Source of the DNA: Patescibacteria group bacterium
Lineage (GTDB): Bacteria; Patescibacteriota; Minisyncoccia; Phycocordibacterales; UBA918
Direction of reading: 5' to 3'
Length of the DNA stretch: 64,000 bases
Assembly: GCA_038065355.1 (NCBI GenBank)
Contig: JBBTRC010000010.1
Span: 11,452-75,451, forward strand
Shown: piece by piece, positions 1-64,000 of the stretch
How positions within the stretch are numbered: position 1 is the stretch's first letter
Layout of the letters: each line of letters starts with the position of its first letter
Notes under the pieces: generated by a model
Databases searched by the model: none
Told to the model about the DNA's origin: nothing
Seen by the model: only the letters and a program-made list of their open reading frames with translations
Program-made: the position numbers and the translations under genes

Positions 1-110
1 CGCAAGCGTTTCTTAAGATGAAGAAATTTGATATTGAAATGTTGGAGAAGGCGTACCGAGGAGATTAAATCAACTCGTAAGTCTGGGGGAGGTCAAAAAA
101 AATCAACGGT

Positions 111-935
111 TCACCCCTTAATTTTTTTTGCACCTCTCTCGGCCAACTTGTGCACCGATGCGGCGATGAAAAATATCACAATCAAGGTCAGAATAATGAC
201 ACTGCTCGGAGGAACGTCGACATAGAGCGATAATACGAGGCCGATGAAGGTGCTGACCTCGGCGATACCAACCGAGAGAAGCGTTAGGGCGCGGAATGAT
301 TTCGCATAATTTCTAGCCGCCAAGACCGGTATGACGAGAAGAGCGCCGACCAAGAGACCGCCGACCGTTTTGAGACCAACGAAGACTGTGAGAGCCAGCA
401 GAACAAAAAACAGTAACTGCATGTACTGGGGGCGGGAGGAGTACGGGATGCGATACGCTGGCGTCTGCACCGCACCAAGAAGCGGGTACCAAAAAGCCAG
501 CACAGCGCCAAGCGTGCCAGCAGTCAGCACGACCATGAGAATGAGTTCCCCACTCGTCACGGTCAGAATACTGCCGAACAAATAACTCTCAAACGAAATC
601 GCTTGATTCCGCGCGACGTGCACGAGGGCGAGGGCGAGGGCGAGCCCGCCGCTTAGAAAGAGCATAGCGAGTGCATCGGAGGCGTACTTCTCCCTCGTTA
701 TCATCCACCACAAAAGCAGGGCGCTCAAAATGAGTACGATGAACGCGCCGGTAAGCGGCAAAAAATCAAAGACCGCCGCCAAGCCGACCCCGGCAAGCGC
801 GACGTGCGCCAGCATTTCCGATGCGATAGACTGTCGGCTCGAGACCACCATCGGCCCAAGGATTCCGGAAAGAAGCGCAGTGGAGGCACCGGCGAGAAAT
901 GCATATTGTATGAAAGTGTAGGTAAAAATTTCCAT
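111..935 (-). CDS. znuB: ABC-3 family metal (Zn/Mn) transporter permease
   Basis: 274-aa polytopic membrane protein with ZnuB/TroC-like hydrophobic profile; last gene of a zur-znuA-znuC-znuB cluster. Confidence 0.75.
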   Translation of the reverse strand: MEIFTYTFIQYAFLAGASTALLSGILGPMVVSSRQSIASEMLAHVALAGVGLAAVFDFLPLTGAFIVLILSALLLWWMITREKYASDALAMLFLSGGLALALALVHVARNQAISFESYLFGSILTVTSGELILMVVLTAGTLGAVLAFWYPLLGAVQTPAYRIPYSSRPQYMQLLFFVLLALTVFVGLKTVGGLLVGALLVIPVLAARNYAKSFRALTLLSVGIAEVSTFIGLVLSLYVDVPPSSVIILTLIVIFFIAASVHKLAERGAKKIKG

Positions 936-942
936 AACTGTG

Positions 943-1665
943 TTAAGTATGCTGACCGTGCTCTACCCCGTGGTGATGCGGCATGCCCCTAAGAGCAAAT
1001 TCCGCTGGATGGCACCCGTGATGAAGTGTCTCGTTGAGACAGAGCACTGAGTCGCAAATGGCGACGATGCTCTCTACGTCATGCGAAACCAGCAGCATAG
1101 TAATGTTATGTTCTTGGTTGAGATGTTTGAGCAGTGTATACAGAGAGTCACGGGCCGCAAAGTCTACAGACGAGAGTGGTTCATCTAGCACGAGAAACGT
1201 CGGGTCGCTCAAGAGCGCACGCGCAATGAGCGCGCGCTGTCGTTGCCCGCCCGAAAGTGAGTGGACGTTTTGTTGTAAATGTTCTTTGTCGAGGCCCACG
1301 TGGCGTAGCGTGTGGAGAATCTGCTCTTTGTGCGCGCTCTTCGCGGAGCCGTAGTAGGCGCTCGCGGCGGTACGCAAAAATTCATAGACCGACAGCGGTA
1401 GGGCGTAGACATCTGGTGCGGTATGCTGCGGCACGTAGGCGATCCTAGTTCCTTCTTTCACCACCACTGTCCCTCCATAGTTGGTATCAAAACCAAGCAC
1501 AATGTTCACCAACGTACTTTTGCCAGCGCCGTTTGGACCAATCACACCGACAATGGATCCTTCAGCTAAGTCAAAGGTTACATCGTGCAACACTCTGTGT
1601 TCGCCGTATTTTTTGAACAAGTTCTCGACGTGAAGAATCGTATTGTTGCTACTCAGTACAGCCAT
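943..1665 (-). CDS. znuC: metal ABC transporter ATP-binding protein
   Basis: Walker A GPNGAGKST, signature LSGGQRQR, Walker B LLVLDEP; overlaps znuA end (operon). Confidence 0.85.
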   Translation of the reverse strand: MAVLSSNNTILHVENLFKKYGEHRVLHDVTFDLAEGSIVGVIGPNGAGKSTLVNIVLGFDTNYGGTVVVKEGTRIAYVPQHTAPDVYALPLSVYEFLRTAASAYYGSAKSAHKEQILHTLRHVGLDKEHLQQNVHSLSGGQRQRALIARALLSDPTFLVLDEPLSSVDFAARDSLYTLLKHLNQEHNITMLLVSHDVESIVAICDSVLCLNETLHHGCHPAEFALRGMPHHHGVEHGQHT

Positions 1666-2617
1666 AGCCTTGTTTTAATATTTCTAAATTTGCGCGCATA
1701 CCATCCATATAATCACCGCCAGCCGTGCCGCCCGCTTCAAGCGTGCTGACAGACAAGAGAGAGACGCCCGTTTCCCGCGAGAGCGTTTCCGCATATTCTT
1801 TAACGCTGTTTTCTTCAGTGAGAATGGCGAGTACTCCTTCTTGTGCTTCTTCTTTCAGTTTCGCTAACAAAGCGGCAGACGGTTCATCTTGCGTCGAAAT
1901 GCCAGCGATGGGATGCATGGTGAGGTTGTAGCGGCGCGCGATGTAGCCAAATGCATCGTGAGAGACCAGTACTTCGTCGGCTGTACACGTGGTGAACGAA
2001 GTACGGTAGGCTACATCAAGCTGTACGAGCTCATCAGAAAGGATGCGGGCGTTCGCTAAATATGTGTCTTCGTGTGCCGGGTCAATACTGGCAAGTTCTT
2101 CAGCAATACGAGTCACGGTTTCGGCCGCCAAGACTGGGTCGAGCCAAGTGTGCGGATCAAATTCGCCGTCGACATGCCCGTCTTCCACACCAGGTTCTTG
2201 ATCAGCTCCCTCGCCTTCGTGTGCAAGGTCGAGTTCATCTTCTTCAATTCTATGCAAACTGATGTGCTCAGCCACTACAAAAACCGGGACTCCGGCGTCG
2301 CCTAGTTGGTGCTCCGCATCTTCACCCCATGACTCAAGTCCAGCGCCTTGTAGAAGCACCAGGTCTGCTCCTTGTAAAGTCACGATATCGGCGGCCGACG
2401 GCGTGAAATCGTGAGGGTCGCTGTTCTGGCCGAGGTTTACCACTTCAGCATGTTCTCCCGCAATCTGTGACGCAAAATAATAAAGTGGGTAGAAAGACGT
2501 CGCGACAACGAGTCGATCAGTCTGTACGGTCTCTTCTTTAGCACTGCGACCAGCTGCAAAAACTACACCAACAACGACGACAAGAATTACAACAAGACTG
2601 ACAATATTTTTTTTCAT
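1649..2617 (-). CDS. znuA: periplasmic metal-binding protein (ZnuA/TroA family)
   Basis: N-terminal signal/TM, cluster-9 SBP fold, His/Asp/Glu-rich flexible loop (HEGEGADQEPGVEDGHVDGEFDPH) typical of ZnuA. Confidence 0.8.
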   Translation of the reverse strand: MKKNIVSLVVILVVVVGVVFAAGRSAKEETVQTDRLVVATSFYPLYYFASQIAGEHAEVVNLGQNSDPHDFTPSAADIVTLQGADLVLLQGAGLESWGEDAEHQLGDAGVPVFVVAEHISLHRIEEDELDLAHEGEGADQEPGVEDGHVDGEFDPHTWLDPVLAAETVTRIAEELASIDPAHEDTYLANARILSDELVQLDVAYRTSFTTCTADEVLVSHDAFGYIARRYNLTMHPIAGISTQDEPSAALLAKLKEEAQEGVLAILTEENSVKEYAETLSRETGVSLLSVSTLEAGGTAGGDYMDGMRANLEILKQGYGCTE

Positions 2618-2642
2618 AACAAGTTTTGAGGTTTATAGAAAA

Positions 2643-2999
2643 TCATTCCCTACAATCCCGACAGAGACCATGCACGATAATGCCTCCCTTCAGCATCTGT
2701 ATATCTTGCGGCAACGAAACACGAAGGACTGCCTCAGGCACATGAATCTCCGCCACCGTACTGCATTCGTCGCACACAAAGTGATCGTGTAGTTCGTTCG
2801 CCAGTTCGTATGATACAAGGCCCGGTTCTGCATACACCTTGCGCAGTACGCCGTCCGCGGCAAAGCGCTCCAGGTTGCGATAGACCGTTGAGGCGTCGAG
2901 TGTCGGTAGTAACGTAGAGACCTCTTGGGCGGTCAACAGGTGTCGGTTTTCAAAGAGGTCCAAAATCAACTTCTTATTTTTGGTATTTCTTCGCTGCAT
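2643..2999 (-). CDS. zur: Fur-family metalloregulator (Zur-like)
   Basis: 118 aa; paired CxxC motifs (HFVCDEC..., HGLCRDC) typical of the Fur/Zur structural Zn site; immediately upstream of znuACB. Confidence 0.75.
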   Translation of the reverse strand: MQRRNTKNKKLILDLFENRHLLTAQEVSTLLPTLDASTVYRNLERFAADGVLRKVYAEPGLVSYELANELHDHFVCDECSTVAEIHVPEAVLRVSLPQDIQMLKGGIIVHGLCRDCRE

Positions 3000-3026
3000 A
3001 TGGGAAGCGTAACATGCGATTTTTAT

Positions 3027-3047
3027 TAATGCAAACGAATTGCATTA
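3027..3047. promoter_or_regulatory. candidate Zur/Fur-type operator palindrome TAATGCAA-N5-TTGCATTA overlapping zur promoter
   Basis: perfect 8-bp inverted repeat about 25 nt upstream of zur start, overlapping an AT-rich -10-like TAATAAAAAT. Confidence 0.4.
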
Positions 3048-3064
3048 CATGGAGGAGGTGCTTT

Positions 3065-3108
3065 GACAAAAGGCGGGCGGGCACGAAAGTGCCCGCCCGC
3101 CTTTTGTC
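3065..3108. terminator. bidirectional intrinsic terminator (atpC end / zur region)
   Basis: 20-bp GC-rich perfect stem GACAAAAGGCGGGCGGGCAC-GAAA-GTGCCCGCCCGCCTTTTGTC with GAAA tetraloop. Confidence 0.6.
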
Positions 3109-3128
3109 ATCTCAACCCACAACAGCTT

Positions 3129-3377
3129 TTAAATAAGTATATGTGCGTGGTTGTGACTTACTTCCAACGTGCCACTGGTGAGCGGGAATGATTCGCTCGT
3201 GCCATCGGCTTTTTTAATGCGTACCAAGCCAGCGCGTAGCGGAGAAATGAGCGCTTCGTGGTCAGCGAGAATTTCCATATCGCCAGCCGCACCCGGCACA
3301 GCCACCGAGACAACCTCCCCGTCAAAAACAGGGCCGTCCACACGGGTTATGGTTAGTTGCAATAATTTTTGTGACAT
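3129..3377 (-). CDS. atpC: F1 ATP synthase epsilon subunit (short form, beta-sandwich only)
   Basis: 82 aa; matches N-terminal beta-sandwich domain of AtpC, lacks C-terminal helical hairpin; last gene of atp operon. Confidence 0.8.
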   Translation of the reverse strand: MSQKLLQLTITRVDGPVFDGEVVSVAVPGAAGDMEILADHEALISPLRAGLVRIKKADGTSESFPLTSGTLEVSHNHAHILI

Positions 3378-3421
3378 AAGTTAGTTTTGCTGGTCTCTCT
3401 TGCAATAGGGTAACAATTCAT

Positions 3422-3522
3422 GAGATGGCCGAGATGCGAGGCGTGACAAGCTTTTGATTTGAGGTGTACTTGTGTACAGTGAGAAACAAAAGCGCAGTCA
3501 CAACAAAGCAGATTGGCTATAT

Positions 3523-3523
<1 letters not shown>
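3422..3523 (-). promoter_or_regulatory. conserved structured intergenic element, copy X (atpD-atpC spacer)
   Basis: about 100-nt element paralogous to 8371-8472; conserved flanks and loop CUCACUGUACAyrAAGUAC; stem arms differ but stay complementary (GTGAC..CTTTTG / CAAAAG..GTCAC). Confidence 0.45.
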
Positions 3524-4905
<1,382 letters not shown>

Positions 4906-4967
4906 TTATAAAAATCTTGAATTTAATAATCTCTTCGACAAAGCCTATGGGGTCGTATCGTAAATTT

Positions 4968-5870
4968 CTATTTCATTGATTCGACACCGGCGGTGATTTC
5001 TGATACTTCGGCAGTAATCGCCGCTTGGCGTTTGTTGTTAAACTTAATTGTGAGTGCTTTCACCATCTCCTTTGACTTATCGGTGGCGTTCTTCATCGCC
5101 ACCATGCGCGCCGAGTGTTCGGATGCCTTGCTCTCAAGGAGCGCGTGGTAGAACATGATTTCTATGAGCTGCGGCACAAGCGTGTTGAGCACTTCTTCTG
5201 GCGAGGGCTCCACTGTGTAGGGCACAAAAGTATCGGGTGCCAGCCGATCTTGACTGAACTTTCCGGTCTTTGGCTTAATTCCTCGCATCACGTCGGCAAT
5301 TTCGCTTGCCGAGACCGGCAACACTTGACGTACGACTGGCACCTGCTCAAAGGTAGATATGAAATTTTGATACAGCACGACTACCTTTTTGTAGCGGCCG
5401 GTCATAAACGCACGGATGGTTTTTTCTGTCAGGTCATAGACATCGCTAAGCGTCACGCCGTCCTTTACGTTGGTGTAGGTGCCAAGTACGGTTTTCTTTG
5501 ATCGCTCGGCAAACTCAACCGCTTTGCGGCCAACGGCTATTACTTCGACCTCCTCAGATTGTGCAAATAGTATCTCTGCCTGCTTGAGTACGGCGCTATT
5601 CACGCTTCCCGCCAGGCCTTTGTCACTCGTGACAACGACCGCCAGCACCGCACCCTCTGTACGCGGGGTGATAAGCGGGTGTGACGTAGTTTTACCATTG
5701 TGAGAAAGCCGAGCCAAAATCCGCAGAGCAGTGTGCACGTACGAGCGACTGGCAAAGGCGCGCTCTTGGCTTTTGCGCATCTTGACCGCCGACACCGACT
5801 CCATCGCCTTGGTGACTTGGCCGGTTTTCTTAGTCGCAATTATTTTATTTTTGATTTGCTTGAGCGCCAC
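4968..5870 (-). CDS. atpG: F1 ATP synthase gamma subunit
   Basis: 300 aa; AtpG-like N/C helices; position between atpA and atpD. Confidence 0.9.
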   Translation of the reverse strand: MALKQIKNKIIATKKTGQVTKAMESVSAVKMRKSQERAFASRSYVHTALRILARLSHNGKTTSHPLITPRTEGAVLAVVVTSDKGLAGSVNSAVLKQAEILFAQSEEVEVIAVGRKAVEFAERSKKTVLGTYTNVKDGVTLSDVYDLTEKTIRAFMTGRYKKVVVLYQNFISTFEQVPVVRQVLPVSASEIADVMRGIKPKTGKFSQDRLAPDTFVPYTVEPSPEEVLNTLVPQLIEIMFYHALLESKASEHSARMVAMKNATDKSKEMVKALTIKFNNKRQAAITAEVSEITAGVESMK

Positions 5871-5876
5871 GGTGAA

Positions 5877-7430
5877 TTACTTAGCGAGGGTTGCCTTAAA
5901 ATCCTCGATGGCTTTATTGAGCTTTTCTACCACTTCGTCCGTGAGTTCATGTCCGGTTTCGATGGTGTCAAATATATCTTGATGGTCACGCTCGATGAAT
6001 GAGAGAAGTGACTCTTCAGTCTTGCGCACATCAGCGACTGGTACAAGATTAAATAAGCCGGCATTTGCTGCATAGAGAGACACTACCTGTTTGTAGAATG
6101 GCATCGGATTGTTTTGCGACTGTTTGAGGAGCTCCACGTAGCGACGGCCTGATTCTATACGAGCCTTGGTGTCCTCGTCGAGATCGGAGGCAAACTGCAT
6201 GAAAGCTTCTAGCTCGCGGAACTGCGCGAGCTCAAGCCGAATCTTCCCTGCCACTTTCTTCATAGCTTTGGTTTGCGCCGAAGAGCCGACCCGTGATACC
6301 GAGATACCCACGTTGAGCGCCGGACGGATGCCTTTGTTGAAGAGATCGGTTTCGAGGAATATTTGTCCGTCGGTAATCGAAATGACGTTGGTTGGAATGT
6401 AGGCCGATACGTCTCCTTCCTGCGTTTCAATGATTGGAAGGGCTGTGATGGAGCCACCGCCGAGTTCCTTCGAGAGTTTGGCAGAACGCTCAAGCAGTCG
6501 TGAGTGAAGGTAAAAAATATCTCCCGGGTAAGCCTCGCGGCCGGGTGGGCGGCGAAGGAGGAGCGACATCTGACGATAGGCGTTGGCGTGCTTTGAGAGA
6601 TCATCGAAGATTACGAGCACGTCTTTTCCTTGCTCCATAAAATATTCGCCAATGGCCGCGCCGGCAAAGGGTGCGAGGAAAAGAAGCGGCGAGGCTTCTG
6701 AAGCCGAAGTGGCGACAATGGTGGTGTATTCCATGGCTCCCGCATCTACGAGCTTCTGCATGATACTGGCGGTTTTTGATCGCTTTTGTCCGATGGCGAC
6801 GTAAATACAAAGTGGGCGTGTGGCTTTTGGTTCGTACTTCTGATTGATGATGGTGTCGATAGCTATAGTAGTTTTTCCTGTCTGACGGTCGCCGATGATA
6901 AGCTCGCGTTGACCACGACCGATTGGAATCATGGAGTCAATCGCTTTGATACCGGTGTGCACTGGAGTGTTCACCGAAGAGCGTTCCATGACACCGTACG
7001 CGACACGTTCAATCGGCATGTTTTTTTTGCCCACAATGGCGGCCTTTCCGTCGATTGCTTCGCCGAGCGGGTTGACCACCCGACCGACAATGTCTTCCGA
7101 TACCGGAATCGAGAGGAGTTTTTTGGTGCGGTACACCTTCATTCCTTCAGAAACCTGAGCCGCGTCACCTAAAATCACTACCTTGACCGAGTCTTCTTCA
7201 AGGTTGAGTACTAGTCCATAGAGTGCATCATTCGCAGATAGAAGTTGTTCCAATGATGCGCCGTCGTCGTTGGCAAACAGCACCATTTCCATCATCTCTG
7301 CTCCGCGCAGACCGTCGATGGCTGCCACTCCGTCGCCGACAGTCGCTACCACGCCGAATTCAGTCGTGGTGACGGCGTTGTCGAGTGACGAAATTTCTTT
7401 TTTTATTCGCTCAATGATTTCTGTGCTCAT
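5877..7430 (-). CDS. atpA: F1 ATP synthase alpha subunit
   Basis: 517 aa; GDRQTGKT P-loop, AtpA-like throughout. Confidence 0.95.
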
Positions 7431-7454
7431 AATTTCTTATCGTTAATTTGAACC

Positions 7455-7844
7455 TCAACGGGTAATGGACTCGTATAATGATTTTAAAGCTTTCCTATAA
7501 CTATAGTCGTACTCCTCATGGTTGAAAGTGGCCACAAACCCGCCGATGAGTGTTTCATCCACCACGTTTTCAACTGGTGTGTCGGTGGACGCGCCAAGCG
7601 CAGTGAGAGCGGATTTAATTTTTTCGGCCAGCGCTTTTTGCGTGGCAGTCGAAGCTGTCGCAACGACTGCCTGCCGCACACCTTTCTTCGCTTCTAGTAC
7701 GCGCACGACTTCACGCAAAATCGGGACAAACAACTTACCATGATGTCTCCTCGCAAGTGTCGTACGGAGACCAGCGAGCGCCTTTTCGATTGGCAAACCC
7801 TCTTCTAGAAGCTGTAGCAATGCGTGTGTGTACTCCGATTTCAT
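7455..7844 (-). CDS. atpH: F1 ATP synthase delta (OSCP) subunit, short
   Basis: 129 aa helical protein in the canonical position between atpF and atpA; shorter than typical about 180-aa delta. Confidence 0.6.
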   Translation of the reverse strand: MKSEYTHALLQLLEEGLPIEKALAGLRTTLARRHHGKLFVPILREVVRVLEAKKGVRQAVVATASTATQKALAEKIKSALTALGASTDTPVENVVDETLIGGFVATFNHEEYDYSYRKALKSLYESITR

Positions 7845-7847
7845 AGA

Positions 7848-8348
7848 TTATGACGCTCGCTCCTTAAGCACTTTTTCGGCCGCCAATACCGCGAGTCTGG
7901 CGATTTCCGCCTCGCTCTCCTTTCGGGCCATCGCCTTCAACTCCTCGCTCTCGGCCACGGCATTTTTTGCTACCTGCTCGGCTTTCTTTCGCGCATCAAT
8001 CATGATCTCATCGGCTTTTACCGCCGCGTGTTCCTTGGCGCGTACCGCCACGGCCTCGGCTTCTTTGTTGGCCGCCGCAATGATTGACTGCTTTTCGGCG
8101 GCGGCGGCCTCTTTGGCCACTTTCGCCGCTTCAGCGTCTTCTATTCCTTTCGCGATCTTTTCTTCGCGCTCTTTGATCATCGCCAAGACCGGCTTATAAA
8201 GCAGGTACGACAATGCCACCATCAGCAATCCGAAGTTAAAAATTTGAATGACGATGAGACGAAGGTCGATACCAAATGCTTCGATAAGTTGTTCCATGGG
8301 GGAATAATTTTTAGAGGCAGGAGTTTGTAATGTGAGAGGAAGAATCAA
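7848..8348 (-). CDS. atpF: Fo ATP synthase subunit b
   Basis: 166 aa; one N-terminal TM then long Ala/Glu/Lys-rich helix; operon position. Confidence 0.7.
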   Translation of the reverse strand: MILPLTLQTPASKNYSPMEQLIEAFGIDLRLIVIQIFNFGLLMVALSYLLYKPVLAMIKEREEKIAKGIEDAEAAKVAKEAAAAEKQSIIAAANKEAEAVAVRAKEHAAVKADEIMIDARKKAEQVAKNAVAESEELKAMARKESEAEIARLAVLAAEKVLKERAS

Positions 8349-8370
8349 TCTCTACTTTAAAGAATATTTG

Positions 8371-8472
8371 AGATGCCACAGATGCGCGGCGGAGGCGTGA
8401 ACTTTTACGAGTGGTACTTCATGTACAGTGAGTAAAAGTTCACGCCATCCAACAAAGCAGATGCGGCATATT
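8371..8472 (-). promoter_or_regulatory. conserved structured intergenic element, copy Y (atpE-atpF spacer)
   Basis: paralogue of 3422-3523; 15-bp stem GGCGTGAACTTTTAC/GTAAAAGTTCACGCC around conserved loop; starts about 10 nt after atpE stop. Confidence 0.45.
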
Positions 8473-8482
8473 CAAATTTTCT

Positions 8483-8737
8483 TTAAGTAAACTTGATAAG
8501 AAACGCGATAACAAGCGCAAAAATAGCGAGCGCTTCGACGAAAGCAATACCCAAGATCATCATTGATTGGATCTTAGGTGCCGCTTCTGGGTTGCGCGCA
8601 ATGCCTTCGAGGGCGCGAGATACCAGAATACCGATACCGACACCCGGGCCGAGCACGCCCACACCAGCGGCAATCGCCATTGCGAGCGCCTTCATAGCCT
8701 CTGCATTTATTACCGCTGCCTCAACAATAGGATCCAT
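8483..8737 (-). CDS. atpE: Fo ATP synthase subunit c
   Basis: 84 aa two-TM hairpin proteolipid with conserved carboxylate helix (IAFVEALAIF). Confidence 0.85.
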   Translation of the reverse strand: MDPIVEAAVINAEAMKALAMAIAAGVGVLGPGVGIGILVSRALEGIARNPEAAPKIQSMMILGIAFVEALAIFALVIAFLIKFT

Positions 8738-8873
8738 ATAGTTTTGTATTTAGACTACTCTTTAATAATAACGTCTGGTGGCCCAGCAATTTTGGGCAGG
8801 CTGGGTTCCTTTCTTCATTTGTAATGGACAAAGCGAGTCAACAGTACCGCGGACTCGGTTTTGGCCACTAACA

Positions 8874-9704
8874 TTAATGCGGCTCTTCAATTGCCAATTT
8901 GATGAAAAACAGCGTCAAAATGGCAAACACCACAGCCTGGATCAGTCCCACAAATAGCTCGTACGCGTACACCGGTACAGGCAGGAAGTAAGGAACGAAG
9001 AACATCGCGACGAGCAAAAGCGTCTTGCCGGCAAAAATATTGCCGAAGAGACGAAATGAGAATGAAATGAGACGCGCCAACTCACTCACAAGCTCAATTA
9101 AGCCGAGCAAGAAAGCCATCGGCGAACGAAAATTAATGAATTTTCCGACGTACTTCCCTAGACCAATCGCCAGCACGCCAGCCAGTTCTATAGTCACAAA
9201 GGAAATGATGGCGAGGCCGATAGTGATATTGAGGTCGGTCGCTCCCGGGTAGAGAAACGGGATGAGGTGGTGGTGTTCGTCGTAGATGCCGAACGCACCA
9301 ACGCCTGGAATGAGTCCGACCCAGTTCATCGCGAGCACAAATATGAACATGGTCATGATGATTGGGAAGTAACGGTTGGCGTACTCCGCCGTGCCGAGCA
9401 CATCCTTCACATATTCATAGACTCCGCCCACTGTCACCTCGGTCACACTTTGTACTTTAGAGGGTACGAGTGACAGGCGACTGCGGAGCGTAAGCGCGAA
9501 CAAAACCAGAAGCACCATGACGAGCCACACGGTCATCATGGTGGCGGTAATCGGCATATCCCCCAGATACCCTACCACGGAGGGGTTGAGGTGAACGGAT
9601 AGTCCATTGGCGGCTGGTTCTGTCGCGGCGTACGCGGTTGCTACTTGAAACATGAAAAGGTGCACATCGTGCACGTGCATCCTAACAAAAAACCTTAAAT
9701 ACAC
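8874..9704 (-). CDS. atpB: Fo ATP synthase subunit a
   Basis: 5-6 TM protein with conserved R in penultimate helix (LISFSFRLFGNIFAG); true start may be an internal Met. Confidence 0.8.
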   Translation of the reverse strand: MYLRFFVRMHVHDVHLFMFQVATAYAATEPAANGLSVHLNPSVVGYLGDMPITATMMTVWLVMVLLVLFALTLRSRLSLVPSKVQSVTEVTVGGVYEYVKDVLGTAEYANRYFPIIMTMFIFVLAMNWVGLIPGVGAFGIYDEHHHLIPFLYPGATDLNITIGLAIISFVTIELAGVLAIGLGKYVGKFINFRSPMAFLLGLIELVSELARLISFSFRLFGNIFAGKTLLLVAMFFVPYFLPVPVYAYELFVGLIQAVVFAILTLFFIKLAIEEPH

Positions 9705-9775
9705 AAGGTGTCTCTATGTCCACACCGGCGGCAAATCTTCCTCACGTGTGAAGCTTAAAGGAAAAACTCGACCAC

Positions 9776-9799
9776 AAAAAACCGCCCAGTGTGGGCGGC
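9776..9799 (-). terminator. intrinsic terminator after rpsT
   Basis: CCGCCCA-GTGT-GGGCGG hairpin followed on minus strand by T6. Confidence 0.5.
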
Positions 9800-9804
9800 C
9801 ATTA

Positions 9805-10074
9805 CTACTTGGCGTCGATGGTTTTGAAACTCCGAGCGAGACGGGATTTTTTGCGGGCGGCAGTGTTGGCTTTTATCACTCCCCGCTTCATCGCTTTATC
9901 AACGGCTTGGTAGGCGTGCGGAAGTAGCTCCTTGGCTTTCTTGGCATCGCCAGAGGCGATGGCTTTCTGCACGTCTTTCACGACATCTTTCATGACAGCT
10001 TTTCGGCGCACGTTGAAGACTTGCTTGCGCTTTGACTGTCGTAGTGCTTTATGAGCTCCTTTCGTAATTGGCAT
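9805..10074 (-). CDS. rpsT: 30S ribosomal protein S20
   Basis: 89-aa basic protein; S20-like N-terminus MPITKGAHKALRQSKRK. Confidence 0.9.
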   Translation of the reverse strand: MPITKGAHKALRQSKRKQVFNVRRKAVMKDVVKDVQKAIASGDAKKAKELLPHAYQAVDKAMKRGVIKANTAARKKSRLARSFKTIDAK

Positions 10075-10165
10075 ATAACTTAAAAATGAGTGGGCATACT
10101 GTACCGTATGAGTCAGAAAAAGGCAAGTATTCGCACTTTCTATAACAACTTAGTACAATACGACC

Positions 10166-10744
10166 ATGATTCGCTCGCTCACTGGTGACGTCGCACACAT
10201 AGCCGACGGGTATGTGACGGTAGTGGTGCATGGAGTCGGTTACTTGGTTGGCACGCCGACCAAAACCGCCACTTTTTCAACTGGCGAAGCGGTGACATTC
10301 TATACTCACCTGGCCGTTCGAGAGAATGCGCTTGATTTGTATGGCTTCACCACTCCATCTGAACTCGACGTGTTTGAGCTACTTTTGCAAGTGCCTAAGA
10401 TCGGGCCGAAATCAGCTCTCCATATACTCACGGAAGCCAGCCCAACCTTGCTCTTGGAGGCGATCGGAAAAAAAGACGCTGCCTATTTGCACAAACTTTC
10501 CGGCATTGGCAAAAAGACCTGTGAAAATATCGTGCAGTTTTTGCAAGATAAGCTCAACACGCTTGGGTTTGATAACGCGACAATTGTCAGCCACTCGTTT
10601 TCTGATGCGGAGAACGACGCCATCGACGCACTGGTGTCGCTTGGCTACGACATGACGAGCGCACGGACTGCGATAAAAGAGCTCGCGCTCGCGGAAGCGA
10701 CTGCTCACGATCTCGTGAAGCAAGCGCTGAAGCAGATACACTGA
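10166..10744 (+). CDS. ruvA: Holliday junction DNA helicase RuvA
   Basis: 192 aa; RuvA domain I/II/III pattern (MIRSLTGDV..., HhH region, C-terminal domain); TACAAT -10 box 6 nt upstream of ATG suggests leaderless mRNA. Confidence 0.85.
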   Translation: MIRSLTGDVAHIADGYVTVVVHGVGYLVGTPTKTATFSTGEAVTFYTHLAVRENALDLYGFTTPSELDVFELLLQVPKIGPKSALHILTEASPTLLLEAIGKKDAAYLHKLSGIGKKTCENIVQFLQDKLNTLGFDNATIVSHSFSDAENDAIDALVSLGYDMTSARTAIKELALAEATAHDLVKQALKQIH

Positions 10745-10756
10745 CGTTCGATGCTA

Positions 10757-10795
10757 TAAAAACGGCCGCCCCCCGGAGTGGGGCGGCCGTTTTTA
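10757..10795. terminator. bidirectional terminator between ruvA and large surface-protein gene
   Basis: A5-ACGGCCGCCCC-CCGGAGT-GGGGCGGCCGT-T4 hairpin. Confidence 0.6.
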
Positions 10796-10800
10796 TGTGT

Positions 10801-13800
10801 TTAAATTTCCTCTGACGCAGGCACTACCTCAACGGTCAGCTCTTGATTGAAGACGGTTCCGGTAATCGGCTCACGACAGCTCAAGAGGTACTTGCTGGTG
10901 CTGTAGAGCGCACCGGTCGAGGCGCTATTCGCGTAGGTGAGCGGATGGTTGACCGACGCATCGAAACTGTCACTAACGCCGCCGGGACCCTGCACGGTGC
11001 AGTTGAGCGGATAGGCGGTATGAGCGCTCCACGATACGGTCGCCGCTTGTCCGGGGCGCAAGAGCGTCTGCGTTGAGGTGAGTGTCAAAGGAGGTTGTGG
11101 TACTGGCAAGGTGATAGATGTCGTCCGCGCGTTGTTCAGAGGATAATTCTGATCTGCTTCAGGATAGGTGTCGTACCCAGGGAAAGGCAAGCCGGGCGCG
11201 TCCATATTGATGCGCGAGAGCAGTGTGTGCGTGCCAAACGGCACCCCGTCAAATGCACGCCCCAGCCAGTTGGAAGACGTAAGTGGCGATATGATACCGC
11301 TACTAAAGGTTCCTATGCCGGCGGTACTTTCCATCGTGGCATTGACGCCAAAGGTGGTTTGATACACGCCGCCAAATTGCAGCTGAGCTCGGTATGAGAC
11401 TTGATCGCCGGCATACAGATCGCCCGGCCCGAGGTTGTCAATTACCATAAGTGCGTCGATGCTATCGTACATGCCAAGCACGGCGTCCGCGATGGCGCCA
11501 GTCGTGAGCATGCTTAGCGAGCCGGCTGCCAAATCAATCGACGGTTCACAATAATTTGTAGTGGGGTTCTTTCTTTGTCCGGGTGGGAAAGAGATTGATT
11601 GACCAAACGTGGGGCTGGCTGGATCGTTATCGATACATTGACCAGAAGAAATTGAACTTGTAGACGTTATCGGCACGCCACCATTGCCGACTACCACCGT
11701 CACATCACTGTTGTCGGCTTGACCGTCTAGACTGCGAGTACAAGTAATAGAGAACACGGTCGTGCTTGCCGAAAGCTGGAAGTTTTGAACAAAGTTGATC
11801 CGGTTGTTGACCGCCGAAAATTGAGCGCCCGGCGGTGTAGCAACCGCGTTAGTACAAGTGTCGGATGGGTTGAGATTGTCTCCGGTCCAAGCGAGGTCAA
11901 TCGTCGTTGGCTGTACCAGTGGGTCGTAGGGAATAGTAACAGTGCCACCGTCACCAGTACCGAACAATACTTTGTTGAAGCGACAACGTTCGGAGCCAGA
12001 GGCAACGCAGGTCATCCGCAGTTGATCTCCGTCGTTTAAGGCAACGCTCGGAATCTTGAAGATTCGCTGGGTGCTCTGGACGCAGGAACTCGAGTTTGAG
12101 GTGGGGTCATTTGAAGTCCAGATGGCACCTGGTATCTGTGTGCCGTTAAGGGCTAGGCTGAAAGTTGAAGAGCCGTTGTTTTGGTCGCAGTACCTGACTT
12201 GGATATCGTACGTGCCACTGCCACCAAGTGGGTGCGCAAATGGGAAAGTCACACCAGTCGTTCGATTAGTACCGCAACTTTGGTAATAGCCAGAACCGTT
12301 TAAAGTTATAAGTCCTGAACAGACTTTGCTGGTACCAGTGTTAAAAACTTCGGTGCCAGTAAGCTCCTCGGCTAGCGCGTACATATTGGTCTTCACCGCA
12401 GTACTACTAGCAGTCGAGGCCAACACTACGACCGTCGTTGTCGCCCATGCTTGTGCCCCTAGGTATTGCGGCGAAGTAGGAGGACTGTACAAGAGGTCGT
12501 ACGGACGCGAGCAGTAGGCTACGAAACGTGTCGAGGTAGAGATGAGTACATTGTTCAAAGTAGTGGTGCCACTACCGGCATGTATGACGCCGCCGCTTAC
12601 ACCGGTAATAGTGTACGAGGTGTTGTCGAGTCGTTTGGTCGTGATCGTGCAGTACTGAGCATTTTGTGCTGCCATCGTAATTTGGGTAACGGCCAGGCCG
12701 GTTTGCGCCGACTTGGTGCTAGTAGCCGGATTGGCGGTGATGCTCACCACCGCCGGCGGCACTGAAGAGCGTCCGGCTGATGATGACGCGTTTACCACCA
12801 CCGTAATCTGATCACTGCTTGAGGTAGCTGGGTAGCTGACTCCGTTAAAGGTGCTGGCTGGTCTGGAGCAAATGATTCGAAAGTCGGTGGTTGTCGCAAT
12901 AGTAATTGAAGTGAAGTTGCCACTAGTGAGCGCGGACGCTTGTCCGTACCCGCTCGGATTGGGACTCATGAGCGAGCCATTTTGGTAGGCGCGGTACTGA
13001 CAACTGCTCACATTTGCCGAGGTGAACTGCAGATTAGCAAACGCCCAGCCGAGAATAGGGTCGGGTGACGCAAAGTAGACAGGATCACTGCCGGGCAATG
13101 TGCTTGTGATCGTTACATTCGGCGACCCGGGTGGTGGTGGATTGGTGAGTACAATATCCACAGCGGCCACGGCCGAAGTACTCGCCACGTCGTTGAAACA
13201 TTGAATAAAGAACGTGCCGGACTCGGTGATGTGGTTGTTTGCTAAATCGTACGGATTGCCGCCGTTCAGACCGACATAACTATTGCTGGAAGCAAAGATG
13301 GGTACGCCGGGATTCGAGACAGTTTCAAACCACACCTTCGAACAGCGAGTGGCGAGCTGGCTGGTCCACGACACATCGAGTGGGCGCGCGTATCCAACGA
13401 CGGCATCAAAGGTGGTAGTGCCCGCCGGCGACGTCGTGATCGTGATGATCGGATCAACGGTCACGATCACTGGCTGTGCGCTACCACCTGTACAGGTAAG
13501 TGAATAGCTGATGCTGGCATTGGTCGGTGGTGTGACCTGCATTGTGCCACTGGTGGGTAAAGTTGGAACCGGAACAGTAAATGTATTCTGCCCGTCGGAG
13601 ATAACACAATTTGATACGTGGCCGTCTAAATACCAGCCAAGGTCGACCGGCGTACCGTTCAGAATGGCCGCGCTGGAGCCGCCGTTTACTGTCAACACAA
13701 CTTGATTGGGCACGTGGGATGCGAACGCGGGGATGGCCGAAAAGAAGTACAAAAACAGAATTCCACCGACGACCACGAGAAATGGGTTAAGGTATCGTTT

Positions 13801-13827
13801 AGTGACTGACATAGTGAAGTGGCTCAT
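10801..13827 (-). CDS. very large secreted/surface protein, Thr/Ser/Gly/Asn-rich (about 1008 aa)
   Basis: N-terminal signal/TM (MSHFTMSVTKRYLNPFLVVVGGILFLYFFSAIPAFA), long low-complexity beta-rich body; start placed at internal Met 2 nt after the upstream gene stop. Confidence 0.6.
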   Translation of the reverse strand: MSHFTMSVTKRYLNPFLVVVGGILFLYFFSAIPAFASHVPNQVVLTVNGGSSAAILNGTPVDLGWYLDGHVSNCVISDGQNTFTVPVPTLPTSGTMQVTPPTNASISYSLTCTGGSAQPVIVTVDPIITITTSPAGTTTFDAVVGYARPLDVSWTSQLATRCSKVWFETVSNPGVPIFASSNSYVGLNGGNPYDLANNHITESGTFFIQCFNDVASTSAVAAVDIVLTNPPPPGSPNVTITSTLPGSDPVYFASPDPILGWAFANLQFTSANVSSCQYRAYQNGSLMSPNPSGYGQASALTSGNFTSITIATTTDFRIICSRPASTFNGVSYPATSSSDQITVVVNASSSAGRSSVPPAVVSITANPATSTKSAQTGLAVTQITMAAQNAQYCTITTKRLDNTSYTITGVSGGVIHAGSGTTTLNNVLISTSTRFVAYCSRPYDLLYSPPTSPQYLGAQAWATTTVVVLASTASSTAVKTNMYALAEELTGTEVFNTGTSKVCSGLITLNGSGYYQSCGTNRTTGVTFPFAHPLGGSGTYDIQVRYCDQNNGSSTFSLALNGTQIPGAIWTSNDPTSNSSSCVQSTQRIFKIPSVALNDGDQLRMTCVASGSERCRFNKVLFGTGDGGTVTIPYDPLVQPTTIDLAWTGDNLNPSDTCTNAVATPPGAQFSAVNNRINFVQNFQLSASTTVFSITCTRSLDGQADNSDVTVVVGNGGVPITSTSSISSGQCIDNDPASPTFGQSISFPPGQRKNPTTNYCEPSIDLAAGSLSMLTTGAIADAVLGMYDSIDALMVIDNLGPGDLYAGDQVSYRAQLQFGGVYQTTFGVNATMESTAGIGTFSSGIISPLTSSNWLGRAFDGVPFGTHTLLSRINMDAPGLPFPGYDTYPEADQNYPLNNARTTSITLPVPQPPLTLTSTQTLLRPGQAATVSWSAHTAYPLNCTVQGPGGVSDSFDASVNHPLTYANSASTGALYSTSKYLLSCREPITGTVFNQELTVEVVPASEEI

Positions 13828-13829
13828 AA

Positions 13830-15287
13830 TTATGGTAATTCGCTTGGTGGCGCTTTTATGCGTTCTCTTCGCACCTCTGGTTCGAGGCGGCGCAGCATAA
13901 TCCACATGAGTAAAGCTGCTGCCATGACGATACCGGCATAGAACCAAAACGATTCACGGACGGGTTGTTCCGATACAAAATTGTTGACCGTTTTTCCAAG
14001 CGCTTCGGCGCAGGCATCAAGCGCTTCGCAAGCAAAGGTCTCTGTGTGCTTTTGGAGCCCCACCCAGTTGGAGGAAGTGTCCTCGGTCGGTCTTGTTGCA
14101 CTATCGGCCAGATCGCCAAAGCGCCGATCAAGCAGTTCGGAGTACAGTGTGAAGTTATGTAGCGTTACGTTGGGGCGTACCCGAACAAAGTCATAGCCGG
14201 TGAATTCGTCGTAGCCAAAAGTTTGTTGGAAGACCTGATCGCCGGTGGTGTCGGTCAACACAAAGCGGAGTGCAATCGGATCAGTCGGAGCTAAGGTGCC
14301 GTCATCACCACCTACTACATCAAAACAAGCCACCAGCGAGGAGTCGCGTTGCACTGGATAATCGGACAGGCCGATTACCGACACGTAATTAAACGTCGTG
14401 TTGCCGGTGGTGCCCCGAAATTCAATGGGGACGGACACGAGCGGTTGCAGAGTGTTCGCAGTGTGAAGAGTGGCATAGAGTGTGTAGCGACCGCCGACAA
14501 AAAATCGTTCCGAAAATTCCGTGGTGCGCGTGGCGCCAGGGATCAGGCGAACCGAATCAGACTTTTCTGAAGTCACGGCAGTGCCAAGCGGAACCGCGCC
14601 TTCCGTCAGCACGAGCCTGATTTCACTGTCGATAAGTGGTAAGGTGGCCTTGTTGGTAGTTTGTACACTGGCGGAAACGGGAGTGCCGAGAGTAAGAGCG
14701 ACAGTTTTTCCTTTCGCAACTGCCACGTCGTTAATCTTCGCAGTAATAACAACCGGGGAAGAAGCAACTCCTTGTTTGATGAGCGTTCCGGCACTCTGCT
14801 TCTTTGCGGTGTTGAGCGCATGGCCGAGTAGGGTAGTTTCGTTCCCCTGTATCACAAACACCCGATACGCGTAGGTGCCCGGTACTACACTGGTGGTGGT
14901 AAGAGAGAAAGGGATTTCAATGAGTTCGTGCGCCCGCAAAGTAAGCTCGTCGGGTAAGACGACAAAGTAGGCGGGCACTGTATCGTCTTCTCTTTGATAC
15001 ACCGCAACACCGATTCGCACACCACCGAGTGTGAATTCGCTTTGGTTCGTGATGCTCACGTAATCATTCCACGAGTCGCCGACCATTTGCTCTGCTTCTT
15101 GACCGATGATGACTGCACTAAGGTTGCCGCCGATTGGACACAAGGAGAGTGATTCGTCGGCTCCGGCGGTAGTTTCTGCGTGCACAGTCGAAACGCTCGG
15201 CGCGTAGAGCAGGAGTGAACTGCAAAACGTGAGCAAAATACCAGCCGAAATTTTTTTTAAGATCATATATACACCAACCGACGCCAT
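13830..15287 (-). CDS. secreted protein with signal peptide and C-terminal membrane anchor (485 aa)
   Basis: N-terminal signal peptide ...VSTVHA, C-terminal TM FWFYAGIVMAAALLMWIML followed by basic tail; co-transcribed with the 1008-aa protein. Confidence 0.6.
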   Translation of the reverse strand: MASVGVYMILKKISAGILLTFCSSLLLYAPSVSTVHAETTAGADESLSLCPIGGNLSAVIIGQEAEQMVGDSWNDYVSITNQSEFTLGGVRIGVAVYQREDDTVPAYFVVLPDELTLRAHELIEIPFSLTTTSVVPGTYAYRVFVIQGNETTLLGHALNTAKKQSAGTLIKQGVASSPVVITAKINDVAVAKGKTVALTLGTPVSASVQTTNKATLPLIDSEIRLVLTEGAVPLGTAVTSEKSDSVRLIPGATRTTEFSERFFVGGRYTLYATLHTANTLQPLVSVPIEFRGTTGNTTFNYVSVIGLSDYPVQRDSSLVACFDVVGGDDGTLAPTDPIALRFVLTDTTGDQVFQQTFGYDEFTGYDFVRVRPNVTLHNFTLYSELLDRRFGDLADSATRPTEDTSSNWVGLQKHTETFACEALDACAEALGKTVNNFVSEQPVRESFWFYAGIVMAAALLMWIMLRRLEPEVRRERIKAPPSELP

Positions 15288-15398
15288 TTCTGACGAGGAC
15301 TATTATCAATATAATACGATAATTTGACGCTGTTGGTATTCTGTTATGCACATAACCAGCGTGGTGCGACCCTTCGGCTGAACTCGTATAATGTATCT

Positions 15399-16700
15399 AT
15401 GGACAATCTTCGTCGCGCCCTAAAAAATTTCATCCCAAAATCTCTTTTTCGTCTTTTGCAACCGTACTACCACTTTGGACTGGCTCTGTTCGGCGCGGTC
15501 ATTTATCATTTTCCCTCAAAGCAACTCGTCGTTATCGGCGTCACCGGCACCAAAGGAAAATCGACCACGACTGAAATCCTTGGCCATCTCCTCCGCGCTC
15601 ATGGCGCCCGCGTGGCGACGCTCTCAACGATTCAATTCACTATCGGTGACAAAACAGAGCGAAACCTGCACAAGATGACCATGCCCGGCCGCTTCTTTGT
15701 GCAGAAATTTTTACACACCGCCGTGCTGGCTGGCTGTACCCACGCGGTCATCGAAATGACTTCCGAGGGTGTGGCACAGCACCGTCACCGTTTCATCGAC
15801 CTCGATGCACTCGTGTTCACAAACTTGTCTCCAGAACACATTGAATCGCATGGTTCGTTTGAAAAATACAAACAGATGAAATTGTCACTAGCGAAAGCAG
15901 TCGAGAAGTCACCGAAACGGCCGCGGTACCTGGTCGCCAACATCGATGACGAGCATGGGCAGGATTTTCTCAACTTCAACGTTGAGAAAATCCTGCCCTA
16001 CTCCCTCAAAGACCTAACCCTCTACACACTCCAGAAAGACAGTAGTAGCCTGGTTATCGGCGATACCACCATTCGCGTGCCGCTCATTGGACTGTTTAAC
16101 GTGTACAACACGCTGGCCGCTCTCACGCTTGTGCGAGCGCTCGGCATGAGTCTCGAATCTATACGCGACGCCCTGCGTCAACTTCCAACAATAGCCGGTC
16201 GGGTAGAAAAATTCGCCAGTCCGAACGGAGTCTACAAACGCGTCACGGCCGTAGTTGACTACGCGCACACGCCGGACTCGCTAGAGAAGCTCTACCAGGC
16301 CTTCCCTGACAAACCAAAAATCTGCGTGCTTGGCAACACCGGCGGCGGCCGCGACACATGGAAACGTCCCGAGATGGCCGCCATCGCCGAAAAATACTGT
16401 ACGCATATTATTCTTACCAACGAAGATCCGTACGACGAAGATCCACTGAAGATCGTTGCCGACATGGCCAAAGGCATTCACAACGAATCCCGGCTGACCA
16501 TAGAACTCGATCGAACGACTGCTATTGAAAAAGCCATCGCGCTGGCAGAAGACGACAGTTACGTGCTCATTACCGGCAAAGGCACTGACCCCTACATCAT
16601 GGGTCCAAGAGGAGAAAAAACTCCGTGGAGCGACGCTGACACGGTAAAAAAAATACTCGCCGACCTCTCCACTACCGCCTCGGCACCAGCACCTCAGTAA
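15399..16700 (+). CDS. Mur ligase family protein (MurE-like UDP-MurNAc-tripeptide synthetase), lacking the usual N-terminal domain
   Basis: VIGVTGTKGKSTTTE P-loop, EMTSEG...FTNLSPEHIESHG...KY, DYAHTPDSL, LGNTGGGRD motifs of MurE; ORF extends upstream to 15324, likely start MDNLRR. Confidence 0.65.
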   Translation: MDNLRRALKNFIPKSLFRLLQPYYHFGLALFGAVIYHFPSKQLVVIGVTGTKGKSTTTEILGHLLRAHGARVATLSTIQFTIGDKTERNLHKMTMPGRFFVQKFLHTAVLAGCTHAVIEMTSEGVAQHRHRFIDLDALVFTNLSPEHIESHGSFEKYKQMKLSLAKAVEKSPKRPRYLVANIDDEHGQDFLNFNVEKILPYSLKDLTLYTLQKDSSSLVIGDTTIRVPLIGLFNVYNTLAALTLVRALGMSLESIRDALRQLPTIAGRVEKFASPNGVYKRVTAVVDYAHTPDSLEKLYQAFPDKPKICVLGNTGGGRDTWKRPEMAAIAEKYCTHIILTNEDPYDEDPLKIVADMAKGIHNESRLTIELDRTTAIEKAIALAEDDSYVLITGKGTDPYIMGPRGEKTPWSDADTVKKILADLSTTASAPAPQ

Positions 16701-18177
16701 CTTCCCAAAACTCACCGCGCGCCACCACCGTCGGTGTCACAATATTTCCAGCTGGGGTAACGAGCTTGCTCGGTGCATAGCTGGCCGCCACGGCGATATA
16801 TGTTTGATTCCAAATTGCCTGAATGCGAAGCGAAGTATCGAGTTGGTGCCAAAAAGTTTTTGGTGTATGGAACCAACTGTGCGCGACGATATGCGCAACA
16901 AAGGGTGTATCGGGGCGTTCTTTGAGGAGCGTACGTACGCCGACCCCGGAAGCACTTTCAAAACAAAACAGGAGGCTGGGAACATTCTTTTCAAAATCCG
17001 CCTGACTGGTCTTCGGGCCAACTTCGTACGACATAACCTCCCCAACTTTCTTGGTGAGTTCGCGAAAGCCCAGAACGTTAAAAAGACTGGTGTATAGGTA
17101 AGGCATAAATTCACCCTGCGGCACTAGGTAGCGTTTGTGCGCGATGTACTGCTTTTTTTGGCCAGCGTCGTAAATCGTAGCTTCTAGCACTGGGTTCGTG
17201 GCCACATCTTCCGCTCGTCCGCTGTCGACGACGACTGCCGTTGAGGTCGGGTAGCGGAAAGAAAAAAACTTAGTGCCAAAGGTCGCGTCTTCCCGCTGAC
17301 TAAAGTAGCGCGTGTCTTCAGGCAAAAGTATGTAGTCGGCACCGCTCCCTACCGCCGCCGTGACCGCTTCTTCGAGGACCGTCGAGAGGGTATCTGCCTC
17401 CGATCGCTCAAACAGTCGCGCAATCGGATAGTCTGTGTGCACCAACGCGACTTTGTGCGCTGTCTCCGGCGTCGCTGGCTCGGCGACCACTAGGTGCGCT
17501 GAAAGTACGAGCACGAGTGCCGCCACGATTACACCCACACGAAAAGCCAGACCTCTCATCCATACGAGAAGAAGTACAACGGCGAAGAGTGCGGCCAGAT
17601 ACGAAAGTCCGTACACGCCGGCCAACCGCGCTCCCTCTGCCAGTAGTCCGTGTTCGGCGAGCAAGTTGCCCACGTAGCCGAGACTAAAGTACGCGTTTGG
17701 CGAGGCGCCTGGGCCAAACGTCCCCACCGAAAGTACGAGCGAGCCGACCACTTCACCAGCCAGCCAGAATAAAGGCACTACAAAAACGGACGCCACGTAC
17801 GAAATGGGTGCGATACGTTTCCAAGCGTACGCCAATCCACCACACACCACTCCCCCGCATCCCAAAAAGAACGCAACCGTGAACCAGTAGAGAAATATGA
17901 GCGCCAGTTTGCCTTGACCAAAATCAAACGGGAGCCAATCCATCGGGTACATGCTCCAGTAGAAACTAAGTACAAATAGATACTTTATCGTCCAGGCCAG
18001 GAGTGAACCGAGGAGCACTACTCGCCATGTTTTTGAGTGGTAGACAGTATAAATATGCAGTGCGATTCCAACGATTCCAACGAGCCACAGCTCTGGAACT
18101 ACAAACGGCACGCCGAGCAATATGCCGACCGTGACCCAGTTCTTAACGTGTGCGAATGATGTCATGGTAGAGCACAA
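16672..18177 (-). CDS. lnt: apolipoprotein N-acyltransferase-like (polytopic membrane + CN-hydrolase domain)
   Basis: about 6 N-terminal TM helices followed by a nitrilase/CN-hydrolase-like domain (ALVHTDYP... ADYILLPED). Confidence 0.55.
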   Translation of the reverse strand: MCSTMTSFAHVKNWVTVGILLGVPFVVPELWLVGIVGIALHIYTVYHSKTWRVVLLGSLLAWTIKYLFVLSFYWSMYPMDWLPFDFGQGKLALIFLYWFTVAFFLGCGGVVCGGLAYAWKRIAPISYVASVFVVPLFWLAGEVVGSLVLSVGTFGPGASPNAYFSLGYVGNLLAEHGLLAEGARLAGVYGLSYLAALFAVVLLLVWMRGLAFRVGVIVAALVLVLSAHLVVAEPATPETAHKVALVHTDYPIARLFERSEADTLSTVLEEAVTAAVGSGADYILLPEDTRYFSQREDATFGTKFFSFRYPTSTAVVVDSGRAEDVATNPVLEATIYDAGQKKQYIAHKRYLVPQGEFMPYLYTSLFNVLGFRELTKKVGEVMSYEVGPKTSQADFEKNVPSLLFCFESASGVGVRTLLKERPDTPFVAHIVAHSWFHTPKTFWHQLDTSLRIQAIWNQTYIAVAASYAPSKLVTPAGNIVTPTVVARGEFWEVTEVLVPRR

Positions 18178-18613
18178 TTCCGGCGGCCACCGAGACGTTG
18201 AGCGACTCTTTTTGGCCGAGCATCGGAATATCTACTATTGTATCAACAAGGGCGAGTGCCTCCTCGGGGACACCTGTAACCTCGTTGCCGACAATGTATG
18301 CCACATCGTTCGGCGCGACAAAGTCAGAAAGAGAAAGACTGCGGGAAGATTGCTCAAGTGCGACCACGGTCACTCCCTCTCTCTGCAGGATGTGAATCAA
18401 TTCCTCAAGTGAAGAAACGTTCTCCCACGGCACACTCTCACTGGCACCGAGTGACGTTTTTTGGATTTCAGCCTGTACCCGCCCAAAGCGGTCGATGGGC
18501 GCCGGCGTGTACCCGCTTAAAAATACCTTGGACACGCCGGCGCCATCGGCACTACGAAAAATCGCCCCCACGTTGTACGCACTCCGAATATCATGCAGTA
18601 TGATGTATTTCAC
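18143..18613 (-). CDS. SpoU/TrmH-family RNA 2'-O-methyltransferase
   Basis: 156 aa; SPOUT motifs (IILHDIRSAYNVGAIFRSADGAG; YIVGNEVTGV; PMLGQKESLNVSVAAGIVLY). Confidence 0.75.
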   Translation of the reverse strand: MKYIILHDIRSAYNVGAIFRSADGAGVSKVFLSGYTPAPIDRFGRVQAEIQKTSLGASESVPWENVSSLEELIHILQREGVTVVALEQSSRSLSLSDFVAPNDVAYIVGNEVTGVPEEALALVDTIVDIPMLGQKESLNVSVAAGIVLYHDIIRTR

Positions 18614-18692
18614 GGCTGTAGCGTAACATATGCGCGAAAAGAGAAGTTTGATTTCAATTCATTTCGTGTTATAGTTTTTGCCACTTTGTTTT

Positions 18693-18873
18693 ACAAAGTT
18701 ATCCGCCCATAGCTCAGTTGGTAGGTTCGGGAGTATCCCATATTCCCTCACCCCACTTAAGGAGCCCGGTCGACAAAGTACAATTTAATATCCGCCCATG
18801 CTGTATGGTAGCGTGAGCAGTACCCCGCACTCCTCACCCCTTGATTAAGAAGGAGGAACGAACAATTTAATAT
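18693..18873 (+). repeat. two tandem degenerate copies of the tRNA-Lys 5' half plus its promoter-like leader (CAATTTAATAT-CCGCCCAT(A/G)GCT...)
   Basis: copies begin at 18703 and 18792 with CCGCCCATAGCTCAGTTGGTAG / CCGCCCATGCTGTATGGTAG, then diverge; neither has a 3' acceptor strand, so pseudo-tRNA. Confidence 0.5.
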
Positions 18874-18946
18874 CCGCCCATAGCTCAGTTGGTAGAGCGG
18901 CTCCCTTTTAAGGAGAAGGTCCCAGGTTCGAGCCCTGGTGGGCGGA
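18874..18946 (+). tRNA. tRNA-Lys (anticodon UUU)
   Basis: cloverleaf: acceptor CCGCCCA/TGGGCGG, D-stem GCTC/GAGC, anticodon loop CUUUUAA, T-loop TTCGAGC, discriminator A; CCA not encoded. Confidence 0.8.
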
Positions 18947-18994
18947 CAAAACATAGTTCACAACCATGCCATATACATCGGCTGATGGTAGGAT

Positions 18995-19516
18995 TTGATG
19001 GTGTCTAAACTAATTATTATTCGAGGAAATTCGGGTTCAGGTAAAAGCACTATCGCAAAAGCTGTACGCGAGCGAATTAACGAAAAAACCGCATTGGTAG
19101 AGCAAGACTATCTACGCAGATCAGTCCTTGGAGTGACTGGTAAAAGTGGGGACGACATTATCATGCTCATCGATCAGGTAGTACGTTTCTCCCTGGATCG
19201 TGGGTATGTCACAATCTTGGAAGGTATTCTACCTAAAGAATATTACGGCGAAATGTTGCTTCGTCTTGTTAATTACGCAGATAAGAGTTATGTGTTCTAT
19301 CTAGATATTCCAATCGAAGAAACTTTAGTGAGACACCAAACAAAACCTAACAGTCACGAATTCGGTGAAACCGAAATTCGAGACTGGTTCCGAGACAAAG
19401 ATTATCTTGGCATCGAGAATGAGGTCATAATCGACAGCTCGTCAACAATTCAAAATTCGGTTGAGACAACTTTGAGTAATCTTGGCGTTCCGACCATCAA
19501 AAGTCGCGCTTGTTAA
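18995..19516 (+). CDS. P-loop kinase (AAA_33/TmrB/zeta-toxin-like small kinase)
   Basis: GNSGSGKST Walker A near N-terminus, 173 aa; about 42% GC versus about 55% surroundings (horizontally acquired). Confidence 0.55.
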   Translation: MMVSKLIIIRGNSGSGKSTIAKAVRERINEKTALVEQDYLRRSVLGVTGKSGDDIIMLIDQVVRFSLDRGYVTILEGILPKEYYGEMLLRLVNYADKSYVFYLDIPIEETLVRHQTKPNSHEFGETEIRDWFRDKDYLGIENEVIIDSSSTIQNSVETTLSNLGVPTIKSRAC

Positions 19517-19530
19517 GAGAAATTTCCTTA

Positions 19531-20031
19531 TCACCACGGGCACTCAGTAGTCTCGGTACCTGGCACAATGCCCTGTCTGCCCCATACGAGTGCGTGATGT
19601 GACCAAAATTCACGACTCTTTTCCGGCATGACGTTGCCGCCCGGAAAGGAAGGTACCAACCGACCAATATAGGCAGTGTAAAGGAGATACGTCCCATCTT
19701 CTTGTTTTTTTAATTCAATCGTAATGTACGTGGTTGGTTCTGGCCGCCTGTCTTTTACGAATCGACTGTAACGGTCGCGAAACGGCCGTAACGCGTAGAC
19801 AATTTCGTCAGCTGAAGTTGTTTCGACCAAATCTGTCTCTCCGACAATTTGTCCCATATCCACTTCAAACCGAATATTTTGTGCGCTCACGTCAGTCATC
19901 TGTAACGCTTCCTTCACTAGCCCAAGGAGAGACGGTGTCGAGGCAAAGTGCGTCGCGGCATGCGAGTGTTCTGAGTCGTACACGACATTGAAACCATTTT
20001 TTGTTTTTGCGAGAAAAATTTCTTCCGTCAT
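19531..20031 (-). CDS. hypothetical protein (166 aa)
   Basis: long ORF, no recognisable motif; slightly low GC; convergent with the kinase gene. Confidence 0.35.
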   Translation of the reverse strand: MTEEIFLAKTKNGFNVVYDSEHSHAATHFASTPSLLGLVKEALQMTDVSAQNIRFEVDMGQIVGETDLVETTSADEIVYALRPFRDRYSRFVKDRRPEPTTYITIELKKQEDGTYLLYTAYIGRLVPSFPGGNVMPEKSREFWSHHALVWGRQGIVPGTETTECPW

Positions 20032-20033
20032 AT

Positions 20034-20750
20034 CTAAGTTTTCCCTTTGCCGCTAAAAATGCCGTCGCGGATGACGTTGCCGAGGATACCGATAAGGACG
20101 CCAAAGACGCTCAAGCCGACCACTCGGGCAAAAATGTAGATGAATTGCCCGCCCTCTGTCGAAGGGTACGGGAGATTATTGTCTTCAATAAAAACTCGAA
20201 ATGCCCACAACATACCCTCGGGGATGCTGATAAATACTTCTGTATCACCCTCAACGATATAAATGAGTACACCGACGAGTAGCATAGAGCCGACGAGTAC
20301 AACCAGAAAAAGAAGAATATTGATGGTGTAAAACGAGAGTCGCTCATCTTGGTCACTCCCCTTAATGCTACGCATTTTGGTGACACGAAGGAGCCGCAAT
20401 AAGCGGATCATGCGGACGATGCGCGCCGCTTTGAGAAATGTCCAGTTTCCCAAGCCAAGGTAGGTAGGTAGGATGGAAGCGAGGTCAATCAAACCAAACC
20501 AGCCAAACATGTACGACAGTCGCCTTGGTACCACGAGTACGCGGAGCACGTATTCGAGGCTAAACACGCCGACTGAAATCCACTCAATTGCATTAAATAT
20601 TTCGTGGTAATTTTGCAAGCTCGGTACGGTCTCAAGCACAATACTTACAACCGAAATGAAGGTCGTGAGCGCCAAGAAGTCGCTGACGAGAAAGTAGTAT
20701 CGGTGGTGCGGCTCGGTCAAGACGGCGCGTAAAAAGTACAAGGCAGGCAT
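20034..20750 (-). CDS. voltage-gated ion channel superfamily protein (single 6TM domain)
   Basis: S4 voltage-sensor with Arg every third residue (RIVRMIRLLRLLRVTKMR), pore loop IPEGMLWAF (E...W, no GYG) resembling Na/Ca-selective filters. Confidence 0.6.
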   Translation of the reverse strand: MPALYFLRAVLTEPHHRYYFLVSDFLALTTFISVVSIVLETVPSLQNYHEIFNAIEWISVGVFSLEYVLRVLVVPRRLSYMFGWFGLIDLASILPTYLGLGNWTFLKAARIVRMIRLLRLLRVTKMRSIKGSDQDERLSFYTINILLFLVVLVGSMLLVGVLIYIVEGDTEVFISIPEGMLWAFRVFIEDNNLPYPSTEGGQFIYIFARVVGLSVFGVLIGILGNVIRDGIFSGKGKT

Positions 20751-20762
20751 GTAGATATTATG

Positions 20763-21461
20763 TCACACCGACAGCAGCCACGACTCGAGCGCCAGATCAA
20801 GCTCGCGCACTCCGGCGTGGCCTTCATGGTAGAGAGACAAGAGCGTGTGCGAGAGTGCGTCTAGCTCTTCAGATGAAAAGTGAGCCAGTGCCTGCTTGGC
20901 TTTCTGGTAGGGAAAGTCCTTGAGGCCAGCTTCGACAGCGCTTTTGGAGAGAGCGGCCAGATGCATAGTTTTAAGCTGCCACCACAGGAGGCCAACGATT
21001 TCTTCGTCGGAAATGCCGGCTTGGCGCGCCTCGACCAAAAGCACCCACAGCTTTTTTTTGTCTTTTCGCGCGAGCGCGTCGGTGAGTGCAAATAAGTTGA
21101 AGCGATCGGCTTTGGTGGCAGTATATTCTTCGACCACTGCGGTGTATTTTTGGTATTTCTTTTTGAGCGGAGCCAGCAGTGCTCCTTCAAACACGACAAA
21201 CACGTTTGTTGATTCTTCAAGTAGTGGCAACACGTCGAGCACTTCTGCCTCAAACGCCTCGTCGGCAGAGGGGGTGTCGAGTATAAAATATTCGGTGGCT
21301 CCAAAGAGTGAGGTGGCACCGGCGGCATTGGTCAAAACTCCCGGCGCGTAGGAAGCGGCATCGATGGTCGGCACGAGTGGCGGCGCGCCCTTGGTAGAGA
21401 GGAACAGCGTGCCTGCGTCATGCAAAGCGGTTCTGTCGGTACCGAAAAAAATCGCCAACAT
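20763..21461 (-). CDS. possible DNA polymerase III delta subunit (HolA-like)
   Basis: 232-aa helical protein immediately downstream of polA; weak resemblance to HolA N-terminus; low confidence. Confidence 0.3.
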   Translation of the reverse strand: MLAIFFGTDRTALHDAGTLFLSTKGAPPLVPTIDAASYAPGVLTNAAGATSLFGATEYFILDTPSADEAFEAEVLDVLPLLEESTNVFVVFEGALLAPLKKKYQKYTAVVEEYTATKADRFNLFALTDALARKDKKKLWVLLVEARQAGISDEEIVGLLWWQLKTMHLAALSKSAVEAGLKDFPYQKAKQALAHFSSEELDALSHTLLSLYHEGHAGVRELDLALESWLLSV

Positions 21462-21463
21462 GT

Positions 21464-23851
21464 CTATGTGTCTGTGCGGTTAAGCTTCTCCATTTCTTCC
21501 CAATTCGGCCCGATTTTCACTTCAGCCAAAATCGGGACTCCGTACGTCTCCTTCTCGTCGAGCGCGTGCTCCATGAGGTGAAGAAGCGGTGGTACCTGCG
21601 CTTTTACGTCGCTGGTTTTGACTTCAAACACGAGCTCATCGTGGATCTGAAGGAGGAGGCGGACAGTATCGACCAATTTGTGCCCTTTTATGTGCGCGGC
21701 AATCTGCACCATGGCGATGCGCACGATGTCGGCGGCCGTACCTTGAATCGGAGCGTTGATGGCCATGCGTTCCGCTTGCGCGCGGATAAACGGCACGCTT
21801 GAAGTGATGCCGGGGAAATGACGCCGGCGACCAAACAGAGTTTCGGTGTAGCCCTCTTTGCGAGCAGCTGTTTTTGTATCCTCCAAGTATTCGGAGAGAT
21901 GCGTGAAGGTTTGGAAGTAGGCAGTGAGGAAGGCTTGCGCTTCTTGGCGCGAAGTATCTCCGCCTAAATTTTGGCGGAGCGCATTGACGCCCATGCCGTA
22001 AAGGATGCCAAAGTTGATAACCTTGGCTTGGCGCCGCATGTTGTCGGTCACCTCCTCCGCATTCACGCCAAACACACGCAGTGCCACGCCGCGATGCACG
22101 TCCTCTCCGCGTTTGAAGATATCAATGAGGTTGGGGTCATGGGACATGATCGCGGCAATGCGCAACTCGATTTGAGAGTAGTCGATAGCGACCAGCGTGT
22201 AGCCTGGCGACGCAACAAAAGCTTTGCGGATAGCTCTTCCCTCTTTCGTGCGCGTAGGGATGTTTTGGATATTTGGATCTTTACTCCCCATCCGGCCGGT
22301 CGTGGTGCCAGTTTGGAGGAAAGTGGTATGCAGTTTGCCGTCCTTATCAACCATAGTCGGCAAGGTGTCGATGTAGGTTGAAACCAACTTTTGCAACTCC
22401 CGGTAACGGAGGATGTCCTCGATGATGGGGTGGGTGCCCTTCAGTTTTTCCAATTCTGACTCTTTGGTGGAACGCTGACCGCCGGCGGTTTTTCTGGCGT
22501 TCTTTATTTTGAGACCAAGCGTGTCAAAAAGAATATCTCCGAGTTGCTTCGGCGAATTGATGTTGAATTCTTTTCCGGCGTGCTGGTAGATGCGTTTTTC
22601 GAGCGTCACAAGTTCGACGTGCAGTTCTTTTGAGAGCTGTTTTAGATACTTCACGTCAAGCGTGATGCCGGTCTGTTGCATCATTTCAATAACTGGAATA
22701 AGCGGTTGCTCAATGTCGGTAAAAATATGCCAGAGGCCTTGTTCTTTCACCTTTTGCTTCAAGGCTTTGACTGTCTCTTCCCAGTTGTTGGCTTTGAGAA
22801 AAGAACGTCCGTATTCCAAAATGTCGGCAACGGTTCCGTTGGTGCGTTCGCTCTCCAAGAGCCAAAGCAAAATCGCCGCTTCTTTATGCGCCTCGGGCGT
22901 GATATTGTCATCAACCTCTGTGGCGGCTGGCGCCAGCTCAAATAACTTTCGCACTCGGTCCGTCACGGTGCGGAAACCAAACTCACTGAAGAGTTTGAGG
23001 ATGGCGTCGGTATCGGCGCGCTCGCGCCAGCGCGTGTCGGTGACGGTGAATGACGGAAGCGCGTCGGTGCGGATGGTCGCCAGCATTTTTGAGAATTCAG
23101 CTTCTTCTTTGCCTTCTTTCAAAAGCGAGACGAGGCGCGGAGAGAGACCAGCGTCAAGAAATGCCTGCTCGTTCTTGGCGAGCGCTTTGTATATTTTTTC
23201 GAGTGAACCGAAGGTGGTGATGAGGGTGGTCGCGGTCTTTTCGCCAATGCCGACGATGCCGGGAATGTTATCGGACGTGTCACCGCGGAGACCTTTATAG
23301 TCGGGCACCAACTTAGGCGGAAAGCCGAAGCGGTCAATGACCGTCGCTTCGTCATATAAAATGGTGTCTTTGATTCCTTTTTTCAGCGTGTAGACCTGCA
23401 CCCGTGTCTTGTCGACGCACTGCAGGGTGTCCATATCTCCCGACGCGATAACAACGCGGAGGTTTTTTTCTGTTTTTGTCAGGTGCGCGATGCTACCCAA
23501 GAGATCGTCAGCTTCGAAGCCCGATCGCTCAAATATAGCAATGCCGAACGCCGCAAAGACCTCGCGTGAGCGGTCGATTTGGGCCACGAGCGCCTCGTCA
23601 ATCTTTTCGCGCTTGGCTTTATAGCCGTCGAAGGCGTCGTGACGATAGGTAGGCTCCGGCAAGTCGTAGCACGCGACGAGGTACTCGGGCTTAAACTCTT
23701 CGATGATCTTGAGGAGCATCGTCACGACGCCGTAGAGCGCACCGGTCGGCTCGCCCGTCGGTGAAGAAAAATCCGGCAGAGCGTGGTACGCCCGATGCAG
23801 AATCGCATGCGCGTCGAGAATCACCAAGGTTTCCTGAGACGTTTTAGACAT
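21464..23851 (-). CDS. polA: DNA polymerase I
   Basis: 5'-3' exonuclease domain (LVILDAHAILHRAYHA...), family-A polymerase motifs (DYSQIELR, RRQAKVINFGILYGMG, QIHDELVFE); ORF extends to 23938, likely start MSKTSQETL. Confidence 0.9.
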   Translation of the reverse strand: MSKTSQETLVILDAHAILHRAYHALPDFSSPTGEPTGALYGVVTMLLKIIEEFKPEYLVACYDLPEPTYRHDAFDGYKAKREKIDEALVAQIDRSREVFAAFGIAIFERSGFEADDLLGSIAHLTKTEKNLRVVIASGDMDTLQCVDKTRVQVYTLKKGIKDTILYDEATVIDRFGFPPKLVPDYKGLRGDTSDNIPGIVGIGEKTATTLITTFGSLEKIYKALAKNEQAFLDAGLSPRLVSLLKEGKEEAEFSKMLATIRTDALPSFTVTDTRWRERADTDAILKLFSEFGFRTVTDRVRKLFELAPAATEVDDNITPEAHKEAAILLWLLESERTNGTVADILEYGRSFLKANNWEETVKALKQKVKEQGLWHIFTDIEQPLIPVIEMMQQTGITLDVKYLKQLSKELHVELVTLEKRIYQHAGKEFNINSPKQLGDILFDTLGLKIKNARKTAGGQRSTKESELEKLKGTHPIIEDILRYRELQKLVSTYIDTLPTMVDKDGKLHTTFLQTGTTTGRMGSKDPNIQNIPTRTKEGRAIRKAFVASPGYTLVAIDYSQIELRIAAIMSHDPNLIDIFKRGEDVHRGVALRVFGVNAEEVTDNMRRQAKVINFGILYGMGVNALRQNLGGDTSRQEAQAFLTAYFQTFTHLSEYLEDTKTAARKEGYTETLFGRRRHFPGITSSVPFIRAQAERMAINAPIQGTAADIVRIAMVQIAAHIKGHKLVDTVRLLLQIHDELVFEVKTSDVKAQVPPLLHLMEHALDEKETYGVPILAEVKIGPNWEEMEKLNRTDT

Positions 23852-23902
23852 AATGTCAGTATACTTTGTTTCTCCGACGTGCACTATAAAAAAACACTTT
23901 AC

Positions 23903-23930
23903 ACTTGACATAAGGTCAAGTATGTGTATA
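23903..23930 (+). promoter_or_regulatory. sigma70-like promoter TTGACA-N16-TATATT for the 24001 ORF
   Basis: near-consensus -35/-10; predicted transcript starts with perfect 9-bp hairpin CAAGCTACA-TGG-TGTAGCTTG and SD GGAAGGAAGGAA. Confidence 0.45.
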
Positions 23931-24000
23931 TTTAACAAGCTACATGGTGTAGCTTGTACCTTAATCAGTACCTCACAACTCGAATGGAAGGAAGGAACTA

Positions 24001-24603
24001 ATGCAAACCGCTCATGTCATTCTGAAGAGCATTTCTCCGCTTTTGCTCAATCCGATGACCGACGAGACGCTTGATGAGCTTTTCGCCGGCTCCGGAGCAC
24101 GCAAATTGCGGAAGACTGACGTTACGCAGGAAGCAGTCGCCGCCAAGAAGGTCATCCGCGACGATGACGGCAACATCGGCCTGCCGGTCGAATACCTCTT
24201 CGCCGCCTTGGTGAACGCCGGTCGCTTCGTGAAGTTTGATTCCAAAAAGAACTTCACCAACGCAACGTCATCGCTGGTGCCCGGCCTGCTTACGCTCGGC
24301 GAAATGTTCTACCCGTTCAAAGATCAGAAAACGCCCTGGACGATCGACAAACGCCGCGGCCGTCTGGCCTCAACCGGTGTCGCCGTCGCCATCATTCGTC
24401 CCAAGTTCAAAGATTGGGCGATTGACCTCACGGCAGAATTCGACGAGGCGCAGGTGAGCGAATCGAAGATTCGCGAACTTTTCAACGCGGCCGGTCGCTT
24501 TTCCGGCCTCGGCGATTTTCGGCCAGCGTGCAAGGGTCCGTTTGGGCGCTTTACGATCGACAGCTGGGAAGTCGTCAAGTCAGAAGTTCGTGAAGCCGCC
24601 TGA
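24001..24603 (+). CDS. hypothetical protein with RAMP-like glycine-rich loop (200 aa)
   Basis: strong SD; C-terminal GRFSGLGDFRPACKGPFGRFTI resembles the G-rich loop (GxGxxxxxGhG + beta-strand) of Cas5/Cas6/Cas7 RAMPs; N-terminal SPLLLN strand. Confidence 0.5.
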   Translation: MQTAHVILKSISPLLLNPMTDETLDELFAGSGARKLRKTDVTQEAVAAKKVIRDDDGNIGLPVEYLFAALVNAGRFVKFDSKKNFTNATSSLVPGLLTLGEMFYPFKDQKTPWTIDKRRGRLASTGVAVAIIRPKFKDWAIDLTAEFDEAQVSESKIRELFNAAGRFSGLGDFRPACKGPFGRFTIDSWEVVKSEVREAA

Positions 24604-25916
24604 CGTACAAGTCTGAATGGCAAGCATGAGCACTCTGCTCCTTCTTGCTATTCTCGCCCGTTCTGTGGGTCGGAGTCTGTGTCATGGACTCCGACTTTAC
24701 ATTACGCACTGTGACGTGTCGTCGGGCAACGTCCGGTCCAGCAGGTTGCGTTGTGCTTAGTTGCGGGTTGGGAGTTTGCAAACTCCCAACAGCTTACGGA
24801 TGGGTAAACTATGGCGCAGTGGGCTCATCCGCGCTCCAGTACGTTGCAGTCACCTATGGATCGGGAGCTTCTGGAGCTCCCGATTTTTCAGACCCAATTT
24901 TGAACGCTTAGTCTACGCGTAGTCACCTGGACTAGTGCATACTTAAGGTCGGGAGTTTCGCCTCTCGACACCTTACCGTTCGGAGTGGTGATGTATGGCT
25001 GTGTCCAGTTAGCCAAAGCAAGGTCCACTACAGGCCAGAGGACTCTTCCTTTGGCAACCTTTGTTCGGTATACTCCCGTTCACTTTACCCGACCAACCTT
25101 TGGTTTACTCCAGCATGGGTTGGATGCACTCCGGTGCTTCCAACATGAATAGAGTAATCTTGGGTGCACTTGACTTGGCTCTTGTCGCGTTAACCACGGT
25201 AAGGGTCGAGAGCTTGGTCTCTCGACAATTCTCAGCTCGGCTTAGTGGGCTGGACTCCCCCAATCTCCACTACGATGGATCACTGTACTGGTCAGGAATC
25301 ACAAGATTCCTGACACATTTGCACTACTGTGCGGCACGCACCACTATCCTGCGTCATGGTGTACTCCGGTTAGCTCTGGGCTGGAAGCTAGAGATAGCTT
25401 CCAGCAAAATATCGCTCTGTAAGGTTGGGTACAGTTGAGTGGTCTCTTGTGTCGTCACCTCATCTTTGGGTTGGAGGGTTTCGACTCGTCAACACTCTTT
25501 ACAGCAAGGTATTGTAGCGTAGCGTTGGCTTCACTACCCTCTCGTAGAATTAGGCTTAGTCGAGTATGGGCGGGGAGGCCTGGGCCTCCCCGCATATCTT
25601 TATTCAAGTTTTGTTCCTTACGTCCTGCGGAGCCTTGCTCCGCCTGATCGCTGGATGTGTATCCAGCCCGATGAGTCCGAAAGGACGAAATCAGTTTTGT
25701 TCTGAGGTCACGTGCGTCTACGTGCGTTCGGCCACTCCGAACTTATGTTTGGGTCGGGAGAGTCCTGACTTTCCCGACATTCTTGCTGTACGCAATTGTG
25801 TGGTCCACCATCCAGTGGTTCCGCATGGTTAGCTACGCCGGAGTAGCGTCCGGGCAGGGAATCTCACCCGAGATTCCCTGCAGTTCTTTGAAAATTAGTC
25901 TTGAAAGGAGACTGTA
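24604..25916 (+). repeat. 1.3-kb non-coding region A densely packed with perfect hairpins, including GTCGGGAG/CTCCCGAC-family repeats
   Basis: family hairpins at about 24669-24695, 24948-24969, 25205-25226, 25753-25778; other perfect stems 24767-24790, 24861-24883(+T5), 25292-25313, 25380-25405, 25570-25593, 25855-25880; no ORF with RBS. Confidence 0.65.
25644..25694 (+). ncRNA. hammerhead ribozyme-like motif, type III topology (possibly degenerate: U4->C)
   Basis: CUGAU-C^-[GCUGGAU-GUGU-AUCCAGC]-CCGAUGA-[GUCC-GAAA-GGAC]-GAAA-UCAG: stems I, II, III, the GAAA and cleavage triplet AUC all in canonical arrangement; only core U4 replaced by C. Confidence 0.45.
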
Positions 25917-27743
25917 ATGAAGCATCCCAACATGGCGAGAGCCTTTCCCCGCCATATCCATGAAGAGACGAAAGACAGCCAGCGCGAAGCGTTGAACTTT
26001 CTCACGGAACATGGGTGTGGTCTCATCGAAAAGCCGACCGGTTCTGGTAAGACCGCCACCGGTATCACGTTTTTACGAGCGTATGAAAAAGCTGGCGTGC
26101 CAGTGCTTTTCTATCTCGTGCCCAACAAAACACTCGCAGCACAAGTGCAGGAACAATACCCTGAAGTTCGAGTCGTCTACGGACGAAACGAACATCCCTG
26201 TCTGTACTACGAGGACAGCTATCAAGCTGATGAAGTACCGTGTTCCATGCTCGGCGACTGTCCCCACCGTGTCGATCAAGATACTGGACAGACACACGAA
26301 CCGGGAGCTTTGCCTTGCCCGTATCTTCAGCAGAAGTACGAAGCGAAGCAGGGCACGATCGTCGTCGCTACCTATGCCTTCTATCTTTTCGCCCATTTCT
26401 TTCAAAAGGAATGGGGAAAGAAACAGGAAGCGATGGTGATTGACGAGGCACATCGCCTTGCCGAATCTATCCGCAGCGTGCTTTCCTATGAGATCACTGA
26501 TTACCAGCTCGGCCGGGCACTTGAAGCGCTTTCTGGCTTTGCTGATGATCAAACCATTCTGCGATTAGAGGAATTCCAAACGTCGTTTCTCAAGATCATC
26601 AAGAGCAAACCTTCGGGCCAGCGGATGATTCTGACAGAGGACGACATCTACGAACTTCTCTATCACGTCCAGCTCTTGCAACCAACGCGCCTGCGCCAAC
26701 AAATTGCCGAAGCAGTACGTAAAGGCCGGCTCGATCCGATCGCTGACCGCGAGACGCTCCGGCGTCTTGAGGATATTACCTACAGCCTGACGCGTTACCT
26801 GCGTTCGCTCGAGTATTCAGTGAAAGATGGGAAACGCAAAGCGCTTAACTACATCTTCGCCTACTGGCAATCAGAAAAGGGCGAGCATGACAAAGTGCAG
26901 TATCGGCTAGTCGTAAAGGCGTATGCGGTTGGACCGCTGATTGCCAAAATGTTGCCGAAACGTCTCTTGGCCATGAGCGCGACGATCAGCGATCCAGACA
27001 TGTTGAAGATCGAAAGCGGGATTGATTTGCCGTTTTTGTCTTTGACATCTGACTGGCCGTCTGAGAACACGCGCATCTTCATGCCGACTGACTCACCAAA
27101 CTTGGCCGTCAATAAACGCGGCCGAGATGGGGTGGTGCGAACGCAAAATACGCGGGAAAAGACCAAAATCCTGCGCAAGGTCGCCAAGGCATGTAAACGC
27201 TTTGGCGACCAAGGACTGCGGTCACTCGTTGTGGTTGTCTCAAATGACGAACGACACAAATTCCTGGCCCTAGCGGAAGAGGAAGGTGTCGATGTCATCA
27301 GCTACGATGCAGAACGAAAGCCACGAGAGGTCGCCCAAGCCTTTAAAGATGGCGAGGGTGACGTGCTTGTTGGCACTACCGCTCACTTTGGCGAAGGAAT
27401 CGACCTGCCCGACGGCACGGCGCCGATCACTTTCTTTCTGCGGCCAGGCTACCCAAATCCTACTGAACCAGGTACGCAATTCGAGGCAGATCGTTTTGGC
27501 AGTCGACGGTGGGCTCTGTGGCAATGGCGCGTTATCGTGCAAGCGCTACAAGTCCGCGGTCGGAACGTGCGGAGCGTAGAAGACAAGGGTGTAACCATCT
27601 TTGTTTCCCAACAATTCCGCAAGTTTCTATTACATTCATTGCCGGAGTGGCTGAAACCCGCCTACCGCGGCAACAGCACCTGGGAACAATGCCTCGACGA
27701 AACGGAGGCGTTACTTCTGAAGCGGAAACGACTGAAAAAGTAG
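25917..27743 (+). CDS. DinG/XPD/YoaA-family Fe-S DNA helicase (superfamily 2, DEAH)
   Basis: motif I EKPTGSGKT, four Cys between motifs Ia and II (C95,C110,C115,C134: Fe-S domain), motif II VIDEAHRL, motif III SAT, C-terminal HFGEGIDLPDG and QxxGRNVRS motifs; SD AAGGAG. Confidence 0.8.
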   Translation: MKHPNMARAFPRHIHEETKDSQREALNFLTEHGCGLIEKPTGSGKTATGITFLRAYEKAGVPVLFYLVPNKTLAAQVQEQYPEVRVVYGRNEHPCLYYEDSYQADEVPCSMLGDCPHRVDQDTGQTHEPGALPCPYLQQKYEAKQGTIVVATYAFYLFAHFFQKEWGKKQEAMVIDEAHRLAESIRSVLSYEITDYQLGRALEALSGFADDQTILRLEEFQTSFLKIIKSKPSGQRMILTEDDIYELLYHVQLLQPTRLRQQIAEAVRKGRLDPIADRETLRRLEDITYSLTRYLRSLEYSVKDGKRKALNYIFAYWQSEKGEHDKVQYRLVVKAYAVGPLIAKMLPKRLLAMSATISDPDMLKIESGIDLPFLSLTSDWPSENTRIFMPTDSPNLAVNKRGRDGVVRTQNTREKTKILRKVAKACKRFGDQGLRSLVVVVSNDERHKFLALAEEEGVDVISYDAERKPREVAQAFKDGEGDVLVGTTAHFGEGIDLPDGTAPITFFLRPGYPNPTEPGTQFEADRFGSRRWALWQWRVIVQALQVRGRNVRSVEDKGVTIFVSQQFRKFLLHSLPEWLKPAYRGNSTWEQCLDETEALLLKRKRLKK

Positions 27744-28560
27744 TCGCTGCAATATCGTGCGGTATCCTTCGCTCCTGTACAGTTAGGTTAGCTACGGTCG
27801 ACTCGACTCCGGGCGGAAGAGCTCCGGTTCTCCCGCGACGTTAGGTCCTGTTTGGTCAGGTTCACACCAGTTCGGTCACCTGTGGTCCGGGCTGGGGATT
27901 AACATCTCCAGCAGAATTTAGTGCAGTGTGGGCTTCCCTATACTTCTCTGGCCTACGCAATCGCACTCTGCGGGCTGGAACGTAAATACGTTCCAGCAAC
28001 ATTCTGTCCGGCAAGGCACGGTTATCTGCGCTAGGTTGGGTCAAACTCAAGTATTGTATGGGCTGGGAAAGCTTCGCTTTCCCTGCTTCGTATCGTATTG
28101 TCGGCTTTAGTGAACCTTACTTGCCCGCTCTGTAGAGTCCTAGTCTAAGGGTCGGGAGATGAACGTCTGCCGACAATATTTCTCCGGGCTTACCTGTCGC
28201 TAGCTTCTGTTTTGTGCACCAATGCACTCTAAGGGTCGAGGAATCGTCTGACTCCTCGACAACTTTCTGTCTGGTGGCGTTGCCTCCAGTCCACTCCGGT
28301 TGCGTGGGGCTGAGTAAGCTATGGGTCAGTGTCTCAGGACACTGACAACATATCGTGACGTTCTGTCGGGTAACTTGCGCCATTCTTGGTAAGGATTAAC
28401 TAGTCTGTGAGTTGGGAGACTTTGTCTCCCAACAACTTTGAGCTAGGTAACGTCCACTAGAGTTAGTCGTCCTGGCGTTCTCTGTGCTTTCGTCACCTTC
28501 TGTATCGGTCGGGAGCGAAAAAGTCGCTCCCGACGTTTCTCTTGAAAGAAAGGAAATCCC
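27744..28560 (+). repeat. 0.8-kb non-coding region B, paralogous to region A (hairpin family plus decayed hammerhead unit)
   Basis: family hairpins at about 28151-28174, 28235-28260, 28411-28433, 28508-28534, variants 28062-28086; GCTGGAACGT-AAAT-ACGTTCCAGC (27974-27997) and GTCAGTGTC-TCAG-GACACTGAC (28325-28346) are covarying homologues of region A hairpins. Confidence 0.6.
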
Positions 28561-28929
28561 ATGCCGCTTGAAATCGGTAAAGGTTGTCGCGGCATGACGT
28601 CAGTGCATGCCAAAAGACACAAGAAGTTGATGTTTCACCACACAGTCACGCGAGAAGCGTTTCATTTCGTCAGTTGGTTGGTTGACCAGAATGAGATTCT
28701 TGAAATTGATCTTGGTAAGGTCGGCACCTATCGAGGTAATACTGAGTTTCGGGTCGACATCGACGACAACACCTTGAGCTTTTTAGTCAAAGGAAACTTC
28801 TCGTACCAAATTATACGAACTACCATCCGACCAATCGTCGCTTACCAACCAAATGCGCTGTTAAAATTTCTTCAGCGTTGTGAGGAAGAGTGGCAAAAGT
28901 CGATGGGGAATCCAGTCGAAACACGATGA
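28561..28929 (+). CDS. hypothetical protein (122 aa)
   Basis: ORF with SD AAGGAAA; no recognisable motif; flanked on both sides by family hairpins. Confidence 0.45.
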   Translation: MPLEIGKGCRGMTSVHAKRHKKLMFHHTVTREAFHFVSWLVDQNEILEIDLGKVGTYRGNTEFRVDIDDNTLSFLVKGNFSYQIIRTTIRPIVAYQPNALLKFLQRCEEEWQKSMGNPVETR

Positions 28930-29044
28930 CTTGCAGTAGCGTAAACCTATCTTCGCCCAGGTATTCTTGACTGTGGTTGCCTGCGGGTGGGGGTTATTTC
29001 CCCCACAACACTCAAGACTATATTTCTACAGTTATTCTTTACGG

Positions 29045-29103
29045 GTCGGGAGCTTCTTTTTGAGACTCCCGACAAACACCTCAAATAACGAGGTGTTTTT
29101 TAT
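29045..29103. terminator. family hairpin (GTCGGGAG-N13-CTCCCGAC) followed by bidirectional terminator CACCTC-AAATAAC-GAGGTG-T6
   Basis: second hairpin is flanked by A- and T-runs, between the 122-aa ORF and convergent tsaE. Confidence 0.5.
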
Positions 29104-29547
29104 TTAAAAAACTTGGGCGATTCGTTGTCCGTTTTTCTGTATCTCAAGCTGGATTGTCACGAGACTACGAGGAAGCGTGGCGGAGATTTTTTCGGCCCAT
29201 TCAATGCAAAAGAGCGTGTGTGACTGTTGCAGAAATTCAGAGAAACGCAGCGGCGCTAGCTCGGACACACTCTCGATGCGGTAGGCGTCCATGTGAAGGA
29301 GGGTTGGCCACTGTGCGTCGGTAGTTTCGTACTGTTTCAGAATAATAAAGGTTGGACTGGTGACCGTTTCGGTGACACCGAGATGGCGCGCGAGTGTTTG
29401 CACAAAAGTTGTTTTCCCCGCTCCGAGGTCACCCGAGAGCGCAATGACTGTAGCACTCTCGGTCGAGAGTGCTCGACAGCGCTCGATGACGCGAAGAACA
29501 AAAGCGTCGAGCTCTTCGAGCGTGTGAATGGCGATTGTCTCTATCAT
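29104..29547 (-). CDS. tsaE: tRNA threonylcarbamoyladenosine biosynthesis protein TsaE
   Basis: 147 aa; [13 protein letters not shown]-loop and SPTF motif of YjeE/TsaE. Confidence 0.8.
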
Positions 29548-29597
29548 TCCTATGACTCTAACAGATCGTCTTCGCTCTGAAAACTATCGTATCGTAC

Positions 29598-31364
29598 GTG
29601 GTATTATTGGTGATATTTATGGTGAAATTTGACGACAAATTTACCAACGCCCGCTTGGCTGACCTTCACTTAGAGGAAGAGGAGCGTTATGTTGCGACAA
29701 TGGCACCGCGGCTTGGATTTGAATACATAAACCTACGCGGATACACCATCAACCCGTCCGCACTCGCCACTATCGACGAGCGGAAAGCACGCGAAGCGAA
29801 TGTAGTGGGGTTTGAGCTCCATCACAACACTATCTCGGTCGGTGCCAAAGATCCCAACAACCCGCTGACACAAAAGGTGCTCGAGGAACTCGAGCGGCGT
29901 CGGTACATCGTACAGCTCTACCTGTGTTCAAGCCACAGCCTCGAACACGCCTGGAAGCGCTACAAAGATGTGAACGAGGCCGAAGCCGAGAAGAAGGGAG
30001 TGTTCGAAATCAACACTAACGACATCGCCGCTATGGTGGCCGGCATCAAGACGGTTAGCGATGTACAAACGGCCCTCAAAAAAATAAAAACTTCCAACAA
30101 CGCAAGGCGTATTTCCGAGACGCTCGAACTCATCTTCGCTGGCGCCATGGCGCTTGGTGCGTCTGACATCCACATCGAGCCGGAAGTGGCGACGGTGCGG
30201 CTACGGTACCGTTTTGACGGAGTGCTTCACGACATCGCTGACATTGAGTCTTATATGCACGCCAGGCTCATCTCGCGACTAAAGCTTCTCTCGGGCATGG
30301 TACTGAACACCAAATCCGAAGCGCAGGACGGGCGTTTTACTTTCGATATTGGCGACCGCAAGGTGGAGATCCGTTCTTCGGTCATTCCGGGCGCGGTCGG
30401 AGAGTCAATCGTCATGCGTATTCTTGATCCAAGCGTAGCGAGCTTCAGCCTCGACAAAATCAATCTCAATCCATACATCAGAGAGGCAATGCTTCTTCAG
30501 CTTAAAAAGCCAAACGGCCTCATCATCACGACCGGTCCGACCGGCTCCGGAAAGACGACCGCGCTCTACGCTTTTTTGCGCGAAACTCACGAGGAGGGAG
30601 TGAAAATCATCACCATTGAAAACCCGGTTGAGTACAAAATTGACGGAATCGTGCAGACCCAGACCGACGGCGACTACACGTTTGCTTCCGGCCTGCGCGC
30701 TATTTTGCGCCAGGACCCCGACATCATCATGATCGGAGAAATTCGTGACCGTGAGGTAGCCGAGACAGCTATTCACGCCGCCCAGACCGGCCACTTGGTC
30801 TTTTCCACCTTGCACACCAACAGTGCGGTGGCTGGCTTCCCGCGCCTGATTGATCTCGGCATTGATCCAAGAATTTTTGGGAGTTCTATTAACGTCATCT
30901 TGGGCCAGCGGCTGGTGCGGCTTCTTTGCACTGACTGCAAAGAAGCCGCACCAGCCACGCCGGAAGAACGTCAAATTATTGAAACAGCGCTCCTAACCCA
31001 CCCGCATCCACCGACCGTACCAGAACCACTCATGCTCTACCACGCCGTTGGCTGTGACATCTGCGGTGGTACCGGCTACAAAGGCCGCACTGGCATCTTT
31101 GAAGCGATTCTAATGGATGAAGCGGTCGAAGAAGCCGTCCTTCGCGACCCGCGAGAGCATGTTATTTTGGCAGCGGCTCGGCCGCAGGGCATCCCGACTA
31201 TGGTTGAAGACGGTATCACGAAAGTGCTCGCGGGCGAAACAGATATTCCTGAGCTCGAACGAGTGATCGAACTGCCACGAAAAAGTAAGTTGTCATTCGC
31301 TACGCAAAATCCGGCGCCAGTTCCTGGCGCCGGAGAGGAGAATTTTCTTTCTCACGTTGTGTAG
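29598..31364 (+). CDS. pilB: type II/IV secretion / type IV pilus assembly ATPase (GspE/PilB family)
   Basis: N-terminal GSPII_E_N-like domain, Walker A GPTGSGKTT, Asp box, His box, tetracysteine CTDC...CDIC motif. Confidence 0.85.
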   Translation: MVLLVIFMVKFDDKFTNARLADLHLEEEERYVATMAPRLGFEYINLRGYTINPSALATIDERKAREANVVGFELHHNTISVGAKDPNNPLTQKVLEELERRRYIVQLYLCSSHSLEHAWKRYKDVNEAEAEKKGVFEINTNDIAAMVAGIKTVSDVQTALKKIKTSNNARRISETLELIFAGAMALGASDIHIEPEVATVRLRYRFDGVLHDIADIESYMHARLISRLKLLSGMVLNTKSEAQDGRFTFDIGDRKVEIRSSVIPGAVGESIVMRILDPSVASFSLDKINLNPYIREAMLLQLKKPNGLIITTGPTGSGKTTALYAFLRETHEEGVKIITIENPVEYKIDGIVQTQTDGDYTFASGLRAILRQDPDIIMIGEIRDREVAETAIHAAQTGHLVFSTLHTNSAVAGFPRLIDLGIDPRIFGSSINVILGQRLVRLLCTDCKEAAPATPEERQIIETALLTHPHPPTVPEPLMLYHAVGCDICGGTGYKGRTGIFEAILMDEAVEEAVLRDPREHVILAAARPQGIPTMVEDGITKVLAGETDIPELERVIELPRKSKLSFATQNPAPVPGAGEENFLSHVV

Positions 31365-31470
31365 CGTGACTGCAATCGGTTGCAGCCATGAAACGTGGTT
31401 TGGTCAATATTGCACTCCGACAATTTGTGGTAGTGTCAGCATTAGCTGTTGGAATGATGCATTCCAGCGC

Positions 31471-31595
31471 ATAACTCTCTAAGCAAGCCTTCCGCATTGA
31501 AAGTGAGTATCGCGCTAAGGAGGTTTTTCGCACTCTCACTCTAGGGTGAGCGCCAAAAACCCCTCGCAACGTACCCGAGTTGCTTAGAGAGTTAT
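31471..31595 (+). other. long inverted repeat (16-bp arms ATAACTCTCTAAGCAA / TTGCTTAGAGAGTTAT) enclosing about 90-nt structured core
   Basis: perfect arms with internal sub-hairpins; lies in pilB-ruvB spacer; function unknown (candidate sRNA or cis element). Confidence 0.35.
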
Positions 31596-31712
31596 ATTCT
31601 GGAGGACGTGACCATAAAAAAGCGCCATTGGGGCTTTATTTACTGGTCAGAACAAGAGAACTCGAACTTGCTGAAGATACTAGCATAGATTACTTTTTTT
31701 GTCAACTATTTC

Positions 31713-31740
31713 CCGCCTGATGGCGGTTTTTTGCTATACT
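31713..31740 (+). promoter_or_regulatory. terminator-like hairpin CCGCC-TGAT-GGCGG-T6 followed by TATACT -10 box 8 nt before ruvB ATG
   Basis: suggests insulated, near-leaderless ruvB transcript. Confidence 0.35.
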
Positions 31741-31747
31741 GGTCTTT

Positions 31748-32743
31748 ATGTCAGGTACGACCGCTAATAAACCAATTTCCCGCGACGAAACTCACAACCT
31801 CGATCGAACATTACGACCTCTCACTTGGGAGGAATATGTTGGCCAGACAAAAATTAAGGAGAACCTGCGGATTCTCCTGACGGCCGCGCGTGAGCGCGGC
31901 CAGGCCGCCGAACACGTGCTCCTCTATGGCCCGCCCGGTTTGGGCAAAACAACCCTCGCCAATTTAATTGCCAAAACTCTTGGCACCAATATGCGTGTTA
32001 CTTCCGGGCCGGCCATAGAACGAGTCGGCGACTTGGCCGCCATTTTGACCAACCTCTCCCCCGGCGATGTGCTTTTTATCGACGAGATCCATCGGCTCTC
32101 AAAAAGCATTGAGGAAGTGCTGTACCCCGCCATGGAGTCGGGTGTGCTCGACATTATTATTGGCAAAGGTCCGTCGGCCAGGACCGTGCAACTGGAACTA
32201 CCGCCCTTTACCCTCGTGGCGGCCACCACTCGCATTTCGCTTCTGTCTTCACCTTTGCGCTCTCGTTTCTCCGGCGGCATTTTTCGACTCGACTTCTACA
32301 GAGACGAGGAGATCGCGGCGATTTTGAAGCGATCGGCCAATTTGCTCAAGGTGAGTGTCACCGATGAACAGTTCCGCAATATCGCCAAACGCTGTCGCGC
32401 CACCCCGCGTACTGCCAACTACCTCTTGAAGCGCTGTCGTGACTTGGCCCAGCTTGAACAAGGCCCGCTGACTGAAGAGACCATCAACAAAACTTTTTCG
32501 CTCTTGGAAATAGACGACCTGGGCCTCGGCCAGCCAGACCGGGCGGTGTTGGCTGTAATAGTCGAAAAATTCAACGGCGGCCCGGTCGGACTCAACACCA
32601 TCGCGGCCGCGACCGGTGAAGAAGCCTCGACCATAGAGGACGTCATCGAGCCATACCTCATTCGCCAAGGCCTCCTCGAGCGGACGCCGCGTGGACGCGT
32701 GGCCAGCCCCTTGGCATACCAACATTTACAAACAAAAACCTAG
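31748..32743 (+). CDS. ruvB: Holliday junction DNA helicase RuvB
   Basis: 331 aa; LRP..EYVGQ, GPPGLGKTTLA Walker A, sensor motifs, winged-helix C-terminus. Confidence 0.9.
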   Translation: MSGTTANKPISRDETHNLDRTLRPLTWEEYVGQTKIKENLRILLTAARERGQAAEHVLLYGPPGLGKTTLANLIAKTLGTNMRVTSGPAIERVGDLAAILTNLSPGDVLFIDEIHRLSKSIEEVLYPAMESGVLDIIIGKGPSARTVQLELPPFTLVAATTRISLLSSPLRSRFSGGIFRLDFYRDEEIAAILKRSANLLKVSVTDEQFRNIAKRCRATPRTANYLLKRCRDLAQLEQGPLTEETINKTFSLLEIDDLGLGQPDRAVLAVIVEKFNGGPVGLNTIAAATGEEASTIEDVIEPYLIRQGLLERTPRGRVASPLAYQHLQTKT

Positions 32744-32746
32744 CCT

Positions 32747-33283
32747 ATGTCTGGACATAATAAATGGTCAAAAATTAAACACAAAAAAGCGGCGACCGAT
32801 GCTCAAAAAAGCAAGCTGTTTTCTAAGCACGCGACCTTGATCACTATGGAAGTAAAGAAGGCCGGCGGCAACGTCGCCTCCCCGGGAGTAGTAGCGGCGA
32901 TTGAGCGCGCCAAAAAGGACTCCATGCCTAAAGAGAATATCGACCGGGCGATTGCGAAAGGAAGCGGGGCCGACAGCGCATCGCTTTCTGAAGTGGTGTT
33001 TGAAGCCTACGGCCCGGGCGGGGTGGCGATGCTCATCACGGCCGTGACCGACAACAACAACCGCACTGCTCCGGAAATTCGGCACACTTTTGTGAAGGCT
33101 GGCTATAGTTTGGGCGCGCCGGGATCAGCGCTATGGGCTTTTACCAAAACCGACACTGGGTACGTACCTAACAACCCACTTGAATTAAATGACACCGATG
33201 GTGAAGCGCTGGCCGTCTTGGTTGCCGCACTCGAGGAACATGACGAAGTGCAGGATATTTTCACCACTGCTGATACAGTGTAG
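32747..33283 (+). CDS. YebC/PmpR-family DNA-binding regulator, short form (178 aa)
   Basis: N-terminus MSGHNKWSKIKHKKAATDAQKSKLFSK matches YebC signature; about 60 aa shorter than typical. Confidence 0.7.
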   Translation: MSGHNKWSKIKHKKAATDAQKSKLFSKHATLITMEVKKAGGNVASPGVVAAIERAKKDSMPKENIDRAIAKGSGADSASLSEVVFEAYGPGGVAMLITAVTDNNNRTAPEIRHTFVKAGYSLGAPGSALWAFTKTDTGYVPNNPLELNDTDGEALAVLVAALEEHDEVQDIFTTADTV

Positions 33284-33288
33284 TTGCT

Positions 33289-33771
33289 ATGCGAGTCATT
33301 GGAGTCGACCCTGGATATGACCGAGTTGGAGTCGCCGTTATTGAATACGGTGACAACCATCGTGAACGGTTGATTTTTTCTACCTGCATCGAAACCGACA
33401 GGAAGACTGCCCTGCCTGACCGTCTCCACGCTATCGGTACACGATTCCAACAGTTGATTGTCACCTACACACCGACCACACTGGCCATGGAAACGCTCTT
33501 TTTTAACAAAAATCAAAAAACTGCCCTCGGTGTGGCGGAGGCCCGGGGCATGCTACTCCACATTGCCAAAGCGGCGGAACTCCAGATCTACGAGTTTAGT
33601 CCGCAAGAAGTAAAGGTGGCGACGACCGGCTATGGGAACAGTGATAAAAAGGCAGTCACCGAGATGGTGAAGCGGCTCGTCCCGGGTGCGCCCGCTACCG
33701 CCCTTGACGATGAGTACGATGCCATTGCGGTTGGTGTAACATGCCTTGCGCATCACGGGAGAAACACGTAG
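33289..33771 (+). CDS. ruvC: crossover junction endodeoxyribonuclease RuvC
   Basis: 160 aa; VIGVDPGYDRVGVAV N-terminus and catalytic acidic residues of RuvC. Confidence 0.85.
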   Translation: MRVIGVDPGYDRVGVAVIEYGDNHRERLIFSTCIETDRKTALPDRLHAIGTRFQQLIVTYTPTTLAMETLFFNKNQKTALGVAEARGMLLHIAKAAELQIYEFSPQEVKVATTGYGNSDKKAVTEMVKRLVPGAPATALDDEYDAIAVGVTCLAHHGRNT

Positions 33772-33845
33772 AATCCCCACCTGAAGCAGGTGTGGCAGTT
33801 GTCATTACTGTCACACTTTGTTACAAAAAGTTGTAACTCACGTAT

Positions 33846-34109
33846 ATGATTTTCGTACACACCAACGATGAAGAGGAAAAAGAAAAAGAAGAGAGCGAAG
33901 ATGAAGAGTCATCATTAGCTGACGATCTACTCGACGAGGTAACGGAAGAGGAAACCGAAGCTGGCGAAGTCGAAGGGTTTGGTCACATAAGAGAGGACGG
34001 TCCTGAAGTGGTGGAAGTGGAAGAAGAGAAGGATGACGCTGACGAATCACTCGAGGAAGATGCGGAAGATGTGGACTACGATACGTTTGACGATATAGAC
34101 GAGATGTAG
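33846..34109 (+). CDS. small highly acidic protein (87 aa, about 45% Asp+Glu)
   Basis: ORF followed by intrinsic terminator; antisense ORF is Pro-rich junk; no obvious SD, so low confidence. Confidence 0.35.
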   Translation: MIFVHTNDEEEKEKEESEDEESSLADDLLDEVTEEETEAGEVEGFGHIREDGPEVVEVEEEKDDADESLEEDAEDVDYDTFDDIDEM

Positions 34110-34153
34110 AAGGACAGCACGTTGGCATCGATAACTTGCTTGGATTGTATATT

Positions 34154-34177
34154 AAAAGCCCTTTCACGGGGCTTTTT
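34154..34177. terminator. bidirectional terminator AAGCCC-N7-GGGCTT-T5
   Basis: hairpin plus T-run between acidic ORF and convergent tyrS. Confidence 0.5.
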
Positions 34178-34205
34178 GGAATCTGCAGCACGTGTCATTG
34201 GTACC

Positions 34206-35453
34206 TTAGTCGCTCTTTCGCAACACAGAGAGGTTTTTCTTTCCACGTCTCACGAGGGCAATGTTGTTTACAAAATTTTCCGCCTTTAGAGTGAAGTCAG
34301 TGTCGGCGATTTTTTCGCCATTTAATGTAATCGCGCCGCTTTCTATAAAAGTGCGGGCTTCGCGCTTGCTCGTAGCCAGAGAGGCAGTTACCAGTACATC
34401 AACGAGCGCATCTCCAACTGATACGCCACTGGTCGGGGCGTTCGCGAGTAAAATTTCAACGTGCTCTGTCGAAACATCAGTAAGCGGCGTATCACCAAAA
34501 AGAATGTCCGACACGGCCGCGGCCGTGTCGGCGGCGTGCTCGCCATGCACGAGACGTGTCACCTCGTGCGCGAGGCGCTTTTTCGCCAAGCGCACACCGG
34601 GATTCGCCTCAAACGCTTTTTCAATTGCCCCAATGTCCTCAAGCGCCAAGAAGGTGAAGATTTTCAGATAATCTATCACGCTCTCATCGCTCACGTTCAG
34701 CCAAAACTGATAGAAAGTGTAGGGGGAAGTTTTTTCCTTGTCCAACCAGACCGCGTTCCCTTCGCTCTTGCCAAATTTTTTGCCAGTCGCTTTATCGATA
34801 ATGAGCGGAATGGTGAGTGCATAGACCGACTTTTGTAATTTCCTTCGGATCAAGTCGACCCCGGCTACCATATTGCCCCACTGGTCGGAACCGCCGATTT
34901 GAAGATCGCATTGAAACCGCGTGTGAAGCTCGTAGTAGTCGTAGGCCTGAAGAAGCGGATAGGCAAACTCTGTGTATGAAATGCCATTTTCACTTCCGAG
35001 ACGGGTGGCGATCGCGTCTTTCTTAACAAGCTCGTTTATGGTGAAATGCTTGCCGATGTCGCGTAAAAAATCGATGAGACGGAGTGGTGTAAGCCAATCG
35101 TGGTTGTTCACAAAAATAATGTCGGTGGCACCGAGTAGGTGCTCGGCTTGCGCCCGTAATTTTGCCACTCGTTCCTGCACTTCTTCTTCCGACAGGAGCG
35201 GACGCTCCACATCGGGCTTCGGATCACCAATCATACCCGTGCCGCCACCAACCAAAAATATGATCGTGTGGCCGTGTTGATGCAGATGTCGCAGTAAGAG
35301 CCAGGCGGCCATATTGCCGACGTGCGCCGAGTCGGCACTTGGATCAATACCGTGATAGACAACCCGCTTTTCTCCGTCGAGAATTTCTGCTAAGGTAGCG
35401 GCCGAGAACTGTTGTATAAACCCTCGGGCCTCAAGTTCAGAACTTAAGCTCAT
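34206..35453 (-). CDS. tyrS: tyrosine--tRNA ligase
   Basis: class I motifs (HVGN variant of HIGH, KFGKS), C-terminal S4-like domain. Confidence 0.9.
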   Translation of the reverse strand: MSLSSELEARGFIQQFSAATLAEILDGEKRVVYHGIDPSADSAHVGNMAAWLLLRHLHQHGHTIIFLVGGGTGMIGDPKPDVERPLLSEEEVQERVAKLRAQAEHLLGATDIIFVNNHDWLTPLRLIDFLRDIGKHFTINELVKKDAIATRLGSENGISYTEFAYPLLQAYDYYELHTRFQCDLQIGGSDQWGNMVAGVDLIRRKLQKSVYALTIPLIIDKATGKKFGKSEGNAVWLDKEKTSPYTFYQFWLNVSDESVIDYLKIFTFLALEDIGAIEKAFEANPGVRLAKKRLAHEVTRLVHGEHAADTAAAVSDILFGDTPLTDVSTEHVEILLANAPTSGVSVGDALVDVLVTASLATSKREARTFIESGAITLNGEKIADTDFTLKAENFVNNIALVRRGKKNLSVLRKSD

Positions 35454-35529
35454 ATGGCAACAACTCTATCACACAATCAGGCAGAATTGTCTAGACAAGT
35501 CATGCTAGTATTGGCCGTATAAGACTATT

Positions 35530-37764
35530 ATGAAGAAACAGTTGTGGTTTAGGAAACATTGGAAAGGCGCCTTACTTGACGTGTTGATTTTTGGCGTGGC
35601 CGGTGTCGTTATTGTGGCGGCCGGTCTTATTTTTTGGGTATCGACACTGCAAATACCCGACCTTTCGTCTTTTGAAGAGCGACGGGTGTTGCAGTCGACC
35701 AAAATCTACGATCGTACCGGTGAAGTGCTCTTGTATGACCTGCACCAGGACGTGCGCCGAACTATCATTCCACTTGAGCAAATGTCTCGTCACGTCAAAA
35801 ACGCTACGGTCGCAATCGAGGACGATCAATTTTATAAACACATCGGTATCGATGTGCGCGCTATTATCCGCGCCGCAGTGACTAACTTTACCGCCGGAGA
35901 TTTATTTGGCGGGCAGGGCGGCTCAACGATTACCCAGCAGGTAATAAAAAACTCTGTCCTACAGAGAGAGAAAACCTTAACTAGAAAAATAAAAGAAGCG
36001 ATTTTATCCATCAAACTTGAGCAGGTGCTTAGTAAAGATGAGATTCTGGAAATTTACTTAAACGAATCACCCTACGGTGGAACCATCTATGGTGTGGAGG
36101 AAGCATCGCGCGCCTTCTTTAACAAAGGCGCGGCCGATCTCACCCTCGCCGAAGCCGCCTACCTCGCGGCCATTCCTCAGGCTCCCACTTACTACTCTCC
36201 CTACGGCAACAACAAAACCGCCCTAGATGCGCGCCAAAAATTAGTGCTCGAGCGAATGCGGCTGAACGGTTTTATCACGGCTGAAGAGTATGAAGCGACG
36301 GCAACCGAAACGGTAGAATTTGAGGCGCAAGCGGTCAGCGCCATCAAGGCTCCTCACTTCGTGATGTATATCCGCGAAATTCTGGCGAAGAAGTACGGGG
36401 AGGAGGCGCTCGCGACAAAAGGCCTGCGGGTCATTACCACTCTCGACTGGGACCTGCAAAAAGAAGCGGAGCGGATTATCGCTGAGAAGGCACCGAAAAA
36501 CCAAGAACAATTCAACGCCTCGAACGCGGCGTTAGTGGCTGTCGATCCTAAAGTTGGTGACGTGCTCGTCATGGTCGGCTCGCGTGACTACTTCAGTGAA
36601 GAGGTCGACGGTAACTTCAACGTGGCGCTCGCCGAACGTCAGCCGGGCTCATCAATTAAGCCGTTCATCTACGCAACGGCTTTTTCAGAGGGGTATCTGC
36701 CAACCACGGTGGTGTTTGACGTGTTTACTCAATTTTCTCCGTCGTGTGATCCAGGTAGTTATAGTTCAGAATCCCCCTGCTACGCTCCCGGCAACTACAA
36801 CGGCAAATTTATCGGGCCGATAACTATGCGGAATGCCCTCGCACAGTCACTGAACATTCCCGCCGTGAAAACCTTATACCTCGCCGGGCTCAAGGATTCA
36901 CTCAAATTAGCCGCTGACATGGGTCTCACCACTTTGACTGATCCTGACCGGTACGGCCTTACGGTGGTCTTAGGAGGCGGCGAAGTTCGCCTCTTGGATA
37001 TGACGCACGGCTACAGTGTGTTCGCAAACCGCGGTCTTAAGGCCGAACCCCGCAACATTCTTCGCATAGAAGATAGCCGGGGTACAGTGATTGAAGAATT
37101 TCCTATAATGACCAATCGAGTACTCGACGAAAACGTGGCTGATATGATAAGCGACATCTTGTCAGACGACGAAGCGCGCGCGCCGCTGTGGGGACGCGGC
37201 TCGGTCATCAACTTCAACGACCGCGACGTGGCCGGCAAGTCTGGTAGCACCAACAACTTCCGCGACGCGTGGATCATGGGCTACGCGCCCAACCTCGCTG
37301 TCGGCGCCTGGGCCGGCAATAACGACAACGAGCCGATGCGGGGCCTCTCTGGCCTCATTACTACCCCGTTCTGGCGGGAATTCATGGACTACGCGCTCGC
37401 CAAACTGCCAGAAGAAAGTTTTGTACAACCGCAGATAGCCACGGAAGGTGTGAAGCCGATTTTGCGTGGCGACTACATTGATGCGTCAAAACTCTTTGCT
37501 GAGATGCAAGAAAAAGACCAAGACACGCTTGATATCTCCACCTACTACAACAACATTCATACGATTTTGTATTACGTCGATCGTAATAACCCACAGGGGC
37601 CGTACCCAAGCAACCCAGCCGTAGACCCACAGTACGTCAACTGGGAGTACGGGGTACAAAAATGGAAAGAGGCGACCTATGGCCCGCTCATCAAACAGCT
37701 TGAACAGACAGCCGACGAAGATGAAAATGAGGACAACGACGATCGCCGAAGGCGAAACGACTAG
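35530..37764 (+). CDS. class A penicillin-binding protein (transglycosylase + transpeptidase)
   Basis: N-terminal TM, GT51 motifs EDDQFYKHIGID and GGSTITQQ, transpeptidase SxxK/SxN region, acidic C-terminal tail. Confidence 0.9.
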   Translation: MKKQLWFRKHWKGALLDVLIFGVAGVVIVAAGLIFWVSTLQIPDLSSFEERRVLQSTKIYDRTGEVLLYDLHQDVRRTIIPLEQMSRHVKNATVAIEDDQFYKHIGIDVRAIIRAAVTNFTAGDLFGGQGGSTITQQVIKNSVLQREKTLTRKIKEAILSIKLEQVLSKDEILEIYLNESPYGGTIYGVEEASRAFFNKGAADLTLAEAAYLAAIPQAPTYYSPYGNNKTALDARQKLVLERMRLNGFITAEEYEATATETVEFEAQAVSAIKAPHFVMYIREILAKKYGEEALATKGLRVITTLDWDLQKEAERIIAEKAPKNQEQFNASNAALVAVDPKVGDVLVMVGSRDYFSEEVDGNFNVALAERQPGSSIKPFIYATAFSEGYLPTTVVFDVFTQFSPSCDPGSYSSESPCYAPGNYNGKFIGPITMRNALAQSLNIPAVKTLYLAGLKDSLKLAADMGLTTLTDPDRYGLTVVLGGGEVRLLDMTHGYSVFANRGLKAEPRNILRIEDSRGTVIEEFPIMTNRVLDENVADMISDILSDDEARAPLWGRGSVINFNDRDVAGKSGSTNNFRDAWIMGYAPNLAVGAWAGNNDNEPMRGLSGLITTPFWREFMDYALAKLPEESFVQPQIATEGVKPILRGDYIDASKLFAEMQEKDQDTLDISTYYNNIHTILYYVDRNNPQGPYPSNPAVDPQYVNWEYGVQKWKEATYGPLIKQLEQTADEDENEDNDDRRRRND

Positions 37765-38051
37765 AGGAGCGCTTCTGGCGCCGACGAACCGAGTCGTTCC
37801 TTTAACACGTTCAGGATGGCTTTTTTGTGGAGAAAGATTTCTGACTTCATCACACTCGGCACCTGAATACTAACTGTCTTGGTGGCAACTGTGTACGAGA
37901 TAGCCTCGGCAGAGATGTCAAACGTGGTGACTTCCTTTATCGCAATGGCGCACTCTCTTTCAACGGTCGCCTGGGGTGGTTTTAAGCGTTTGCGATAGCT
38001 TTCAAACAAATCGCCCACCTTTTTAATCCGTATGTCAGGTGGTTTCCTCAT
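37761..38051 (-). CDS. small protein downstream of dnaN (DUF721-like?)
   Basis: 96 aa, position equivalent to the yaaA/DUF721 slot after dnaN; weak assignment. Confidence 0.3.
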   Translation of the reverse strand: MRKPPDIRIKKVGDLFESYRKRLKPPQATVERECAIAIKEVTTFDISAEAISYTVATKTVSIQVPSVMKSEIFLHKKAILNVLKERLGSSAPEALL

Positions 38052-38053
38052 GC

Positions 38054-39148
38054 CTACTTGTTCATGGGCATCACCAAATAGCGAAGAGATTTATCGGTGG
38101 CACCTTCCATTACCATGGCTCGCCCAAGACCGGCAAAACTAAGCTTTACCGAATCATCAAACACATGGGTGAGTGGATCCATAATGTACTGTTGGTTGAA
38201 ATTGAGCCTAAGCTCTTCACCGGTCACGTCGGCTTTAATAGTGTCGGTGATATGGCCAACGTCATTATTTTGTGAGGAGATAGTGAGTGAGTTCGTGGTT
38301 ACTAAAAGCGACACTTGGCGAAACTTATTCAAGAATATTGAGGTTTTTTTGAACGAACGGAGAAGGTCGTCTTTGAGCACAACCACATGTGACACGTACT
38401 CTTTGGGAATAATCTGCGCGTAGTCAGGAAAACTTCCCGTCACCAGTCGAGAAGAAATGTATATGCCGTTTGTGAATTCGATGGCGCACTGGTTCTCGCT
38501 CACCGTACAGACAGGGTCACCTTCGGCGACCTCGCATACGCGAGCGAGCTCGAGAGCGTTTTTTTGCGGAATCATGACGGATTGCTCAAGAATAAAACCT
38601 TTTTGGGGAACCGTCTTTTCCATCAAACGGAACGAGTCGGTCGCCACAAAGGTGAGAGAGTGCTCTTTCTTCTGCTGAATGAAAACGCTTCCGAGCTCTG
38701 GTTTAATTGAGGTGAGTGAAGCGGCGAACGCCACACTTTTAATGCCGAGTGCGAACATGTTCGCTTGAATTGTCCCGCCGGTTTTTTTGAGTTTATTAAA
38801 TTTTGGAAACTCGTCAACTGAAAAAAGTTTAATGGAAGTATTTGTTGAGGCGGTCTCTATTTGGAGAGTTTGGTCTTCGGTACGGAGGGTGATTTGTGGT
38901 TGATTAATGTATTGAATACTTTGAAGAAATGTCTGTGTAGGGACAGCAATAATTCCTTCCTCGCTCACCTTCGCAGTAATACTTAATTCAACACTCACCT
39001 CTAAATTTGTAGCCTGAAGAATAATTTTACCTTTTACCGCTTCGAGCCGAACACATTGTAAAACTGGTAAGGTGACGTGACGAACACTAATTCGACTAAG
39101 GAGCTCAAGTTGTTTAAGTAGTTCGCTGTGAGTAATTGTTATTTCCAT
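38054..39148 (-). CDS. dnaN: DNA polymerase III beta sliding clamp
   Basis: 364 aa, three-domain DnaN-like; directly downstream of dnaA. Confidence 0.9.
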   Translation of the reverse strand: MEITITHSELLKQLELLSRISVRHVTLPVLQCVRLEAVKGKIILQATNLEVSVELSITAKVSEEGIIAVPTQTFLQSIQYINQPQITLRTEDQTLQIETASTNTSIKLFSVDEFPKFNKLKKTGGTIQANMFALGIKSVAFAASLTSIKPELGSVFIQQKKEHSLTFVATDSFRLMEKTVPQKGFILEQSVMIPQKNALELARVCEVAEGDPVCTVSENQCAIEFTNGIYISSRLVTGSFPDYAQIIPKEYVSHVVVLKDDLLRSFKKTSIFLNKFRQVSLLVTTNSLTISSQNNDVGHITDTIKADVTGEELRLNFNQQYIMDPLTHVFDDSVKLSFAGLGRAMVMEGATDKSLRYLVMPMNK

Positions 39149-39475
39149 ATTTTATTTATACATCATTTTACTCACTATTATTAAGGGTGTGGAGATGTGT
39201 AAAAACCAATTATGTGTCGTATTTTAAAGCTAGATTTCTGGTGATAAATACTCATAAAGTGGTGAAATCCTAGTCTGCCGCACGAACTACTTGGGGGTAA
39301 GGTAGAGGTACTGTTTTTTGTTGGGGAAAAAGTTCTACTGTCCCTCTCCCCACTCCCAGCTACCCAGATTCTTATAAGTCACTCTTTACCACACTACTCA
39401 CCATTCTTTTCCACAGATGGTGAGTAATTTTAAAATGATTGTGGTGTTAAAAAATAATCTCCGGAAATTCGGAGG
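39149..39475. other. candidate oriC (dnaA-dnaN intergenic, AT-rich DUE plus DnaA-box-like 9-mers)
   Basis: AT-rich tract 39150-39185; TTTTCCACA (about 39407) 1 mismatch to TTATCCACA, TTTACCACA and TGTGGAGAT 2 mismatches; dnaA terminator CTCCG-GAAATT-CGGAG at 39459-39474. Confidence 0.4.
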
Positions 39476-40858
39476 TTATTTTAGCAACATTCGCACTTGG
39501 GTGATTTCTTCTTCTAGTTCGGTTGATAATTTTAGTTCCGCTTTAATTTTTTCACACGAGTGAATGACGGTCGTGTGATCTCTTCCTCCTAATTTCTTTC
39601 CGATCGCTGGATACGATACTTGGAAATCTTCTCGCAAGATGTACATAATAATCTGTCGAGGCTTTACCACTTCCTTCCGCCTGGTTTTTTCGTAGATGCT
39701 TGCTTGATCGATGTCATAAAAGCGTGCCACTTTTTCAACCACATCGGAAATAGCCAAAGTTTTCCGCGGCCGAGAGCTGTTTTTGATGATAGTACGTACC
39801 TCATCGATAGAGAGGGTGCGACCAAGGAGTTGCGATTGGCACATAATAGTGTTGAGCGCCCCTTCAAGCTCTCGCACGTTGCCTTCGATGGTGTGGGCGA
39901 GGTGTTCAACCACGTCATCGCTCAGCGTGATGCTGTTTTGGGCTGATTTCGCGCGCAAAATAGCCGCTCGCGACTCCAAGTCGGGCGCGGGCAAATCAAC
40001 AATCATCCCTTGCGCGAACCGTGACTGGAGGCGTTCTTCAAGGCCGGAGAGAAGCGCTGGGTGCACATCGCTTGAGAATACAATTTGCTTGTTGTTATCA
40101 TGAAGCGCGTTGAATAAATGAAACAGCTCTTCCTGGGTTTTTTCTTTTGAAGCCAGAAACTGCACATCGTCCATAACCAACACGTCGTACTGGCGATATT
40201 TATCTTTGAAACTGTTGGCACTACCGTTTTGCAACGCGTTGAAGTAATCAACCGCAAAGCGTTCGCTTGTGACGTAGAACACTTTTTTCCCCGTCTTCTT
40301 AATCTGGTTTCCGACCGCTTGGATCAAGTGAGTCTTACCGTGACCGGTTTTTCCGTAAATAAAGAGTGGGTTGTAGGTAATGCCGGGTTTTTCACTCACC
40401 GTCTTAGCGGCCGCGTGCGCAAGCGCGTTGTAAGGGCCAACTACAAAGTTTTCAAAGGAGTAGCGGGGGTTTAGGTTGTCGCTTTTGTTGATGTAGTAGT
40501 CTTCGAGCGGCAAGGCTGCGTTCACAGTCTGATTTTTGGTTGACTCCTGCTTGCGTTCGTTTCTTTGTACGACCGCGTATTCAACACTGCGAACATATGG
40601 GGTGAGCTCTCGGAGCGTCTTAAGGATCATGGTGTTGAATTTGTCCTGCAGCCAATCCCTTACAAACACACTCGGTACTCCAATAGAGGCTGTTCCATCT
40701 TCGAGTGAGACAATGTGGGTATCTCTAAACCAAGTCTTGAAGTTGGCGGTCGTAATAGCAAGCTCTATTTTGACCAACGCATCGTCCCACAATTGTTTTA
40801 CATCAATTTGTTCAGTCCGAACGATACTGTTAGATATTTGATGTGAGATAGGATTCAT
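39476..40858 (-). CDS. dnaA: chromosomal replication initiator DnaA
   Basis: 460 aa; AAA+ GKTGHGKTHL, sensor motifs, C-terminal DNA-binding signature (RDHTTVIHSCEKI). Confidence 0.95.
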   Translation of the reverse strand: MNPISHQISNSIVRTEQIDVKQLWDDALVKIELAITTANFKTWFRDTHIVSLEDGTASIGVPSVFVRDWLQDKFNTMILKTLRELTPYVRSVEYAVVQRNERKQESTKNQTVNAALPLEDYYINKSDNLNPRYSFENFVVGPYNALAHAAAKTVSEKPGITYNPLFIYGKTGHGKTHLIQAVGNQIKKTGKKVFYVTSERFAVDYFNALQNGSANSFKDKYRQYDVLVMDDVQFLASKEKTQEELFHLFNALHDNNKQIVFSSDVHPALLSGLEERLQSRFAQGMIVDLPAPDLESRAAILRAKSAQNSITLSDDVVEHLAHTIEGNVRELEGALNTIMCQSQLLGRTLSIDEVRTIIKNSSRPRKTLAISDVVEKVARFYDIDQASIYEKTRRKEVVKPRQIIMYILREDFQVSYPAIGKKLGGRDHTTVIHSCEKIKAELKLSTELEEEITQVRMLLK

Positions 40859-41018
40859 ACTTCAGACAACCAGTAATGCAATAGGCGTAACTTGCATTAT
40901 ACTCGTGTCAAAAGAACTGTAAATGTTTTTGGCGTTTTAGGCTATTTCAAAACCATTTTTCAAATTTGAAAATGCAACTGTGCATAACGTGTGCACAACT
41001 ATTCAACCAATGTAGAGA

Positions 41019-41120
41019 GCTCGTTCTCCACTACATATTTTGAGCGTCCGCGGGGGTAAAGTGCTTGTAGTAGTAACCAAACATCGGAGCGTGTGAAAAA
41101 TATGTAGTGGGGAACGAGCG
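41019..41120 (+). repeat. palindromic repeat element family, copy 1 (upstream of dnaA)
   Basis: conserved core ACATATTTTGAGCGTCCGCGGGGGTA..AACCAAACATCGGAGCGTGTGAAAAATATGT flanked by copy-specific inverted arms GCTCGTTCTCCACT / AGTGGGGAACGAGC. Confidence 0.6.
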
Positions 41121-41181
41121 TCGAGTATTCCCATTGAATATTTTACATAATCATGTATAGTTGCGCGGTAATCTACAACCT

Positions 41182-41331
41182 ATGCCAAAACGAACCTACC
41201 AACCAAGCAAGCGCAAGCGAGCCACTACCCACGGTTTTCTCGTACGGTCACAGACCACGAGCGGTGCCAAGGTGCTCCGCGCCCGTCGCCGCAAAGGTCG
41301 CGCACGATTAACGGTTAAAAAAGCTCGCTAA
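41182..41331 (+). CDS. rpmH: 50S ribosomal protein L34
   Basis: 49 aa [25 protein letters not shown]...; below ORF-track size cutoff; classic rpmH-rnpA-yidC order. Confidence 0.85.
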
Positions 41332-41363
41332 GAGCTTTTTTTGATTGTTATACTAGAGTATCT

Positions 41364-41696
41364 ATGCTCAAAAAAAGTGAACGTGTAGGCCGTAAGGACT
41401 TCAGCGTCTTTTTTAAGTCTGGCCGCCGCTTCCAGTCCCCCCACACGACTATCATCTACACTCCCCACCCGACATTGGCTGGTTCGGTCGTGGTGAGCAA
41501 GAAGGTGAGCAACAAAGCGGTCGAACGAAACAAACTTCGCCGCCGTGTGTATGACGCACTCCGGCAGACTCTAAAGACGCAAAAGAAAACCGGCGTGTTC
41601 ATTGTGGTTGTAAAGCCATCCATTCGTTCGCTTCCGCGCGCCGAGCAAAGAAGCCACCTGCTCGCGCAAATTGGACAGGTAGTCAAAAGCACGTAA
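41364..41696 (+). CDS. rnpA: RNase P protein component
   Basis: 110 aa basic protein with RNR-like motif region (KLRRRVYDALRQ). Confidence 0.8.
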   Translation: MLKKSERVGRKDFSVFFKSGRRFQSPHTTIIYTPHPTLAGSVVVSKKVSNKAVERNKLRRRVYDALRQTLKTQKKTGVFIVVVKPSIRSLPRAEQRSHLLAQIGQVVKST

Positions 41697-41708
41697 AATA
41701 GGCAAATT

Positions 41709-42440
41709 ATGTTTAGCTTCATCTGGCACACATTTTTCTTTGACCCAATTTACAATATGTTGGTGTTCTTTGTTGACACCTTCCCTCATGGGGATGTTGG
41801 TCTCGCGATTGTCGCTACCGTCCTTTTGGTGAAGCTGGTGCTCTTACCACTTTCGATCAAGGCGCTCCAAACCCAGAAAATCATGCGTGAGATCGAACCG
41901 AAACTGAAAGAGATTCGGGAAACTCACAAAACTGACAAAGAAGCACAGGCAAAAGCCACCATGGCGATTTACAAAGAAGCAAAACTCAATCCCTTTGCGA
42001 GCATCTTTCTCGTTTTCTTGCAGATTCCGATTGTCATTGCATTGTATTACGCGGTGTATAGCGGTAGCGCCGGTATTGCTTTGCCAAACATTAACCCTGC
42101 AATTCTCTACTCGTTTATCCCAGTGCCCGAAGCTGTCTCTATGATCTTCCTGGGCTTGTTTGATATTTCACAAAAAAGCCTTGTGCTCGCGCTCTTGGCC
42201 GGTGTCACACAGTATTTGTACGTGCATCTATCGATGCCCAAATTGCCTCAGAAAAAAGAAGGCGTCACGCCCGACCTCAAGGAAGATTTTATGCGTAACA
42301 TGCAGTTACAGATGAAGTATGTGATGCCAGTAATTATCACCGTCATTGCCTATACCATTTCAGCCACCATCGCGCTGTACTTTTTGGTCAGCAACCTGGC
42401 GGCAATCGCACAGGAGTTTTATATTCGTAAGCATAGATAG
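41709..42440 (+). CDS. yidC: membrane protein insertase YidC/Oxa1 (short form)
   Basis: 243 aa, 5 TM, conserved TM1 positive patch and amphipathic helix (KIMREIEPKLKEIRETHKTD). Confidence 0.85.
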   Translation: MFSFIWHTFFFDPIYNMLVFFVDTFPHGDVGLAIVATVLLVKLVLLPLSIKALQTQKIMREIEPKLKEIRETHKTDKEAQAKATMAIYKEAKLNPFASIFLVFLQIPIVIALYYAVYSGSAGIALPNINPAILYSFIPVPEAVSMIFLGLFDISQKSLVLALLAGVTQYLYVHLSMPKLPQKKEGVTPDLKEDFMRNMQLQMKYVMPVIITVIAYTISATIALYFLVSNLAAIAQEFYIRKHR

Positions 42441-42449
42441 GGACACCCC

Positions 42450-42545
42450 ACTCCTCACTGTGCATATTTTTCACACGCTCCGATGTTTGGACACCACTAC
42501 AAGCACTGTACCCCCGCGGACGTTCAAAATATGTAATATGAGGTA
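42450..42545 (-). repeat. palindromic repeat element family, copy 2 (minus orientation)
   Basis: reverse complement matches core of copy 1 over about 80 nt; arms CCTCACTGTGC / GTAATATGAGG. Confidence 0.6.
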
Positions 42546-42576
42546 AGGTACCTTTATGGACGCCAACCGTGAAGCT

Positions 42577-42936
42577 TTAAATAGCGAAAGAAGTGAGCGC
42601 TGGGTTGATTTGATTTAAGATCACGACCGACGCGATGATAAGCAAAAGGCCAAGTAGTGCACTTTGAATGTCTTTTTTTGCTTCACTCTTATTACTCACG
42701 ATATCAGTGAGCATCCATTTCACACCGGCCACCACAATTTTCACCACAGCCAAAAAGGCGGCAATGCCAATCACGAGGCTGTAGAGCCAGTTGAGAAAGT
42801 TCACAAACCCTCCGCCGCCCGAGCTGTAGTTGGGAAAATTGAGGATGGTCTGAGCTTGGATCTGTCCCAGCGTCACGAGCGGAGCGGTTAGGATGCAAAA
42901 GACCAGCAAAGGAATAAAAAGTTTCAGGGCACTCAT
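42577..42936 (-). CDS. small membrane protein, possible T4SS pilin (VirB2/TrbC-like)
   Basis: 119 aa, signal peptide plus two hydrophobic helices; first gene of the VirB4-containing cluster. Confidence 0.35.
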   Translation of the reverse strand: MSALKLFIPLLVFCILTAPLVTLGQIQAQTILNFPNYSSGGGGFVNFLNWLYSLVIGIAAFLAVVKIVVAGVKWMLTDIVSNKSEAKKDIQSALLGLLLIIASVVILNQINPALTSFAI

Positions 42937-44165
42937 AGGGATTGTTCGTTAGTTTCTGCTAAGGTGGGTAGCTTATCAGGCAGTGTCAACAACCAAAGCG
43001 AATCATCGTTCTTATTCTGGAAATACAATCGCGAGTCGTCCTTGTAGAGAGACAGGCGTGTGATATCGAGCGCGCGTCCTGATGCAGAGAGAGTGTTCGA
43101 GAGTAGGTCTGTGGACTGATCGGCGACGTTGATGCTCCAGAGTGAATCCGCAAATGAAATAGCACCCTGATACCAGCTGTCGGGTAGGCTGCTTGTAAGC
43201 TCGGTCGAGGTGTCTCGCGCACACAGCATGCGTGTGGCACCACTGGTAAAAATACATTTCTCTGGCAAGACAGGGAGAGAGAGTGGTGAGGTGGTGGTAG
43301 CGTAGACTAGCGTTGAAGAAAAAACAGCATCGGCTTGTTCTGCATACAGAACCGTCGACCCTTCTCCTTCGGCCGTCAACCCAAACCCATCGACTGGAAG
43401 ACGAGTGAGTGTTCCAGCTTCTATTTTATAAAGAAATCCTTCCAGCTCTCTCGTGGCTTTGGGGTAGACGTAGTGAATGCTCTTGGCGGTACTGCCCCAG
43501 TCGATCATCGCTTCTCGAAACGGAATCGTAAAAAGAGTACGCGTGGTCTTTTTGGCAAAGTTGTAAGCTTTTCCAACGACGCTGGAATTTGTTTGTTCAG
43601 CGAAGAGTAGCTCATTATCTTCGGTGGCATGAAGGGACACAACCACACCCTCGATTGGTGTGAGGGCGAGCGACGATTCGGTTTCATTGAGATCAGCGAT
43701 ATACGTTTGTTTTCCACCGGCTTCGTTGGTCTCAATTACCAAGTGCTTTCCGTCAGGCATAATCACCGCAATTTCCGCACCAGGAACGGACGTGCCGGAG
43801 AGTCTGGTTTCTGTTCCGCTCTCAACATCGAGTGCAAAGACATGACCAACGCCGGCTTCAACAAAATACACTTTGGGCGATGAACTACCGGTTGTGACTT
43901 CAGCGTAGCCAGCGACGTGTTTGGTGGTGAGCTGGCGAAGCGCCTTGTCGGAAGACGAGTCGATAACGGTATCTGTGGATCCGTCACCAGCGCCATCTGT
44001 TTCGGTGTCGGTCACGGTGCCGTCGGTCGTGTCACCAAGGTCAAGATCGGCAAACGTATCGCCGGGAGCGGCTTGTTTGTCTGCAAAAAAGAGCAGGTAC
44101 GACCACACGCCAATGAGGAGTAGGATGAGTAGGGCGCCGATGATGATAAGAGTCTTGCGGTTCAT
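42933..44165 (-). CDS. N-terminally anchored secreted protein, beta-propeller-like
   Basis: TM anchor, Asp/Thr/Gly-rich linker, repeated beta-strand blocks reminiscent of TolB-like propellers. Confidence 0.4.
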   Translation of the reverse strand: MNRKTLIIIGALLILLLIGVWSYLLFFADKQAAPGDTFADLDLGDTTDGTVTDTETDGAGDGSTDTVIDSSSDKALRQLTTKHVAGYAEVTTGSSSPKVYFVEAGVGHVFALDVESGTETRLSGTSVPGAEIAVIMPDGKHLVIETNEAGGKQTYIADLNETESSLALTPIEGVVVSLHATEDNELLFAEQTNSSVVGKAYNFAKKTTRTLFTIPFREAMIDWGSTAKSIHYVYPKATRELEGFLYKIEAGTLTRLPVDGFGLTAEGEGSTVLYAEQADAVFSSTLVYATTTSPLSLPVLPEKCIFTSGATRMLCARDTSTELTSSLPDSWYQGAISFADSLWSINVADQSTDLLSNTLSASGRALDITRLSLYKDDSRLYFQNKNDDSLWLLTLPDKLPTLAETNEQSL

Positions 44166-44175
44166 AACATTCTAA

Positions 44176-45141
44176 CTAATACGTAACGCTCATAGTGCCG
44201 CGGGTTCCTTGTAACACTTGCTCGGTGTCTCTCACATGGAATCCGACGGCGGAATTGCTTGATTCGGCAGTTTTTTGGATAGTAATCTGATAAGGGTTCC
44301 CGTCGGGACTCCTGAATTCAGAGCCGTCGATGCTCCAGTCGGCGATGGTGGGATTATTAAATACGCGAGTGTCAAGGTGATACGGCTCGGCGCGGAGTGT
44401 CGTGCTGTTACCAATGAGGGCCAGGCTACTCATGATAGGTCGATGTGATTGACCGTAGAGGGAACTTTCTTCATAAAAATACATTTCAGGTGTCACCGAC
44501 GGTACGTAAATGGCGTGATCCCCCACAATAGTGCCATCGGGGCGACTTATCTGAACAGATAAGATGGAACTCGCACCACGGGGCATTTCAAATGAGACTT
44601 GGTTCCGACCGCGAATCGGACCACCTTCCAGTACTTCTGTGTTTAGACGCCATAAGTAGATAAGGTCGGTACCGAGCGCGCGACCGGTGTCTAAAAGTGC
44701 CGTTGCGTTTACAAGCGCACCAATGCTCGGCAAAGCCCGGCCGGCGTAAAAGTCGGGCACGTGCGTTTGTGGTTCGATCACAATATCAAGATACGAAGGC
44801 AGAATGGTAGTCGAGAGTACCCGCTGGCCACCCTGTGGAGTCGAGAGTACCGCCTCAAGTGTGTGACGTGAACCTACGGCTCCCGCGACCACGTTCACCT
44901 CTCGTTTGTTGTCGCCGTTTGGAATCACCTGACCATTCAATCGCCACCGGATACCCGAGCCGCCGAGTGAACTATAGTCGTTCACCTTTGCCGAGACCGT
45001 CTCGCCTGGCTTGGGGAAAGCCGGCTGTAGTTCAATCGTGTCGGCTGGAGTAAGCAATTCGGTAGGATTAATCTGCGCCAAGGCTGGCTGACAGGCTCCC
45101 CACAACACTATAGAAACAAGCGCGCTCGTAAAAATCCTCAT
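44176..45141 (-). CDS. secreted protein (signal peptide MRIFTSALVSIVLWGA...)
   Basis: ORF with internal start giving a clean signal peptide; beta-rich. Confidence 0.4.
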   Translation of the reverse strand: MRIFTSALVSIVLWGACQPALAQINPTELLTPADTIELQPAFPKPGETVSAKVNDYSSLGGSGIRWRLNGQVIPNGDNKREVNVVAGAVGSRHTLEAVLSTPQGGQRVLSTTILPSYLDIVIEPQTHVPDFYAGRALPSIGALVNATALLDTGRALGTDLIYLWRLNTEVLEGGPIRGRNQVSFEMPRGASSILSVQISRPDGTIVGDHAIYVPSVTPEMYFYEESSLYGQSHRPIMSSLALIGNSTTLRAEPYHLDTRVFNNPTIADWSIDGSEFRSPDGNPYQITIQKTAESSNSAVGFHVRDTEQVLQGTRGTMSVTY

Positions 45142-45190
45142 AGCTCTATCATACCAGACCCCGCCTAGTGGAATCATACTCATGCATCCC

Positions 45191-46168
45191 CTATTTGGGA
45201 TATCGCCAGACCACCAGTGTCCAGAAGAAAAACCAGGGAATCAGGCTTAAAAACGGGACTAGTCCGGCGTAGCCGAAAAGCGCAAAGAAAAACATGCCCA
45301 GTTTCGTACCCGCTTTTTCACCGCTAAAGGGCTTCAGACCACTAAACAGGTAAATAAAGCTGGCGATGAGGAGCGTAATAATGCCGACCGATAACACAAT
45401 GAGCTCAGCGAGGAGGAATAAAGTTTGGGGGTTGATAGCGGTACCCACCCCGTCGATGACTGCTTCGAGATCGACACCCGTCACCGCGTGGATGGCGTAA
45501 CTGCCTACGGTTTTATTGCCTATATGAGGAGTTGTACTTTTTGCCACCCAAGCGATTCCGTTCGCTATTTTTCCGACGCCATTCACGACTTCTTCTGAAA
45601 GTACTGCGCTCGCCGCGGCATGACTAGCTTTGCCTGCTTCATCAGCTAAGCCCATGACCCCGAAAGCGAACAAGCCAAGAAAAGCACCCATTAGCTGCAG
45701 TGTGCCGTATAGCAGAAAACCAAATGACCAAATCCAGAGGTTGGTGCGGGTCGCTTTGGCCCGTTCGCCAAGCGAAGCTCGTTTGGCACGAAGCCGCCTA
45801 GCTTGCCTATCAGCTTCGTCTCGATTTCGATTGATGATGTACCTAGCTCGATTGGCCAGAGTCGCCGCCCCCCCGGCCGCAGCAAGTGGAACTCCAACGA
45901 TAGCACCAATGCCGGTGCCGCTCAGTGCGGCACCGGCTCTCATCGCGGCCGTGCCGGCCGCAGAAGTGGTTTTGCCCATAACTTGTACTCCCTTTCCGCC
46001 TCCTCGTAGAGTCGGGCCGGCAACTTTTCCACTTTGGCGGGCATGGGGATTTTTCTGCTCCACTTTTACGTTCCGGATTGGTGCCGCAAAACCGACCGAT
46101 GGTTGCAGACCCCGCGTGGCGTACTCTGCGTTGAACATTTCGTCAGTCGTTGGCCGAGTGGGCTCCAT
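45191..46168 (-). CDS. membrane protein with Ala/Gly-rich N-region and about 4 C-terminal TM helices
   Basis: possible T4SS inner-membrane component (VirB6/VirB8-like slot); no diagnostic motif. Confidence 0.35.
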   Translation of the reverse strand: MEPTRPTTDEMFNAEYATRGLQPSVGFAAPIRNVKVEQKNPHARQSGKVAGPTLRGGGKGVQVMGKTTSAAGTAAMRAGAALSGTGIGAIVGVPLAAAGGAATLANRARYIINRNRDEADRQARRLRAKRASLGERAKATRTNLWIWSFGFLLYGTLQLMGAFLGLFAFGVMGLADEAGKASHAAASAVLSEEVVNGVGKIANGIAWVAKSTTPHIGNKTVGSYAIHAVTGVDLEAVIDGVGTAINPQTLFLLAELIVLSVGIITLLIASFIYLFSGLKPFSGEKAGTKLGMFFFALFGYAGLVPFLSLIPWFFFWTLVVWRYPK

Positions 46169-46180
46169 GTTTCTATTGTA

Positions 46181-47977
46181 CTATACGCGCGTTGCCTGCA
46201 GTTCTTCGCGGGCTTTCTTGATTTGGAGCAGTTGCGAAGGGTCGGAAGTAATGATCTGATCTTCGGTATAAGAGGCGATGATTTTGATCGCTACGTGTTT
46301 GAGGCCGGCAAAGAAAATGCCCTCGCCGACGTTTGATTCAAGGAGCAAGAACTTCTCCTCATCGGTCAAGTTGAAGGTTTTCTGGACGTTGTCAATGGCG
46401 GTCGGCGACTGCTTCATGAGGAGCTGGATCGAGGAGTTTGTGATCATCGGCACGCCATAGGGAGAACGTAAGAAGTCGTCCACATCTTGGGTGATAGTAC
46501 CGATACCGAGGTAGTATTTGCGGCCTCGTTTGGCAAGACTAAATAAGAACGATGCGGTGTCTTCAGATTTCATCATCCACCAGGCTTCGTCTATCACGAG
46601 AAGGCGCTTGGCCAGCCGGCGCCGGATAGACCCCCAGATAAAGTTGGTAATGATGTACATGGCGATGGTCTTGAGCTCGTCTTCCATGTCGCGGATAGAG
46701 AACACCACAAATTTTTGGTTGATGTCGACGTTGGTGGGCTGGTTCATGAAGCCTGACCAAGTGCCGGACGTGTATTTCTGCAAGCGTGTAATCAAAGAGG
46801 CGCTCCCTTCCATACCCGCCAGCACCATTTCAAAATCAGACAACAGCGGCGGTTCTTGTTCGGCAAAGTTGGAGTCCCCAGTGATATCCTTGAGCGCGTA
46901 GGTTTCTTGTATGGCCAGGTCGATCAAAGTTTCTTCTTCCGGCGTGAGGCCTCCCAGCATGAGCCGAAATAAGCCGACGAGCTCGATAATGTGGGTGCGC
47001 AGTACATCGCGTGGATCTTCGTCCGTTGTCGGCGCGGGCAGATCAAACGGATTGACGTGATGATTGGAGGAGAGCGAAATGTTAAAGAAACGCCCACCAG
47101 TCGCTTCGGCCAAATACTCGTATTCTCGTTCAGGATCGATGACGATGACTTCTGTCCCAAACATAAGGGAGCGAAGAATTTCGAGCTTCAACGCGTATGA
47201 CTTGCCCGCGCCTGAGGTGGCAAAGGTGACCGAGTTGTAGTTGGTCAGGCTGAAGCGATCAAAAAGCACCAAGCTGGAGTTGTGACGATTGATGCCGTAG
47301 AGAATGCCGTTGTCAGAAGTGAGGTCAAACGAGGTAAAGGGGAAAAAGCTCGAGAGCGGTTCGGAGTTAAACTTGCTGTGCACAAGGAGCTCATCGGTCG
47401 CGAGTGGAAAGACGCTCTTGAGCCCCTGCTCCTGCTGAAAAAGCGCCTGCTTCACACCAACGAGACGGGAGTCCAGTATGCCGCGCACCTCATTTTCAAT
47501 CTTATTTATTTCGGTTTCGGTCTGGCCGTAAATAGCGAGATAAAAGCCGACGTTGAAGAGCTTCTCTTCGGCTTGTTGTAGTTTGTCTCGCAGGTCCTCA
47601 AGGTTGCGGTAGGCCGCTTCGAGTTGGGGGTCGCGCACTTCCCCTCGCTCGGCCTTCATGTTGATCTGGCTTTCCACTTCCGCCACTTTTTTTTGAAATT
47701 TTTTCAGAGTCTCGGCCGTGTCTATAGGGTGAATGAAGATTGAAATATCAATTTCCCGAGCCAGGTTAAGGACCGGTTCAATCCAGCCGTCGTTGAGGAA
47801 GCGTGGGTAGGTGACCGCGTAGTAAACACGTGCGATGGCGCCGCTCAGGTCGATGTTTTTTGGATTGATGTTAATCGCCGAGGGAGCGATGACGTCGGTG
47901 AGGGTCAGCAAGTGGTCGTCCATGCTGTTGTTTGGCTCGGAGGTTGATTTAGTTTGAAGAATATCAAGAATGCCCAT
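46181..47977 (-). CDS. VirB4/TrbE/CagE-family T4SS ATPase, C-terminal part
   Basis: Walker A GAGKSYALK, Walker B VIDEAWWMM, typical VirB4 middle region (ARVYYAVTYPRFLNDGWIEP). Confidence 0.75.
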   Translation of the reverse strand: MGILDILQTKSTSEPNNSMDDHLLTLTDVIAPSAININPKNIDLSGAIARVYYAVTYPRFLNDGWIEPVLNLAREIDISIFIHPIDTAETLKKFQKKVAEVESQINMKAERGEVRDPQLEAAYRNLEDLRDKLQQAEEKLFNVGFYLAIYGQTETEINKIENEVRGILDSRLVGVKQALFQQEQGLKSVFPLATDELLVHSKFNSEPLSSFFPFTSFDLTSDNGILYGINRHNSSLVLFDRFSLTNYNSVTFATSGAGKSYALKLEILRSLMFGTEVIVIDPEREYEYLAEATGGRFFNISLSSNHHVNPFDLPAPTTDEDPRDVLRTHIIELVGLFRLMLGGLTPEEETLIDLAIQETYALKDITGDSNFAEQEPPLLSDFEMVLAGMEGSASLITRLQKYTSGTWSGFMNQPTNVDINQKFVVFSIRDMEDELKTIAMYIITNFIWGSIRRRLAKRLLVIDEAWWMMKSEDTASFLFSLAKRGRKYYLGIGTITQDVDDFLRSPYGVPMITNSSIQLLMKQSPTAIDNVQKTFNLTDEEKFLLLESNVGEGIFFAGLKHVAIKIIASYTEDQIITSDPSQLLQIKKAREELQATRV

Positions 47978-47982
47978 GGTAG

Positions 47983-48627
47983 TTAATTGTTACGGTCGAG
48001 CGCAGGCGCGGCTCCGGTCGGGTCGCCAGGGTTGTAAATATGGTAGAAAAATTCGACCAGTTCGTCTTGCTTCAAGGCGATCGAACGAACCCCGACGCGA
48101 GATAAACCTTGTGTGACCAATCCGACCCGCTGTTCAAGCTGAATGCGGTGCTCCTCAAAGCGGGCGTCGGTTGGTATGAACGCTTTCTGTGGCCCCCCGC
48201 TTAGCACATTCGACATATTTTTAGAGAGGCTAAGGACTGGCGGAGTGTAGGGAATGACAACAAAGAAGTTTTTGCTCATCACATCGACATCGGTTGTGAA
48301 AGTGCGGATAAATTCCATGTATTCGCGCAGCTGAATCCGCATCAAGTCGTTGTCCTGTTTTACCTCGAGACTGGCCAAGAGGGCTAGGTACGGCTCGATG
48401 TTGAGGCGGCGTGATTGCACATATATTTGCAAGCTGAAATCCAGCGTGTTGATGAACTGTTGAAACTGCAGCAAAATCGCCTGTTGCTCATCAAGCGATT
48501 TGAGCGCGAAGTTGATCGATGACACCAGCAAGACCATATTCATTTGGCCATTCTTTTGAATCACCACATCATCTTTGATGTCGCGAATAGAAACAAAATC
48601 TTGGGTGGCGGCGGTGGCTTTTGGCAT
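47983..48627 (-). CDS. VirB4 N-terminal domain encoded as a separate ORF
   Basis: SIRDIKDDVVIQKNGQMNMVLLVSSINFAL resembles VirB4/TrwK N-terminus; stop TAA then 5 nt then ATG of the ATPase ORF, different frame. Confidence 0.5.
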   Translation of the reverse strand: MPKATAATQDFVSIRDIKDDVVIQKNGQMNMVLLVSSINFALKSLDEQQAILLQFQQFINTLDFSLQIYVQSRRLNIEPYLALLASLEVKQDNDLMRIQLREYMEFIRTFTTDVDVMSKNFFVVIPYTPPVLSLSKNMSNVLSGGPQKAFIPTDARFEEHRIQLEQRVGLVTQGLSRVGVRSIALKQDELVEFFYHIYNPGDPTGAAPALDRNN

Positions 48628-48634
48628 AGATAGA

Positions 48635-49063
48635 TTACTGATTTTGCTTTTGCATAGCTTCTAATTCCAGACGGCGCGCGAGCGAGGCGATGTTTTTGCC
48701 GCTGCGGCTCCGGTCGCGCGGCGGCGCGACCGGAGCCGAGCGGCGTTGTTCAGACAGGCTGGTTCTGTTGCGATACACAATGTCTTTCTTTTGACGCCAG
48801 AGGTAAAGGCGTTTCCCCGTCACGTAGTTGAAGATAGCTTCGAGAAAATATGAGAACGGGCGATTGTTGACGGGGTAAAATGCCAGCGCCCCCGCGAGCG
48901 CCCCCGCCGGTATGCCAAAAAGGACAAACAGAAACAGATTGCCGGTAAAAAAGAGGACAGCCGCGAGGCCGAGTCCTCCGCCCAAATACAGAAACTGACG
49001 CCACGACAGCGGCCCAAAGATCTTATCTTCAATTTCAATAAACTGCGGCACTTCAAAACGCAT
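48635..49063 (-). CDS. small 2-TM protein (VirB3/PrgI-like)
   Basis: 142 aa with two adjacent TM helices, immediately upstream of VirB4, as in Gram-positive/CPR T4SS loci. Confidence 0.4.
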   Translation of the reverse strand: MRFEVPQFIEIEDKIFGPLSWRQFLYLGGGLGLAAVLFFTGNLFLFVLFGIPAGALAGALAFYPVNNRPFSYFLEAIFNYVTGKRLYLWRQKKDIVYRNRTSLSEQRRSAPVAPPRDRSRSGKNIASLARRLELEAMQKQNQ

Positions 49064-49126
49064 ACACCACCATTATACATGGTGGTGTATGCGTCGGCGC
49101 TGTGCGACTTGAGTATTTCGACACCT

Positions 49127-49222
49127 ATCCCTCACTACATATTTTGAGCGTCCGCGGAGGTACAGTGCCCATAATGGTAACCAAACATCGGAGCGTGTGA
49201 AAAATATGTGGTGGGGAATGAG
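49127..49222 (+). repeat. palindromic repeat element family, copy 3
   Basis: core identical to copy 1 at most positions; arms CCTCACT / GGTGGGGAATGAG. Confidence 0.6.
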
Positions 49223-49237
49223 TCTCCGTGCTGCCCT

Positions 49238-49765
49238 CTACTTTTTTATCTCTCCTTGTTGCGGCTCGTCCCGCTGAACATTTTTCCGACTCTCCTCTAA
49301 AAGAGCGGCCTGTGTCGAACTGTACACCGCCTCTCCCTGCGTCCGCGCTTCGTTCATATCCTCGGCCATGGTGCGCACTTGCGAAACTGTTTTTTCGTCT
49401 GGCTTTATTGGCAGGTTGGGTGTGGCTTTCGCAGTAGTAACGTTGTCTTCCACAGTTCCTAACACAATAGTATCGTGGGTGTCACTGACTGTTGTTGGGA
49501 GTATCGACATAAAAGCGCCTACCACAGCCATGCTCGTCTCGCTTTGGATTCCATTCTCTACGAGGAACGTTTCGAGATCACTACGGGTAAAGAAGTAAAG
49601 AAGGTACAACATGAAGCCGTTACTCAACACAACCCGTTGCTGTTCAGTTAATTCTGCCTCTTCCGCCAAGTCAGTAGAGGCTTGATTTACAAACTCACTT
49701 TCAACAAAAGCGCGGTATTTTTGGCTAAAGCCCTGTAGTCGTTCTTGTATTAATGTGTCGTCCAT
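49238..49765 (-). CDS. hypothetical protein (175 aa)
   Basis: ORF within T4SS-like cluster; no motif. Confidence 0.35.
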   Translation of the reverse strand: MDDTLIQERLQGFSQKYRAFVESEFVNQASTDLAEEAELTEQQRVVLSNGFMLYLLYFFTRSDLETFLVENGIQSETSMAVVGAFMSILPTTVSDTHDTIVLGTVEDNVTTAKATPNLPIKPDEKTVSQVRTMAEDMNEARTQGEAVYSSTQAALLEESRKNVQRDEPQQGEIKK

Positions 49766-49771
49766 AGTGTT

Positions 49772-51961
49772 TTATTTTTCGTCCTTCTCGGCTTTTTCTG
49801 GTTTTGCTTCGTCTTCCAGACCGTGTTCCTTGTCAACTGCTTTTTCAGCCTCTTTTTCTTCTTTTCTCTTTTTAACCGTCGCTGCTTTTGTGCCCATTTC
49901 TGCCGCCGTTCCACCGAATTTTTTCTTTAAGTTATCGAGTGAATCTTGCCGGGCTTTGTTAGTTACGCCTGGTAGGTCAGCTTGATTCACGTCCCTTTGC
50001 TTGTCGTTGAGGTAGGCAATTTTATTTGCAAACTTAATTTCAGCTTCAGCAATATTTTTTCTGTTCTTTTTATGCGCATCCTCATCGCCGGCGAATTTTT
50101 CAGCTGTGTCCTTCCTCTCTTTGTTGACTATCTTTCGTGCTCGAATACTTTCTTCAGCCTGTTGCTCAAGTTTTTGAGCATACTCCTCAGCCTGACGTTT
50201 CGTAGTTGGGTCGTTCTTTTTCTCCGCATTTACTCTTTCTTGTTGCGCTCGTTCCTTGAGCTTGGCCGCCTCGCGAACAGCTTTCTTCTGTTCCAGGTCT
50301 TGCTGTTTCTGCTTAACCATTCGTTGATACTCTGCTTTCGGCATACCGGCCACGTCTGCTCCGCCCAGTGTCTTACCGAGCACACCAGTCATATTCTTGA
50401 TCTCCTTTTCAAGTTCATCCATTTCGCCCGACAGTTCTTTTGTCGACTTGAGCTGATCAGTATCAAGTTTTGTTTCTGCTTCAGCGACAGCGCTCAGTTC
50501 ATGCTGAGCTTCTGCTTGTATCTCCGCCGCTCGTATTTCGGCTTTGGCGAGATTCTTCGGATCTGTCATGTCTTTGTCACCGATTGATTTATAGAATTTC
50601 TCGTCAGCCTTTGTTCTCGCTTCTGCTCTCGAGCTAAAGCCGCCCTTCTTACCCGTGCCAAGACCAGTCGCTTTGCCAAAGCCACCAATGTTTCGAGCAT
50701 CGAAGCCACCGTCGGCGGTAGCGCGGGTAGCCTTTAGTGCTTGTCGGCCGAGAACATTACCAGTAAAGAGTGAGCTACGTGACATGTGTCCGGCTGCGGC
50801 TGCAGCTCCGCGACCAACGGTGTTTCTGCCGGCAAAGGCGGCGGTGCCAAAGGTGGCGGCACCGGCACCCCGCACAATTTGTTTGCGCGCGCTGCGTTGC
50901 ATGTTATTGCCGATCTTGAGTGCCTGCGCCGCGCCCTGGTCGCCCATTTTTTGAGCGATGACGAGGGAAGCAAGCAGAAAGATCACAATGATAATGAAAG
51001 GACCAAAGGCGCTGGCGATGGCTGCTATAGGTGCTTGTGCTGCTGCATTTCCGGTTGTTGTGTTGGCCGAGGTGAGGCCGTCCGCAAAGTCTATATTAAA
51101 CGCGACTATTCCCTTGAGTAAAAGAAGCGACAACATCAGCATTAAAAAATAGATAGGCGCGAAAAAGGCCTTACTCAAAAATCCTTTCCAGTAGTCCTTA
51201 GTGACACTCTGGAGCTGTGGAAAGACCCAACCGAGAAACATAAACGGCGAAAGCATCATATAGAGAATAAGCGCGGCGGCGCGGATGAGGAGTAGGATGC
51301 CGCCGGCAAAAAATACAAATGCGGCGGTAATAAGTACAATCGCTATACCAAAAATAAGTCCCCACGAATTTGCAGTGTCGCCCTCAGAAAATACACTTTG
51401 CAAGTTCATCTGCTCCATGACCGCCGTTGACATTGAAATGCCCGGTTTACTTGGGCTGATGGGTAAAGCAGCGTTATTGGGGGGCGGTATAATCGATTGC
51501 TGAATGCCTAAGTTGACTACTTCAGTGGCCAAGATATTGCTAAAGTCAACAATGAATTTGGTAAAGAAGAGACTGAAGTTGACCAACAGTGCGGCTAAGA
51601 TCAAACTCACCAGCACCTTTCTCGTCTGGCTATCGTCACTGCTTAGTATCATCTTGAGGCCAATGTACACGAGGCCAAAGATAAAAGTGAGGTTGAAGAG
51701 GTCGCGGACCAAGACCCAGGTGCTATCAACCACTGCCCCCACGCCCCCAGAGACGTACTGGTATCCGAATCCTAGTACAAAGCTATTGGTAGCGTAGTCG
51801 AGCACGCCCGCCCCTGCCCCCACGAAGAGGCCGAAGAATCCGACTATCACGTTGTAGATAAACTCTTCCACTGTAGCGAAGGCCGGCCACGGCATCACAA
51901 GCATGAATACCGCCAAAAGGGGTAAGAGCGAGAGGGTGGTGAGTGGATGACGGCGGAGCAT
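49772..51961 (-). CDS. polytopic membrane protein with long Lys/Glu-rich coiled-coil tail (VirB6/TrbL-like)
   Basis: about 8 TM helices in first 420 aa, then 300-aa charged helical tail; typical architecture of T4SS VirB6-type channel proteins. Confidence 0.45.
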   Translation of the reverse strand: MLRRHPLTTLSLLPLLAVFMLVMPWPAFATVEEFIYNVIVGFFGLFVGAGAGVLDYATNSFVLGFGYQYVSGGVGAVVDSTWVLVRDLFNLTFIFGLVYIGLKMILSSDDSQTRKVLVSLILAALLVNFSLFFTKFIVDFSNILATEVVNLGIQQSIIPPPNNAALPISPSKPGISMSTAVMEQMNLQSVFSEGDTANSWGLIFGIAIVLITAAFVFFAGGILLLIRAAALILYMMLSPFMFLGWVFPQLQSVTKDYWKGFLSKAFFAPIYFLMLMLSLLLLKGIVAFNIDFADGLTSANTTTGNAAAQAPIAAIASAFGPFIIIVIFLLASLVIAQKMGDQGAAQALKIGNNMQRSARKQIVRGAGAATFGTAAFAGRNTVGRGAAAAAGHMSRSSLFTGNVLGRQALKATRATADGGFDARNIGGFGKATGLGTGKKGGFSSRAEARTKADEKFYKSIGDKDMTDPKNLAKAEIRAAEIQAEAQHELSAVAEAETKLDTDQLKSTKELSGEMDELEKEIKNMTGVLGKTLGGADVAGMPKAEYQRMVKQKQQDLEQKKAVREAAKLKERAQQERVNAEKKNDPTTKRQAEEYAQKLEQQAEESIRARKIVNKERKDTAEKFAGDEDAHKKNRKNIAEAEIKFANKIAYLNDKQRDVNQADLPGVTNKARQDSLDNLKKKFGGTAAEMGTKAATVKKRKEEKEAEKAVDKEHGLEDEAKPEKAEKDEK

Positions 51962-51979
51962 AGCAGTGTAATTAGCGGA

Positions 51980-53422
51980 TTAGTAGTAATAGCCTCCGGG
52001 CGGCGGTGGGGTTGGTTGGATAACCGGACCGGAACTGCCGCCGGAAGACGTGCCGAGGATTGAGTCCCAGTACGCTCGCGAGGTGGCGATGTCGGTCTGA
52101 CGGTAGAGCGTCAAGCTGTTGAATTGTTGAATGATTTGACTTTGAACGGTTGCATTGCCATTGGCCGCGTTGTATTGACTGATCAAGTTGTTAAGCGTGC
52201 TCACGTTGTTGTTGGCGGTCGGAATGATTGCTTGATTGATGTTGGTGACAGCGGCCGAGGCGGCAGAGCGTAGGTTGGCGGGATTGCTGTTGTTGTTGGC
52301 AAAACTGGTGAGCGGTGCGACATAGGACTGGGCGGTCGAGATGTAGCTCTGCTGGGTCTGGAGCGCGCTCTGCATGAGTGAAAGGGCGTTGGCGGTGGTC
52401 AAGGAGCCAGCGCTACTCGAAGCCAGTCCGCTAGTGTATGAACCGCCGTTGTAGCCAGTGTAGGTGTAGCCAGTGCCGCCCGAGAGGCCAAGGAGACCGG
52501 AGGCACCGGTAATGGCAGTGTTGGCGAGCTGAGTCAGAAGTGCGGCCAGAATTTCGTTGAATTCGTCGGCGGCCACGAGCGACTGTCGGCCAGAGTCGAG
52601 GTTGAATGAGAGAGCTTCTTGGATCATTTTTCCGGGTTTGGCGATAATACATTTCTGCTGTGGGCCAGTTGGTGTGGTGACGTTAAAACATACTTCGCCG
52701 GAGAAAAATCCGTCACCCTGATCGAGAATCTGATTCTTTTCGTTACGAGTATTGGCGACTTCAGACCGCATACCGTCGATGCCAGCCTGGATTTGTCCAA
52801 AAGGAGTGTACGAACTTGGCTGGTTGACCATCTGGAACCACTGGTCCCAGCCGCCAGCTGAAAAGTTGCCCTGGGTAAAGGCTTGGATATTGTTGACGAC
52901 GCCCGACAGCGTACAGGCGGCCGACGAGATCGGTTGGTCGAGCCGATCAAGATCGTACTGGAGCGATACCGCTATCTGCACGTCGAGGGCAAACGGTGAA
53001 CAGATGAACGAGCCGACCTTCCCTAAGCTCTGAATGTAGCGCCCGGCCGCCACGTCAGCCTGAGCCAGAAGGTATCCCCGCAGGTCCTGCACGAAGGCCG
53101 GACTCCCCTGAAAGCCAGAATTGATCCAGTTTACCAAGCTACCGACCATCGTGTTAATGAGTCCTTTGGCGATCACCCAAGCGATACCATCGAGTACCGA
53201 TTCTTTAAGCCAGAGACTACCTTGAATTACCGACATAGCGGTAGTAGCGACCGCAGTCGCAGTATTTTGGACAAAGTTTGTCGGATCGTAGACGACCGCA
53301 CCGGCCTCGACGGTTTCGATATGATTGTATGGTTGTGGCACATAGGTAGCGACAAAACCAAAGATGATGAACACCGCAGCCACCAGGCTTTTTTTCAAAC
53401 ACATGAAGAAAGTATCGATCAT
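51980..53422 (-). CDS. secreted Ser/Thr/Asn/Gly/Ala-rich protein (480 aa)
   Basis: N-terminal TM/signal, low-complexity C-terminal half ending GGYYY; T4SS-associated surface protein candidate. Confidence 0.45.
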   Translation of the reverse strand: MIDTFFMCLKKSLVAAVFIIFGFVATYVPQPYNHIETVEAGAVVYDPTNFVQNTATAVATTAMSVIQGSLWLKESVLDGIAWVIAKGLINTMVGSLVNWINSGFQGSPAFVQDLRGYLLAQADVAAGRYIQSLGKVGSFICSPFALDVQIAVSLQYDLDRLDQPISSAACTLSGVVNNIQAFTQGNFSAGGWDQWFQMVNQPSSYTPFGQIQAGIDGMRSEVANTRNEKNQILDQGDGFFSGEVCFNVTTPTGPQQKCIIAKPGKMIQEALSFNLDSGRQSLVAADEFNEILAALLTQLANTAITGASGLLGLSGGTGYTYTGYNGGSYTSGLASSSAGSLTTANALSLMQSALQTQQSYISTAQSYVAPLTSFANNNSNPANLRSAASAAVTNINQAIIPTANNNVSTLNNLISQYNAANGNATVQSQIIQQFNSLTLYRQTDIATSRAYWDSILGTSSGGSSGPVIQPTPPPPGGYYY

Positions 53423-53432
53423 AGGCGTAACG

Positions 53433-54332
53433 TTAAATTTGACTTTGGTTATTAGGGCTAAACACCACGAACAGCACCGCCGGATCGTCTACCGTGAACA
53501 GACTGGCGTAGGGTTCCAGGCCTTTATAGATGTTTTGCAGAGCCAGGTAGAGACCGGTCGCGTCTTCTTCGTAGCGCTTGAGACGAAGCAGTGTGTAGGC
53601 CGGGTCGCTGTAGCTATAGGTCATAGCCGTGATGTCGGCCTGAATGGCGTGGTAGGTGTTGATGAGGTCAAGATGTTGCTTGGCCATAAAAGCTGGTACC
53701 GGGATTTTGAGAGTATCATCTCGGGTCTTTTGATACGTGAGCGCCAGCGCGTCAAGTTCAGCTATGCGACTTTGATCCCTACGATTCAAAATGTCCTGCA
53801 ATATATAGAGCTCATTCTCTTTCACGTCGACAGCATCGTTGGTGGTAATCGCCAGCGCCAGTGCGTTGGCGTAGGTGCGAATAGTGTCCTCGGTCCACTC
53901 GTCAATAATTTTTATGTCGGGCGTGTCGTAAATTTCCACACCGGTTTCTTTTCGAAGTACCTCGATGGTGTTCCCAATAATTTCTTCGTCGCTTCTGGCA
54001 AAGGCGCCGTGGGTACGGGAGGATAAGATGTCTTGGAAGAAGTTGATGCCGAGCTGGCCGGTTAGGGTGTCGGGCGGCGTGTAGGTGGTTGAGGTGTCCT
54101 CGAGCACGAGGGGGTCGGTGGTGACGAAGTCGTCGCGCCAGTCTTCAATGCCGTTGTTATTTTCGTCCACCACCTCAATGGCGGTGCGGGCTGGTGCCGC
54201 GTTCACGACGGCCGCGGTTTCTGTAGGAGCTTTAAATGAGCTTTGTCCAAAATTAGACAGCGTGTAGGCGGCACCGACAAGGGCAAACCCTATCACAAAG
54301 GCTCCGACTATTTTGGAGTTCGGCTGACTCAT
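53433..54332 (-). CDS. membrane-anchored extracellular protein
   Basis: start set at internal Met (MSQPNSKIVGAFVIGFALVGAAY) because ORF N-terminal extension overlaps repeat copy 4. Confidence 0.4.
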   Translation of the reverse strand: MSQPNSKIVGAFVIGFALVGAAYTLSNFGQSSFKAPTETAAVVNAAPARTAIEVVDENNNGIEDWRDDFVTTDPLVLEDTSTTYTPPDTLTGQLGINFFQDILSSRTHGAFARSDEEIIGNTIEVLRKETGVEIYDTPDIKIIDEWTEDTIRTYANALALAITTNDAVDVKENELYILQDILNRRDQSRIAELDALALTYQKTRDDTLKIPVPAFMAKQHLDLINTYHAIQADITAMTYSYSDPAYTLLRLKRYEEDATGLYLALQNIYKGLEPYASLFTVDDPAVLFVVFSPNNQSQI

Positions 54333-54399
54333 ATACACTAATAGTATAGCAACGACTACAGGTGTTTTATGCGCCTGTGCACAAAGCTGTGTATGAAGC

Positions 54400-54508
54400 G
54401 GGACGTGTCCCCTCATTACATATTTTTCACACGCTCCGACGTTTGGTCACCTCTATAAGCACTGCATCCCCGCGGATGCTCAAAATATGTAATGAGGGGA
54501 CACGTCCC
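54400..54508 (-). repeat. palindromic repeat element family, copy 4 (minus orientation)
   Basis: 27-bp perfect arms GGGACGTGTCCCCTCATTACATATTTT / inverse; same core. Confidence 0.6.
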
Positions 54509-54534
54509 GATAAGTGTCTATAAAGCTGTTGATA

Positions 54535-55359
54535 CTACGGGTGCATTTGTTGTTGAAAAGCTGGGGATGAGAGGTGGGTACAGAGGGGAATCCAAGTGGA
54601 CAGCGGCACGTCTTCGGCGCGGATAGTCAGCGGTAGATCAAGATCGGAAAATAACGCTTCTAGGGCTTCCCTCGGCCAGCGCGCACTTAAGTTACCCAAA
54701 AGCTGTTTGCGCTTACTGCCAAAGCCGAGGTGGAGGATAGTGAAAAAAGTTTCGCTTGAAAGGGAGCCGAGTCGATTGCGGTTGATGTTTGTTATTGCCA
54801 GTATCGCCGAATCGACTCTGGGTGGCGGGGTGAAGTGTCCTCGTTTGATAGTACCAATATAAGAGGGGTCTCCGAACACCTTCACTGATAAAGATAGGAG
54901 CGACTCCTTTTTGCTGCGGGCGACCCGCTCGGCCAACTCTTTTTGAATGAGAAAAACTAATGTGTTTGGCTGTGTAGTGGTATCGAGAAGCTGGCGTAGG
55001 AGTGAGCCGGAGAGGTAGTAAGGAATATTGGACACCACTTTGTAGGCCTGGTCGCGAAGCGAGAGAGCTTGGAGGTCGAGCGTCCTGGCGTCGGTGTGGT
55101 GGAGGGTGAGCTCCTCGCGGGCGATGGCGTCAGGGAATGTTTCTTCGAGGAACGCGATCGCCCGCGCATCCGCCTCCACCGCTATAACCCTCACCCCTCG
55201 AGCTAACAGCTCTTTGGTCAATATGCCGGTACCGGGGCCAATTTCAAGAACCGTTCCCCCTGCCTCCAGGCGTGCCGCGTCGCACATGAGCTTCGGCACA
55301 TAGTCACTATTTAAAAAATGCTGCCCCAGAGACTTTTTATGTTGGAAGGATTGAGGCAT
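54535..55359 (-). CDS. rsmA: 16S rRNA (adenine1518/1519-N6)-dimethyltransferase
   Basis: LGQHFL, EIGPGTGILT SAM motif, NIPY motif. Confidence 0.85.
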   Translation of the reverse strand: MPQSFQHKKSLGQHFLNSDYVPKLMCDAARLEAGGTVLEIGPGTGILTKELLARGVRVIAVEADARAIAFLEETFPDAIAREELTLHHTDARTLDLQALSLRDQAYKVVSNIPYYLSGSLLRQLLDTTTQPNTLVFLIQKELAERVARSKKESLLSLSVKVFGDPSYIGTIKRGHFTPPPRVDSAILAITNINRNRLGSLSSETFFTILHLGFGSKRKQLLGNLSARWPREALEALFSDLDLPLTIRAEDVPLSTWIPLCTHLSSPAFQQQMHP

Positions 55360-55379
55360 ACGTTGGGTATAATATAACC

Positions 55380-55517
55380 ATGAAAAAAATCATTTACACA
55401 GGGCTGGCCATCGGTCTCTTAGCGGCAGCGGGCTATGGCATTGCCTTTTACTGGCTCGCTACCCATCCGTGTAATCCTCCCGACCCCAACTTCCCCGGTC
55501 AACTCACCTGCGTCTAA
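55380..55517 (+). CDS. small hydrophobic peptide (45 aa)
   Basis: MKKIIYTGLAIGLLAAAGYGIAFYWLATHPCNPPDPNFPGQLTCV; TATAAT box ends 8 nt before ATG (leaderless?); speculative. Confidence 0.25.
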   Translation: MKKIIYTGLAIGLLAAAGYGIAFYWLATHPCNPPDPNFPGQLTCV

Positions 55518-57485
55518 TTAATCCAAATAGATAGTGGTCTCGTAGCCAGACGTGTGGCCACCGCCTGGATTGCCGCTCTCTATGTGTTCGGTGCTGATGT
55601 CGTTCAAAAATGAAGAAGGGATATTTATCCGCTGGCTGCCAAAAATAGTGCGCATATGCGCGTAGGAAAGAAATACTTTTTTCTCGGCTCTCGTCAGAGC
55701 CACATAAAATAATCGACGTTCTTCTTCTTGGTCTATGCGTGCGTCGTCGAGCCGTTCGTGCGGGAACAGTCCTTCTTCAAGGCCGGTGATAAATACGTAA
55801 GCAAATTCGAGGCCTTTGGCGGCGTGGATGGTCATGAGTCGCACCGCGTTGAATTCTTCCTTGTTCTTTATTTCGTCCTGGTCGCTTTGGAGCGCGGCGT
55901 TCTCGAGGAGCTGCAAAACGGCTTCGCCTGGTGGCAGGTGGTCGTAGCGTGTCGCCAGCGTGACGAGTTCGCGCAAGTTCTCGAGGCGTTCGAGCGCTTC
56001 GTCACTACCCTCCTCTTTGTACATGGCTTCGAGACCACTCTGCTTCATAATGAATCTTATAGTGTCCGACAGTTTTTTTTCGGATGTCGCCTTGGCGATA
56101 TCCATCATGAGCTCGTCAAAAGCGGCGACCTTCACGCCCACGCTGTTTTTGAGTTCAGCCCGCTTCCCCTCGATGATTTTTAAAAGTGTCACTTTCCCAA
56201 TGCCGCGTGACGGTTCGTTGATGATGCGAGCCAGGTCACCAGTGCTCCCAGGGTTAAGTGCGAGCCGCAGGTACGACAGTACGTCCTTCACTTCTTTTCG
56301 TTCAAAAAACTTAGTGCCCACGAGTTGGTACGGAACCTCAAAGTTTAAGAACGCTTCTTCGAGCGCACGCGATTGGAAGTTAGTGCGGTAGAGAACGGCT
56401 ATAGAAGTTGGTTCAGCCCCCTCAGCGATAAGCGAACGAGCGGTTAAGGCCACGAACTCGGCTTCGTCGGCACCGGTCATGGCGGCGTAGAGGGTAATCT
56501 TGTCACCCTCTTCATTCTGAGTGAAGACATTCTTTTCGACGCGATTGCGGTTCTTTTTGATGATGTCGTTCGAAGCCGCAATGATGGTTTGCGTTGAGCG
56601 GTAGTTTTCTTCAAGGAGAATAGTAACGGCGCGTGGGAAGTGTCGTTCAAACTGCATGACGTTTTTGATGTCGGCGCCCCGCCAGGAGTAGATGTTTTGA
56701 TCGATGTCGCCGACCACGCAGATGTTGGTGTCGTCGCTCGCCAAAAGCTCCATAATCGAAAACTGGACACGATTGGTGTCTTGGTACTCGTCGACATGAA
56801 GATAGTGAAAACGCCGCTGTAGCGTCTCGCGCACCAAGGGGTTACTTTCAAGTAGCCGCAGCGTTTTGGCTAAAAGATCATCAAAATCAAGCGCCTGCTC
56901 ACTCTCCAGTACGGCGTCGTATTTTTCCCAGACCTCAGCGGCCACTTGTTCCGGGTATGAGCTCGCCGCGTCTTTGTAGGCAATCTGCGTGAGCGCGTCG
57001 CCCTTGGCGCGTGAAATCATTCCTAATATTCGTCGTGGTTCAAGTTCTTTTGGATTGTAGTTCGCTTGCACAATGGCCTGTTTGACTGCCCGTACGCTGT
57101 CGCTCCGGTCGTAGATAGTGAAATATTTCCGCAGACCGGCTGCTTCGTGAAACTCGCGTAAAATGCGTACCCCGAGCGAGTGGAAGGTGGTCACAGTTGG
57201 CATACTGTCGATGGACGCTCGATCGGACGGTGGATATTTGTGAATGAGCGCGTGCACGCGTTCGCGCATTTCGGTGGCGGCTTTGTTGGTGAAAGTAACG
57301 GCGAGGATATTGTGCGGCGCTACACCTTGATGAATAAGGTGTACGATCCGGTGCGTAATGACGCGGGTCTTGCCCGAACCGGCACCGGCGAGCACCAAGA
57401 GGGGACCTTCGGTGTGCAAGACCGCGGCTTTTTGTTGCTCATTCAAGCCGTCGAGATAACGTGGAGTGTCACTCATGTGCGACAC
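55518..57485 (-). CDS. pcrA: UvrD/PcrA-family DNA helicase
   Basis: AGAGSGKT motif I, DEYQDTN motif II, full SF1 helicase motif set. Confidence 0.9.
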   Translation of the reverse strand: MSHMSDTPRYLDGLNEQQKAAVLHTEGPLLVLAGAGSGKTRVITHRIVHLIHQGVAPHNILAVTFTNKAATEMRERVHALIHKYPPSDRASIDSMPTVTTFHSLGVRILREFHEAAGLRKYFTIYDRSDSVRAVKQAIVQANYNPKELEPRRILGMISRAKGDALTQIAYKDAASSYPEQVAAEVWEKYDAVLESEQALDFDDLLAKTLRLLESNPLVRETLQRRFHYLHVDEYQDTNRVQFSIMELLASDDTNICVVGDIDQNIYSWRGADIKNVMQFERHFPRAVTILLEENYRSTQTIIAASNDIIKKNRNRVEKNVFTQNEEGDKITLYAAMTGADEAEFVALTARSLIAEGAEPTSIAVLYRTNFQSRALEEAFLNFEVPYQLVGTKFFERKEVKDVLSYLRLALNPGSTGDLARIINEPSRGIGKVTLLKIIEGKRAELKNSVGVKVAAFDELMMDIAKATSEKKLSDTIRFIMKQSGLEAMYKEEGSDEALERLENLRELVTLATRYDHLPPGEAVLQLLENAALQSDQDEIKNKEEFNAVRLMTIHAAKGLEFAYVFITGLEEGLFPHERLDDARIDQEEERRLFYVALTRAEKKVFLSYAHMRTIFGSQRINIPSSFLNDISTEHIESGNPGGGHTSGYETTIYLD

Positions 57486-57521
57486 TATAGCACGTGGTGA
57501 AACGGTGCCGAAAAGGCAAAG

Positions 57522-57556
57522 AAAAAGGCCGGCGCGCTTGCGCGCCGGCTTTTTTT
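57522..57556. terminator. bidirectional terminator A5-GGCCGGCGCG-CTTG-CGCGCCGGC-T7
   Basis: perfect GC stem flanked by A- and T-runs. Confidence 0.7.
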
Positions 57557-57566
57557 ACACAATCAA

Positions 57567-58346
57567 CTAAGGACCAAATCCTTGCAGGTCTGCCAATCGT
57601 CGAAACGTTGGCGAGACCGCATACGCTTCCTCCGCCGAACTACAAGTTGCCTCAACTTGTGACTCATCTTCTTGGCAGTCAGTGAGCTTTTTTAAAACTA
57701 CAAACTGATTGCAGTTACGTAATGTAGAGAAACGATGCGCGATCACTAAGGCAGAGATGTGACGAGAAAGGGCCGCGTCGATGCCTTCTTGTACCACCCG
57801 CTCGGTTTCCGAGTCGAGTGAGGCCGTCGCTTCGTCAATGAGAAGAAACGATGGGTTCTTGATAAGCGCGCGAGCGACACAGAGGCGTTGCTGTTCGCCG
57901 CCGGAGAGTTGCATGCCTTGCTTCCCTACGTGCGTGTCGAGGCCGTTTTTTCTAAAACGTTCTCGAAACAGTGGCGATATCGCATCAAGCGCCAACCACA
58001 CATCGCGGTCGGTTACTGTAGCTAAGTCCTCTTCATGGACGCTAAAGAGCACATTTTCTCGAACTGTACCACTGACGATTTCTGATCGCTGTGGGATCAC
58101 TCCGACGTGTCGTAGGAATGATCGAAGCTTCAGAGCCATAAGCGGGTGACGCTCTGCGCCAGTCACAAAGATCGTACCGCTGGTTGGATCAGTGCTGCGA
58201 ATCAAGAGTTTTCCAATGGAACTCTTGCCAGCGCCACTCACACCAACGAGGGCTGTTCGTACGCCCTCGTCAATGGTGAACGAAATATCTCGCAGTATAT
58301 GGGCACCACGGTACGCGAGTGACACGTGCTTGAACTCAATACGCAT
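57567..58346 (-). CDS. ABC exporter ATP-binding subunit (stand-alone NBD)
   Basis: Walker A GVSGAGKSS, LSGGEQQR, Walker B LLIDEATASLD; start MRIEF overlaps TMD gene stop (ATGCGTATTGA). Confidence 0.8.
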   Translation of the reverse strand: MRIEFKHVSLAYRGAHILRDISFTIDEGVRTALVGVSGAGKSSIGKLLIRSTDPTSGTIFVTGAERHPLMALKLRSFLRHVGVIPQRSEIVSGTVRENVLFSVHEEDLATVTDRDVWLALDAISPLFRERFRKNGLDTHVGKQGMQLSGGEQQRLCVARALIKNPSFLLIDEATASLDSETERVVQEGIDAALSRHISALVIAHRFSTLRNCNQFVVLKKLTDCQEDESQVEATCSSAEEAYAVSPTFRRLADLQGFGP

Positions 58347-59394
58347 GTTTTTTCTCCTCTGTGAACTCGATGCCGGTGTTGTAGTCGAAGGCTGGTTTTT
58401 TGGTGAGCGCCTCACGGGTCGCTCTGATACGCGCCACTTGCGCCGCGAGATGTCGCATGAGGTGGCCTATGAAGCCATACTCGCGCGAAATCATAAACAT
58501 GAGACTCGACACAGCCGCCAATGTGCCAGCAGTCCAAGACTCGTGTACGCCGTAGGCAAGAATGCCAACCGGCGTCAGTGTATTGATGAGTCGGCGTGAG
58601 AAATCAACCCTTTGAAACCAGTACGCCCAGATTTGTAAGTCTTCGGCGAGTGGTTTCTTGATTTCCTCCCCGACTTGCATGGCGGTTTTGTTTTCAACGC
58701 CGCCGGCTTTTACGCTGGCGACCATGTGGAGCTTCTCGACCGTGCGTCGGCTGAAGCGACGGAACTGCTCGTCGAGCGCACCCATTTTGGCATCAAGTGC
58801 GGCATTGCAGAAAAAGAACCACACTAGGTTGAAGATGGTCTGTAAGACCGCGACCACTGCCGCGAGGGTGCTGGTGAGAAACAAAAAAATCGTTGCCCCG
58901 ATGATGGTCGAAAAGACAATCGACGACTCAAACAAGAAAAGGTACAGAATGTTTTGCACCTTGTCCTTGACTGACTCGATTTGCTCAGCACCAACCTCGC
59001 TTTGCTCACTGATAATCTCGTCGTATGGGCGTTCGAACATCTTTCTCACCAGGCGCGTATGCACAGTGAAGAAATTTTGATTCCAGGCCCGCTCACGATA
59101 ATGATCGTGGAATGAGCCAAAGACAGTACCGACGGTCAGCACGCCCGACAACGCCAGGAGCAACAGATACGTCGCTTCTTTGTTGCCTACGTTTTCTGAG
59201 TCAATCACAAAACGCATCACGAACGGAACCGCTACCGATGTGGCAGTCGCTCCAACGAAAAGGCAGAAAAGCGCAATAACAATCTGTCGCTTGGCCTCAT
59301 TCCCCACAAGCTCATCAAGTACCCACCGGCACCCGGTGAGGGTCTCGGCGGCACTCAGAGCCGCGTTGGTATACAGTACCTTAAGGGAAGGCAT
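58336..59394 (-). CDS. ABC exporter transmembrane subunit (stand-alone TMD)
   Basis: 6-TM type-I exporter fold; translationally coupled to downstream NBD gene. Confidence 0.75.
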   Translation of the reverse strand: MPSLKVLYTNAALSAAETLTGCRWVLDELVGNEAKRQIVIALFCLFVGATATSVAVPFVMRFVIDSENVGNKEATYLLLLALSGVLTVGTVFGSFHDHYRERAWNQNFFTVHTRLVRKMFERPYDEIISEQSEVGAEQIESVKDKVQNILYLFLFESSIVFSTIIGATIFLFLTSTLAAVVAVLQTIFNLVWFFFCNAALDAKMGALDEQFRRFSRRTVEKLHMVASVKAGGVENKTAMQVGEEIKKPLAEDLQIWAYWFQRVDFSRRLINTLTPVGILAYGVHESWTAGTLAAVSSLMFMISREYGFIGHLMRHLAAQVARIRATREALTKKPAFDYNTGIEFTEEKKHAY

Positions 59395-59997
59395 CCTCGT
59401 CTCCTTTGTGATGATTGTAAAAGAACTGTTGCGACTGCATGGTAGTCAAAAGAACAAAAGCAGCGGGTCGTTAGACCCGCTGCTCTAATGAAATAAAGGT
59501 GAATTTATGTCGTTAAACCAACAGGCCAATACATACGAAAATATGAGCGAGAAGCGTTACCGCCACGATCCGCCATAAGAAACTGGCTCGCGAATGCAGT
59601 CGTTGCCACGGCCAAACGCCACGCCGGGGCGGTTGCTACACAGTGAAAAATGTATGAATGGATGCGCATATAAAAACTCTATCACGTTAACCTATACTGT
59701 CAATGACGATTGCGCGGCCTATTTCTTACATGGAATAGGCATATCAGGCCGGCGTGGAAAAAGTGCATTACGTCAATTGCCCTTCATGCTGTCTCTAGTA
59801 AAATATGACGCGTACCCAACATGGTACACGTGCGGAGCAGCGATGCTCCTTTTCCTTTCTAGCGCGGACGTAACGACTGAACAGCGGTGAGACCATAACA
59901 AAAACGTATTCAATTCAACCCACAACCCACTGACGACGCTTCGCTAGCCACAGGTCGTCAGTCACATACCAGTATTCACCTCACGCGCGTTCAAGTA

Positions 59998-60993
59998 ATG
60001 GTTGAGCTGTGCGTGTTTTTACTATCAATCGCGGTGCCTTTTTCGGTACATGCCGGACTTTTGGGAAAGCTTTTCCCCGCCGCTGAAGCGATGAGCGTTG
60101 AGCCGGAATCAATTGTTATGACGGGAGCCGCCGACATTGACCTCCTCACCGCCCTGCAAAATCCCAACCCCCAGAGCGCTCGTGGCGGTGCTGAGCTCAT
60201 CGTGAACGAAGGCGCACTTGTCTCGACGGGCCCGGTCGCTCCTGACGACATCACAAAGCAAAGCTCCAGCAACGGTGAGATTCGAGTCTACACGGTGCGT
60301 GAGGGTGACGCACTTTCCGAAATCGCCGAAATGTTTGATGTCACTACCAACACGATTATGTGGGCGAACGACCTCACCAAAGCCACTGCCATTCAGCCCG
60401 GCGACACCCTTATCATATTGCCGATCGCTGGCGTGCGACACATTGTGAAAAGTGGCGACACCATCAGTACCATTGCCAAGAAGTATGAGGGTGACGTCGA
60501 GGAAATCCTTTCTTACAACCAACTTGATTCAGCTGACAGCCTAGCAATCGGCGACACGCTTATCATCCCTGGCGGCGCCATGCATCTATCAACCAAAGTC
60601 GCAGTCGCCAATCCAGTACGGATAGGAGGAGTGACGGGCGGTGCCGACAGTAGCGGCTTCTCACATCCCGCCCCAGGCGCAGTGAAGACGCAGGGTATTC
60701 ACGGCTACAATGCCGTCGACTTGGCTGGGAGCTATGGCTCCGCGATTCGCGCGGCCGCTCCTGGCGAAGTGATAGTAGCCAAGAGTTCTGGTTGGAACGG
60801 AGGCTACGGTAGCTACATCGTGGTAAAGCATCCCAACGGTGCGCAGACACTTTACGCGCACCTTTCCACGCTGTACGTCGGTGTCGGTGCTTATGTCTCT
60901 CAAGCAGAAACTATCGGCGCTATGGGCAGCACAGGCAAATCAACCGGCGTCCATCTTCACTTTGAAGTTCGTGGCGCTCGCAATCCATTTTAA
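59998..60993 (+). CDS. secreted LysM-domain M23 metallopeptidase
   Basis: signal peptide, two LysM repeats (YTVREGDALSEIA..., HIVKSGDTISTIA...), C-terminal M23 motifs (HGYNAVDL, HLHFEV). Confidence 0.85.
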   Translation: MVELCVFLLSIAVPFSVHAGLLGKLFPAAEAMSVEPESIVMTGAADIDLLTALQNPNPQSARGGAELIVNEGALVSTGPVAPDDITKQSSSNGEIRVYTVREGDALSEIAEMFDVTTNTIMWANDLTKATAIQPGDTLIILPIAGVRHIVKSGDTISTIAKKYEGDVEEILSYNQLDSADSLAIGDTLIIPGGAMHLSTKVAVANPVRIGGVTGGADSSGFSHPAPGAVKTQGIHGYNAVDLAGSYGSAIRAAAPGEVIVAKSSGWNGGYGSYIVVKHPNGAQTLYAHLSTLYVGVGAYVSQAETIGAMGSTGKSTGVHLHFEVRGARNPF

Positions 60994-61029
60994 ACACACA
61001 GGCTTTTCATAACCTGCTAAAATGAGCCG

Positions 61030-61650
61030 ATGAGGCTCATTTTTTTGTTACTCGCCGGTTCCGTAAGCGTCTTTGTGGCGTATGGCGTATTCTTTGCTGA
61101 CGATTATTCGAAAGGCGTTAAAAACTATCCGTCAACGGGTACGGAAATTATAGCGTTCGGCGATAGTTTGATTGCCGGCGAAGGCGCTACGGCCGGCAAT
61201 GATTTAGTCTCGACGATCGGACGCCAGCTCGGCCAGCCAATTGTCAATCTTGGGAAGAGCGGCGACACGACCGAAACCGCGCTCGCTCGTCTTCCGAGTG
61301 TGCTCGCCCGCGACCCCAAGGTAGTGATTGTACTTTTGGGTGGCAATGATTACCTCCGCCGCGTCCCGCTCGAGGTGACGTTTGCTAACCTTGAAACTAT
61401 CGTGACCAACATTCAAGACGCTGGCGCTATTGTGGTGGTGCTTGGCGTTCGGGGCGGGATTTTAACTGACGATTATAAAAAACAGTTTGACCTGCTGACA
61501 AAAAAATACCACACCGCGTACGTTCCCGATGTGCTCTCGGGCGTAATTGCTCACCCTGAATTAATGCACGATACTATACACCCAAACGATGCTGGCTATG
61601 CGAAAATTGCCGACCGCGTGTATCCCGTGATTGAAGAACTCATTCACTAG
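61030..61650 (+). CDS. SGNH/GDSL-family hydrolase
   Basis: IIAFGDSLIAGEG block I, GGNDY block III, C-terminal DxxH. Confidence 0.75.
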   Translation: MRLIFLLLAGSVSVFVAYGVFFADDYSKGVKNYPSTGTEIIAFGDSLIAGEGATAGNDLVSTIGRQLGQPIVNLGKSGDTTETALARLPSVLARDPKVVIVLLGGNDYLRRVPLEVTFANLETIVTNIQDAGAIVVVLGVRGGILTDDYKKQFDLLTKKYHTAYVPDVLSGVIAHPELMHDTIHPNDAGYAKIADRVYPVIEELIH

Positions 61651-61767
61651 CTAGATACCGAATGTAGGATGACGCTCCAAGCGAATGTGGTTTCAGTCTT
61701 GTATTTTCTCGGTGAAAAGAGTATCCTGACCACAGGATTGTAAACTTCAAAGAGAGGAGAGTGTACC

Positions 61768-62340
61768 TTGTCAAAGGTTCCTAATATTCTCCAATATGAA
61801 CTGTTTCATATTGGAGAAGATCATCGTTCCGAAAGTGACATCGTGAGAGACATTACAAACCGTCTCGTTGAAAACGTTCAACTTCAGCTCGCGGGTGCCC
61901 CAACGGACATTTTTAATGGTCTGAAAACATGTATCCGTGTGTACGATCAGTCGCACTACGTAACTCACCTGGTCGGCATGTACATAAAAATTCAAGAACA
62001 AGCTGAACGATTGTTCTTGAAGTGTCAGGGTGCGGTTGCTCGGAAACATCATCTAAAAGCCTCGGTTACTAGTTGGTACGTTGGCATCGTTCAGCGCCGG
62101 ATGTCACGTTTGCGTGCACGTATACGACGTTACCTTGTGGAGTATCTAAAACAACCAAATGCGGTCTTAAATTCATGTGTGGAGTACGGTGTGCATGAGT
62201 ATCGTCCGATTCATGACGACGAACTGCCGGATATTCGTGCAATCATTCAAAATATAGACGGGCCATACGGGTTGTTTGTGTTCGCTCCAGGTGACTTACG
62301 GAATCCTGATCAAACGTTGCTTGCTCATATAACTCTCTAA
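61768..62340 (+). CDS. hypothetical protein (190 aa), low GC
   Basis: TTG start with SD GAGGAG; about 45% GC; followed by terminator AAAGCCGTGGCAACCGCTGCGGCT-T6. Confidence 0.4.
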   Translation: MSKVPNILQYELFHIGEDHRSESDIVRDITNRLVENVQLQLAGAPTDIFNGLKTCIRVYDQSHYVTHLVGMYIKIQEQAERLFLKCQGAVARKHHLKASVTSWYVGIVQRRMSRLRARIRRYLVEYLKQPNAVLNSCVEYGVHEYRPIHDDELPDIRAIIQNIDGPYGLFVFAPGDLRNPDQTLLAHITL

Positions 62341-62503
62341 AAAGCCGTGGCAACCGCTGCGGCTCATTTTTTGCTGCTCGCCGGCGTCGTCCGAACTTTT
62401 TTCTGTCTAATATATTCGCTCTGCTCGCCACAATACACTTGACATAGTTTGACTTATATAATATTGTAAAAACAGTTTTTCTCTCACCCAAAGGAGGTAA
62501 CAG

Positions 62504-63142
62504 ATGTCTAGAAAACTGCTGGGTGACGGATTATTCCTCATCCAAATTGGCTTTGCGCTCACGTTTGGCACGAGCCAATTCCTACAGATGCTTACTTCTG
62601 CCGAAGGAGTGAGCATGAGTTGGTTTGGATTCTGGCTGATCTTTTTACTACTGAATCTATGGCTCGCTTGGCACGCACACAAAGCAATGCCGAGTCGTGT
62701 AACGTTTCAAACACTTATTGCCTACTCAACGTGGACGATGGTGGTTACGTTGGACGTAAGCGTCATTGTTTTTAAGCAGGCTTGGGTGTGGAACGATCGC
62801 GACACACTCACCGCTTTTATTGCCATTGTTGGCGTACTGGCGACATTGTTTTGGGGTCGATTTGAGTTGACTAATCCACTGGTGAAGGGTTTCATGGCGG
62901 TTTTCTTTAAAGCCATCCCGCAATTCATCTTGGCCTGGAATATTTGGCTTGTCGGCGGTGCAGGGATGTCATGGATAGCGGTAATTGCTGGACACGCAAC
63001 CATTCTTTCACGGATAGGTCAGCTTGTGCTCTCGGTCAAAGAAGCCAGTTGGGACAGAAATCGAACTGGCTCGCTTATAAGCGAAGTCCCGAATGAGATT
63101 AGTTGGATAGCGGTAACGTTGGTCTTGCTACTCAAACTCTAA
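62504..63142 (+). CDS. integral membrane protein (about 6 TM, 212 aa)
   Basis: SD AAAGGAGG; TTGACA/TATAAT-like promoter at about 62439-62468; followed by near-identical terminator AAAGCCGTTGCTCACGCAACGGCTTTT. Confidence 0.45.
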   Translation: MSRKLLGDGLFLIQIGFALTFGTSQFLQMLTSAEGVSMSWFGFWLIFLLLNLWLAWHAHKAMPSRVTFQTLIAYSTWTMVVTLDVSVIVFKQAWVWNDRDTLTAFIAIVGVLATLFWGRFELTNPLVKGFMAVFFKAIPQFILAWNIWLVGGAGMSWIAVIAGHATILSRIGQLVLSVKEASWDRNRTGSLISEVPNEISWIAVTLVLLLKL

Positions 63143-63168
63143 AGCCGTTGCTCACGCAACGGCTTTTA

Positions 63169-63528
63169 CTATTCATCAAACATCACCTCAATGTTATTTC
63201 CGTCCGGATCCAGAATAAAAGCGGCATAATAGTTGGGAGTATAGTCTCGAGGGCCGGGTGCACCGTTATCTTTTCCGCCATTAGCCAATGCCGCCTCATA
63301 GAACGCATCAACAAGTGTTTTGTCGCCTACTCTAAATGCAACATGTATGGGAGCGACTCTGCCCTCACCAGCAAATTGCCAGATTTCAAAAAGGCCACCC
63401 TGCACGTTAAAAGCACAAAATCCTCCCTCTTCAAATGCAATCGTATAGCGGAGCGGCTCGAAGACATGTAGAAAAAAGGTTCGGCTTTTTTCAAAATTTA
63501 GTACGTTTAGGGCAACATGGTCTATCAT
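63169..63528 (-). CDS. VOC/glyoxalase-family protein
   Basis: 119 aa; paired beta-alpha-beta-beta-beta modules (HVALNV..., HVAFRV...). Confidence 0.7.
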   Translation of the reverse strand: MIDHVALNVLNFEKSRTFFLHVFEPLRYTIAFEEGGFCAFNVQGGLFEIWQFAGEGRVAPIHVAFRVGDKTLVDAFYEAALANGGKDNGAPGPRDYTPNYYAAFILDPDGNNIEVMFDE

Positions 63529-63766
63529 ATAAAAAGTATAGCTTGCAGTTAAATAATCGCATAGTTACAGATACACATAAAATTTATAAAGGTACGCGGT
63601 ATTGGAGTGCCTCAAGCACGGGCGGTGCTGTGATGTGTTCACTCGCATCGAGGTCGGCGATGGTGAGAAAGTTCGGGGGATTTTCGCAAGAGGTTGCCAG
63701 CAATTTTGTGACTCAAGGAAACAAAATGGCGTCAACCTGAACAGGTCCTGTAAGGAAGATAGCTGA

Positions 63767-64000
63767 CTATAGTGGAACTCTATACTGAAGCGCTTCCAAA
63801 ACATGATTGACACCAATGTTCTCAGAGTTGTCCAAGTCAGCTATCGTCCGGGCGACTTTGATGAGCCTATGATAGCTACGCGGTGAAAGGTTTAATTTGG
63901 CGCTTGAAACTTTTAATAAGTCTTTCACATCACTATTTAAATGGATGGTAGTTTCTATGTCGCGCGCGGAGAGATTGGCGTTGGTGGAGGGAAGATCCTC
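63767..64000 (-). CDS. comM: Mg-chelatase-like AAA+ protein ComM/YifB, C-terminal fragment (gene runs off window)
   Basis: translated tail ...LSPRSYHRLIKVARTIADLDNSENIGVNHVLEALQYRVPL* matches YifB C-terminus. Confidence 0.6.
   Translation of the reverse strand, partial: EDLPSTNANLSARDIETTIHLNSDVKDLLKVSSAKLNLSPRSYHRLIKVARTIADLDNSENIGVNHVLEALQYRVPL

Follow-up and report, generated by a model that had tools for sequence, protein, structure and literature searches.

Conserved repeat units opening with a copy of the tRNA-Lys(UUU) 5′ end: candidate structured leader modules in Paceibacterota

The tRNA-Lys(UUU) locus

The window, that is, the whole 64,000-nucleotide stretch of DNA analysed here, contains one tRNA called by ARAGORN, an intact tRNA-Lys(UUU) without encoded CCA at 18874-18947 on the + strand (Rfam RF00005, 67.9 bits). 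Two repeat units, U1 (18703-18791) and U2 (18792-18873), are placed head to tail directly before it, both on the + strand like the tRNA; each is 82-89 bp long and opens with 8-22 nt of the tRNA. ARAGORN, Rfam and a repeat comparison confirmed the initial annotation in that there are three starts near 18703, 18792 and 18874, and that only the third continues into a full tRNA-Lys. The intervals between the fragments and the tRNA, 82 and 171 bp, are free of ORFs. There are exactly two copies of the 22-mer CCGCCCATAGCTCAGTTGGTAG, starting at 18703 and 18874, where chance would give 0; in the repeat comparison, 18700-18724 and 18871-18895 were identical at 25/25 positions, and 18775-18799 and 18857-18881 at 23/25. 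An identical U1-U2-tRNA 5′ sequence is present on an independent Logan contig, L001 (ERR3858120); ERR3858120 and ERZ1292630 are from the Hainich groundwater site, where samples contain this population.

U1, a type B module (+ strand; covariance model R1, 66.3 bits, E 2e-11), begins with a segment identical to the tRNA at 22/22 nt (18703-18724). A hairpin follows at 18726-18750 with the loop TCCCA at 18736-18740, as given by RNAfold and by alignment with relatives, and then a degenerate box, CCCCACTTAAGG, at 18751-18762. The unit next carries an acceptor-3′-like CCGGTCGA and a CAAAG trailer, and its spacer ends in AATAT; the earlier statement that the copies have no 3′ acceptor strand is at odds with this degenerate remnant in U1. 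U2, a type A module (+ strand; R1, 74.8 bits, E 4e-13), consists of a 5′ segment CCGCCCAT...GGTAGC (18792-18812), hairpin arms at 18813-18822 and 18828-18837 around the loop CCCCG, the box CCCTTGATTAAG at 18838-18849, which occurs once in the window, and the spacer ACAATTTAATAT. It can be aligned with the type A units of L004, L017, L016 and L028. Retention of the acceptor 5′ strand and D-arm, which had been noted for both copies, is true of U1, but U2 shares only CCGCCCAT and GGTAG with the tRNA. Similarly, the leader CAATTTAATAT, described before all three copies, precedes the second and third, but the first has only TAT in common with it. Neither unit was called as a tRNA by ARAGORN or matched RF00005 even at E<=10; both lack a T arm and do not form the cloverleaf of a tRNA or tRNA pseudogene.

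The array and the tRNA are preceded by a single sigma-70-type promoter (TTGATT, 16 nt, TG-n-TATAGT; 18648-18675, +), located upstream of U1, which is the sole + strand promoter-like site in 18400-19200. The motif TTGATT...TGnTATAGT and TTTGCCAC are kept in 20 related loci. The proposal that the promoter was duplicated along with the tRNA 5′ end is contradicted by this single, conserved site upstream of the array, and CAATTTAATAT is not a promoter. Internal promoters using the TTGATT of the box as -35 and TAATAT as -10 were also considered and rejected: the spacing is inconsistent (~20 nt in the window), they are absent from the promoter scan, and the start site would land within the acceptor stem. 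At the predicted transcript 5′ end, RNAfold gave a short hairpin, ACTTTGT-TTT-ACAAAGT (18683-18699, +); a hairpin of 5-8 bp with differing sequence was predicted by RNAfold at the same place in 19/20 loci, even in loci without units. No + strand terminator-like site was found inside the array.

On the spoU side, the divergent gene at 18143-18613 (-) encodes a SPOUT RNA 2′-O-methyltransferase of the RlmB/TrmH subfamily with the catalytic domain only (Pfam SpoU_methylase); its NCBIfam RlmB and TrmH scores are below the cutoffs, and the nearest solved structures are YjfH/RlmB and TrmH. We used this gene (spoU) as a synteny anchor. On the 3′ side of the tRNA, a P-loop kinase gene of the PRK06762 family (18995-19516, +; NCBIfam NF005255, 144.8 bits vs a cutoff of 140) starts 48 nt past the tRNA, with no terminator-like site between. 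Its GC content is 41.2%, as had been estimated (~42%), and its GC3 is 38.5%, the 1st percentile of 500-nt windows; no kinase homolog was found at the same site in about 40 related loci. The next gene (19531-20031, -) encodes a conserved hypothetical protein of 166 aa with no Pfam or NCBIfam match; it has an unremarkable GC content (48.5%) and is absent from the same site in relatives. This protein is not the orphan it was taken for, having 158 homologs at 44-64% identity in addition to its own 100% cluster; the few source-named homologs include Patescibacteria and Parcubacteria MAGs. The third gene (20034-20750, -) encodes an Ion_trans channel (Pfam Ion_trans, 2.7e-16), in agreement with its annotation as a voltage-gated channel, and its GC (49.0%) and GC3 (60%) are normal for the genome. 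Syntenic channel homologs are present in L049 (60% identity) and L041-L046 (43-44%), and holA, channel and tRNA-Lys form a conserved neighbour order; contigs encoding an identical holA showed the same arrangement only.

Thus, of the proposed low-GC gene islet, the kinase is indeed atypical, but the 166-aa gene and the channel gene have normal GC, and the channel, being syntenic in relatives, is therefore not part of the islet. The islet is the kinase and the 166-aa gene only, a lineage-specific insertion in a variable slot and a matter separate from the units. What occupies the slot 3′ of the tRNA differs from one relative to the next, which bears out the description of this slot as a variable site with foreign-looking cargo. 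The inserted pair displaced the usual terminator, so that transcription from the tRNA promoter probably reads through into the kinase.

A family of units upstream of tRNA-Lys(UUU) in Paceibacterota

Among GTDB and metagenome relatives, our analysis revealed about 20 related Paceibacterota loci in which homologous units, in 0 to 4 tandem copies, directly precede tRNA-Lys(UUU). All units found share the orientation of the tRNA and are placed after the conserved promoter and before tRNA-Lys(UUU). The relatives are distant, the neighbouring SpoU protein being 50-89% identical. Matches to R1 (36.9-96.2 bits) occurred only upstream of tRNA-Lys in ~300 kb plus 67 kb of sequence that included the whole window, and genuine tRNAs reached only 18-29 bits under this model. 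A unit is made up of a copied tRNA 5′ end (~22 nt), a 10-bp hairpin, a near-invariant CCCTTNATTAAG box and an A/T-rich spacer. The copies had been regarded as degenerate; however, relatives carry homologous units whose non-tRNA part, the covarying hairpin and the CCCTTNATTAAG box, is conserved, which argues against debris. Intact tRNA arrays, which would have pointed to the decay of such an array in this strain, were not seen in the relatives.

The 5′ segment was closer to the tRNA of its own genome than to the mean of the tRNAs of other genomes in 21/21 distinct units, and this matching extends to lineage-specific variants in the D-loop and at positions 1 and 7. Between loci with SpoU proteins 81-89% identical, the nucleotide identity of the units was 89-100%, and it fell to 59-87% at a SpoU identity of 50-70%; unit identity thus tracks host divergence, which fits vertical descent under constraint. 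Types A and B occur in either order, and copy number in the assemblies differs even between near-identical strains (L041 vs L042, L016 vs L025). Units were absent or present only as remnants in L002, L010, L039, L043, L045 and L049, indicating that the modules are dispensable.

The 10-bp hairpin was paired in 90.4% of cells, compared with 31-50% when the 3′ partner was slid, and RNAalifold independently predicted the same helix. Changes on both sides were found at 9/10 hairpin pairs, a count that comes in large part from the split between types A and B, which may be one ancient event per pair; the observed score was reached in 0/500 shuffles, and the covariation signal is also present in type A alone. 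Among wobble cells in the hairpin, 5 were G:U and 11 A:C, a balance that does not assign the strand; most of the A:C cells fall at a central mismatch that is conserved in type A. Most units have UCCCA, CCCCA or CCCCG as their apical loop, and other loops replace the C-rich loop in L007, L031, L023 and L018. Covariation and conservation identify the 10-bp hairpin, usually with a C-rich loop, together with the adjacent box as the selected part of the unit. A helix with compensatory changes across organisms and a consistent context and orientation, as expected of a conserved structured RNA motif, were both observed.

Neither the alignment nor RNAalifold supported a second helix in the units. A closing helix resembling the acceptor stem, in which CCGCCC would pair with GGG(U)CGG or GGA(A)CGG, was rejected, as it is only 63% paired in type A, shows zero compensatory change and is absent from the RNAalifold result. 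By eye, such a helix is attractive in L003, L004, L021, L047 and U1. A small peptide was likewise rejected, because two frames of the box contain stops, the differences in unit length are not multiples of three, and there is no conserved ORF. The complement of the box, as a possible target, was not found in the window.

No Rfam family matched the units in 11 loci (E<=10 for U1 and U2, E<=1 for 10 other loci); permissive scans gave chance-level matches only, such as Yfr1 at E=3.1. The single other tRNA examined, tRNA-Ser in L004, has no such units. A literature search on tRNA-like or structured RNAs in Parcubacteria, Patescibacteria and the candidate phyla radiation returned nothing relevant.

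Origin, possible function and alternative explanations

Taken from sequence comparison, the reading that we consider reasonably probable is that U1 and U2 are conserved leader modules of ~80-90 nt derived from tRNA-Lys, which would be co-transcribed with the tRNA and vary in copy number by recombination. In this scheme, an ancestral partial tandem duplication of tRNA-Lys would have lost its T arm and acquired a long hairpin separating the D-loop box GGTAG from the former anticodon loop, a region that would now be the box CCCTTNATTAAG. The initial annotation was judged right in proposing that partial tandem duplication and recombination shape the locus; recombination between the repeats presumably keeps the 5′ segment near the resident tRNA and shifts the copy number. 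Judging from the promoter position and the orientation, the array would form the 5′ leader of the tRNA-Lys transcript before its maturation. Since the same A/T-rich leader/acceptor junction is found before each module as before the tRNA, the tRNA 5′-maturation machinery could release the modules by cleaving the precursor into RNAs of module size. We consider it most likely that the modules act as structured RNA; they may work in cis on the stability or processing of the precursor or be released as small RNAs.

A bolder extension, which we regard as tentative, is that the modules are a new class of tRNA-derived functional RNA in the candidate phyla radiation, cut from the tRNA-Lys precursor and acting in trans. 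They would be partial tRNA-Lys(UUU) mimics, composed of the 5′ acceptor strand, the G18-G19 box, the long hairpin and a box remodelled from the anticodon loop, and possible decoys or regulators of a factor that recognises tRNA-Lys. Among the candidates for such a factor are the neighbouring TrmH/RlmB-type methyltransferase, a nuclease specific for tRNA-Lys and a processing enzyme, and the dose of the modules would be tuned by rapid changes in copy number.

Among the alternatives, it seems unlikely that the units are a non-functional selfish tandem repeat, a partial duplication persisting and turning over by unequal crossing-over and gene conversion, whose hairpin would be kept palindromic by templated (quasi-palindrome) mutation and not by selection. 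The range from no copy to four, differing within the two pairs of near-identical strains, the remnants and losses among relatives and the homogenisation of the 5′ segment with the tRNA all agree with such a repeat, as does the failure to find a partner or target for the units in the search for the box complement in the window. However, types A and B are each kept across lineages with SpoU only 54-70% identical, a distance at which neutral intergenic DNA would be randomised, and the box is near-invariant, with the same helix geometry in both types. The central mismatch of type A persists, whereas templated correction should erase it. A DNA-level element appears less probable still; here, the inverted repeat and the TTGATTAAG-type box would be protein-binding sites or a single-strand DNA recombination hairpin, regulating the divergent spoU/tRNA-Lys promoters or mediating site-specific rearrangement. 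A:C cells outnumber G:U cells, so the + RNA strand folds no better than its complement; the box is partly palindromic (CTTAATTAAG), and the divergent promoter region holds units in most loci. The arms, though, vary at 9/10 positions yet stay complementary, unlike operator half-sites, and the promoter precedes the units rather than following them. Moreover, the units keep their orientation and tRNA adjacency in L003 despite an inversion of the tRNA with respect to spoU, and no recombinase gene was found in the neighbourhood.

The two readings that invoke mobility are the least credible. A miniature non-autonomous element, mobilised in trans and recombining into the initial ~22 nt of tRNA-Lys, is very improbable: an inserting circle with a 22-25-nt core would give exactly core-X-core-tRNA, and two unit types occur in either order, but unit divergence follows host divergence and no copies were present at the other sites searched or in viral contigs. 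In addition, a circle of ~85 bp would, by reasoning, be an implausible recombination substrate. The footprint of integrative elements, as originally suggested, is already largely refuted, and we give it only the slightest chance; it would make the 5′ fragments displaced attachment remnants of elements targeting the 5′ part of tRNA-Lys, and the downstream genes island residue. tRNA genes are classic integration targets, and a minority of islands displace a 5′ fragment upstream, namely 159/3919 in the Islander set (PMC4383910). The side and orientation of the fragments are compatible with that pattern, the cargo 3′ of the tRNA varies among relatives, and the GC of the kinase is atypical. Yet no integrase domain is present in the three ORFs adjoining the tRNA (kinase, hypothetical protein and Ion_trans channel), and the 82-171 bp separating the fragments from the tRNA hold nothing, the cargo being on the opposite side. 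The suggested check for a downstream direct repeat of the tRNA 3′ end (attR) gave none in the whole window at <=3 mismatches, and neither an attR nor a terminator remnant was found downstream of the tRNA; the view that this is not a simple attL/attR pair holds. The unit pattern had 0 matches in viral contigs, where matches to the 5′ 22-mer of the tRNA were unrelated virus-borne tRNA or tRNA-like genes, not attachment sites, and outside the tRNA-like segment the units show conservation and covariation among distant genomes. Compared with Islander islands, the locus shares a tRNA gene, its own nearby upstream 5′ fragment in the same orientation and variable cargo adjoining the tRNA; it differs in that no tyrosine integrase gene and no island DNA of at least 2 kb separate tRNA and fragment, the cargo lies across the tRNA, and the fragment continues into conserved non-tRNA structure (PMC4383910).

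Relation to known systems and significance

The leader modules proposed here can be set beside other RNAs that arise from tRNA operons. In Escherichia coli, the 178-bp repeats of the tyrT operon, source of the rtT RNA, lie downstream, carry the tRNA 3′ end and are co-transcribed with the tRNA; they are thought to stem from unequal recombination. Our units resemble them as tandem units in a tRNA operon, each with a piece of the tRNA, and differ in lying upstream, carrying the tRNA 5′ end, having a covarying hairpin and conserved box, and being conserved across a wide span of Paceibacterota lineages; the Rfam scans gave no rtT match. The 3′ETS-leuZ of E. coli is an RNA released from the 3′ spacer of a tRNA precursor that serves as an Hfq-dependent sponge. 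In both cases, a functional RNA would sit in a transcribed spacer of a tRNA precursor and be freed by tRNA-processing nucleases; in contrast to the units, 3′ETS-leuZ comes from a 3′ spacer and is neither derived from tRNA nor repeated. Plant mitochondrial t-elements mimic the acceptor and T arms. Like them, the units are partial tRNA mimics inside longer, here putative, transcripts and could direct RNase P-type cleavage; unlike them, they keep the 5′ acceptor strand and the D-loop box, with no T arm and no supported acceptor helix. The loops UCCCA, CCCCA and CCCCG of most units recall the C-rich-loop RNAs of Firmicutes with their UCCC motif (PMC2790875). This is a resemblance only, as the C-rich loop is not universal among the units and no G-rich target was found. 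A T-box was not matched in permissive Rfam scans either, and the downstream gene is the tRNA itself.

In bacteria of the candidate phyla radiation, among them the Paceibacterota, genomes are tiny, non-coding DNA is very scarce and few non-coding RNAs are known. Against this background, a family of units is kept beside one specific tRNA across lineages in which the neighbouring protein is only 50-70% identical. Its persistence and the compensatory hairpin point to an RNA element that is so far uncatalogued or, at the least, to a new route from tRNA genes to conserved derivatives. The locus also illustrates that tRNA 5′ fragments beside variable cargo can mimic integration scars. Finally, the repeats of 20-25 nt probably add to the breaks in short-read assemblies at this locus.

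The tRNA-Lys gene and the repeats upstream of it

The sole tRNA gene of the window is a tRNA-Lys(UUU) at 18874-18947 (ARAGORN; Rfam tRNA, 67.9 bits). Its first 22 nt (CCGCCCATAGCTCAGTTGGTAG) have an exact second copy at 18703, against a chance expectation of 0, and a repeat search paired 18700-18724 with 18871-18895 (identity 25/25) and 18775-18799 with 18857-18881 (23/25). The locus thus consists of three units arranged head to tail, with starts at 18703, 18792 and 18874, and the third alone is a tRNA; on this point the repeat search, ARAGORN and Rfam agree with the initial annotation. The upstream units, U1 (18703-18791, +) and U2 (18792-18873, +), matched neither a tRNA nor another Rfam family, even at E<=10. 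A weak, chance-level hit to cyanobacterial Yfr1 (E=3.1) at 18811-18846 stems from the 3' hairpin arm of U2, where ACUCCUCAC occurs, a sequence not conserved among the other units. A Logan contig (L001, run ERR3858120) is identical to the window across U1, U2 and the tRNA start, and the arrangement is therefore not an assembly artefact of this record.

The leader CAATTTAATAT had been described as preceding every copy and as a promoter. It is found before units 2 and 3 only, and the sole sequence resembling a promoter, TTGATT-16-TATAGT (18648-18675), lies upstream of U1. The first two copies had also been said to lack a 3' acceptor strand, yet a trailer and a degenerate segment resembling the acceptor 3' strand persist in U1.

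In a further assembly of this population (L038:2637-2710, Logan ERR3858120), the counterpart of 18874-18947, located before the kinase gene, is identical to the window in its flank, its first 26 nt and its last 31 nt but differs in the anticodon arm (GCAGGTCGCTCTTAACGACAAGG), giving a tRNA-Lys(CUU). The difference reflects either strain variation or a k-mer chimera that runs through a second tRNA-Lys gene.

Distribution and structure of the units

The names of matching records place the window genome in the Patescibacteria/Paceibacterota. Related loci were collected using the SpoU-type methyltransferase as an anchor (nine GTDB loci), a unit-derived DNA pattern search (23 metagenome stretches, about 14 genuine) and exact-protein look-ups (eleven further loci). 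The gene order polA, holA, (channel), tRNA-Lys(UUU), spoU, (lnt), murE was kept, and in most loci compared, units like U1 and U2 occupy the interval from a conserved promoter to the tRNA. R1, a covariance model trained on 14 units, scored units at 36.9-96.2 bits and true tRNA-Lys genes at only 18-29 bits; in about 370 kb searched, including all 64 kb of the window, it matched only between promoter and tRNA-Lys, on the tRNA strand. The leader of the one other tRNA available, a tRNA-Ser of L004, yielded no units. The initial annotation had named an array of intact tRNAs in relatives as a possible refutation; this is not what the relatives show.

Copy number varies among loci: none (L002, L008, L010, L043, L045, L049), a remnant without a full unit (L039), one (L003, L016, L017, L021, L041), one divergent unit recognised by eye (L005), one plus a deleted remnant each (L007, L031), two (the window, L004, L013, L023, L024, L028, L042, L047) and four (L025). 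The remnant at L039:2630-2670 is the 3' part of a unit only (CCACCTTTAAACAAGGAACGGTGCACAATCAAATAT), and L031 and L007 have interior-deleted units (GCGCC|GTACACAATTAAAT...) upstream of each full unit. These remnants and the unit-free lineages show that modules can be lost.

A promoter consisting of TTGATT, about 17 nt and TG-n-TATAGT, followed by TTTGCCAC, precedes the array or bare tRNA in 20 loci. In 19 of them a 5-8-bp hairpin of variable sequence starts about 7 nt past the -10 box, where the transcript is predicted to begin. Since there is a single promoter upstream and no terminator-like site was found on the + strand inside the array, we infer that the units form the 5' leader of the tRNA-Lys precursor.

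Alignments of the 21 distinct unit sequences revealed a common four-part build: the tRNA 5' acceptor strand with a D region that is degenerate to varying degrees and ends in GGTAGC; a 10-bp hairpin with a usually 5-nt, C-rich loop (UCCCA, CCCCA or CCCCG); the near-invariant box CCCTTNATTAAG; and a variable segment with an A/T-rich spacer whose end (..AATAT) resembles that of the leader of the tRNA itself. Part of this sample came from a pattern that demanded the box followed by a tRNA-like start, so that conservation of both is partly built in there; the protein-fetched loci, free of this bias, carry the same units. Type A, GGTAGC-GTGAACAGTG-TCCCA-CACTATTCAC-CCCTT, is exemplified in the window by U2, and type B, GGTAGC-TTGGGAAGCA-CCCCA-TGCTTCCCAA-CCCTT, by U1; their order varies among genomes. 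The divergent L005 unit has an intact anticodon-loop-like segment (CCTTTTAAGC) and the 3' end CTGCGGACAAAC, which suggests that the unit as a whole derives from the tRNA gene, with loss of the T arm, and that the box is a descendant of the anticodon loop region.

The hairpin is the sole helix with comparative support; an acceptor-like closing helix was not borne out by the comparison. Standard pairs fill 90.4% of hairpin cells (31-50% with slid 3' partners), none of 500 shuffles reached the observed score, and RNAalifold independently gives the same helix. Changes on both sides occur in nine of the ten pairs, and common descent within each of the types A and B accounts for much of the covariation; type A alone also carries the signal, and independent compensatory events are visible inside each type.

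Genes flanking the array

The low-GC gene islet proposed 3' of the tRNA was upheld in part. The gene at 18995-19516, of the uncharacterised PRK06762 kinase family, has 41.2% GC and a GC3 of 38.5%, at the 1st percentile of 500-nt windows, in line with the GC deviation first noted. The channel gene does not belong to such an islet: its GC3 is normal and it is syntenic in L049 (60% identity) and L041-L046 (43-44%). Neither the kinase nor the 166-aa gene has a counterpart at the same site in any relative compared. The latter had been called an orphan; with numerous homologs at other sites (752 of the kinase and 158 of the 166-aa gene), both are accessory genes instead. Most of these homologs come without a source name; Paceibacterota, Patescibacteria and Parcubacteria MAGs are among the few that have one. 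In L010, L021, L002 and L041 the slot 3' of the tRNA is filled by unrelated cargo, and in other loci it is empty.

The tRNA of relatives has a terminator behind it, based on a long inverted repeat of which the tRNA 3' end is a part. In L024, L005, L017, L045 and L043, one arm of the repeat enclosing the terminator consists of the 3' acceptor strand with the trailer (for example, GAGGGCGGACAAAAAGAAAAACCC...GGGTTTTCTTTTTGTTCGCCCTC). At 18948-18994 of the window both terminator and inverted repeat are gone, and the kinase starts 48 nt past the tRNA; its expression therefore probably depends on read-through. The islet is arranged alike in two other assemblies of the population.

The conserved divergent neighbour at 18143-18613 (-) encodes a 156-aa SPOUT methyltransferase, catalytic domain only, nearest to RlmB and TrmH. 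These are guanosine 2'-O-methyltransferases, and the target of TrmH is G18. Among the tRNA-derived boxes of the units, GGTAG, with G18-G19 inside it, is the best kept, which hints at a possible link between enzyme and box. Divergent from polA lies a 200-aa ORF (24001-24603, +; 57% GC) with no Pfam match. Low-GC stretches at 38001-43000 and 62001-64000 (0.43-0.48 against a window mean of 0.51) are larger than the kinase dip.

Origin and possible role of the units

Where SpoU is 81-89% identical, units are 89-100% identical, and where SpoU is 50-70% identical, units are 59-87% identical. Because unit divergence tracks host divergence, vertical inheritance under constraint fits better than recent horizontal spread. 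In all 21 distinct units, the 5' segment resembles the tRNA of its own genome more closely than it does those of other genomes on average. In most type B units it is identical to the resident tRNA for 22 nt, and this identity extends to lineage-specific variants at positions 1 and 7 and in the D loop. As the identity tracts reach into the non-tRNA leader, this matching points to recombination or gene conversion, not to selection for mimicry alone. Where SpoU is identical, loci may still differ in their number of identical units (L041, one, and L042, two; L016, one, and L025, four); this may be real polymorphism, and short-read collapse of identical 80-nt repeats could mimic it.

U1 and U2 very probably belong to a conserved family rather than being integration scars or strain-specific decay. 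With moderate confidence, we regard them as modules of the tRNA-Lys precursor leader that are conserved, structured and derived from the tRNA. The array would be transcribed, cleaved at the leader/acceptor junctions and functional at the RNA level; hairpin and box would be the core under selection, and recombination would set the tRNA-like head and copy number. Variable copy number is also a property of a selfish, non-functional tandem repeat with its palindrome kept by templated maintenance; we consider this unlikely. The wobble-pair statistics of the hairpin favour neither strand, and a DNA-level site for protein binding or recombination appears improbable, the units lying on the tRNA strand throughout. 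Given a repeat confined to one promoter-tRNA interval, a miniature mobile element is very improbable. Slimmer still is the chance of integration footprints, as first raised from the tRNA-adjacent atypical DNA: the three ORFs 3' of the tRNA contain no integrase domain, and the attR-type direct repeat of the tRNA 3' end suggested as a check was not found in the window.

The locus is not a tRNA-integrated island as defined in PMC4383910, and its units are neither tRNAs, tRNA pseudogenes nor T-boxes by the features defining each. We found no matching family in Rfam 15 and no description of such units in the literature.

The closest analogue in kind is the repeats of the E. coli tyrT operon (rtT), although Rfam scans gave no rtT match at the locus. 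In that operon, 178-bp repeats located downstream contain the 3' end of the tRNA. Spacer-derived small RNAs of the 3'ETS-leuZ type are an analogue for the release proposed here from the tRNA precursor. In an unrelated high-GC organism (L012 and L032; Ga0208979_100369 and Ga0076930_100923), a putative tRNA (GCGCCCGTAGCTCAGCTGGATAGAG...) has a copy of its own first ~45 nt about 45 nt upstream, which then diverges; this is a different, simpler 5' partial tRNA duplication.

What the first reader, a model, noticed from the sequence alone, without database searches (positions are those of the whole stretch)
24001..29103. Five-kb accessory locus: RAMP-like ORF, Fe-S DinG/XPD helicase and orphan ORF embedded in 2.3 kb of hairpin-repeat DNA
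Between polA and tsaE, about 45% of the locus is non-coding, in an otherwise tightly packed window. The non-coding parts are not random. At least 10 hairpins share the design (A)AGGGTCGGGAG-loop(5-13 nt)-CTCCCGAC-AAyTyT, with approximate positions 24669, 24948, 25205, 25753, 28151, 28235, 28411, 28508 and 29045, plus variants at 24767, 24861 and 28062. Stem changes are compensatory: GTTGGGAGA/TCTCCCAAC, GTCGAGAG/CTCTCGAC, GTCGAGGA/TCCTCGAC. That pattern is the signature of selection on RNA or ssDNA structure rather than on sequence. The three protein genes all have consensus-like SD sites and the first has a near-consensus sigma70 promoter, so the locus is probably expressed. The gene content is a protein with a Cas5/6/7-like glycine-rich loop plus a DinG-type helicase. 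That is loosely reminiscent of type IV CRISPR-Cas (Csf/Cas6 plus CasDinG). However the repeats are neither identical nor evenly spaced, and this helicase keeps a 4-Cys Fe-S domain, so this is not a canonical CRISPR system. Candidate interpretations: (a) a novel RNA-processing or defence module in which the RAMP-like protein recognises the hairpin family; (b) a decayed mobile element carrying ribozyme repeats, since a hammerhead motif lies inside; (c) a housekeeping DinG/YoaA helicase that happens to sit in a REP-like repeat hotspot.
Basis: partly seen in the sequence, partly recalled or inferred. Interest (0 to 1): 0.85.

Follow-up and report, generated by a model that had tools for sequence, protein, structure and literature searches.

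The report
Helicase-linked VIPR guide-RNA locus
This locus in a Patescibacteria genome is a VIPR system, a CRISPR-like RNA-guided DNA-recognition system first described in 2026, here carrying 24 guide-RNA genes, an XPD-type helicase and a small unknown protein, so it is a new and unusually large example of a known kind.

Summary
The locus has 24 family hairpins, not about 12. All lie on the + strand, spaced 78-101 nt, and none occurs elsewhere in the 64-kb window.

The 55 nt before each hairpin form 11 in-register pentamers, Y-N-N-N-S. Each unit is therefore a variable pentamer tract plus a conserved 3' hairpin.

The 200-aa protein is a Vipr protein. Its family profile hits the solved SUSP1 Vipr structure (E=6e-15). 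Its model has a Cas7-type RAMP fold and keeps Vipr's RNA-contact residues.

This matches VIPR systems (bioRxiv 10.64898/2026.04.26.720920). That paper also describes YNNNG-type repeats, hammerhead-interspersed arrays and helicase accessory genes.

Five other independent Patescibacteria loci, in different neighbourhoods, share the layout vipr, array, ~600-aa XPD-like helicase, array. Four of the six helicase-type loci, the window among them, also carry the 122-aa ORF.

It is not a CRISPR system, a REP hotspot or a decayed element.

Expression, RNA processing, targets and the helicase's role are inferred. One guide, read by the published two-bases-then-skip rule, matches the conserved FHPQGGGQPS motif of AlaX-like cellular genes. 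This is unexplained and may be chance.

The parts
23905..23932 (+). Sigma70-like promoter, TTGACA-16 nt-TATATT. It is the only + strand match in the locus and the likely start of one long primary transcript.
   Evidence: 11 of 12 hexamer matches. No other + strand promoter-like site lies in 23700-29300.
24001..24603 (+). vipr gene: a 200-aa Vipr protein, a minimal single-RRM RAMP related to Cas7.
   Evidence: A profile of 45 homologues hits PDB 36pp_D 'SUSP1 Vipr protein' at E=6e-15. phrog_4652 matches at E=7e-18. The AF2 model has pLDDT 89.7. Foldseek top hits are type VII Cas7, Csm3 and Cmr4. The G-loop GLGDFRPACKGPFGRF and R133 are conserved.
24604..25916 (+). vrRNA array 1 with 13 units. 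Each unit is about 11 pentamers Y-N-N-N-S followed by GG and a hairpin tail. Tails lie at 24669-24695, 24767-24790, 24860-24884, 24948-24969, 25034-25055, 25119-25144, 25205-25226, 25291-25314, 25380-25405, 25470-25493, 25570-25593, 25753-25778 and 25854-25881.
   Evidence: Period-5 Fourier signal z=13. Units are listed.
25627..25643 (+). Short tail-like hairpin GCGGAGC-ctt-GCTCCGC directly before the hammerhead. L004 has the same arrangement.
25644..25694 (+). Type III hammerhead ribozyme motif inside array 1. The predicted cleavage site follows C25649. The core reads CCGAUGA instead of CUGAUGA.
   Evidence: Rfam Hammerhead_3 scores 20 bits, E=1.4. Seven homologous copies occur in L004, L006 and L010. 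The three-helix fold is supported by covariation: 98.4% of cells pair, 10 of 16 pairs change on both sides, and 0 of 500 shuffles reach this.
25917..27743 (+). Accessory helicase of 608 aa, SF2 XPD/DinG family, with a four-Cys putative Fe-S insert (C95, C109, C115, C134) and a DEAH box.
   Evidence: Pfam Helicase_C_2, ResIII and DEAD_2. Best solved relatives are archaeal XPD at E=6e-15. The PADLOC profile typeIV_DinG PDLC01439 matches at E=5e-42, but NCBIfam cas_csf4 scores only 19.9 bits against a cut-off of 400. It is conserved next to vipr in all six helicase-type loci, the window among them.
27744..28560 (+). vrRNA array 2 with 9 units. Tails lie at 27813-27836, 27891-27912, 27974-27997, 28062-28086, 28151-28174, 28235-28260, 28325-28346, 28411-28433 and 28508-28534.
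   Evidence: Autocorrelation peaks at lags 5, 10, 15 and 20. Units are listed.
28561..28929 (+). Small conserved accessory protein of 122 aa, function unknown.
   Evidence: It is 39% identical to the L004 ORF at E=1e-28. Homologues also occur in L010 and L008 at other positions or orientations in the locus. There are no Pfam, PADLOC, NCBIfam or PDB hits. Only about 9 small homologues exist among 1.84 billion representatives.
28930..29073 (+). vrRNA array 3 with 2 units. Tails lie at 28987-29006 and 29045-29073. The last unit is short.
29074..29103 (+). Intrinsic terminator: AAACACCUC-loop-GAGGUGUUU followed by a U-run.

Best explanation
The locus is a chromosomal VIPR (Viral Interference Programmable Repeat) system of the helicase-associated kind, in a Patescibacteria genome.

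**Shown here**
- A Vipr-family RAMP protein.
- 24 head-to-tail units, each about 11 pentamers (conserved pyrimidine, three hypervariable bases, conserved G/C) followed by a conserved hairpin tail.
- One hammerhead in the array.
- An XPD-type helicase and a small conserved protein, both linked to vipr across independent genomes.

**Inferred from the SUSP1 and P. fulva work**
- One promoter drives a transcript of about 5.2 kb.
- The transcript is cut into guide RNAs (vrRNAs) of about 85-100 nt. The hammerhead would cut about 6 nt 3' of the short tail-like hairpin at 25627-25643, and unknown nucleases would cut elsewhere.
- Vipr protomers polymerise along each vrRNA, one per pentamer. They hold the conserved bases and present the variable ones.
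- The filament binds double-stranded DNA through gapped pairing and forms an R-loop or triplex.

**Inferred by analogy with Cas3 and CasDinG**
- The helicase is recruited to the bound target. It unwinds or strips the target, which turns binding into stronger interference.
- The likely targets are phages or other mobile elements of the host. None was identified.
For: **Protein**
- The family profile hits the solved SUSP1 Vipr protein.
- The model has a RAMP fold.
- SUSP1 RNA-contact residues R138, D177, W178 and R179 (10.64898/2026.04.26.720927) align to R133, D172, F173 and R174. In the 45-sequence alignment, R133 and R174 are invariant, and D172 and F173 are conserved in at least 90% of sequences.

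**RNA**
- The period-5 signal is strong.
- Phase 1 is pyrimidine in 93% of positions and phase 5 is G/C in 86%. Phases 2-4 carry at most 0.06 bits. The same pattern holds in L004, L006 and L008.
- Variable positions are 27.8% identical between units, close to random.
- Tails are kept by compensatory change.
- SUSP1 vrRNAs, read in the same way, show NNGGT pentamers plus a structured tail.

**Published description.** The discovery paper describes alternative YNNNG repeats, hammerhead-interspersed arrays, helicase or nuclease accessory genes in types III-V, and 25% of systems in cellular chromosomes.

**Linkage**
- All six loci whose Vipr is at least 44% identical to the window's (the window, L004, L006/L007, L008, L010, L013) have vipr, an array, a ~600-aa helicase and a further array, in unrelated neighbourhoods.
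- The small ORF occurs in four of the six.
- The window holds no cas genes and no CRISPR array.
Against: - Nothing about expression, processing, RNA-protein binding or targeting could be tested.
- The pentamer consensus is Y-N-N-N-S, not the characterised YNNGG. Its pairing rule has never been measured.
- No target was found in the window or in related loci.
- Five of six guides gave no hit in viral contigs under the published rule, and both guides tried under a three-base rule gave none.
- The one perfect match is to a cellular housekeeping-type gene family, not a phage gene.
- The window's hammerhead has a core substitution and may be inactive.
- I could not see the paper's figures or data tables. 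The type number, and whether this very locus is in their set, are unknown.
Confidence: 0.85

Rival explanations
1. The machinery is the same VIPR system, but its job is to control cellular genes rather than mobile elements. These could be the organism's own genes or those of a bacterial host of this putative episymbiont.
For: - The locus is chromosomal, sits between polA and tsaE, and is identical in a second sample.
- Guide 20 (unit at 28325), read by the two-bases-then-skip rule, matches the FHPQGGGQPS motif of AlaX-like cellular genes perfectly over 10 consecutive codons. The skip falls on the wobble base in all 241 hits.
- That gene family is almost absent from phages.
Against: - Only one of six guides tested gave any hit.
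- The motif is rich in Gly and Pro, so it is unusually well conserved at codon positions 1 and 2.
- None of the 120 genome hits listed was a Patescibacteria genome.
- No such motif occurs in the window or the related loci.
- My rough estimate of the chance of such a match is about 1e-3 to 1e-2 per guide, and six guides were tried.
Confidence: 0.08
2. It is a degenerate or atypical type IV CRISPR-Cas system: a Cas7-like subunit plus CasDinG, with a decayed CRISPR array.
For: The PADLOC profile typeIV_DinG PDLC01439 matches the helicase end to end at E=5e-42. The 200-aa protein has a Cas7-like fold.
Against: - There is no array of near-identical repeats.
- The segments between hairpins are pentamer-coded, not free spacers.
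- No Csf1, Csf3, Cas6 or adaptation genes are present.
- NCBIfam cas_csf4 scores 19.9 bits against a cut-off of 400.
- The closest solved helicases are XPD, and no CasDinG appears among the hits.
- The protein's sequence family is Vipr.
Confidence: 0.03
3. It is a remnant of a mobile element carrying ribozyme and hairpin repeats, with no present function.
For: A hammerhead is present. In L004 the locus abuts a serine recombinase and tRNA genes. Flanking genes differ between loci, which implies mobility.
Against: - All three ORFs are intact and conserved at 39-68% identity between distant loci.
- Pentamer register and tail pairing are maintained in all 24 units while the sequence diverges. This requires selection.
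- A strong promoter and terminator frame the locus.
Confidence: 0.02
4. It is a housekeeping DinG/YoaA-type repair helicase that happens to sit in a REP-like repeat hotspot.
For: The helicase belongs to the XPD/DinG family, which also includes repair enzymes.
Against: - The hairpins occur nowhere else in 64 kb.
- All are on one strand and in 5-nt register with their upstream tracts.
- The helicase scores far below the DinG and YoaA equivalog cut-offs, at 27 bits against 598-680.
- The helicase travels with vipr and the arrays into unrelated neighbourhoods.
Confidence: 0.02

Closest known systems
VIPR type II systems of Escherichia phage SUSP1 and a Pseudomonas fulva prophage (bioRxiv 10.64898/2026.04.26.720920; structures in 10.64898/2026.04.26.720927)
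   Same: Both have a homologous ~200-aa Vipr RAMP protein with a conserved G-loop and thumb arginine. Both have ~100-nt guide units made of 9-16 pentamers, with fixed and hypervariable positions, followed by a conserved structured 3' tail. In both, arrays flank the protein genes and there are no cas genes.
   Different: - The pentamer here is Y-N-N-N-S, not Y-N-N-G-G. The first G is free and the second is G or C.
- The tail is a plain hairpin whose stem differs between units, not an invariant pseudoknot.
- There are 24 guides instead of 4.
- The accessory genes are an XPD-like helicase and a 122-aa protein, not a DNA-binding vap1.
- The host is a Patescibacteria chromosome, not a phage.
Enzyme-associated VIPR types III-V (same paper; predicted nucleases or helicases, some in defence islands; hammerhead arrays shown for types I and V)
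   Same: Both are cellular loci with an accessory enzyme, alternative pentamer consensus and hammerheads within arrays.
   Different: The type cannot be assigned, because the figures and data tables are not held. The paper tested only types III and V, by small-RNA sequencing. No helicase accessory protein has been characterised. The 122-aa protein is not mentioned in the text I could read.
Type IV-A CRISPR-Cas (Csf complex plus CasDinG)
   Same: Both pair a RAMP-based RNA-guided complex with an XPD/DinG-family helicase. Interference is probably by binding plus unwinding rather than by a dedicated nuclease.
   Different: This locus has no CRISPR array, no Cas6, Csf1 or Csf3, and a single RAMP. 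The guide is read non-contiguously. From my own knowledge, CasDinG has only a vestigial Fe-S domain without the cysteines, whereas this helicase keeps four Cys.
Type I Cascade-Cas3
   Same: The logic is similar: a RAMP filament on a guide RNA forms an R-loop and then recruits an SF2 helicase.
   Different: The helicase family differs (XPD-like, 5'-3', against Cas3, 3'-5' with an HD nuclease). No nuclease domain was detected here. There is no adaptation module.
REP/BIME-type intergenic hairpin repeats
   Same: Both are short GC-rich hairpins with conserved flanks, repeated many times in non-coding DNA.
   Different: REP elements are dispersed genome-wide and occur in both orientations. These hairpins are confined to one locus, lie on one strand, are regularly spaced, and are phased with pentamer tracts.

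Membership tests
VIPR system | A Vipr protein: a RAMP homologue with RRM core, G-loop and thumb, and sequence-related to known Viprs | tested here: met
   Profile against PDB 36pp_D SUSP1 Vipr gives E=6e-15 over residues 5-188. phrog_4652 matches at E=7e-18. The AF2 model has pLDDT 89.7, and its best folds are Cas7 and Csm3.
VIPR system | Conservation of the residues that hold the fixed bases of each pentamer (SUSP1 R138, D177, W178, R179) | tested here: met
   They align to R133, D172, F173 and R174. In the 45-sequence alignment, R133 and R174 are invariant, and D172 and F173 are conserved in at least 90% of sequences. H17, which contacts G1, is N17 here.
VIPR system | vrRNA genes: at least 4 tandem pentamers with conserved positions alternating with hypervariable ones (YNNGG, or NNNGG, YNNNG, NNNNG) | tested here: met
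   There are 11 in-register pentamers per unit. Phase 1 is Y in 93% of positions, phase 5 is S in 86%, and phases 2-4 carry at most 0.06 bits. The same holds in L004, L006 and L008. Period-5 z=13.
VIPR system | A conserved structured 3' tail after the repeat tract | tested here: met
   Each unit ends in GG, a hairpin and A-A-y-w-U-U. Of 168 stem cells, 163 pair, against a shuffle mean of 131.9. Pairs change on both sides.
VIPR system | A minimal locus (vipr plus accessory gene or genes) with long non-coding flanks and no CRISPR array or cas genes | tested here: met
   There are three genes and 45% non-coding DNA. PADLOC and NCBIfam find no Cas hits for the two small proteins. TRF finds no CRISPR-like array in 64 kb.
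VIPR system | vrRNAs are expressed, processed to about 100 nt and co-purify with Vipr | not testable with these tools
   Only a promoter and a terminator frame the locus. No expression data are available.
VIPR system | Gapped recognition of DNA targets, with two paired bases and one skipped base, usually the codon wobble base | tested here: inconclusive
   There is no local target. One of six guides hit under the NNx rule. All 241 hits fall in one cellular gene family with the skip at the wobble base. Both guides tried under NNNx gave none.
Type IV CRISPR-Cas | A CRISPR array of near-identical direct repeats separated by unique contiguous spacers | tested here: not met
   Tail stems differ between units, and the inter-tail segments are pentamer-coded. 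TRF finds no array.
Type IV CRISPR-Cas | A multi-subunit Csf complex (Csf1, Csf2, Csf3, Cas6/Csf5) | tested here: not met
   Only one RAMP gene is present. There are no PADLOC or NCBIfam Csf or Cas6 hits.
Type IV CRISPR-Cas | The CasDinG (Csf4) helicase | tested here: inconclusive
   PADLOC PDLC01439 matches at E=5e-42 over the full length. However, NCBIfam cas_csf4 scores 19.9 bits against a cut-off of 400. The closest solved structures are XPD, and no CasDinG appears.
XPD/DinG (Rad3) SF2 helicases with an Fe-S domain | Helicase motifs with DEAD_2 and Helicase_C_2 domains, and a four-Cys insert between Walker A and the DEAH box | tested here: met
   The insert aligns to the Thermoplasma XPD Fe-S/arch region. 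C95, C115 and C134 are invariant in four loci, and C109 is missing in L008. Cluster binding itself was not tested.
Hammerhead ribozyme, type III | Three helices around the CUGAUGA...GAAA core, with a cleavable N-U-H site | tested here: inconclusive
   The fold is supported by covariation across 8 copies. Relatives score 26-39 bits, at E=7e-5 to 0.34. The window copy has CCGAUGA and scores 20 bits against a gathering score of 48.5. Its activity is unknown.
REP/BIME repeats | Dispersed through intergenic regions genome-wide, unlinked to particular genes | tested here: not met
   All family hairpins in 64 kb lie inside the locus. The family travels with vipr and the helicase in five other independent loci. 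The rest of the genome is not available.

The most novel reading that the evidence does not exclude
The helicase-linked Patescibacteria clade uses a relaxed pentamer in which only two bases are fixed. It still reads two bases and skips one, and at least one guide is aimed at an ultra-conserved motif of a cellular gene (AlaX-like FHPQGGGQPS) found in other bacteria and archaea. On this reading a reduced-genome episymbiont would use a VIPR-plus-helicase machine on cellular genes, its own or its host's, rather than on phages.
Probability: 0.07. Interest if true: 0.85.

Novelty: new member of a known kind. Interest (0 to 1): 0.42.

Why it matters
VIPR systems were described only in 2026 and are proposed as forerunners of CRISPR. 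Only the minimal phage type has been studied in depth. This locus is a compact, complete example of the unstudied helicase-coupled kind, with several useful properties:
- 24 natural guides;
- a relaxed pentamer consensus whose pairing rule is unknown;
- a hairpin tail defined by covariation;
- a third conserved protein.

It offers material to test three questions. How does a helicase couple to a Vipr filament? Which of the three free bases are read? How are long arrays processed? It also shows that a careful reading of raw sequence could recover the outline of such a system.

Tried and rejected
- **Rfam.** Nothing in the locus reaches a gathering score. There is only a weak hammerhead hit and a chance Yfr10-like hit on the last tail plus terminator.
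- **Tandem Repeats Finder.** It does not see the pentamers, which are too degenerate.
- **Phage homologues of the 200-aa protein.** They sit in early or lysogeny regions without an XPD helicase, which says little about function.
- **H17 and base specificity.** I tested whether SUSP1 H17 (N17 here) explains loss of the first G. L011's protein also has N there but keeps GGC pentamers, so the correlation is not clean.
- **Local target search.** Five pairing rules were run against the window and related loci. No match rose above shuffled guides.
- **Collection scans.** Eight viral scans gave one hit. The genome and metagenome scans of that same pattern hit only the AlaX-like motif.
- **Reading decoded guides.** Decoding all guides to degenerate peptides by eye showed nothing else recognisable.
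- **The 122-aa ORF.** The single-sequence AF2 model was too poor to use, at pLDDT 51. A profile of four homologues found nothing in the PDB.
- **Second sample.** The same locus in another sample (L256) is 99.97% identical. It gives no information on guide turnover.

Full report
**1. What is in the sequence**

The region between polA (21464-23938, - strand) and tsaE (29104-29547, - strand) holds three + strand ORFs:
- 24001-24603, 200 aa
- 25917-27743, 608 aa
- 28561-28929, 122 aa

Each has a visible Shine-Dalgarno site. Non-coding DNA is 2304 of 5103 nt (45%).

A promoter scan finds one + strand sigma70-like site at 23905-23932 (11 of 12 matches) and a strong intrinsic terminator at 29074-29098. 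No other + strand promoter-like site lies between them.

Inverted-repeat searches confirm the hairpin family. A family-specific search of the whole window finds it only between 24669 and 29073.

**2. The hairpins are the ends of regularly spaced units**

I allowed G-U pairs and one mismatch, and required phased upstream sequence. This gives 24 hairpins: 13 between the first two genes, 9 after the helicase and 2 after the third ORF. Spacing is 78-101 nt, except for one 183-nt gap and a short last unit.

Over the outer seven stem pairs, 163 of 168 cells pair. Column shuffles give a mean of 131.9 and a maximum of 143. Pairs 2, 3, 6 and 7 switch between different Watson-Crick pairs.

Conserved flanks are T-N-Y-G-G before the stem and A-A-y-w-U-U after it.

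**3. The segments between hairpins carry a 5-nt code**

- The first array has a strong Fourier signal at period 5 (z=13). Both main arrays show autocorrelation peaks at lags 5, 10, 15 and 20. The ORFs show period 3 instead.
- Anchored on the hairpin, the preceding 55 nt form 11 pentamers. Position 1 is T in 73% and a pyrimidine in 93% of cases. Position 5 is G or C in 86%. Positions 2-4 are essentially uniform, at 0.06 bits or less.
- The variable positions of different units are 27.8% identical, close to random.
- Each unit is thus a unique variable tract plus a conserved tail. This is the logic of a guide RNA.

**4. The 200-aa protein is a Vipr protein**

- Pfam, PADLOC and NCBIfam give nothing. 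PHROGs gives phrog_4652, of unknown function, at E=7e-18.
- The protein is 100% identical to a hypothetical protein of a Patescibacteria MAG. At least 120 homologues exist, and the few that carry a source name are Patescibacteria.
- A profile of 45 homologues hits one solved structure, 36pp_D 'SUSP1 Vipr protein', at E=6e-15.
- The AlphaFold model is confident (pLDDT 89.7). Its best structural matches are Cas7 of type VII, Csm3 and Cmr4.

**5. What VIPR is**

Two 2026 preprints describe Viral Interference Programmable Repeat systems. Their main points are:
- The system is a ~20-kDa ancestral RAMP (Vipr) plus ~100-nt vrRNAs. Each vrRNA has 9-16 YNNGG pentamers followed by a conserved 3' tail.
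- One protomer binds per pentamer. The GGY bases are held by the protein, and the NN bases pair with DNA while every third target base is skipped.
- The papers also report alternative consensus forms (NNNGG, YNNNG, NNNNG), hammerhead-interspersed arrays and seven types. Types III-V carry predicted nucleases or helicases. A quarter of systems lie in cellular chromosomes.
- One of the five founding hits has a UniProt accession of the A0A1F series.

Read in the same way, the SUSP1 locus shows NNGGT pentamers and a structured tail next to its vipr gene.

The SUSP1 RNA-contact residues R138, D177, W178 and R179 align to R133, D172, F173 and R174. In the 45-sequence alignment, R133 and R174 are invariant, and D172 and F173 are conserved in at least 90% of sequences. 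H17, which reads the first G, is N17 here. This fits the loss of that G. The correlation is not clean, though, because L011's protein also has N there and keeps GGC pentamers.

A literature search found no other reports of the family.

**6. The module is conserved**

Context was fetched for eight homologues. All six loci whose Vipr is at least 44% identical to the window's share one layout. These are the window, L004, L006/L007, L008, L010 and L013. The layout is vipr, a 1.2-2.2 kb non-coding array, a ~600-aa XPD-like helicase, and a further array. Their flanking genes are unrelated.

- Each locus has its own tail stem sequences but the same flanks and pentamer register. Unit counts range from about 8 to about 29.
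- In L004 the locus abuts a serine recombinase, a LOOT RNA and tRNA genes.
- More distant homologues (39% identity or less) lie in phage-like contigs. They lack the helicase and have canonical GGC-NN pentamers.

**7. The helicase**

- It has the DEAD_2 and Helicase_C_2 domains of the XPD/DinG family.
- Its closest solved relatives are archaeal XPD, then human XPD and FANCJ. No CasDinG or bacterial DinG appears at E of 0.001 or better.
- The four-Cys insert aligns with the XPD Fe-S/arch region. Three of the four Cys are invariant in four loci.
- One PADLOC type IV DinG profile matches end to end (E=5e-42). NCBIfam's Csf4, DinG and YoaA equivalogs are all missed by a wide margin.
- I therefore call it an XPD-like VIPR accessory helicase, not CasDinG.

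**8. The 122-aa ORF**

It is a real gene.
- Homologues occur in L004 (39% identity, E=1e-28), in L010 between vipr and the helicase, and in L008 on the opposite strand.
- The family is tiny, with about 9 small homologues among 1.84 billion representatives.
- It matches no known family or structure. The single-sequence model was unusable.

**9. The hammerhead**

- The window motif at 25644-25694 has homologues in L004 (1 copy), L006 (4) and L010 (2).
- An ungapped alignment of the eight copies supports the three-helix type III fold. Of the stem cells, 98.4% pair. Ten of 16 pairs change on both sides. None of 500 shuffles reaches this, and slid controls pair at 25-46%.
- In L006 and L010 the cleavage site lies about 9-10 nt after a vrRNA tail. 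In the window and L004 it lies about 6-7 nt after a short tail-like hairpin. The ribozyme would therefore set the 3' end of the upstream RNA.
- The window copy reads CCGAUGA where all others read CUGAUGA. It may be weakened.

**10. Targets**

- No guide matches the window or the related loci above shuffled controls under five rules.
Two were tried under a three-base rule.
- Only the guide of the unit at 28325 hit, with one viral contig.
- The same pattern gave at least 120 hits in each of the genome and metagenome collections.
- All 241 hits are one site. Its reverse complement encodes FHPQGGGQPS, exactly so in 237 of 241, in an AlaX/AlaRS-related protein. Every skipped base falls on the codon wobble position. 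Hosts range from Pseudomonas and Streptomyces to archaea, with GC from 0.23 to 0.75.
- The family is nearly absent from phages. It is absent from the window and from the related loci.
- A random 20-base pattern should give only a few hits in these collections. A crude bound puts the chance of landing on so widespread a motif at about 1e-3 to 1e-2 per guide, and six guides were tried.
- The wobble alignment fits the published logic, but a cellular target does not fit a defence role. I leave this as an unexplained lead.

**11. Verdict**

It missed the pentamer code, and the system is no longer novel. The locus is a new, large, helicase-coupled member of the VIPR family.

Expression, processing, the pairing rule for Y-N-N-N-S guides, the targets and the roles of the helicase and the small protein are inferences. 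They need the experiments listed under next steps.

Noticed in passing
window 28270-28346 (guide and tail of the unit at 28325): Read as two bases then one skipped, this guide perfectly matches the conserved FHPQGGGQPS motif of AlaX-like cellular genes in at least 241 public contigs. The skip falls on the wobble base every time. Whether this is a real target or chance is unresolved.
   Followed up: partly
L004 6299-6427 (- strand): A LOOT RNA (Rfam RF03000, 75 bits) lies just upstream of a serine recombinase gene (6579-7904) that abuts the VIPR locus. tRNA genes lie downstream at 13091-13177 and 13804-13875. This suggests the VIPR locus there is part of an integrated element.
   Followed up: no
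L013 8686-12249: In this relative the tails are nearly identical (AGCGGGAGTCA-ttaact-TGACTCCCGCT, six copies) and are followed by U-runs, like intrinsic terminators. Its vrRNAs may be made by termination rather than by processing.
   Followed up: no
L006 8961, 9243, 9596, 9880; L010 9046, 9804; L004 9742: Related loci carry one to four canonical hammerheads inside their arrays, each starting a few bases after a tail. The window has a single copy with a core U-to-C change.
   Followed up: yes
L010 9180-9530; L008 13891-14430 (- strand); L004 12506-12880: Homologues of the 122-aa ORF sit at different positions and orientations within helicase-type VIPR loci. It is a third, previously unnamed, recurrent component, present in 4 of 6 loci.
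   Followed up: partly
L011 9612-9656; L012 8846-9068: More distant Vipr homologues in phage-like contigs have canonical GGC-NN pentamer arrays and no XPD helicase. The helicase-linked clade therefore appears to be a distinct cellular branch.
   Followed up: partly
window 38001-43000: This stretch has lower G+C (0.43-0.48) than the rest of the window (about 0.52). It was not examined.
   Followed up: no
L256 (ENA ERZ1292628 contig, 24.5 kb): The same polA-VIPR-tsaE locus occurs in a second sample at 99.97% identity, with two differences, both in the 122-aa ORF. The guide set is stable between these samples.
   Followed up: yes

What the first reader, a model, noticed from the sequence alone, without database searches (positions are those of the whole stretch)
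24001..24603. Orphan 200-aa protein with a RAMP-type glycine-rich loop, driven by a consensus promoter and a 5'-UTR hairpin
The C-terminal segment AGRFSGLGDFRPACKGPFGRFTID has the GxGxxxxxGhG-beta pattern. That pattern is characteristic of the G-rich loop of RAMP-fold RNA-binding Cas proteins (Cas5/Cas6/Cas7). The N-terminus (ILKSISPLLLNP) resembles the first strand and SPLHIG-like region of Cas7/Csm3. The gene has TTGACA-N16-TATATT and a very strong SD. The predicted transcript begins with a perfect 9-bp hairpin. The assignment is tentative, but a RAMP protein next to a field of conserved hairpins is a natural protein-RNA pair.
Basis: inference. Interest (0 to 1): 0.6.

Follow-up and report, generated by a model that had tools for sequence, protein, structure and literature searches.

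The report
VIPR RNA-guided system with helicase
The 200-aa protein is a Vipr protein, a small Cas7-like RNA-binding protein described in 2026 preprints, and it sits in a complete VIPR locus with 24 guide RNAs and a DinG-type helicase, so it is a new example of a recently described system, not an orphan.

Summary
The ORF, promoter, ribosome-binding site and 5'-UTR hairpin are all present. The protein is not an orphan: a profile of its homologues finds 8,049 cluster representatives. That profile also matches the solved SUSP1 Vipr protein (PDB 36pp, E=8e-15). The AlphaFold model (pLDDT 90) resembles Cas7/Csm3 proteins.

The "field of hairpins" consists of three arrays holding 24 guide-RNA units on the gene's strand. 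Each unit is about 12 pentamers of form Y-N-N-N-G/C followed by an 8-bp-plus hairpin. All 8 stem pairs show compensatory changes.

Between the arrays lie a DinG-like helicase (best match: type IV-A CRISPR DinG) and a small conserved ORF. One promoter and one terminator bracket the whole locus. Five other Patescibacteria-type loci have the same layout in different genomic neighbourhoods.

This fits the VIPR systems reported by the Doudna lab in 2026: a Vipr filament on a pentamer-repeat RNA that reads double-stranded DNA two bases at a time, skipping every third base. The novelty is modest: a new member of a known kind.

One guide matches perfectly (24 of 24 guide bases) the DNA encoding the conserved AlaX motif IFHPQGGGQPSD. 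This lead is unresolved.

The parts
23905..23932 (+). Sigma-70-type promoter TTGACA-N16-TATATT of the locus. The -35 box sits inside the palindrome TTGAC-N5-GTCAA.
   Evidence: 11 of 12 consensus positions; an equivalent promoter lies upstream of vipr in the related loci, and the palindrome recurs in L001 and L176.
23935..23957 (+). 5'-UTR hairpin ACAAGCTACA-TGG-TGTAGCTTGT (10 bp).
   Evidence: A hairpin at the same place, with a different sequence, occurs in most of the related loci examined.
24001..24603 (+). vipr gene: a 200-aa single-RRM RAMP protein with a thumb hairpin (about residues 114-136) and a G-loop (residues 165-184).
24604..25881 (+). vrRNA array 1, 13 units. Each unit is a 3-4 nt leader (AAC-like), about 12 pentamers Y-N-N-N-S, then a hairpin. 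The hairpins start at 24669, 24767, 24860, 24948, 25034, 25119, 25205, 25291, 25380, 25470, 25570, 25753 and 25854.
   Evidence: phase table; stem covariation; covariance-model hits.
25644..25694 (+). Type III hammerhead-like element inside array 1: CUGAU-C / stem I GCUGGAU..AUCCAGC / CCGAUGA / stem II GUCC-GAAA-GGAC / GAA / AUCAG. The predicted cut is after C25649. The core carries U4->C.
   Evidence: Rfam Hammerhead_3 at 20 bits, below the gathering score; stronger matches with the canonical CUGAUGA core at equivalent places in L003 (38.9 and 29.5 bits, both still below the 48.5-bit gathering score), and a similar element in L001.
25917..27743 (+). Accessory gene: a 608-aa DinG/XPD-like superfamily-2 helicase with four conserved Cys in the position of an Fe-S domain.
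   Evidence: Pfam Helicase_C_2, ResIII, DEAD and DEAD_2. PADLOC typeIV_DinG at E=4.7e-42, full length; 65% identical to the helicase of L001. A helicase follows vipr in 6 of 6 Patescibacteria-type loci.
27744..28534 (+). vrRNA array 2, 9 units. The hairpins start at 27798, 27891, 27974, 28062, 28151, 28235, 28325, 28411 and 28508.
28261..28346 (+). The vrRNA unit whose 12 NN dinucleotides (TC CT GG TG CC CC CC TG GG TG AA AT), read with a 1-nt skip, match the DNA encoding IFHPQGGGQPSD of AlaX-type proteins.
28561..28929 (+). Small 122-aa ORF of unknown function, a second candidate accessory gene.
   Evidence: 39% identity to an ORF at the same position in L001 (E=1e-28); weaker homologues in L176 and L178. 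No Pfam or PADLOC match. The AF2 single-sequence model is unusable.
28930..29073 (+). vrRNA array 3, 2 units. The hairpins are at 28987-29006 and 29045-29073. The second unit is short and degenerate.
29074..29098 (+). Intrinsic-terminator-like hairpin AAACACCTC..GAGGTGTTT followed by TTTATTT, at the end of the locus.

Best explanation
The region 23905-29098 is one VIPR (Viral Interference Programmable Repeat) locus on the chromosome of a Patescibacteria (CPR) bacterium.

Proposed mechanism, by homology to phage SUSP1 VIPR unless marked otherwise:
1. One promoter drives vipr, three vrRNA arrays, a DinG-like helicase and a small ORF, ending at one terminator (inferred from layout).
2. The long transcript is cut into RNAs of about 85-95 nt. 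Each has about 12 pentamers followed by a 3' hairpin. One internal hammerhead-like element may make one of the cuts. How the other cuts are made is unknown.
3. Vipr protomers polymerise along the pentamer tract, one protomer per pentamer.
4. The G-loop (D172, F173, R174) and thumb (R133) hold the conserved pyrimidine and G/C positions of each pentamer. The two variable bases that follow the pyrimidine are left exposed.
5. The filament reads double-stranded DNA two bases at a time, skipping every third base, and forms a gapped R-loop that blocks transcription.
6. The DinG-like helicase is recruited to the R-loop to extend or reinforce interference, as DinG does in type IV-A CRISPR systems. This step is by analogy and from my own knowledge.

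The natural targets are probably phages or other mobile elements of this bacterium. This is unproven.
For: Shown here:
- The family profile matches the solved SUSP1 Vipr protein over its full length, E=8.4e-15.
- The confident AF2 model has a Cas7 fold.
- The SUSP1 residues that contact the GGY motif are D177, W178, R179, R138 and H17. They align with D172, F173, R174, R133 and N17. D172, F173, R174 and R133 are invariant or nearly invariant in this family (residue roles from 10.64898/2026.04.26.720927).
- There are 24 units on the gene's strand, and their pentamer phase is locked to the hairpin start. Position 1 is T 67% / C 19%. Positions 2-4 are near-uniform. Position 5 is G 44% / C 37%.
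- The top YNNGG-like scores on the + strand of the 64-kb window fall mostly (11 of the top 13) in the two intergenic regions.
- The hairpin stem is 97% paired, all 8 pairs show changes on both sides, and 0 of 500 shuffles reach the observed values.
- A covariance model built from the window units finds units only inside this locus in the window. It also finds them in the equivalent intergenic arrays of five independent loci.
- Gene order vipr - 1.2-2.2 kb array - DinG-like helicase holds in 6 of 6 Patescibacteria-type loci, each with different flanking genes.
- A phage-context relative (L177) carries canonical CNNGG runs beside its vipr gene.
- The guides differ completely between loci.

From the literature: the preprint describes seven VIPR types, YNNNG-type repeat variants, hammerhead-interspersed arrays and helicase accessory genes (10.64898/2026.04.26.720920).
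Against: - No expression, processing, binding or repression data exist for this locus.
- The repeat is weaker than the canonical YNNGG. The first G is barely conserved (35% G), and the second is G or C.
- The 3' tail is a simple hairpin, not the pseudoknot of SUSP1.
- Only one hammerhead-like element exists for 24 units, and its core has U4->C, so processing is unexplained.
- I could not assign the type number because the preprint's figures and supplementary tables are not held.
- No phage target was found for six guides tested in the viral collection or for one guide in metagenomes.
Confidence: 0.88

Rival explanations
1. It is a degenerate or minimal type IV-like CRISPR-Cas system. A Cas7 protein plus DinG would use the hairpins as CRISPR repeats and the 60-nt stretches between them as ordinary contiguous spacers.
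For: - The helicase's best defence-library match is type IV-A CRISPR DinG, E=4.7e-42 and full length.
- The protein has a Cas7 fold.
- In L005 the hairpin is a nearly identical 28-nt repeat, much like a CRISPR repeat.
Against: - The supposed spacers have a strict 5-nt periodicity locked to the hairpin. Captured spacers would not show this.
- There are no Csf1, Cas5 or Cas6 genes in the locus. The only other ORF has no Cas match.
- No CRISPR-like repeat appears in 64 kb.
- The protein matches Vipr by sequence, and no Cas7 family by sequence.
Confidence: 0.04
2. The Vipr-vrRNA filament targets RNA transcripts rather than DNA, like the type III and type VII Cas7 proteins it most resembles in structure.
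For: - The top Foldseek hits are RNA-targeting Cas7 proteins: type VII, Csm3, Cas7-11.
- SUSP1 VIPR can form a guide-RNA duplex with single-stranded RNA in vitro (10.64898/2026.04.26.720927).
Against: - In SUSP1, full filament assembly and silencing need the DNA triplex, and targets on either strand are silenced.
- The linked accessory gene here is a DNA helicase of the DinG/XPD family.
- The one candidate target matches in the antisense orientation as expected for DNA. That orientation would also allow mRNA pairing, so it does not discriminate between the two.
Confidence: 0.05
3. The hairpins are ordinary intergenic repeat elements or terminators, unrelated to the protein. The protein would be a phage-derived gene of unknown function that happens to lie next to them.
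For: - Several hairpins score as terminator-like.
- Rfam has no family for them.
Against: - The units occur nowhere else in the 64-kb window.
- They always lie on the vipr strand.
- They carry the pentamer periodicity.
- They accompany vipr and the helicase in five independent loci with unrelated flanks.
Confidence: 0.03

Closest known systems
VIPR system of Escherichia phage SUSP1 (type II VIPR; PDB 36pp; bioRxiv 10.64898/2026.04.26.720920 and 10.64898/2026.04.26.720927)
   Same: - A homologous protein of about 200 aa with a single RRM, thumb and G-loop.
- The D-(W/F)-R G-loop triad and the thumb arginine are conserved.
- The guide RNAs are about 12 pentanucleotide repeats with hypervariable dinucleotides, capped by a structured 3' tail.
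- There is no CRISPR array and no adaptation genes.
- Long intergenic RNA regions flank the gene.
   Different: - Only about 25% identity, detectable with a profile.
- The repeat is Y-N-N-N-G/C rather than YNNGG.
- The tail is a hairpin rather than a pseudoknot.
- There are 24 guides rather than 4.
- The accessory gene is a DinG-like helicase rather than a DNA-binding Vap1.
- The locus is chromosomal in a Patescibacterium, not in a lytic phage.
- The G-loop carries a 4-residue insertion (A-C-K-G).
Helicase- or nuclease-associated VIPR types III-V, and hammerhead-interspersed arrays of types I and V (same preprint)
   Same: - An enzyme accessory gene.
- A cellular location.
- Alternative repeat consensus; YNNNG is mentioned in the preprint's methods.
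- A hammerhead-like element inside the array.
   Different: - I could not map this locus to a type number.
- Here the hammerhead-like element occurs once per array rather than between every pair of units.
- Its core carries U4->C.
Type IV-A CRISPR-Cas (Csf2/Cas7 filament plus DinG/Csf4)
   Same: - An RNA-guided Cas7-fold filament is paired with a DinG-family helicase.
- The helicase is the best PADLOC match.
- The expected outcome is interference without DNA cleavage (my own knowledge of type IV-A).
   Different: - No Csf1, Cas5 or Cas6.
- No CRISPR array.
- The guide is read discontinuously.
- The filament protein is a Vipr, not a Csf2.
Csm3 / type VII Cas7 / Cas7-11 (closest solved folds)
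   Same: RRM core, thumb hairpin and G-rich loop. Foldseek probability 1.0, TM about 0.5.
   Different: - 9-16% sequence identity.
- Those proteins act within multi-protein RNA-targeting complexes on contiguous guides.
- This locus has no Cas10 or Cas14-type partner.

Membership tests
VIPR system | Protein homologous to an experimentally characterised Vipr | tested here: met
   The profile of 46 homologues matches PDB 36pp_D (SUSP1 Vipr) at E=8.4e-15, covering residues 2-187 of the profile and 2-191 of the chain. The single sequence gives E=4.9e-7 over the C-terminal 60 residues.
VIPR system | Minimal RAMP fold: one RRM, a thumb and a glycine-rich loop | tested here: met
   The AF2 model has pLDDT 89.9 and pTM 0.85, with beta-alpha-beta elements, a beta-hairpin at 114-136 and a G-loop at 165-184. 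The 50 Foldseek PDB hits shown are all from CRISPR effector complexes (type VII Cas7, Csm, Cmr, Cas7-11).
VIPR system | Residues that bind the conserved repeat bases (SUSP1 H17, R138, D177, W178, R179) | tested here: met
   They align to N17, R133, D172, F173 and R174. R133 and R174 are invariant, and D172 and F173 are at least 90% conserved in the family. H17->N and W178->F are substitutions.
VIPR system | Guide RNAs made of 9-16 tandem pentanucleotide repeats with fixed and hypervariable positions | tested here: met
   Most units have 10-15 in-phase pentamers, modally 12. Position 1 is a pyrimidine in 86%, position 5 is G/C in 81%, and positions 2-4 are near-uniform. This is the YNNNG-like variant rather than YNNGG. 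The guides differ completely between loci.
VIPR system | Structured, conserved 3' tail after the repeat tract | tested here: met
   A hairpin follows each tract. It is 97% paired, 8 of 8 pairs covary, and 0 of 500 shuffles reach the observed values. Arrays start with a tract and end with a hairpin. It is a hairpin, not the SUSP1 pseudoknot.
VIPR system | No CRISPR array or cas adaptation genes; a small locus with an accessory (vap) gene | tested here: met
   No CRISPR-like repeats occur in 64 kb. The locus holds only vipr, a DinG-like helicase and a 122-aa ORF. The flanking genes are housekeeping: polA, holA-like, tsaE, pilB-like, ruvB, yebC. More distant ORFs were not scanned against Cas models.
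VIPR system | vrRNAs are expressed, bind Vipr, and direct DNA binding by the 1-nt-skip rule | not testable with these tools
   This needs small-RNA sequencing, pull-down and reporter assays.
VIPR system | Natural targets with at least 80% NN match | tested here: inconclusive
   One guide matches the AlaX motif DNA at 24 of 24 bases. Six guides gave no convincing hit in viral contigs, and one gave none in metagenomes. There is no self-target in the window (maximum 17 of 24).
Type IV-A CRISPR-Cas | DinG (Csf4) helicase | tested here: met
   PADLOC typeIV_DinG PDLC01439, E=4.7e-42, profile positions 19-568 of 575.
Type IV-A CRISPR-Cas | Csf1, Csf3 (Cas5) and Cas6/Csf5 genes plus a CRISPR array with contiguous spacers | tested here: not met
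   The only other ORF in the locus has no PADLOC or Pfam match. No CRISPR repeats were found. The inter-hairpin tracts are pentamer-periodic.
Hammerhead ribozyme, type III | Three stems around the core CUGAUGA ... GAA with a cleavable H17 | tested here: inconclusive
   The stems, GAA and C17 are present, but the core reads CCGAUGA. The Rfam score is 20 bits against a gathering score of 48.5. Sister loci carry versions with the canonical CUGAUGA core that score higher but still below the gathering score (L003: 38.9 and 29.5 bits).

The most novel reading that the evidence does not exclude
This chromosomal, DinG-coupled VIPR may be aimed at least partly at a cellular gene rather than at phages. 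One of its 24 guides is a perfect 24-of-24 match, with the skipped base on the codon wobble position, to the DNA encoding IFHPQGGGQPSD. That is the most conserved motif of AlaX-type alanyl-tRNA editing proteins across bacteria, archaea and other organisms.

If real, a Patescibacterium would be using a wobble-proof guide to silence alaX. The silenced copy could be its own (gene regulation), or one carried by a host cell, a competitor, or an invading element.
Probability: 0.15. Interest if true: 0.75.

Novelty: new member of a known kind. Interest (0 to 1): 0.4.

Why it matters
VIPR systems were described only in 2026. They are proposed as the ancestors of CRISPR RAMP effectors and as a very small programmable DNA-binding platform.

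This locus is a clean natural example from the candidate phyla radiation, with several useful features:
- It has 24 guides.
- It has a simple hairpin tail.
- It uses a relaxed repeat, Y-N-N-N-G/C, which shows which repeat positions can vary.
- It is hard-wired to a DinG helicase close to the type IV-A CRISPR one, which bears on how RAMP filaments and DinG came to work together.

The finding also shows that a reader working from raw sequence alone can recover this class. The AlaX-matching guide, if confirmed, would widen the known target range of VIPR beyond mobile elements.

Tried and rejected
Searches and analyses that gave nothing:
- Pfam, NCBIfam and PADLOC gave nothing for the 200-aa protein. 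Only PHROGs and the PDB sequence search were informative.
- Rfam has no family for the arrays.
- The preprint's supplementary tables are not held, so I could not check whether this protein (AAB388_03275) is already listed or which type it belongs to.

Target searches with the published 1-nt-skip rule:
- 10-repeat exact seeds of four guides found nothing in viral contigs, and one found nothing in metagenomes.
- A 9-repeat seed of the 15-repeat guide hit two phage tRNA D-arm sequences. Its extension matched only 3 and 5 of 12 further bases, which is chance level.
- No guide from the window or from L001, L003 or L005 matches the 64-kb window or the related loci at 19 of 24 or better.
- No second guide hits the flanks of the 48 metagenome AlaX loci above chance.
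- AlaX relatives are almost absent from the viral collection: one contig, at its edge.
- The AlaRS gene next to the VIPR locus in L176 lacks the motif, so that adjacency is coincidental.

Other dead ends:
- No guides are shared between loci.
- The AF2 model of the 122-aa ORF from a single sequence was unusable (pLDDT 51), and the homologue search found only itself.
- Period-5 signals elsewhere in the window (for example 2961-3441) are not vrRNA units according to the covariance model.

Full report
**Observation.** The ORF at 24001..24603 (+) exists and encodes the quoted 200-aa protein. The promoter TTGACA-N16-TATATT lies at 23905-23932, matches 11 of 12 consensus positions, and is the only strong + strand match in 23700-29300. 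A GGAAGGAAGGAA ribosome-binding site precedes the ATG. A perfect 10-bp hairpin lies at 23935-23957. It begins 3 nt after the -10 box, so the transcript probably keeps only part of it (inference).

The word "orphan" is wrong. The word-indexed search found 142 homologues, mostly from Patescibacteria assemblies. The identical protein is deposited as hypothetical protein AAB388_03275 of a "Patescibacteria group bacterium". PHROGs gives a full-length match to phrog_4652 (E=7e-18). A profile search of 1.84 billion cluster representatives finds 8,049 members at E<=1e-3.

**What the protein is.** Pfam, NCBIfam and PADLOC were silent. A profile of 46 homologues matches one solved protein over its full length: PDB 36pp, "SUSP1 Vipr protein", E=8.4e-15.

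Two 2026 preprints from the Doudna laboratory describe VIPR systems. Their main points are:
- A single-RRM RAMP protein of about 20 kDa polymerises on a vrRNA made of 9-16 YNNGG pentamers plus a 3' tail.
- The thumb and G-loop hold the GGY bases.
- The NN bases pair with double-stranded DNA while every third target base is skipped.
- The result is transcriptional silencing.

The AlphaFold model is confident (pLDDT 89.9). The 50 Foldseek PDB hits shown are all from CRISPR effector complexes: type VII Cas7, Csm, Cmr and Cas7-11. The SUSP1 residues that contact the repeat are H17, R138, D177, W178 and R179. They align with N17, R133, D172, F173 and R174. R133, D172, F173 and R174 are invariant or nearly invariant in the family.

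**What the hairpins are.** The 1.3 kb after the gene (24604-25916), the 0.8 kb after the next gene (27744-28560) and 28930-29073 have no convincing ORFs. They hold 24 units on the + strand.

Each unit has three parts:
- a short AAC-like leader;
- a tract of usually 60 nt;
- a hairpin such as GTCGGGAG...CTCCCGAC.

When the tracts are cut into pentamers counted back from the hairpin start, the composition is as follows:
- Position 1 is T or C in 86% of 252 pentamers.
- Position 5 is G or C in 81%.
- Positions 2-4 are close to uniform.

This is a Y-N-N-N-G/C version of the published repeat. The preprint's methods mention YNNNG variants.

On the + strand, 11 of the 13 highest YNNGG-like scores in the 64-kb window fall in these intergenic regions. 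The stem is 97% paired across 21 units, all 8 pairs have changes on both sides, and no shuffle or slid control comes close.

A covariance model built from the window units finds further units only in this locus within the window. It also finds them on the gene's strand in the matching intergenic regions of L001, L003, L005, L176 and L178, which were not used to build it. Arrays begin with a tract and end with a hairpin, so the hairpin is the 3' tail, as published.

The variable positions differ completely between loci. A more distant relative in a phage-like context (L177) carries canonical CNNGG runs beside its gene.

**The rest of the locus.**
- The 608-aa gene at 25917-27743 is a DinG/XPD-type helicase (Pfam). 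Its best defence-library match is type IV-A CRISPR-associated DinG (E=4.7e-42, full length).
- The 122-aa ORF at 28561-28929 has no family match. It is conserved at the same place in L001 (39% identity) and more weakly in L176 and L178.
- A terminator-like hairpin closes the locus at 29074-29098.
- The order vipr, array, helicase holds in all six Patescibacteria-type loci examined. The flanking genes differ each time, and L001 has a large serine recombinase next door. This points to a mobile module.
- In the window the flanks are housekeeping genes: polA, a holA-like gene, tsaE, a pilB-like ATPase, ruvB and yebC. G+C content does not stand out.

**A ribozyme-like element.** At 25644-25694 there is a type III hammerhead arrangement with stems I-III, GAA and a C17 cleavage site, but its core reads CCGAUGA. 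Rfam scores it at only 20 bits. L003 has two higher-scoring hammerhead matches with the canonical CUGAUGA core in its array (38.9 and 29.5 bits, both below the 48.5-bit gathering score), and L001 has one similar element. The window element is therefore most likely a homologous hammerhead, possibly weakened. The preprint reports hammerhead-interspersed vrRNA arrays. Here there is only one element for 24 units, so the processing of the other units is unexplained.

**Mechanism.** The architecture, homology and conservation above are shown. The steps below are inferred by homology to SUSP1 VIPR:
- a single transcript runs from the promoter to the terminator;
- it is processed into RNAs of about 90 nt;
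- one Vipr protomer binds each pentamer;
- double-stranded DNA is read by the two bases after the pyrimidine, with a 1-nt skip;
- transcription of the target is silenced.

The helicase's role in extending interference from the R-loop is inferred by analogy with type IV-A CRISPR, from my own knowledge.

**Targets.** I converted guides to NNx patterns.
- No guide matches the window at 80% or better.
- Exact 10-repeat seeds from four guides found nothing in viral contigs, and one found nothing in metagenomes.
- A 9-repeat seed hit two phage tRNA genes but extended only at chance level.

The guide of unit 28261-28346 is the exception.
- Its 10-repeat seed hit at least 101 genomes, all in the antisense of one coding motif, (T)IFHPQGGGQP-x-D. 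The skipped bases fall on the wobble positions.
- The full 12-repeat pattern hit 48 metagenome contigs, all encoding IFHPQGGGQP(S/R)D.
- The proteins are AlaX-type: the tRNA-synt_2c C-terminal part plus tRNA_SAD.
- The expected number of perfect 24-base matches by chance in the 596-Gb genome collection is about 0.004. Allowing for all scans I ran, it is roughly 0.03-0.04. This is my calculation and assumes uniform base composition.

The match is therefore probably not chance, but it is a single observation. AlaX relatives are nearly absent from the viral collection. No second guide hits near these genes. I could not see the rest of this genome. The biological target remains open.

**Comparison and novelty.** This is a VIPR system. 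It meets every sequence-level defining feature I could test.

It differs from the characterised SUSP1 system in six ways: repeat consensus, tail structure, number of guides, accessory gene, host and genomic setting. It shares the DinG partner with type IV-A CRISPR but lacks that system's other genes and its array, so it is not a member of that family.

The preprint already reports cellular, enzyme-associated types and variant repeats. I therefore rate this locus a new member of a known kind, of moderate interest. The AlaX-matching guide is the one element that could make it more than that.

Noticed in passing
window 28261-28346: The NN dinucleotides of one vrRNA guide, read with a 1-nt skip, match perfectly (24 of 24) the DNA encoding IFHPQGGGQPSD of AlaX-type alanyl-tRNA editing proteins. 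The skipped bases fall on codon wobble positions. There were at least 101 seed hits in genomes, 15 of them full matches, and 48 full matches in metagenomes.
   Followed up: partly
window 25644-25694; L003 8935-8989 and 9857-9905; L001 about 9716-9770: A type III hammerhead-like element sits inside the vrRNA array. The window copy has U4->C in the catalytic core. The sister loci carry copies with the canonical CUGAUGA core.
   Followed up: partly
window 23905-23919; L001 and L176 upstream of vipr: The -35 box lies within a palindrome TTGAC-N5-GTCAA that recurs in two related loci. It could be an operator for a regulator of the locus.
   Followed up: no
L001 6299-6427 (-) and 6579-7904 (+): A LOOT RNA (Rfam RF03000, 75 bits) and a large serine recombinase lie immediately upstream of the VIPR module in the closest related locus. 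This suggests the module rides on a mobile element there.
   Followed up: no
L005 8626-10259: In this relative the hairpin tail is an almost invariant 28-nt repeat (AGCGGGAGTCATTAACTTGACTCCCGCT). The array looks superficially like a CRISPR array with pentamer-periodic spacers.
   Followed up: no
L178 7619-9805 and 11609-12890: This related locus carries about 38 recognisable vrRNA units by the phase/hairpin scan, a much larger set than the 4 reported for phage SUSP1.
   Followed up: no
window 25917-27743: The DinG-like helicase keeps four cysteines (C95, C109, C115, C144) where XPD/DinG proteins bind an Fe-S cluster. They are conserved in the L001 orthologue.
   Followed up: no
L176 10925-12802: A short (625-aa) alanyl-tRNA synthetase gene lies directly after the VIPR helicase in one relative. 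It lacks the FHPQGGGQP motif, so the link to the AlaX-matching guide appears coincidental.
   Followed up: yes
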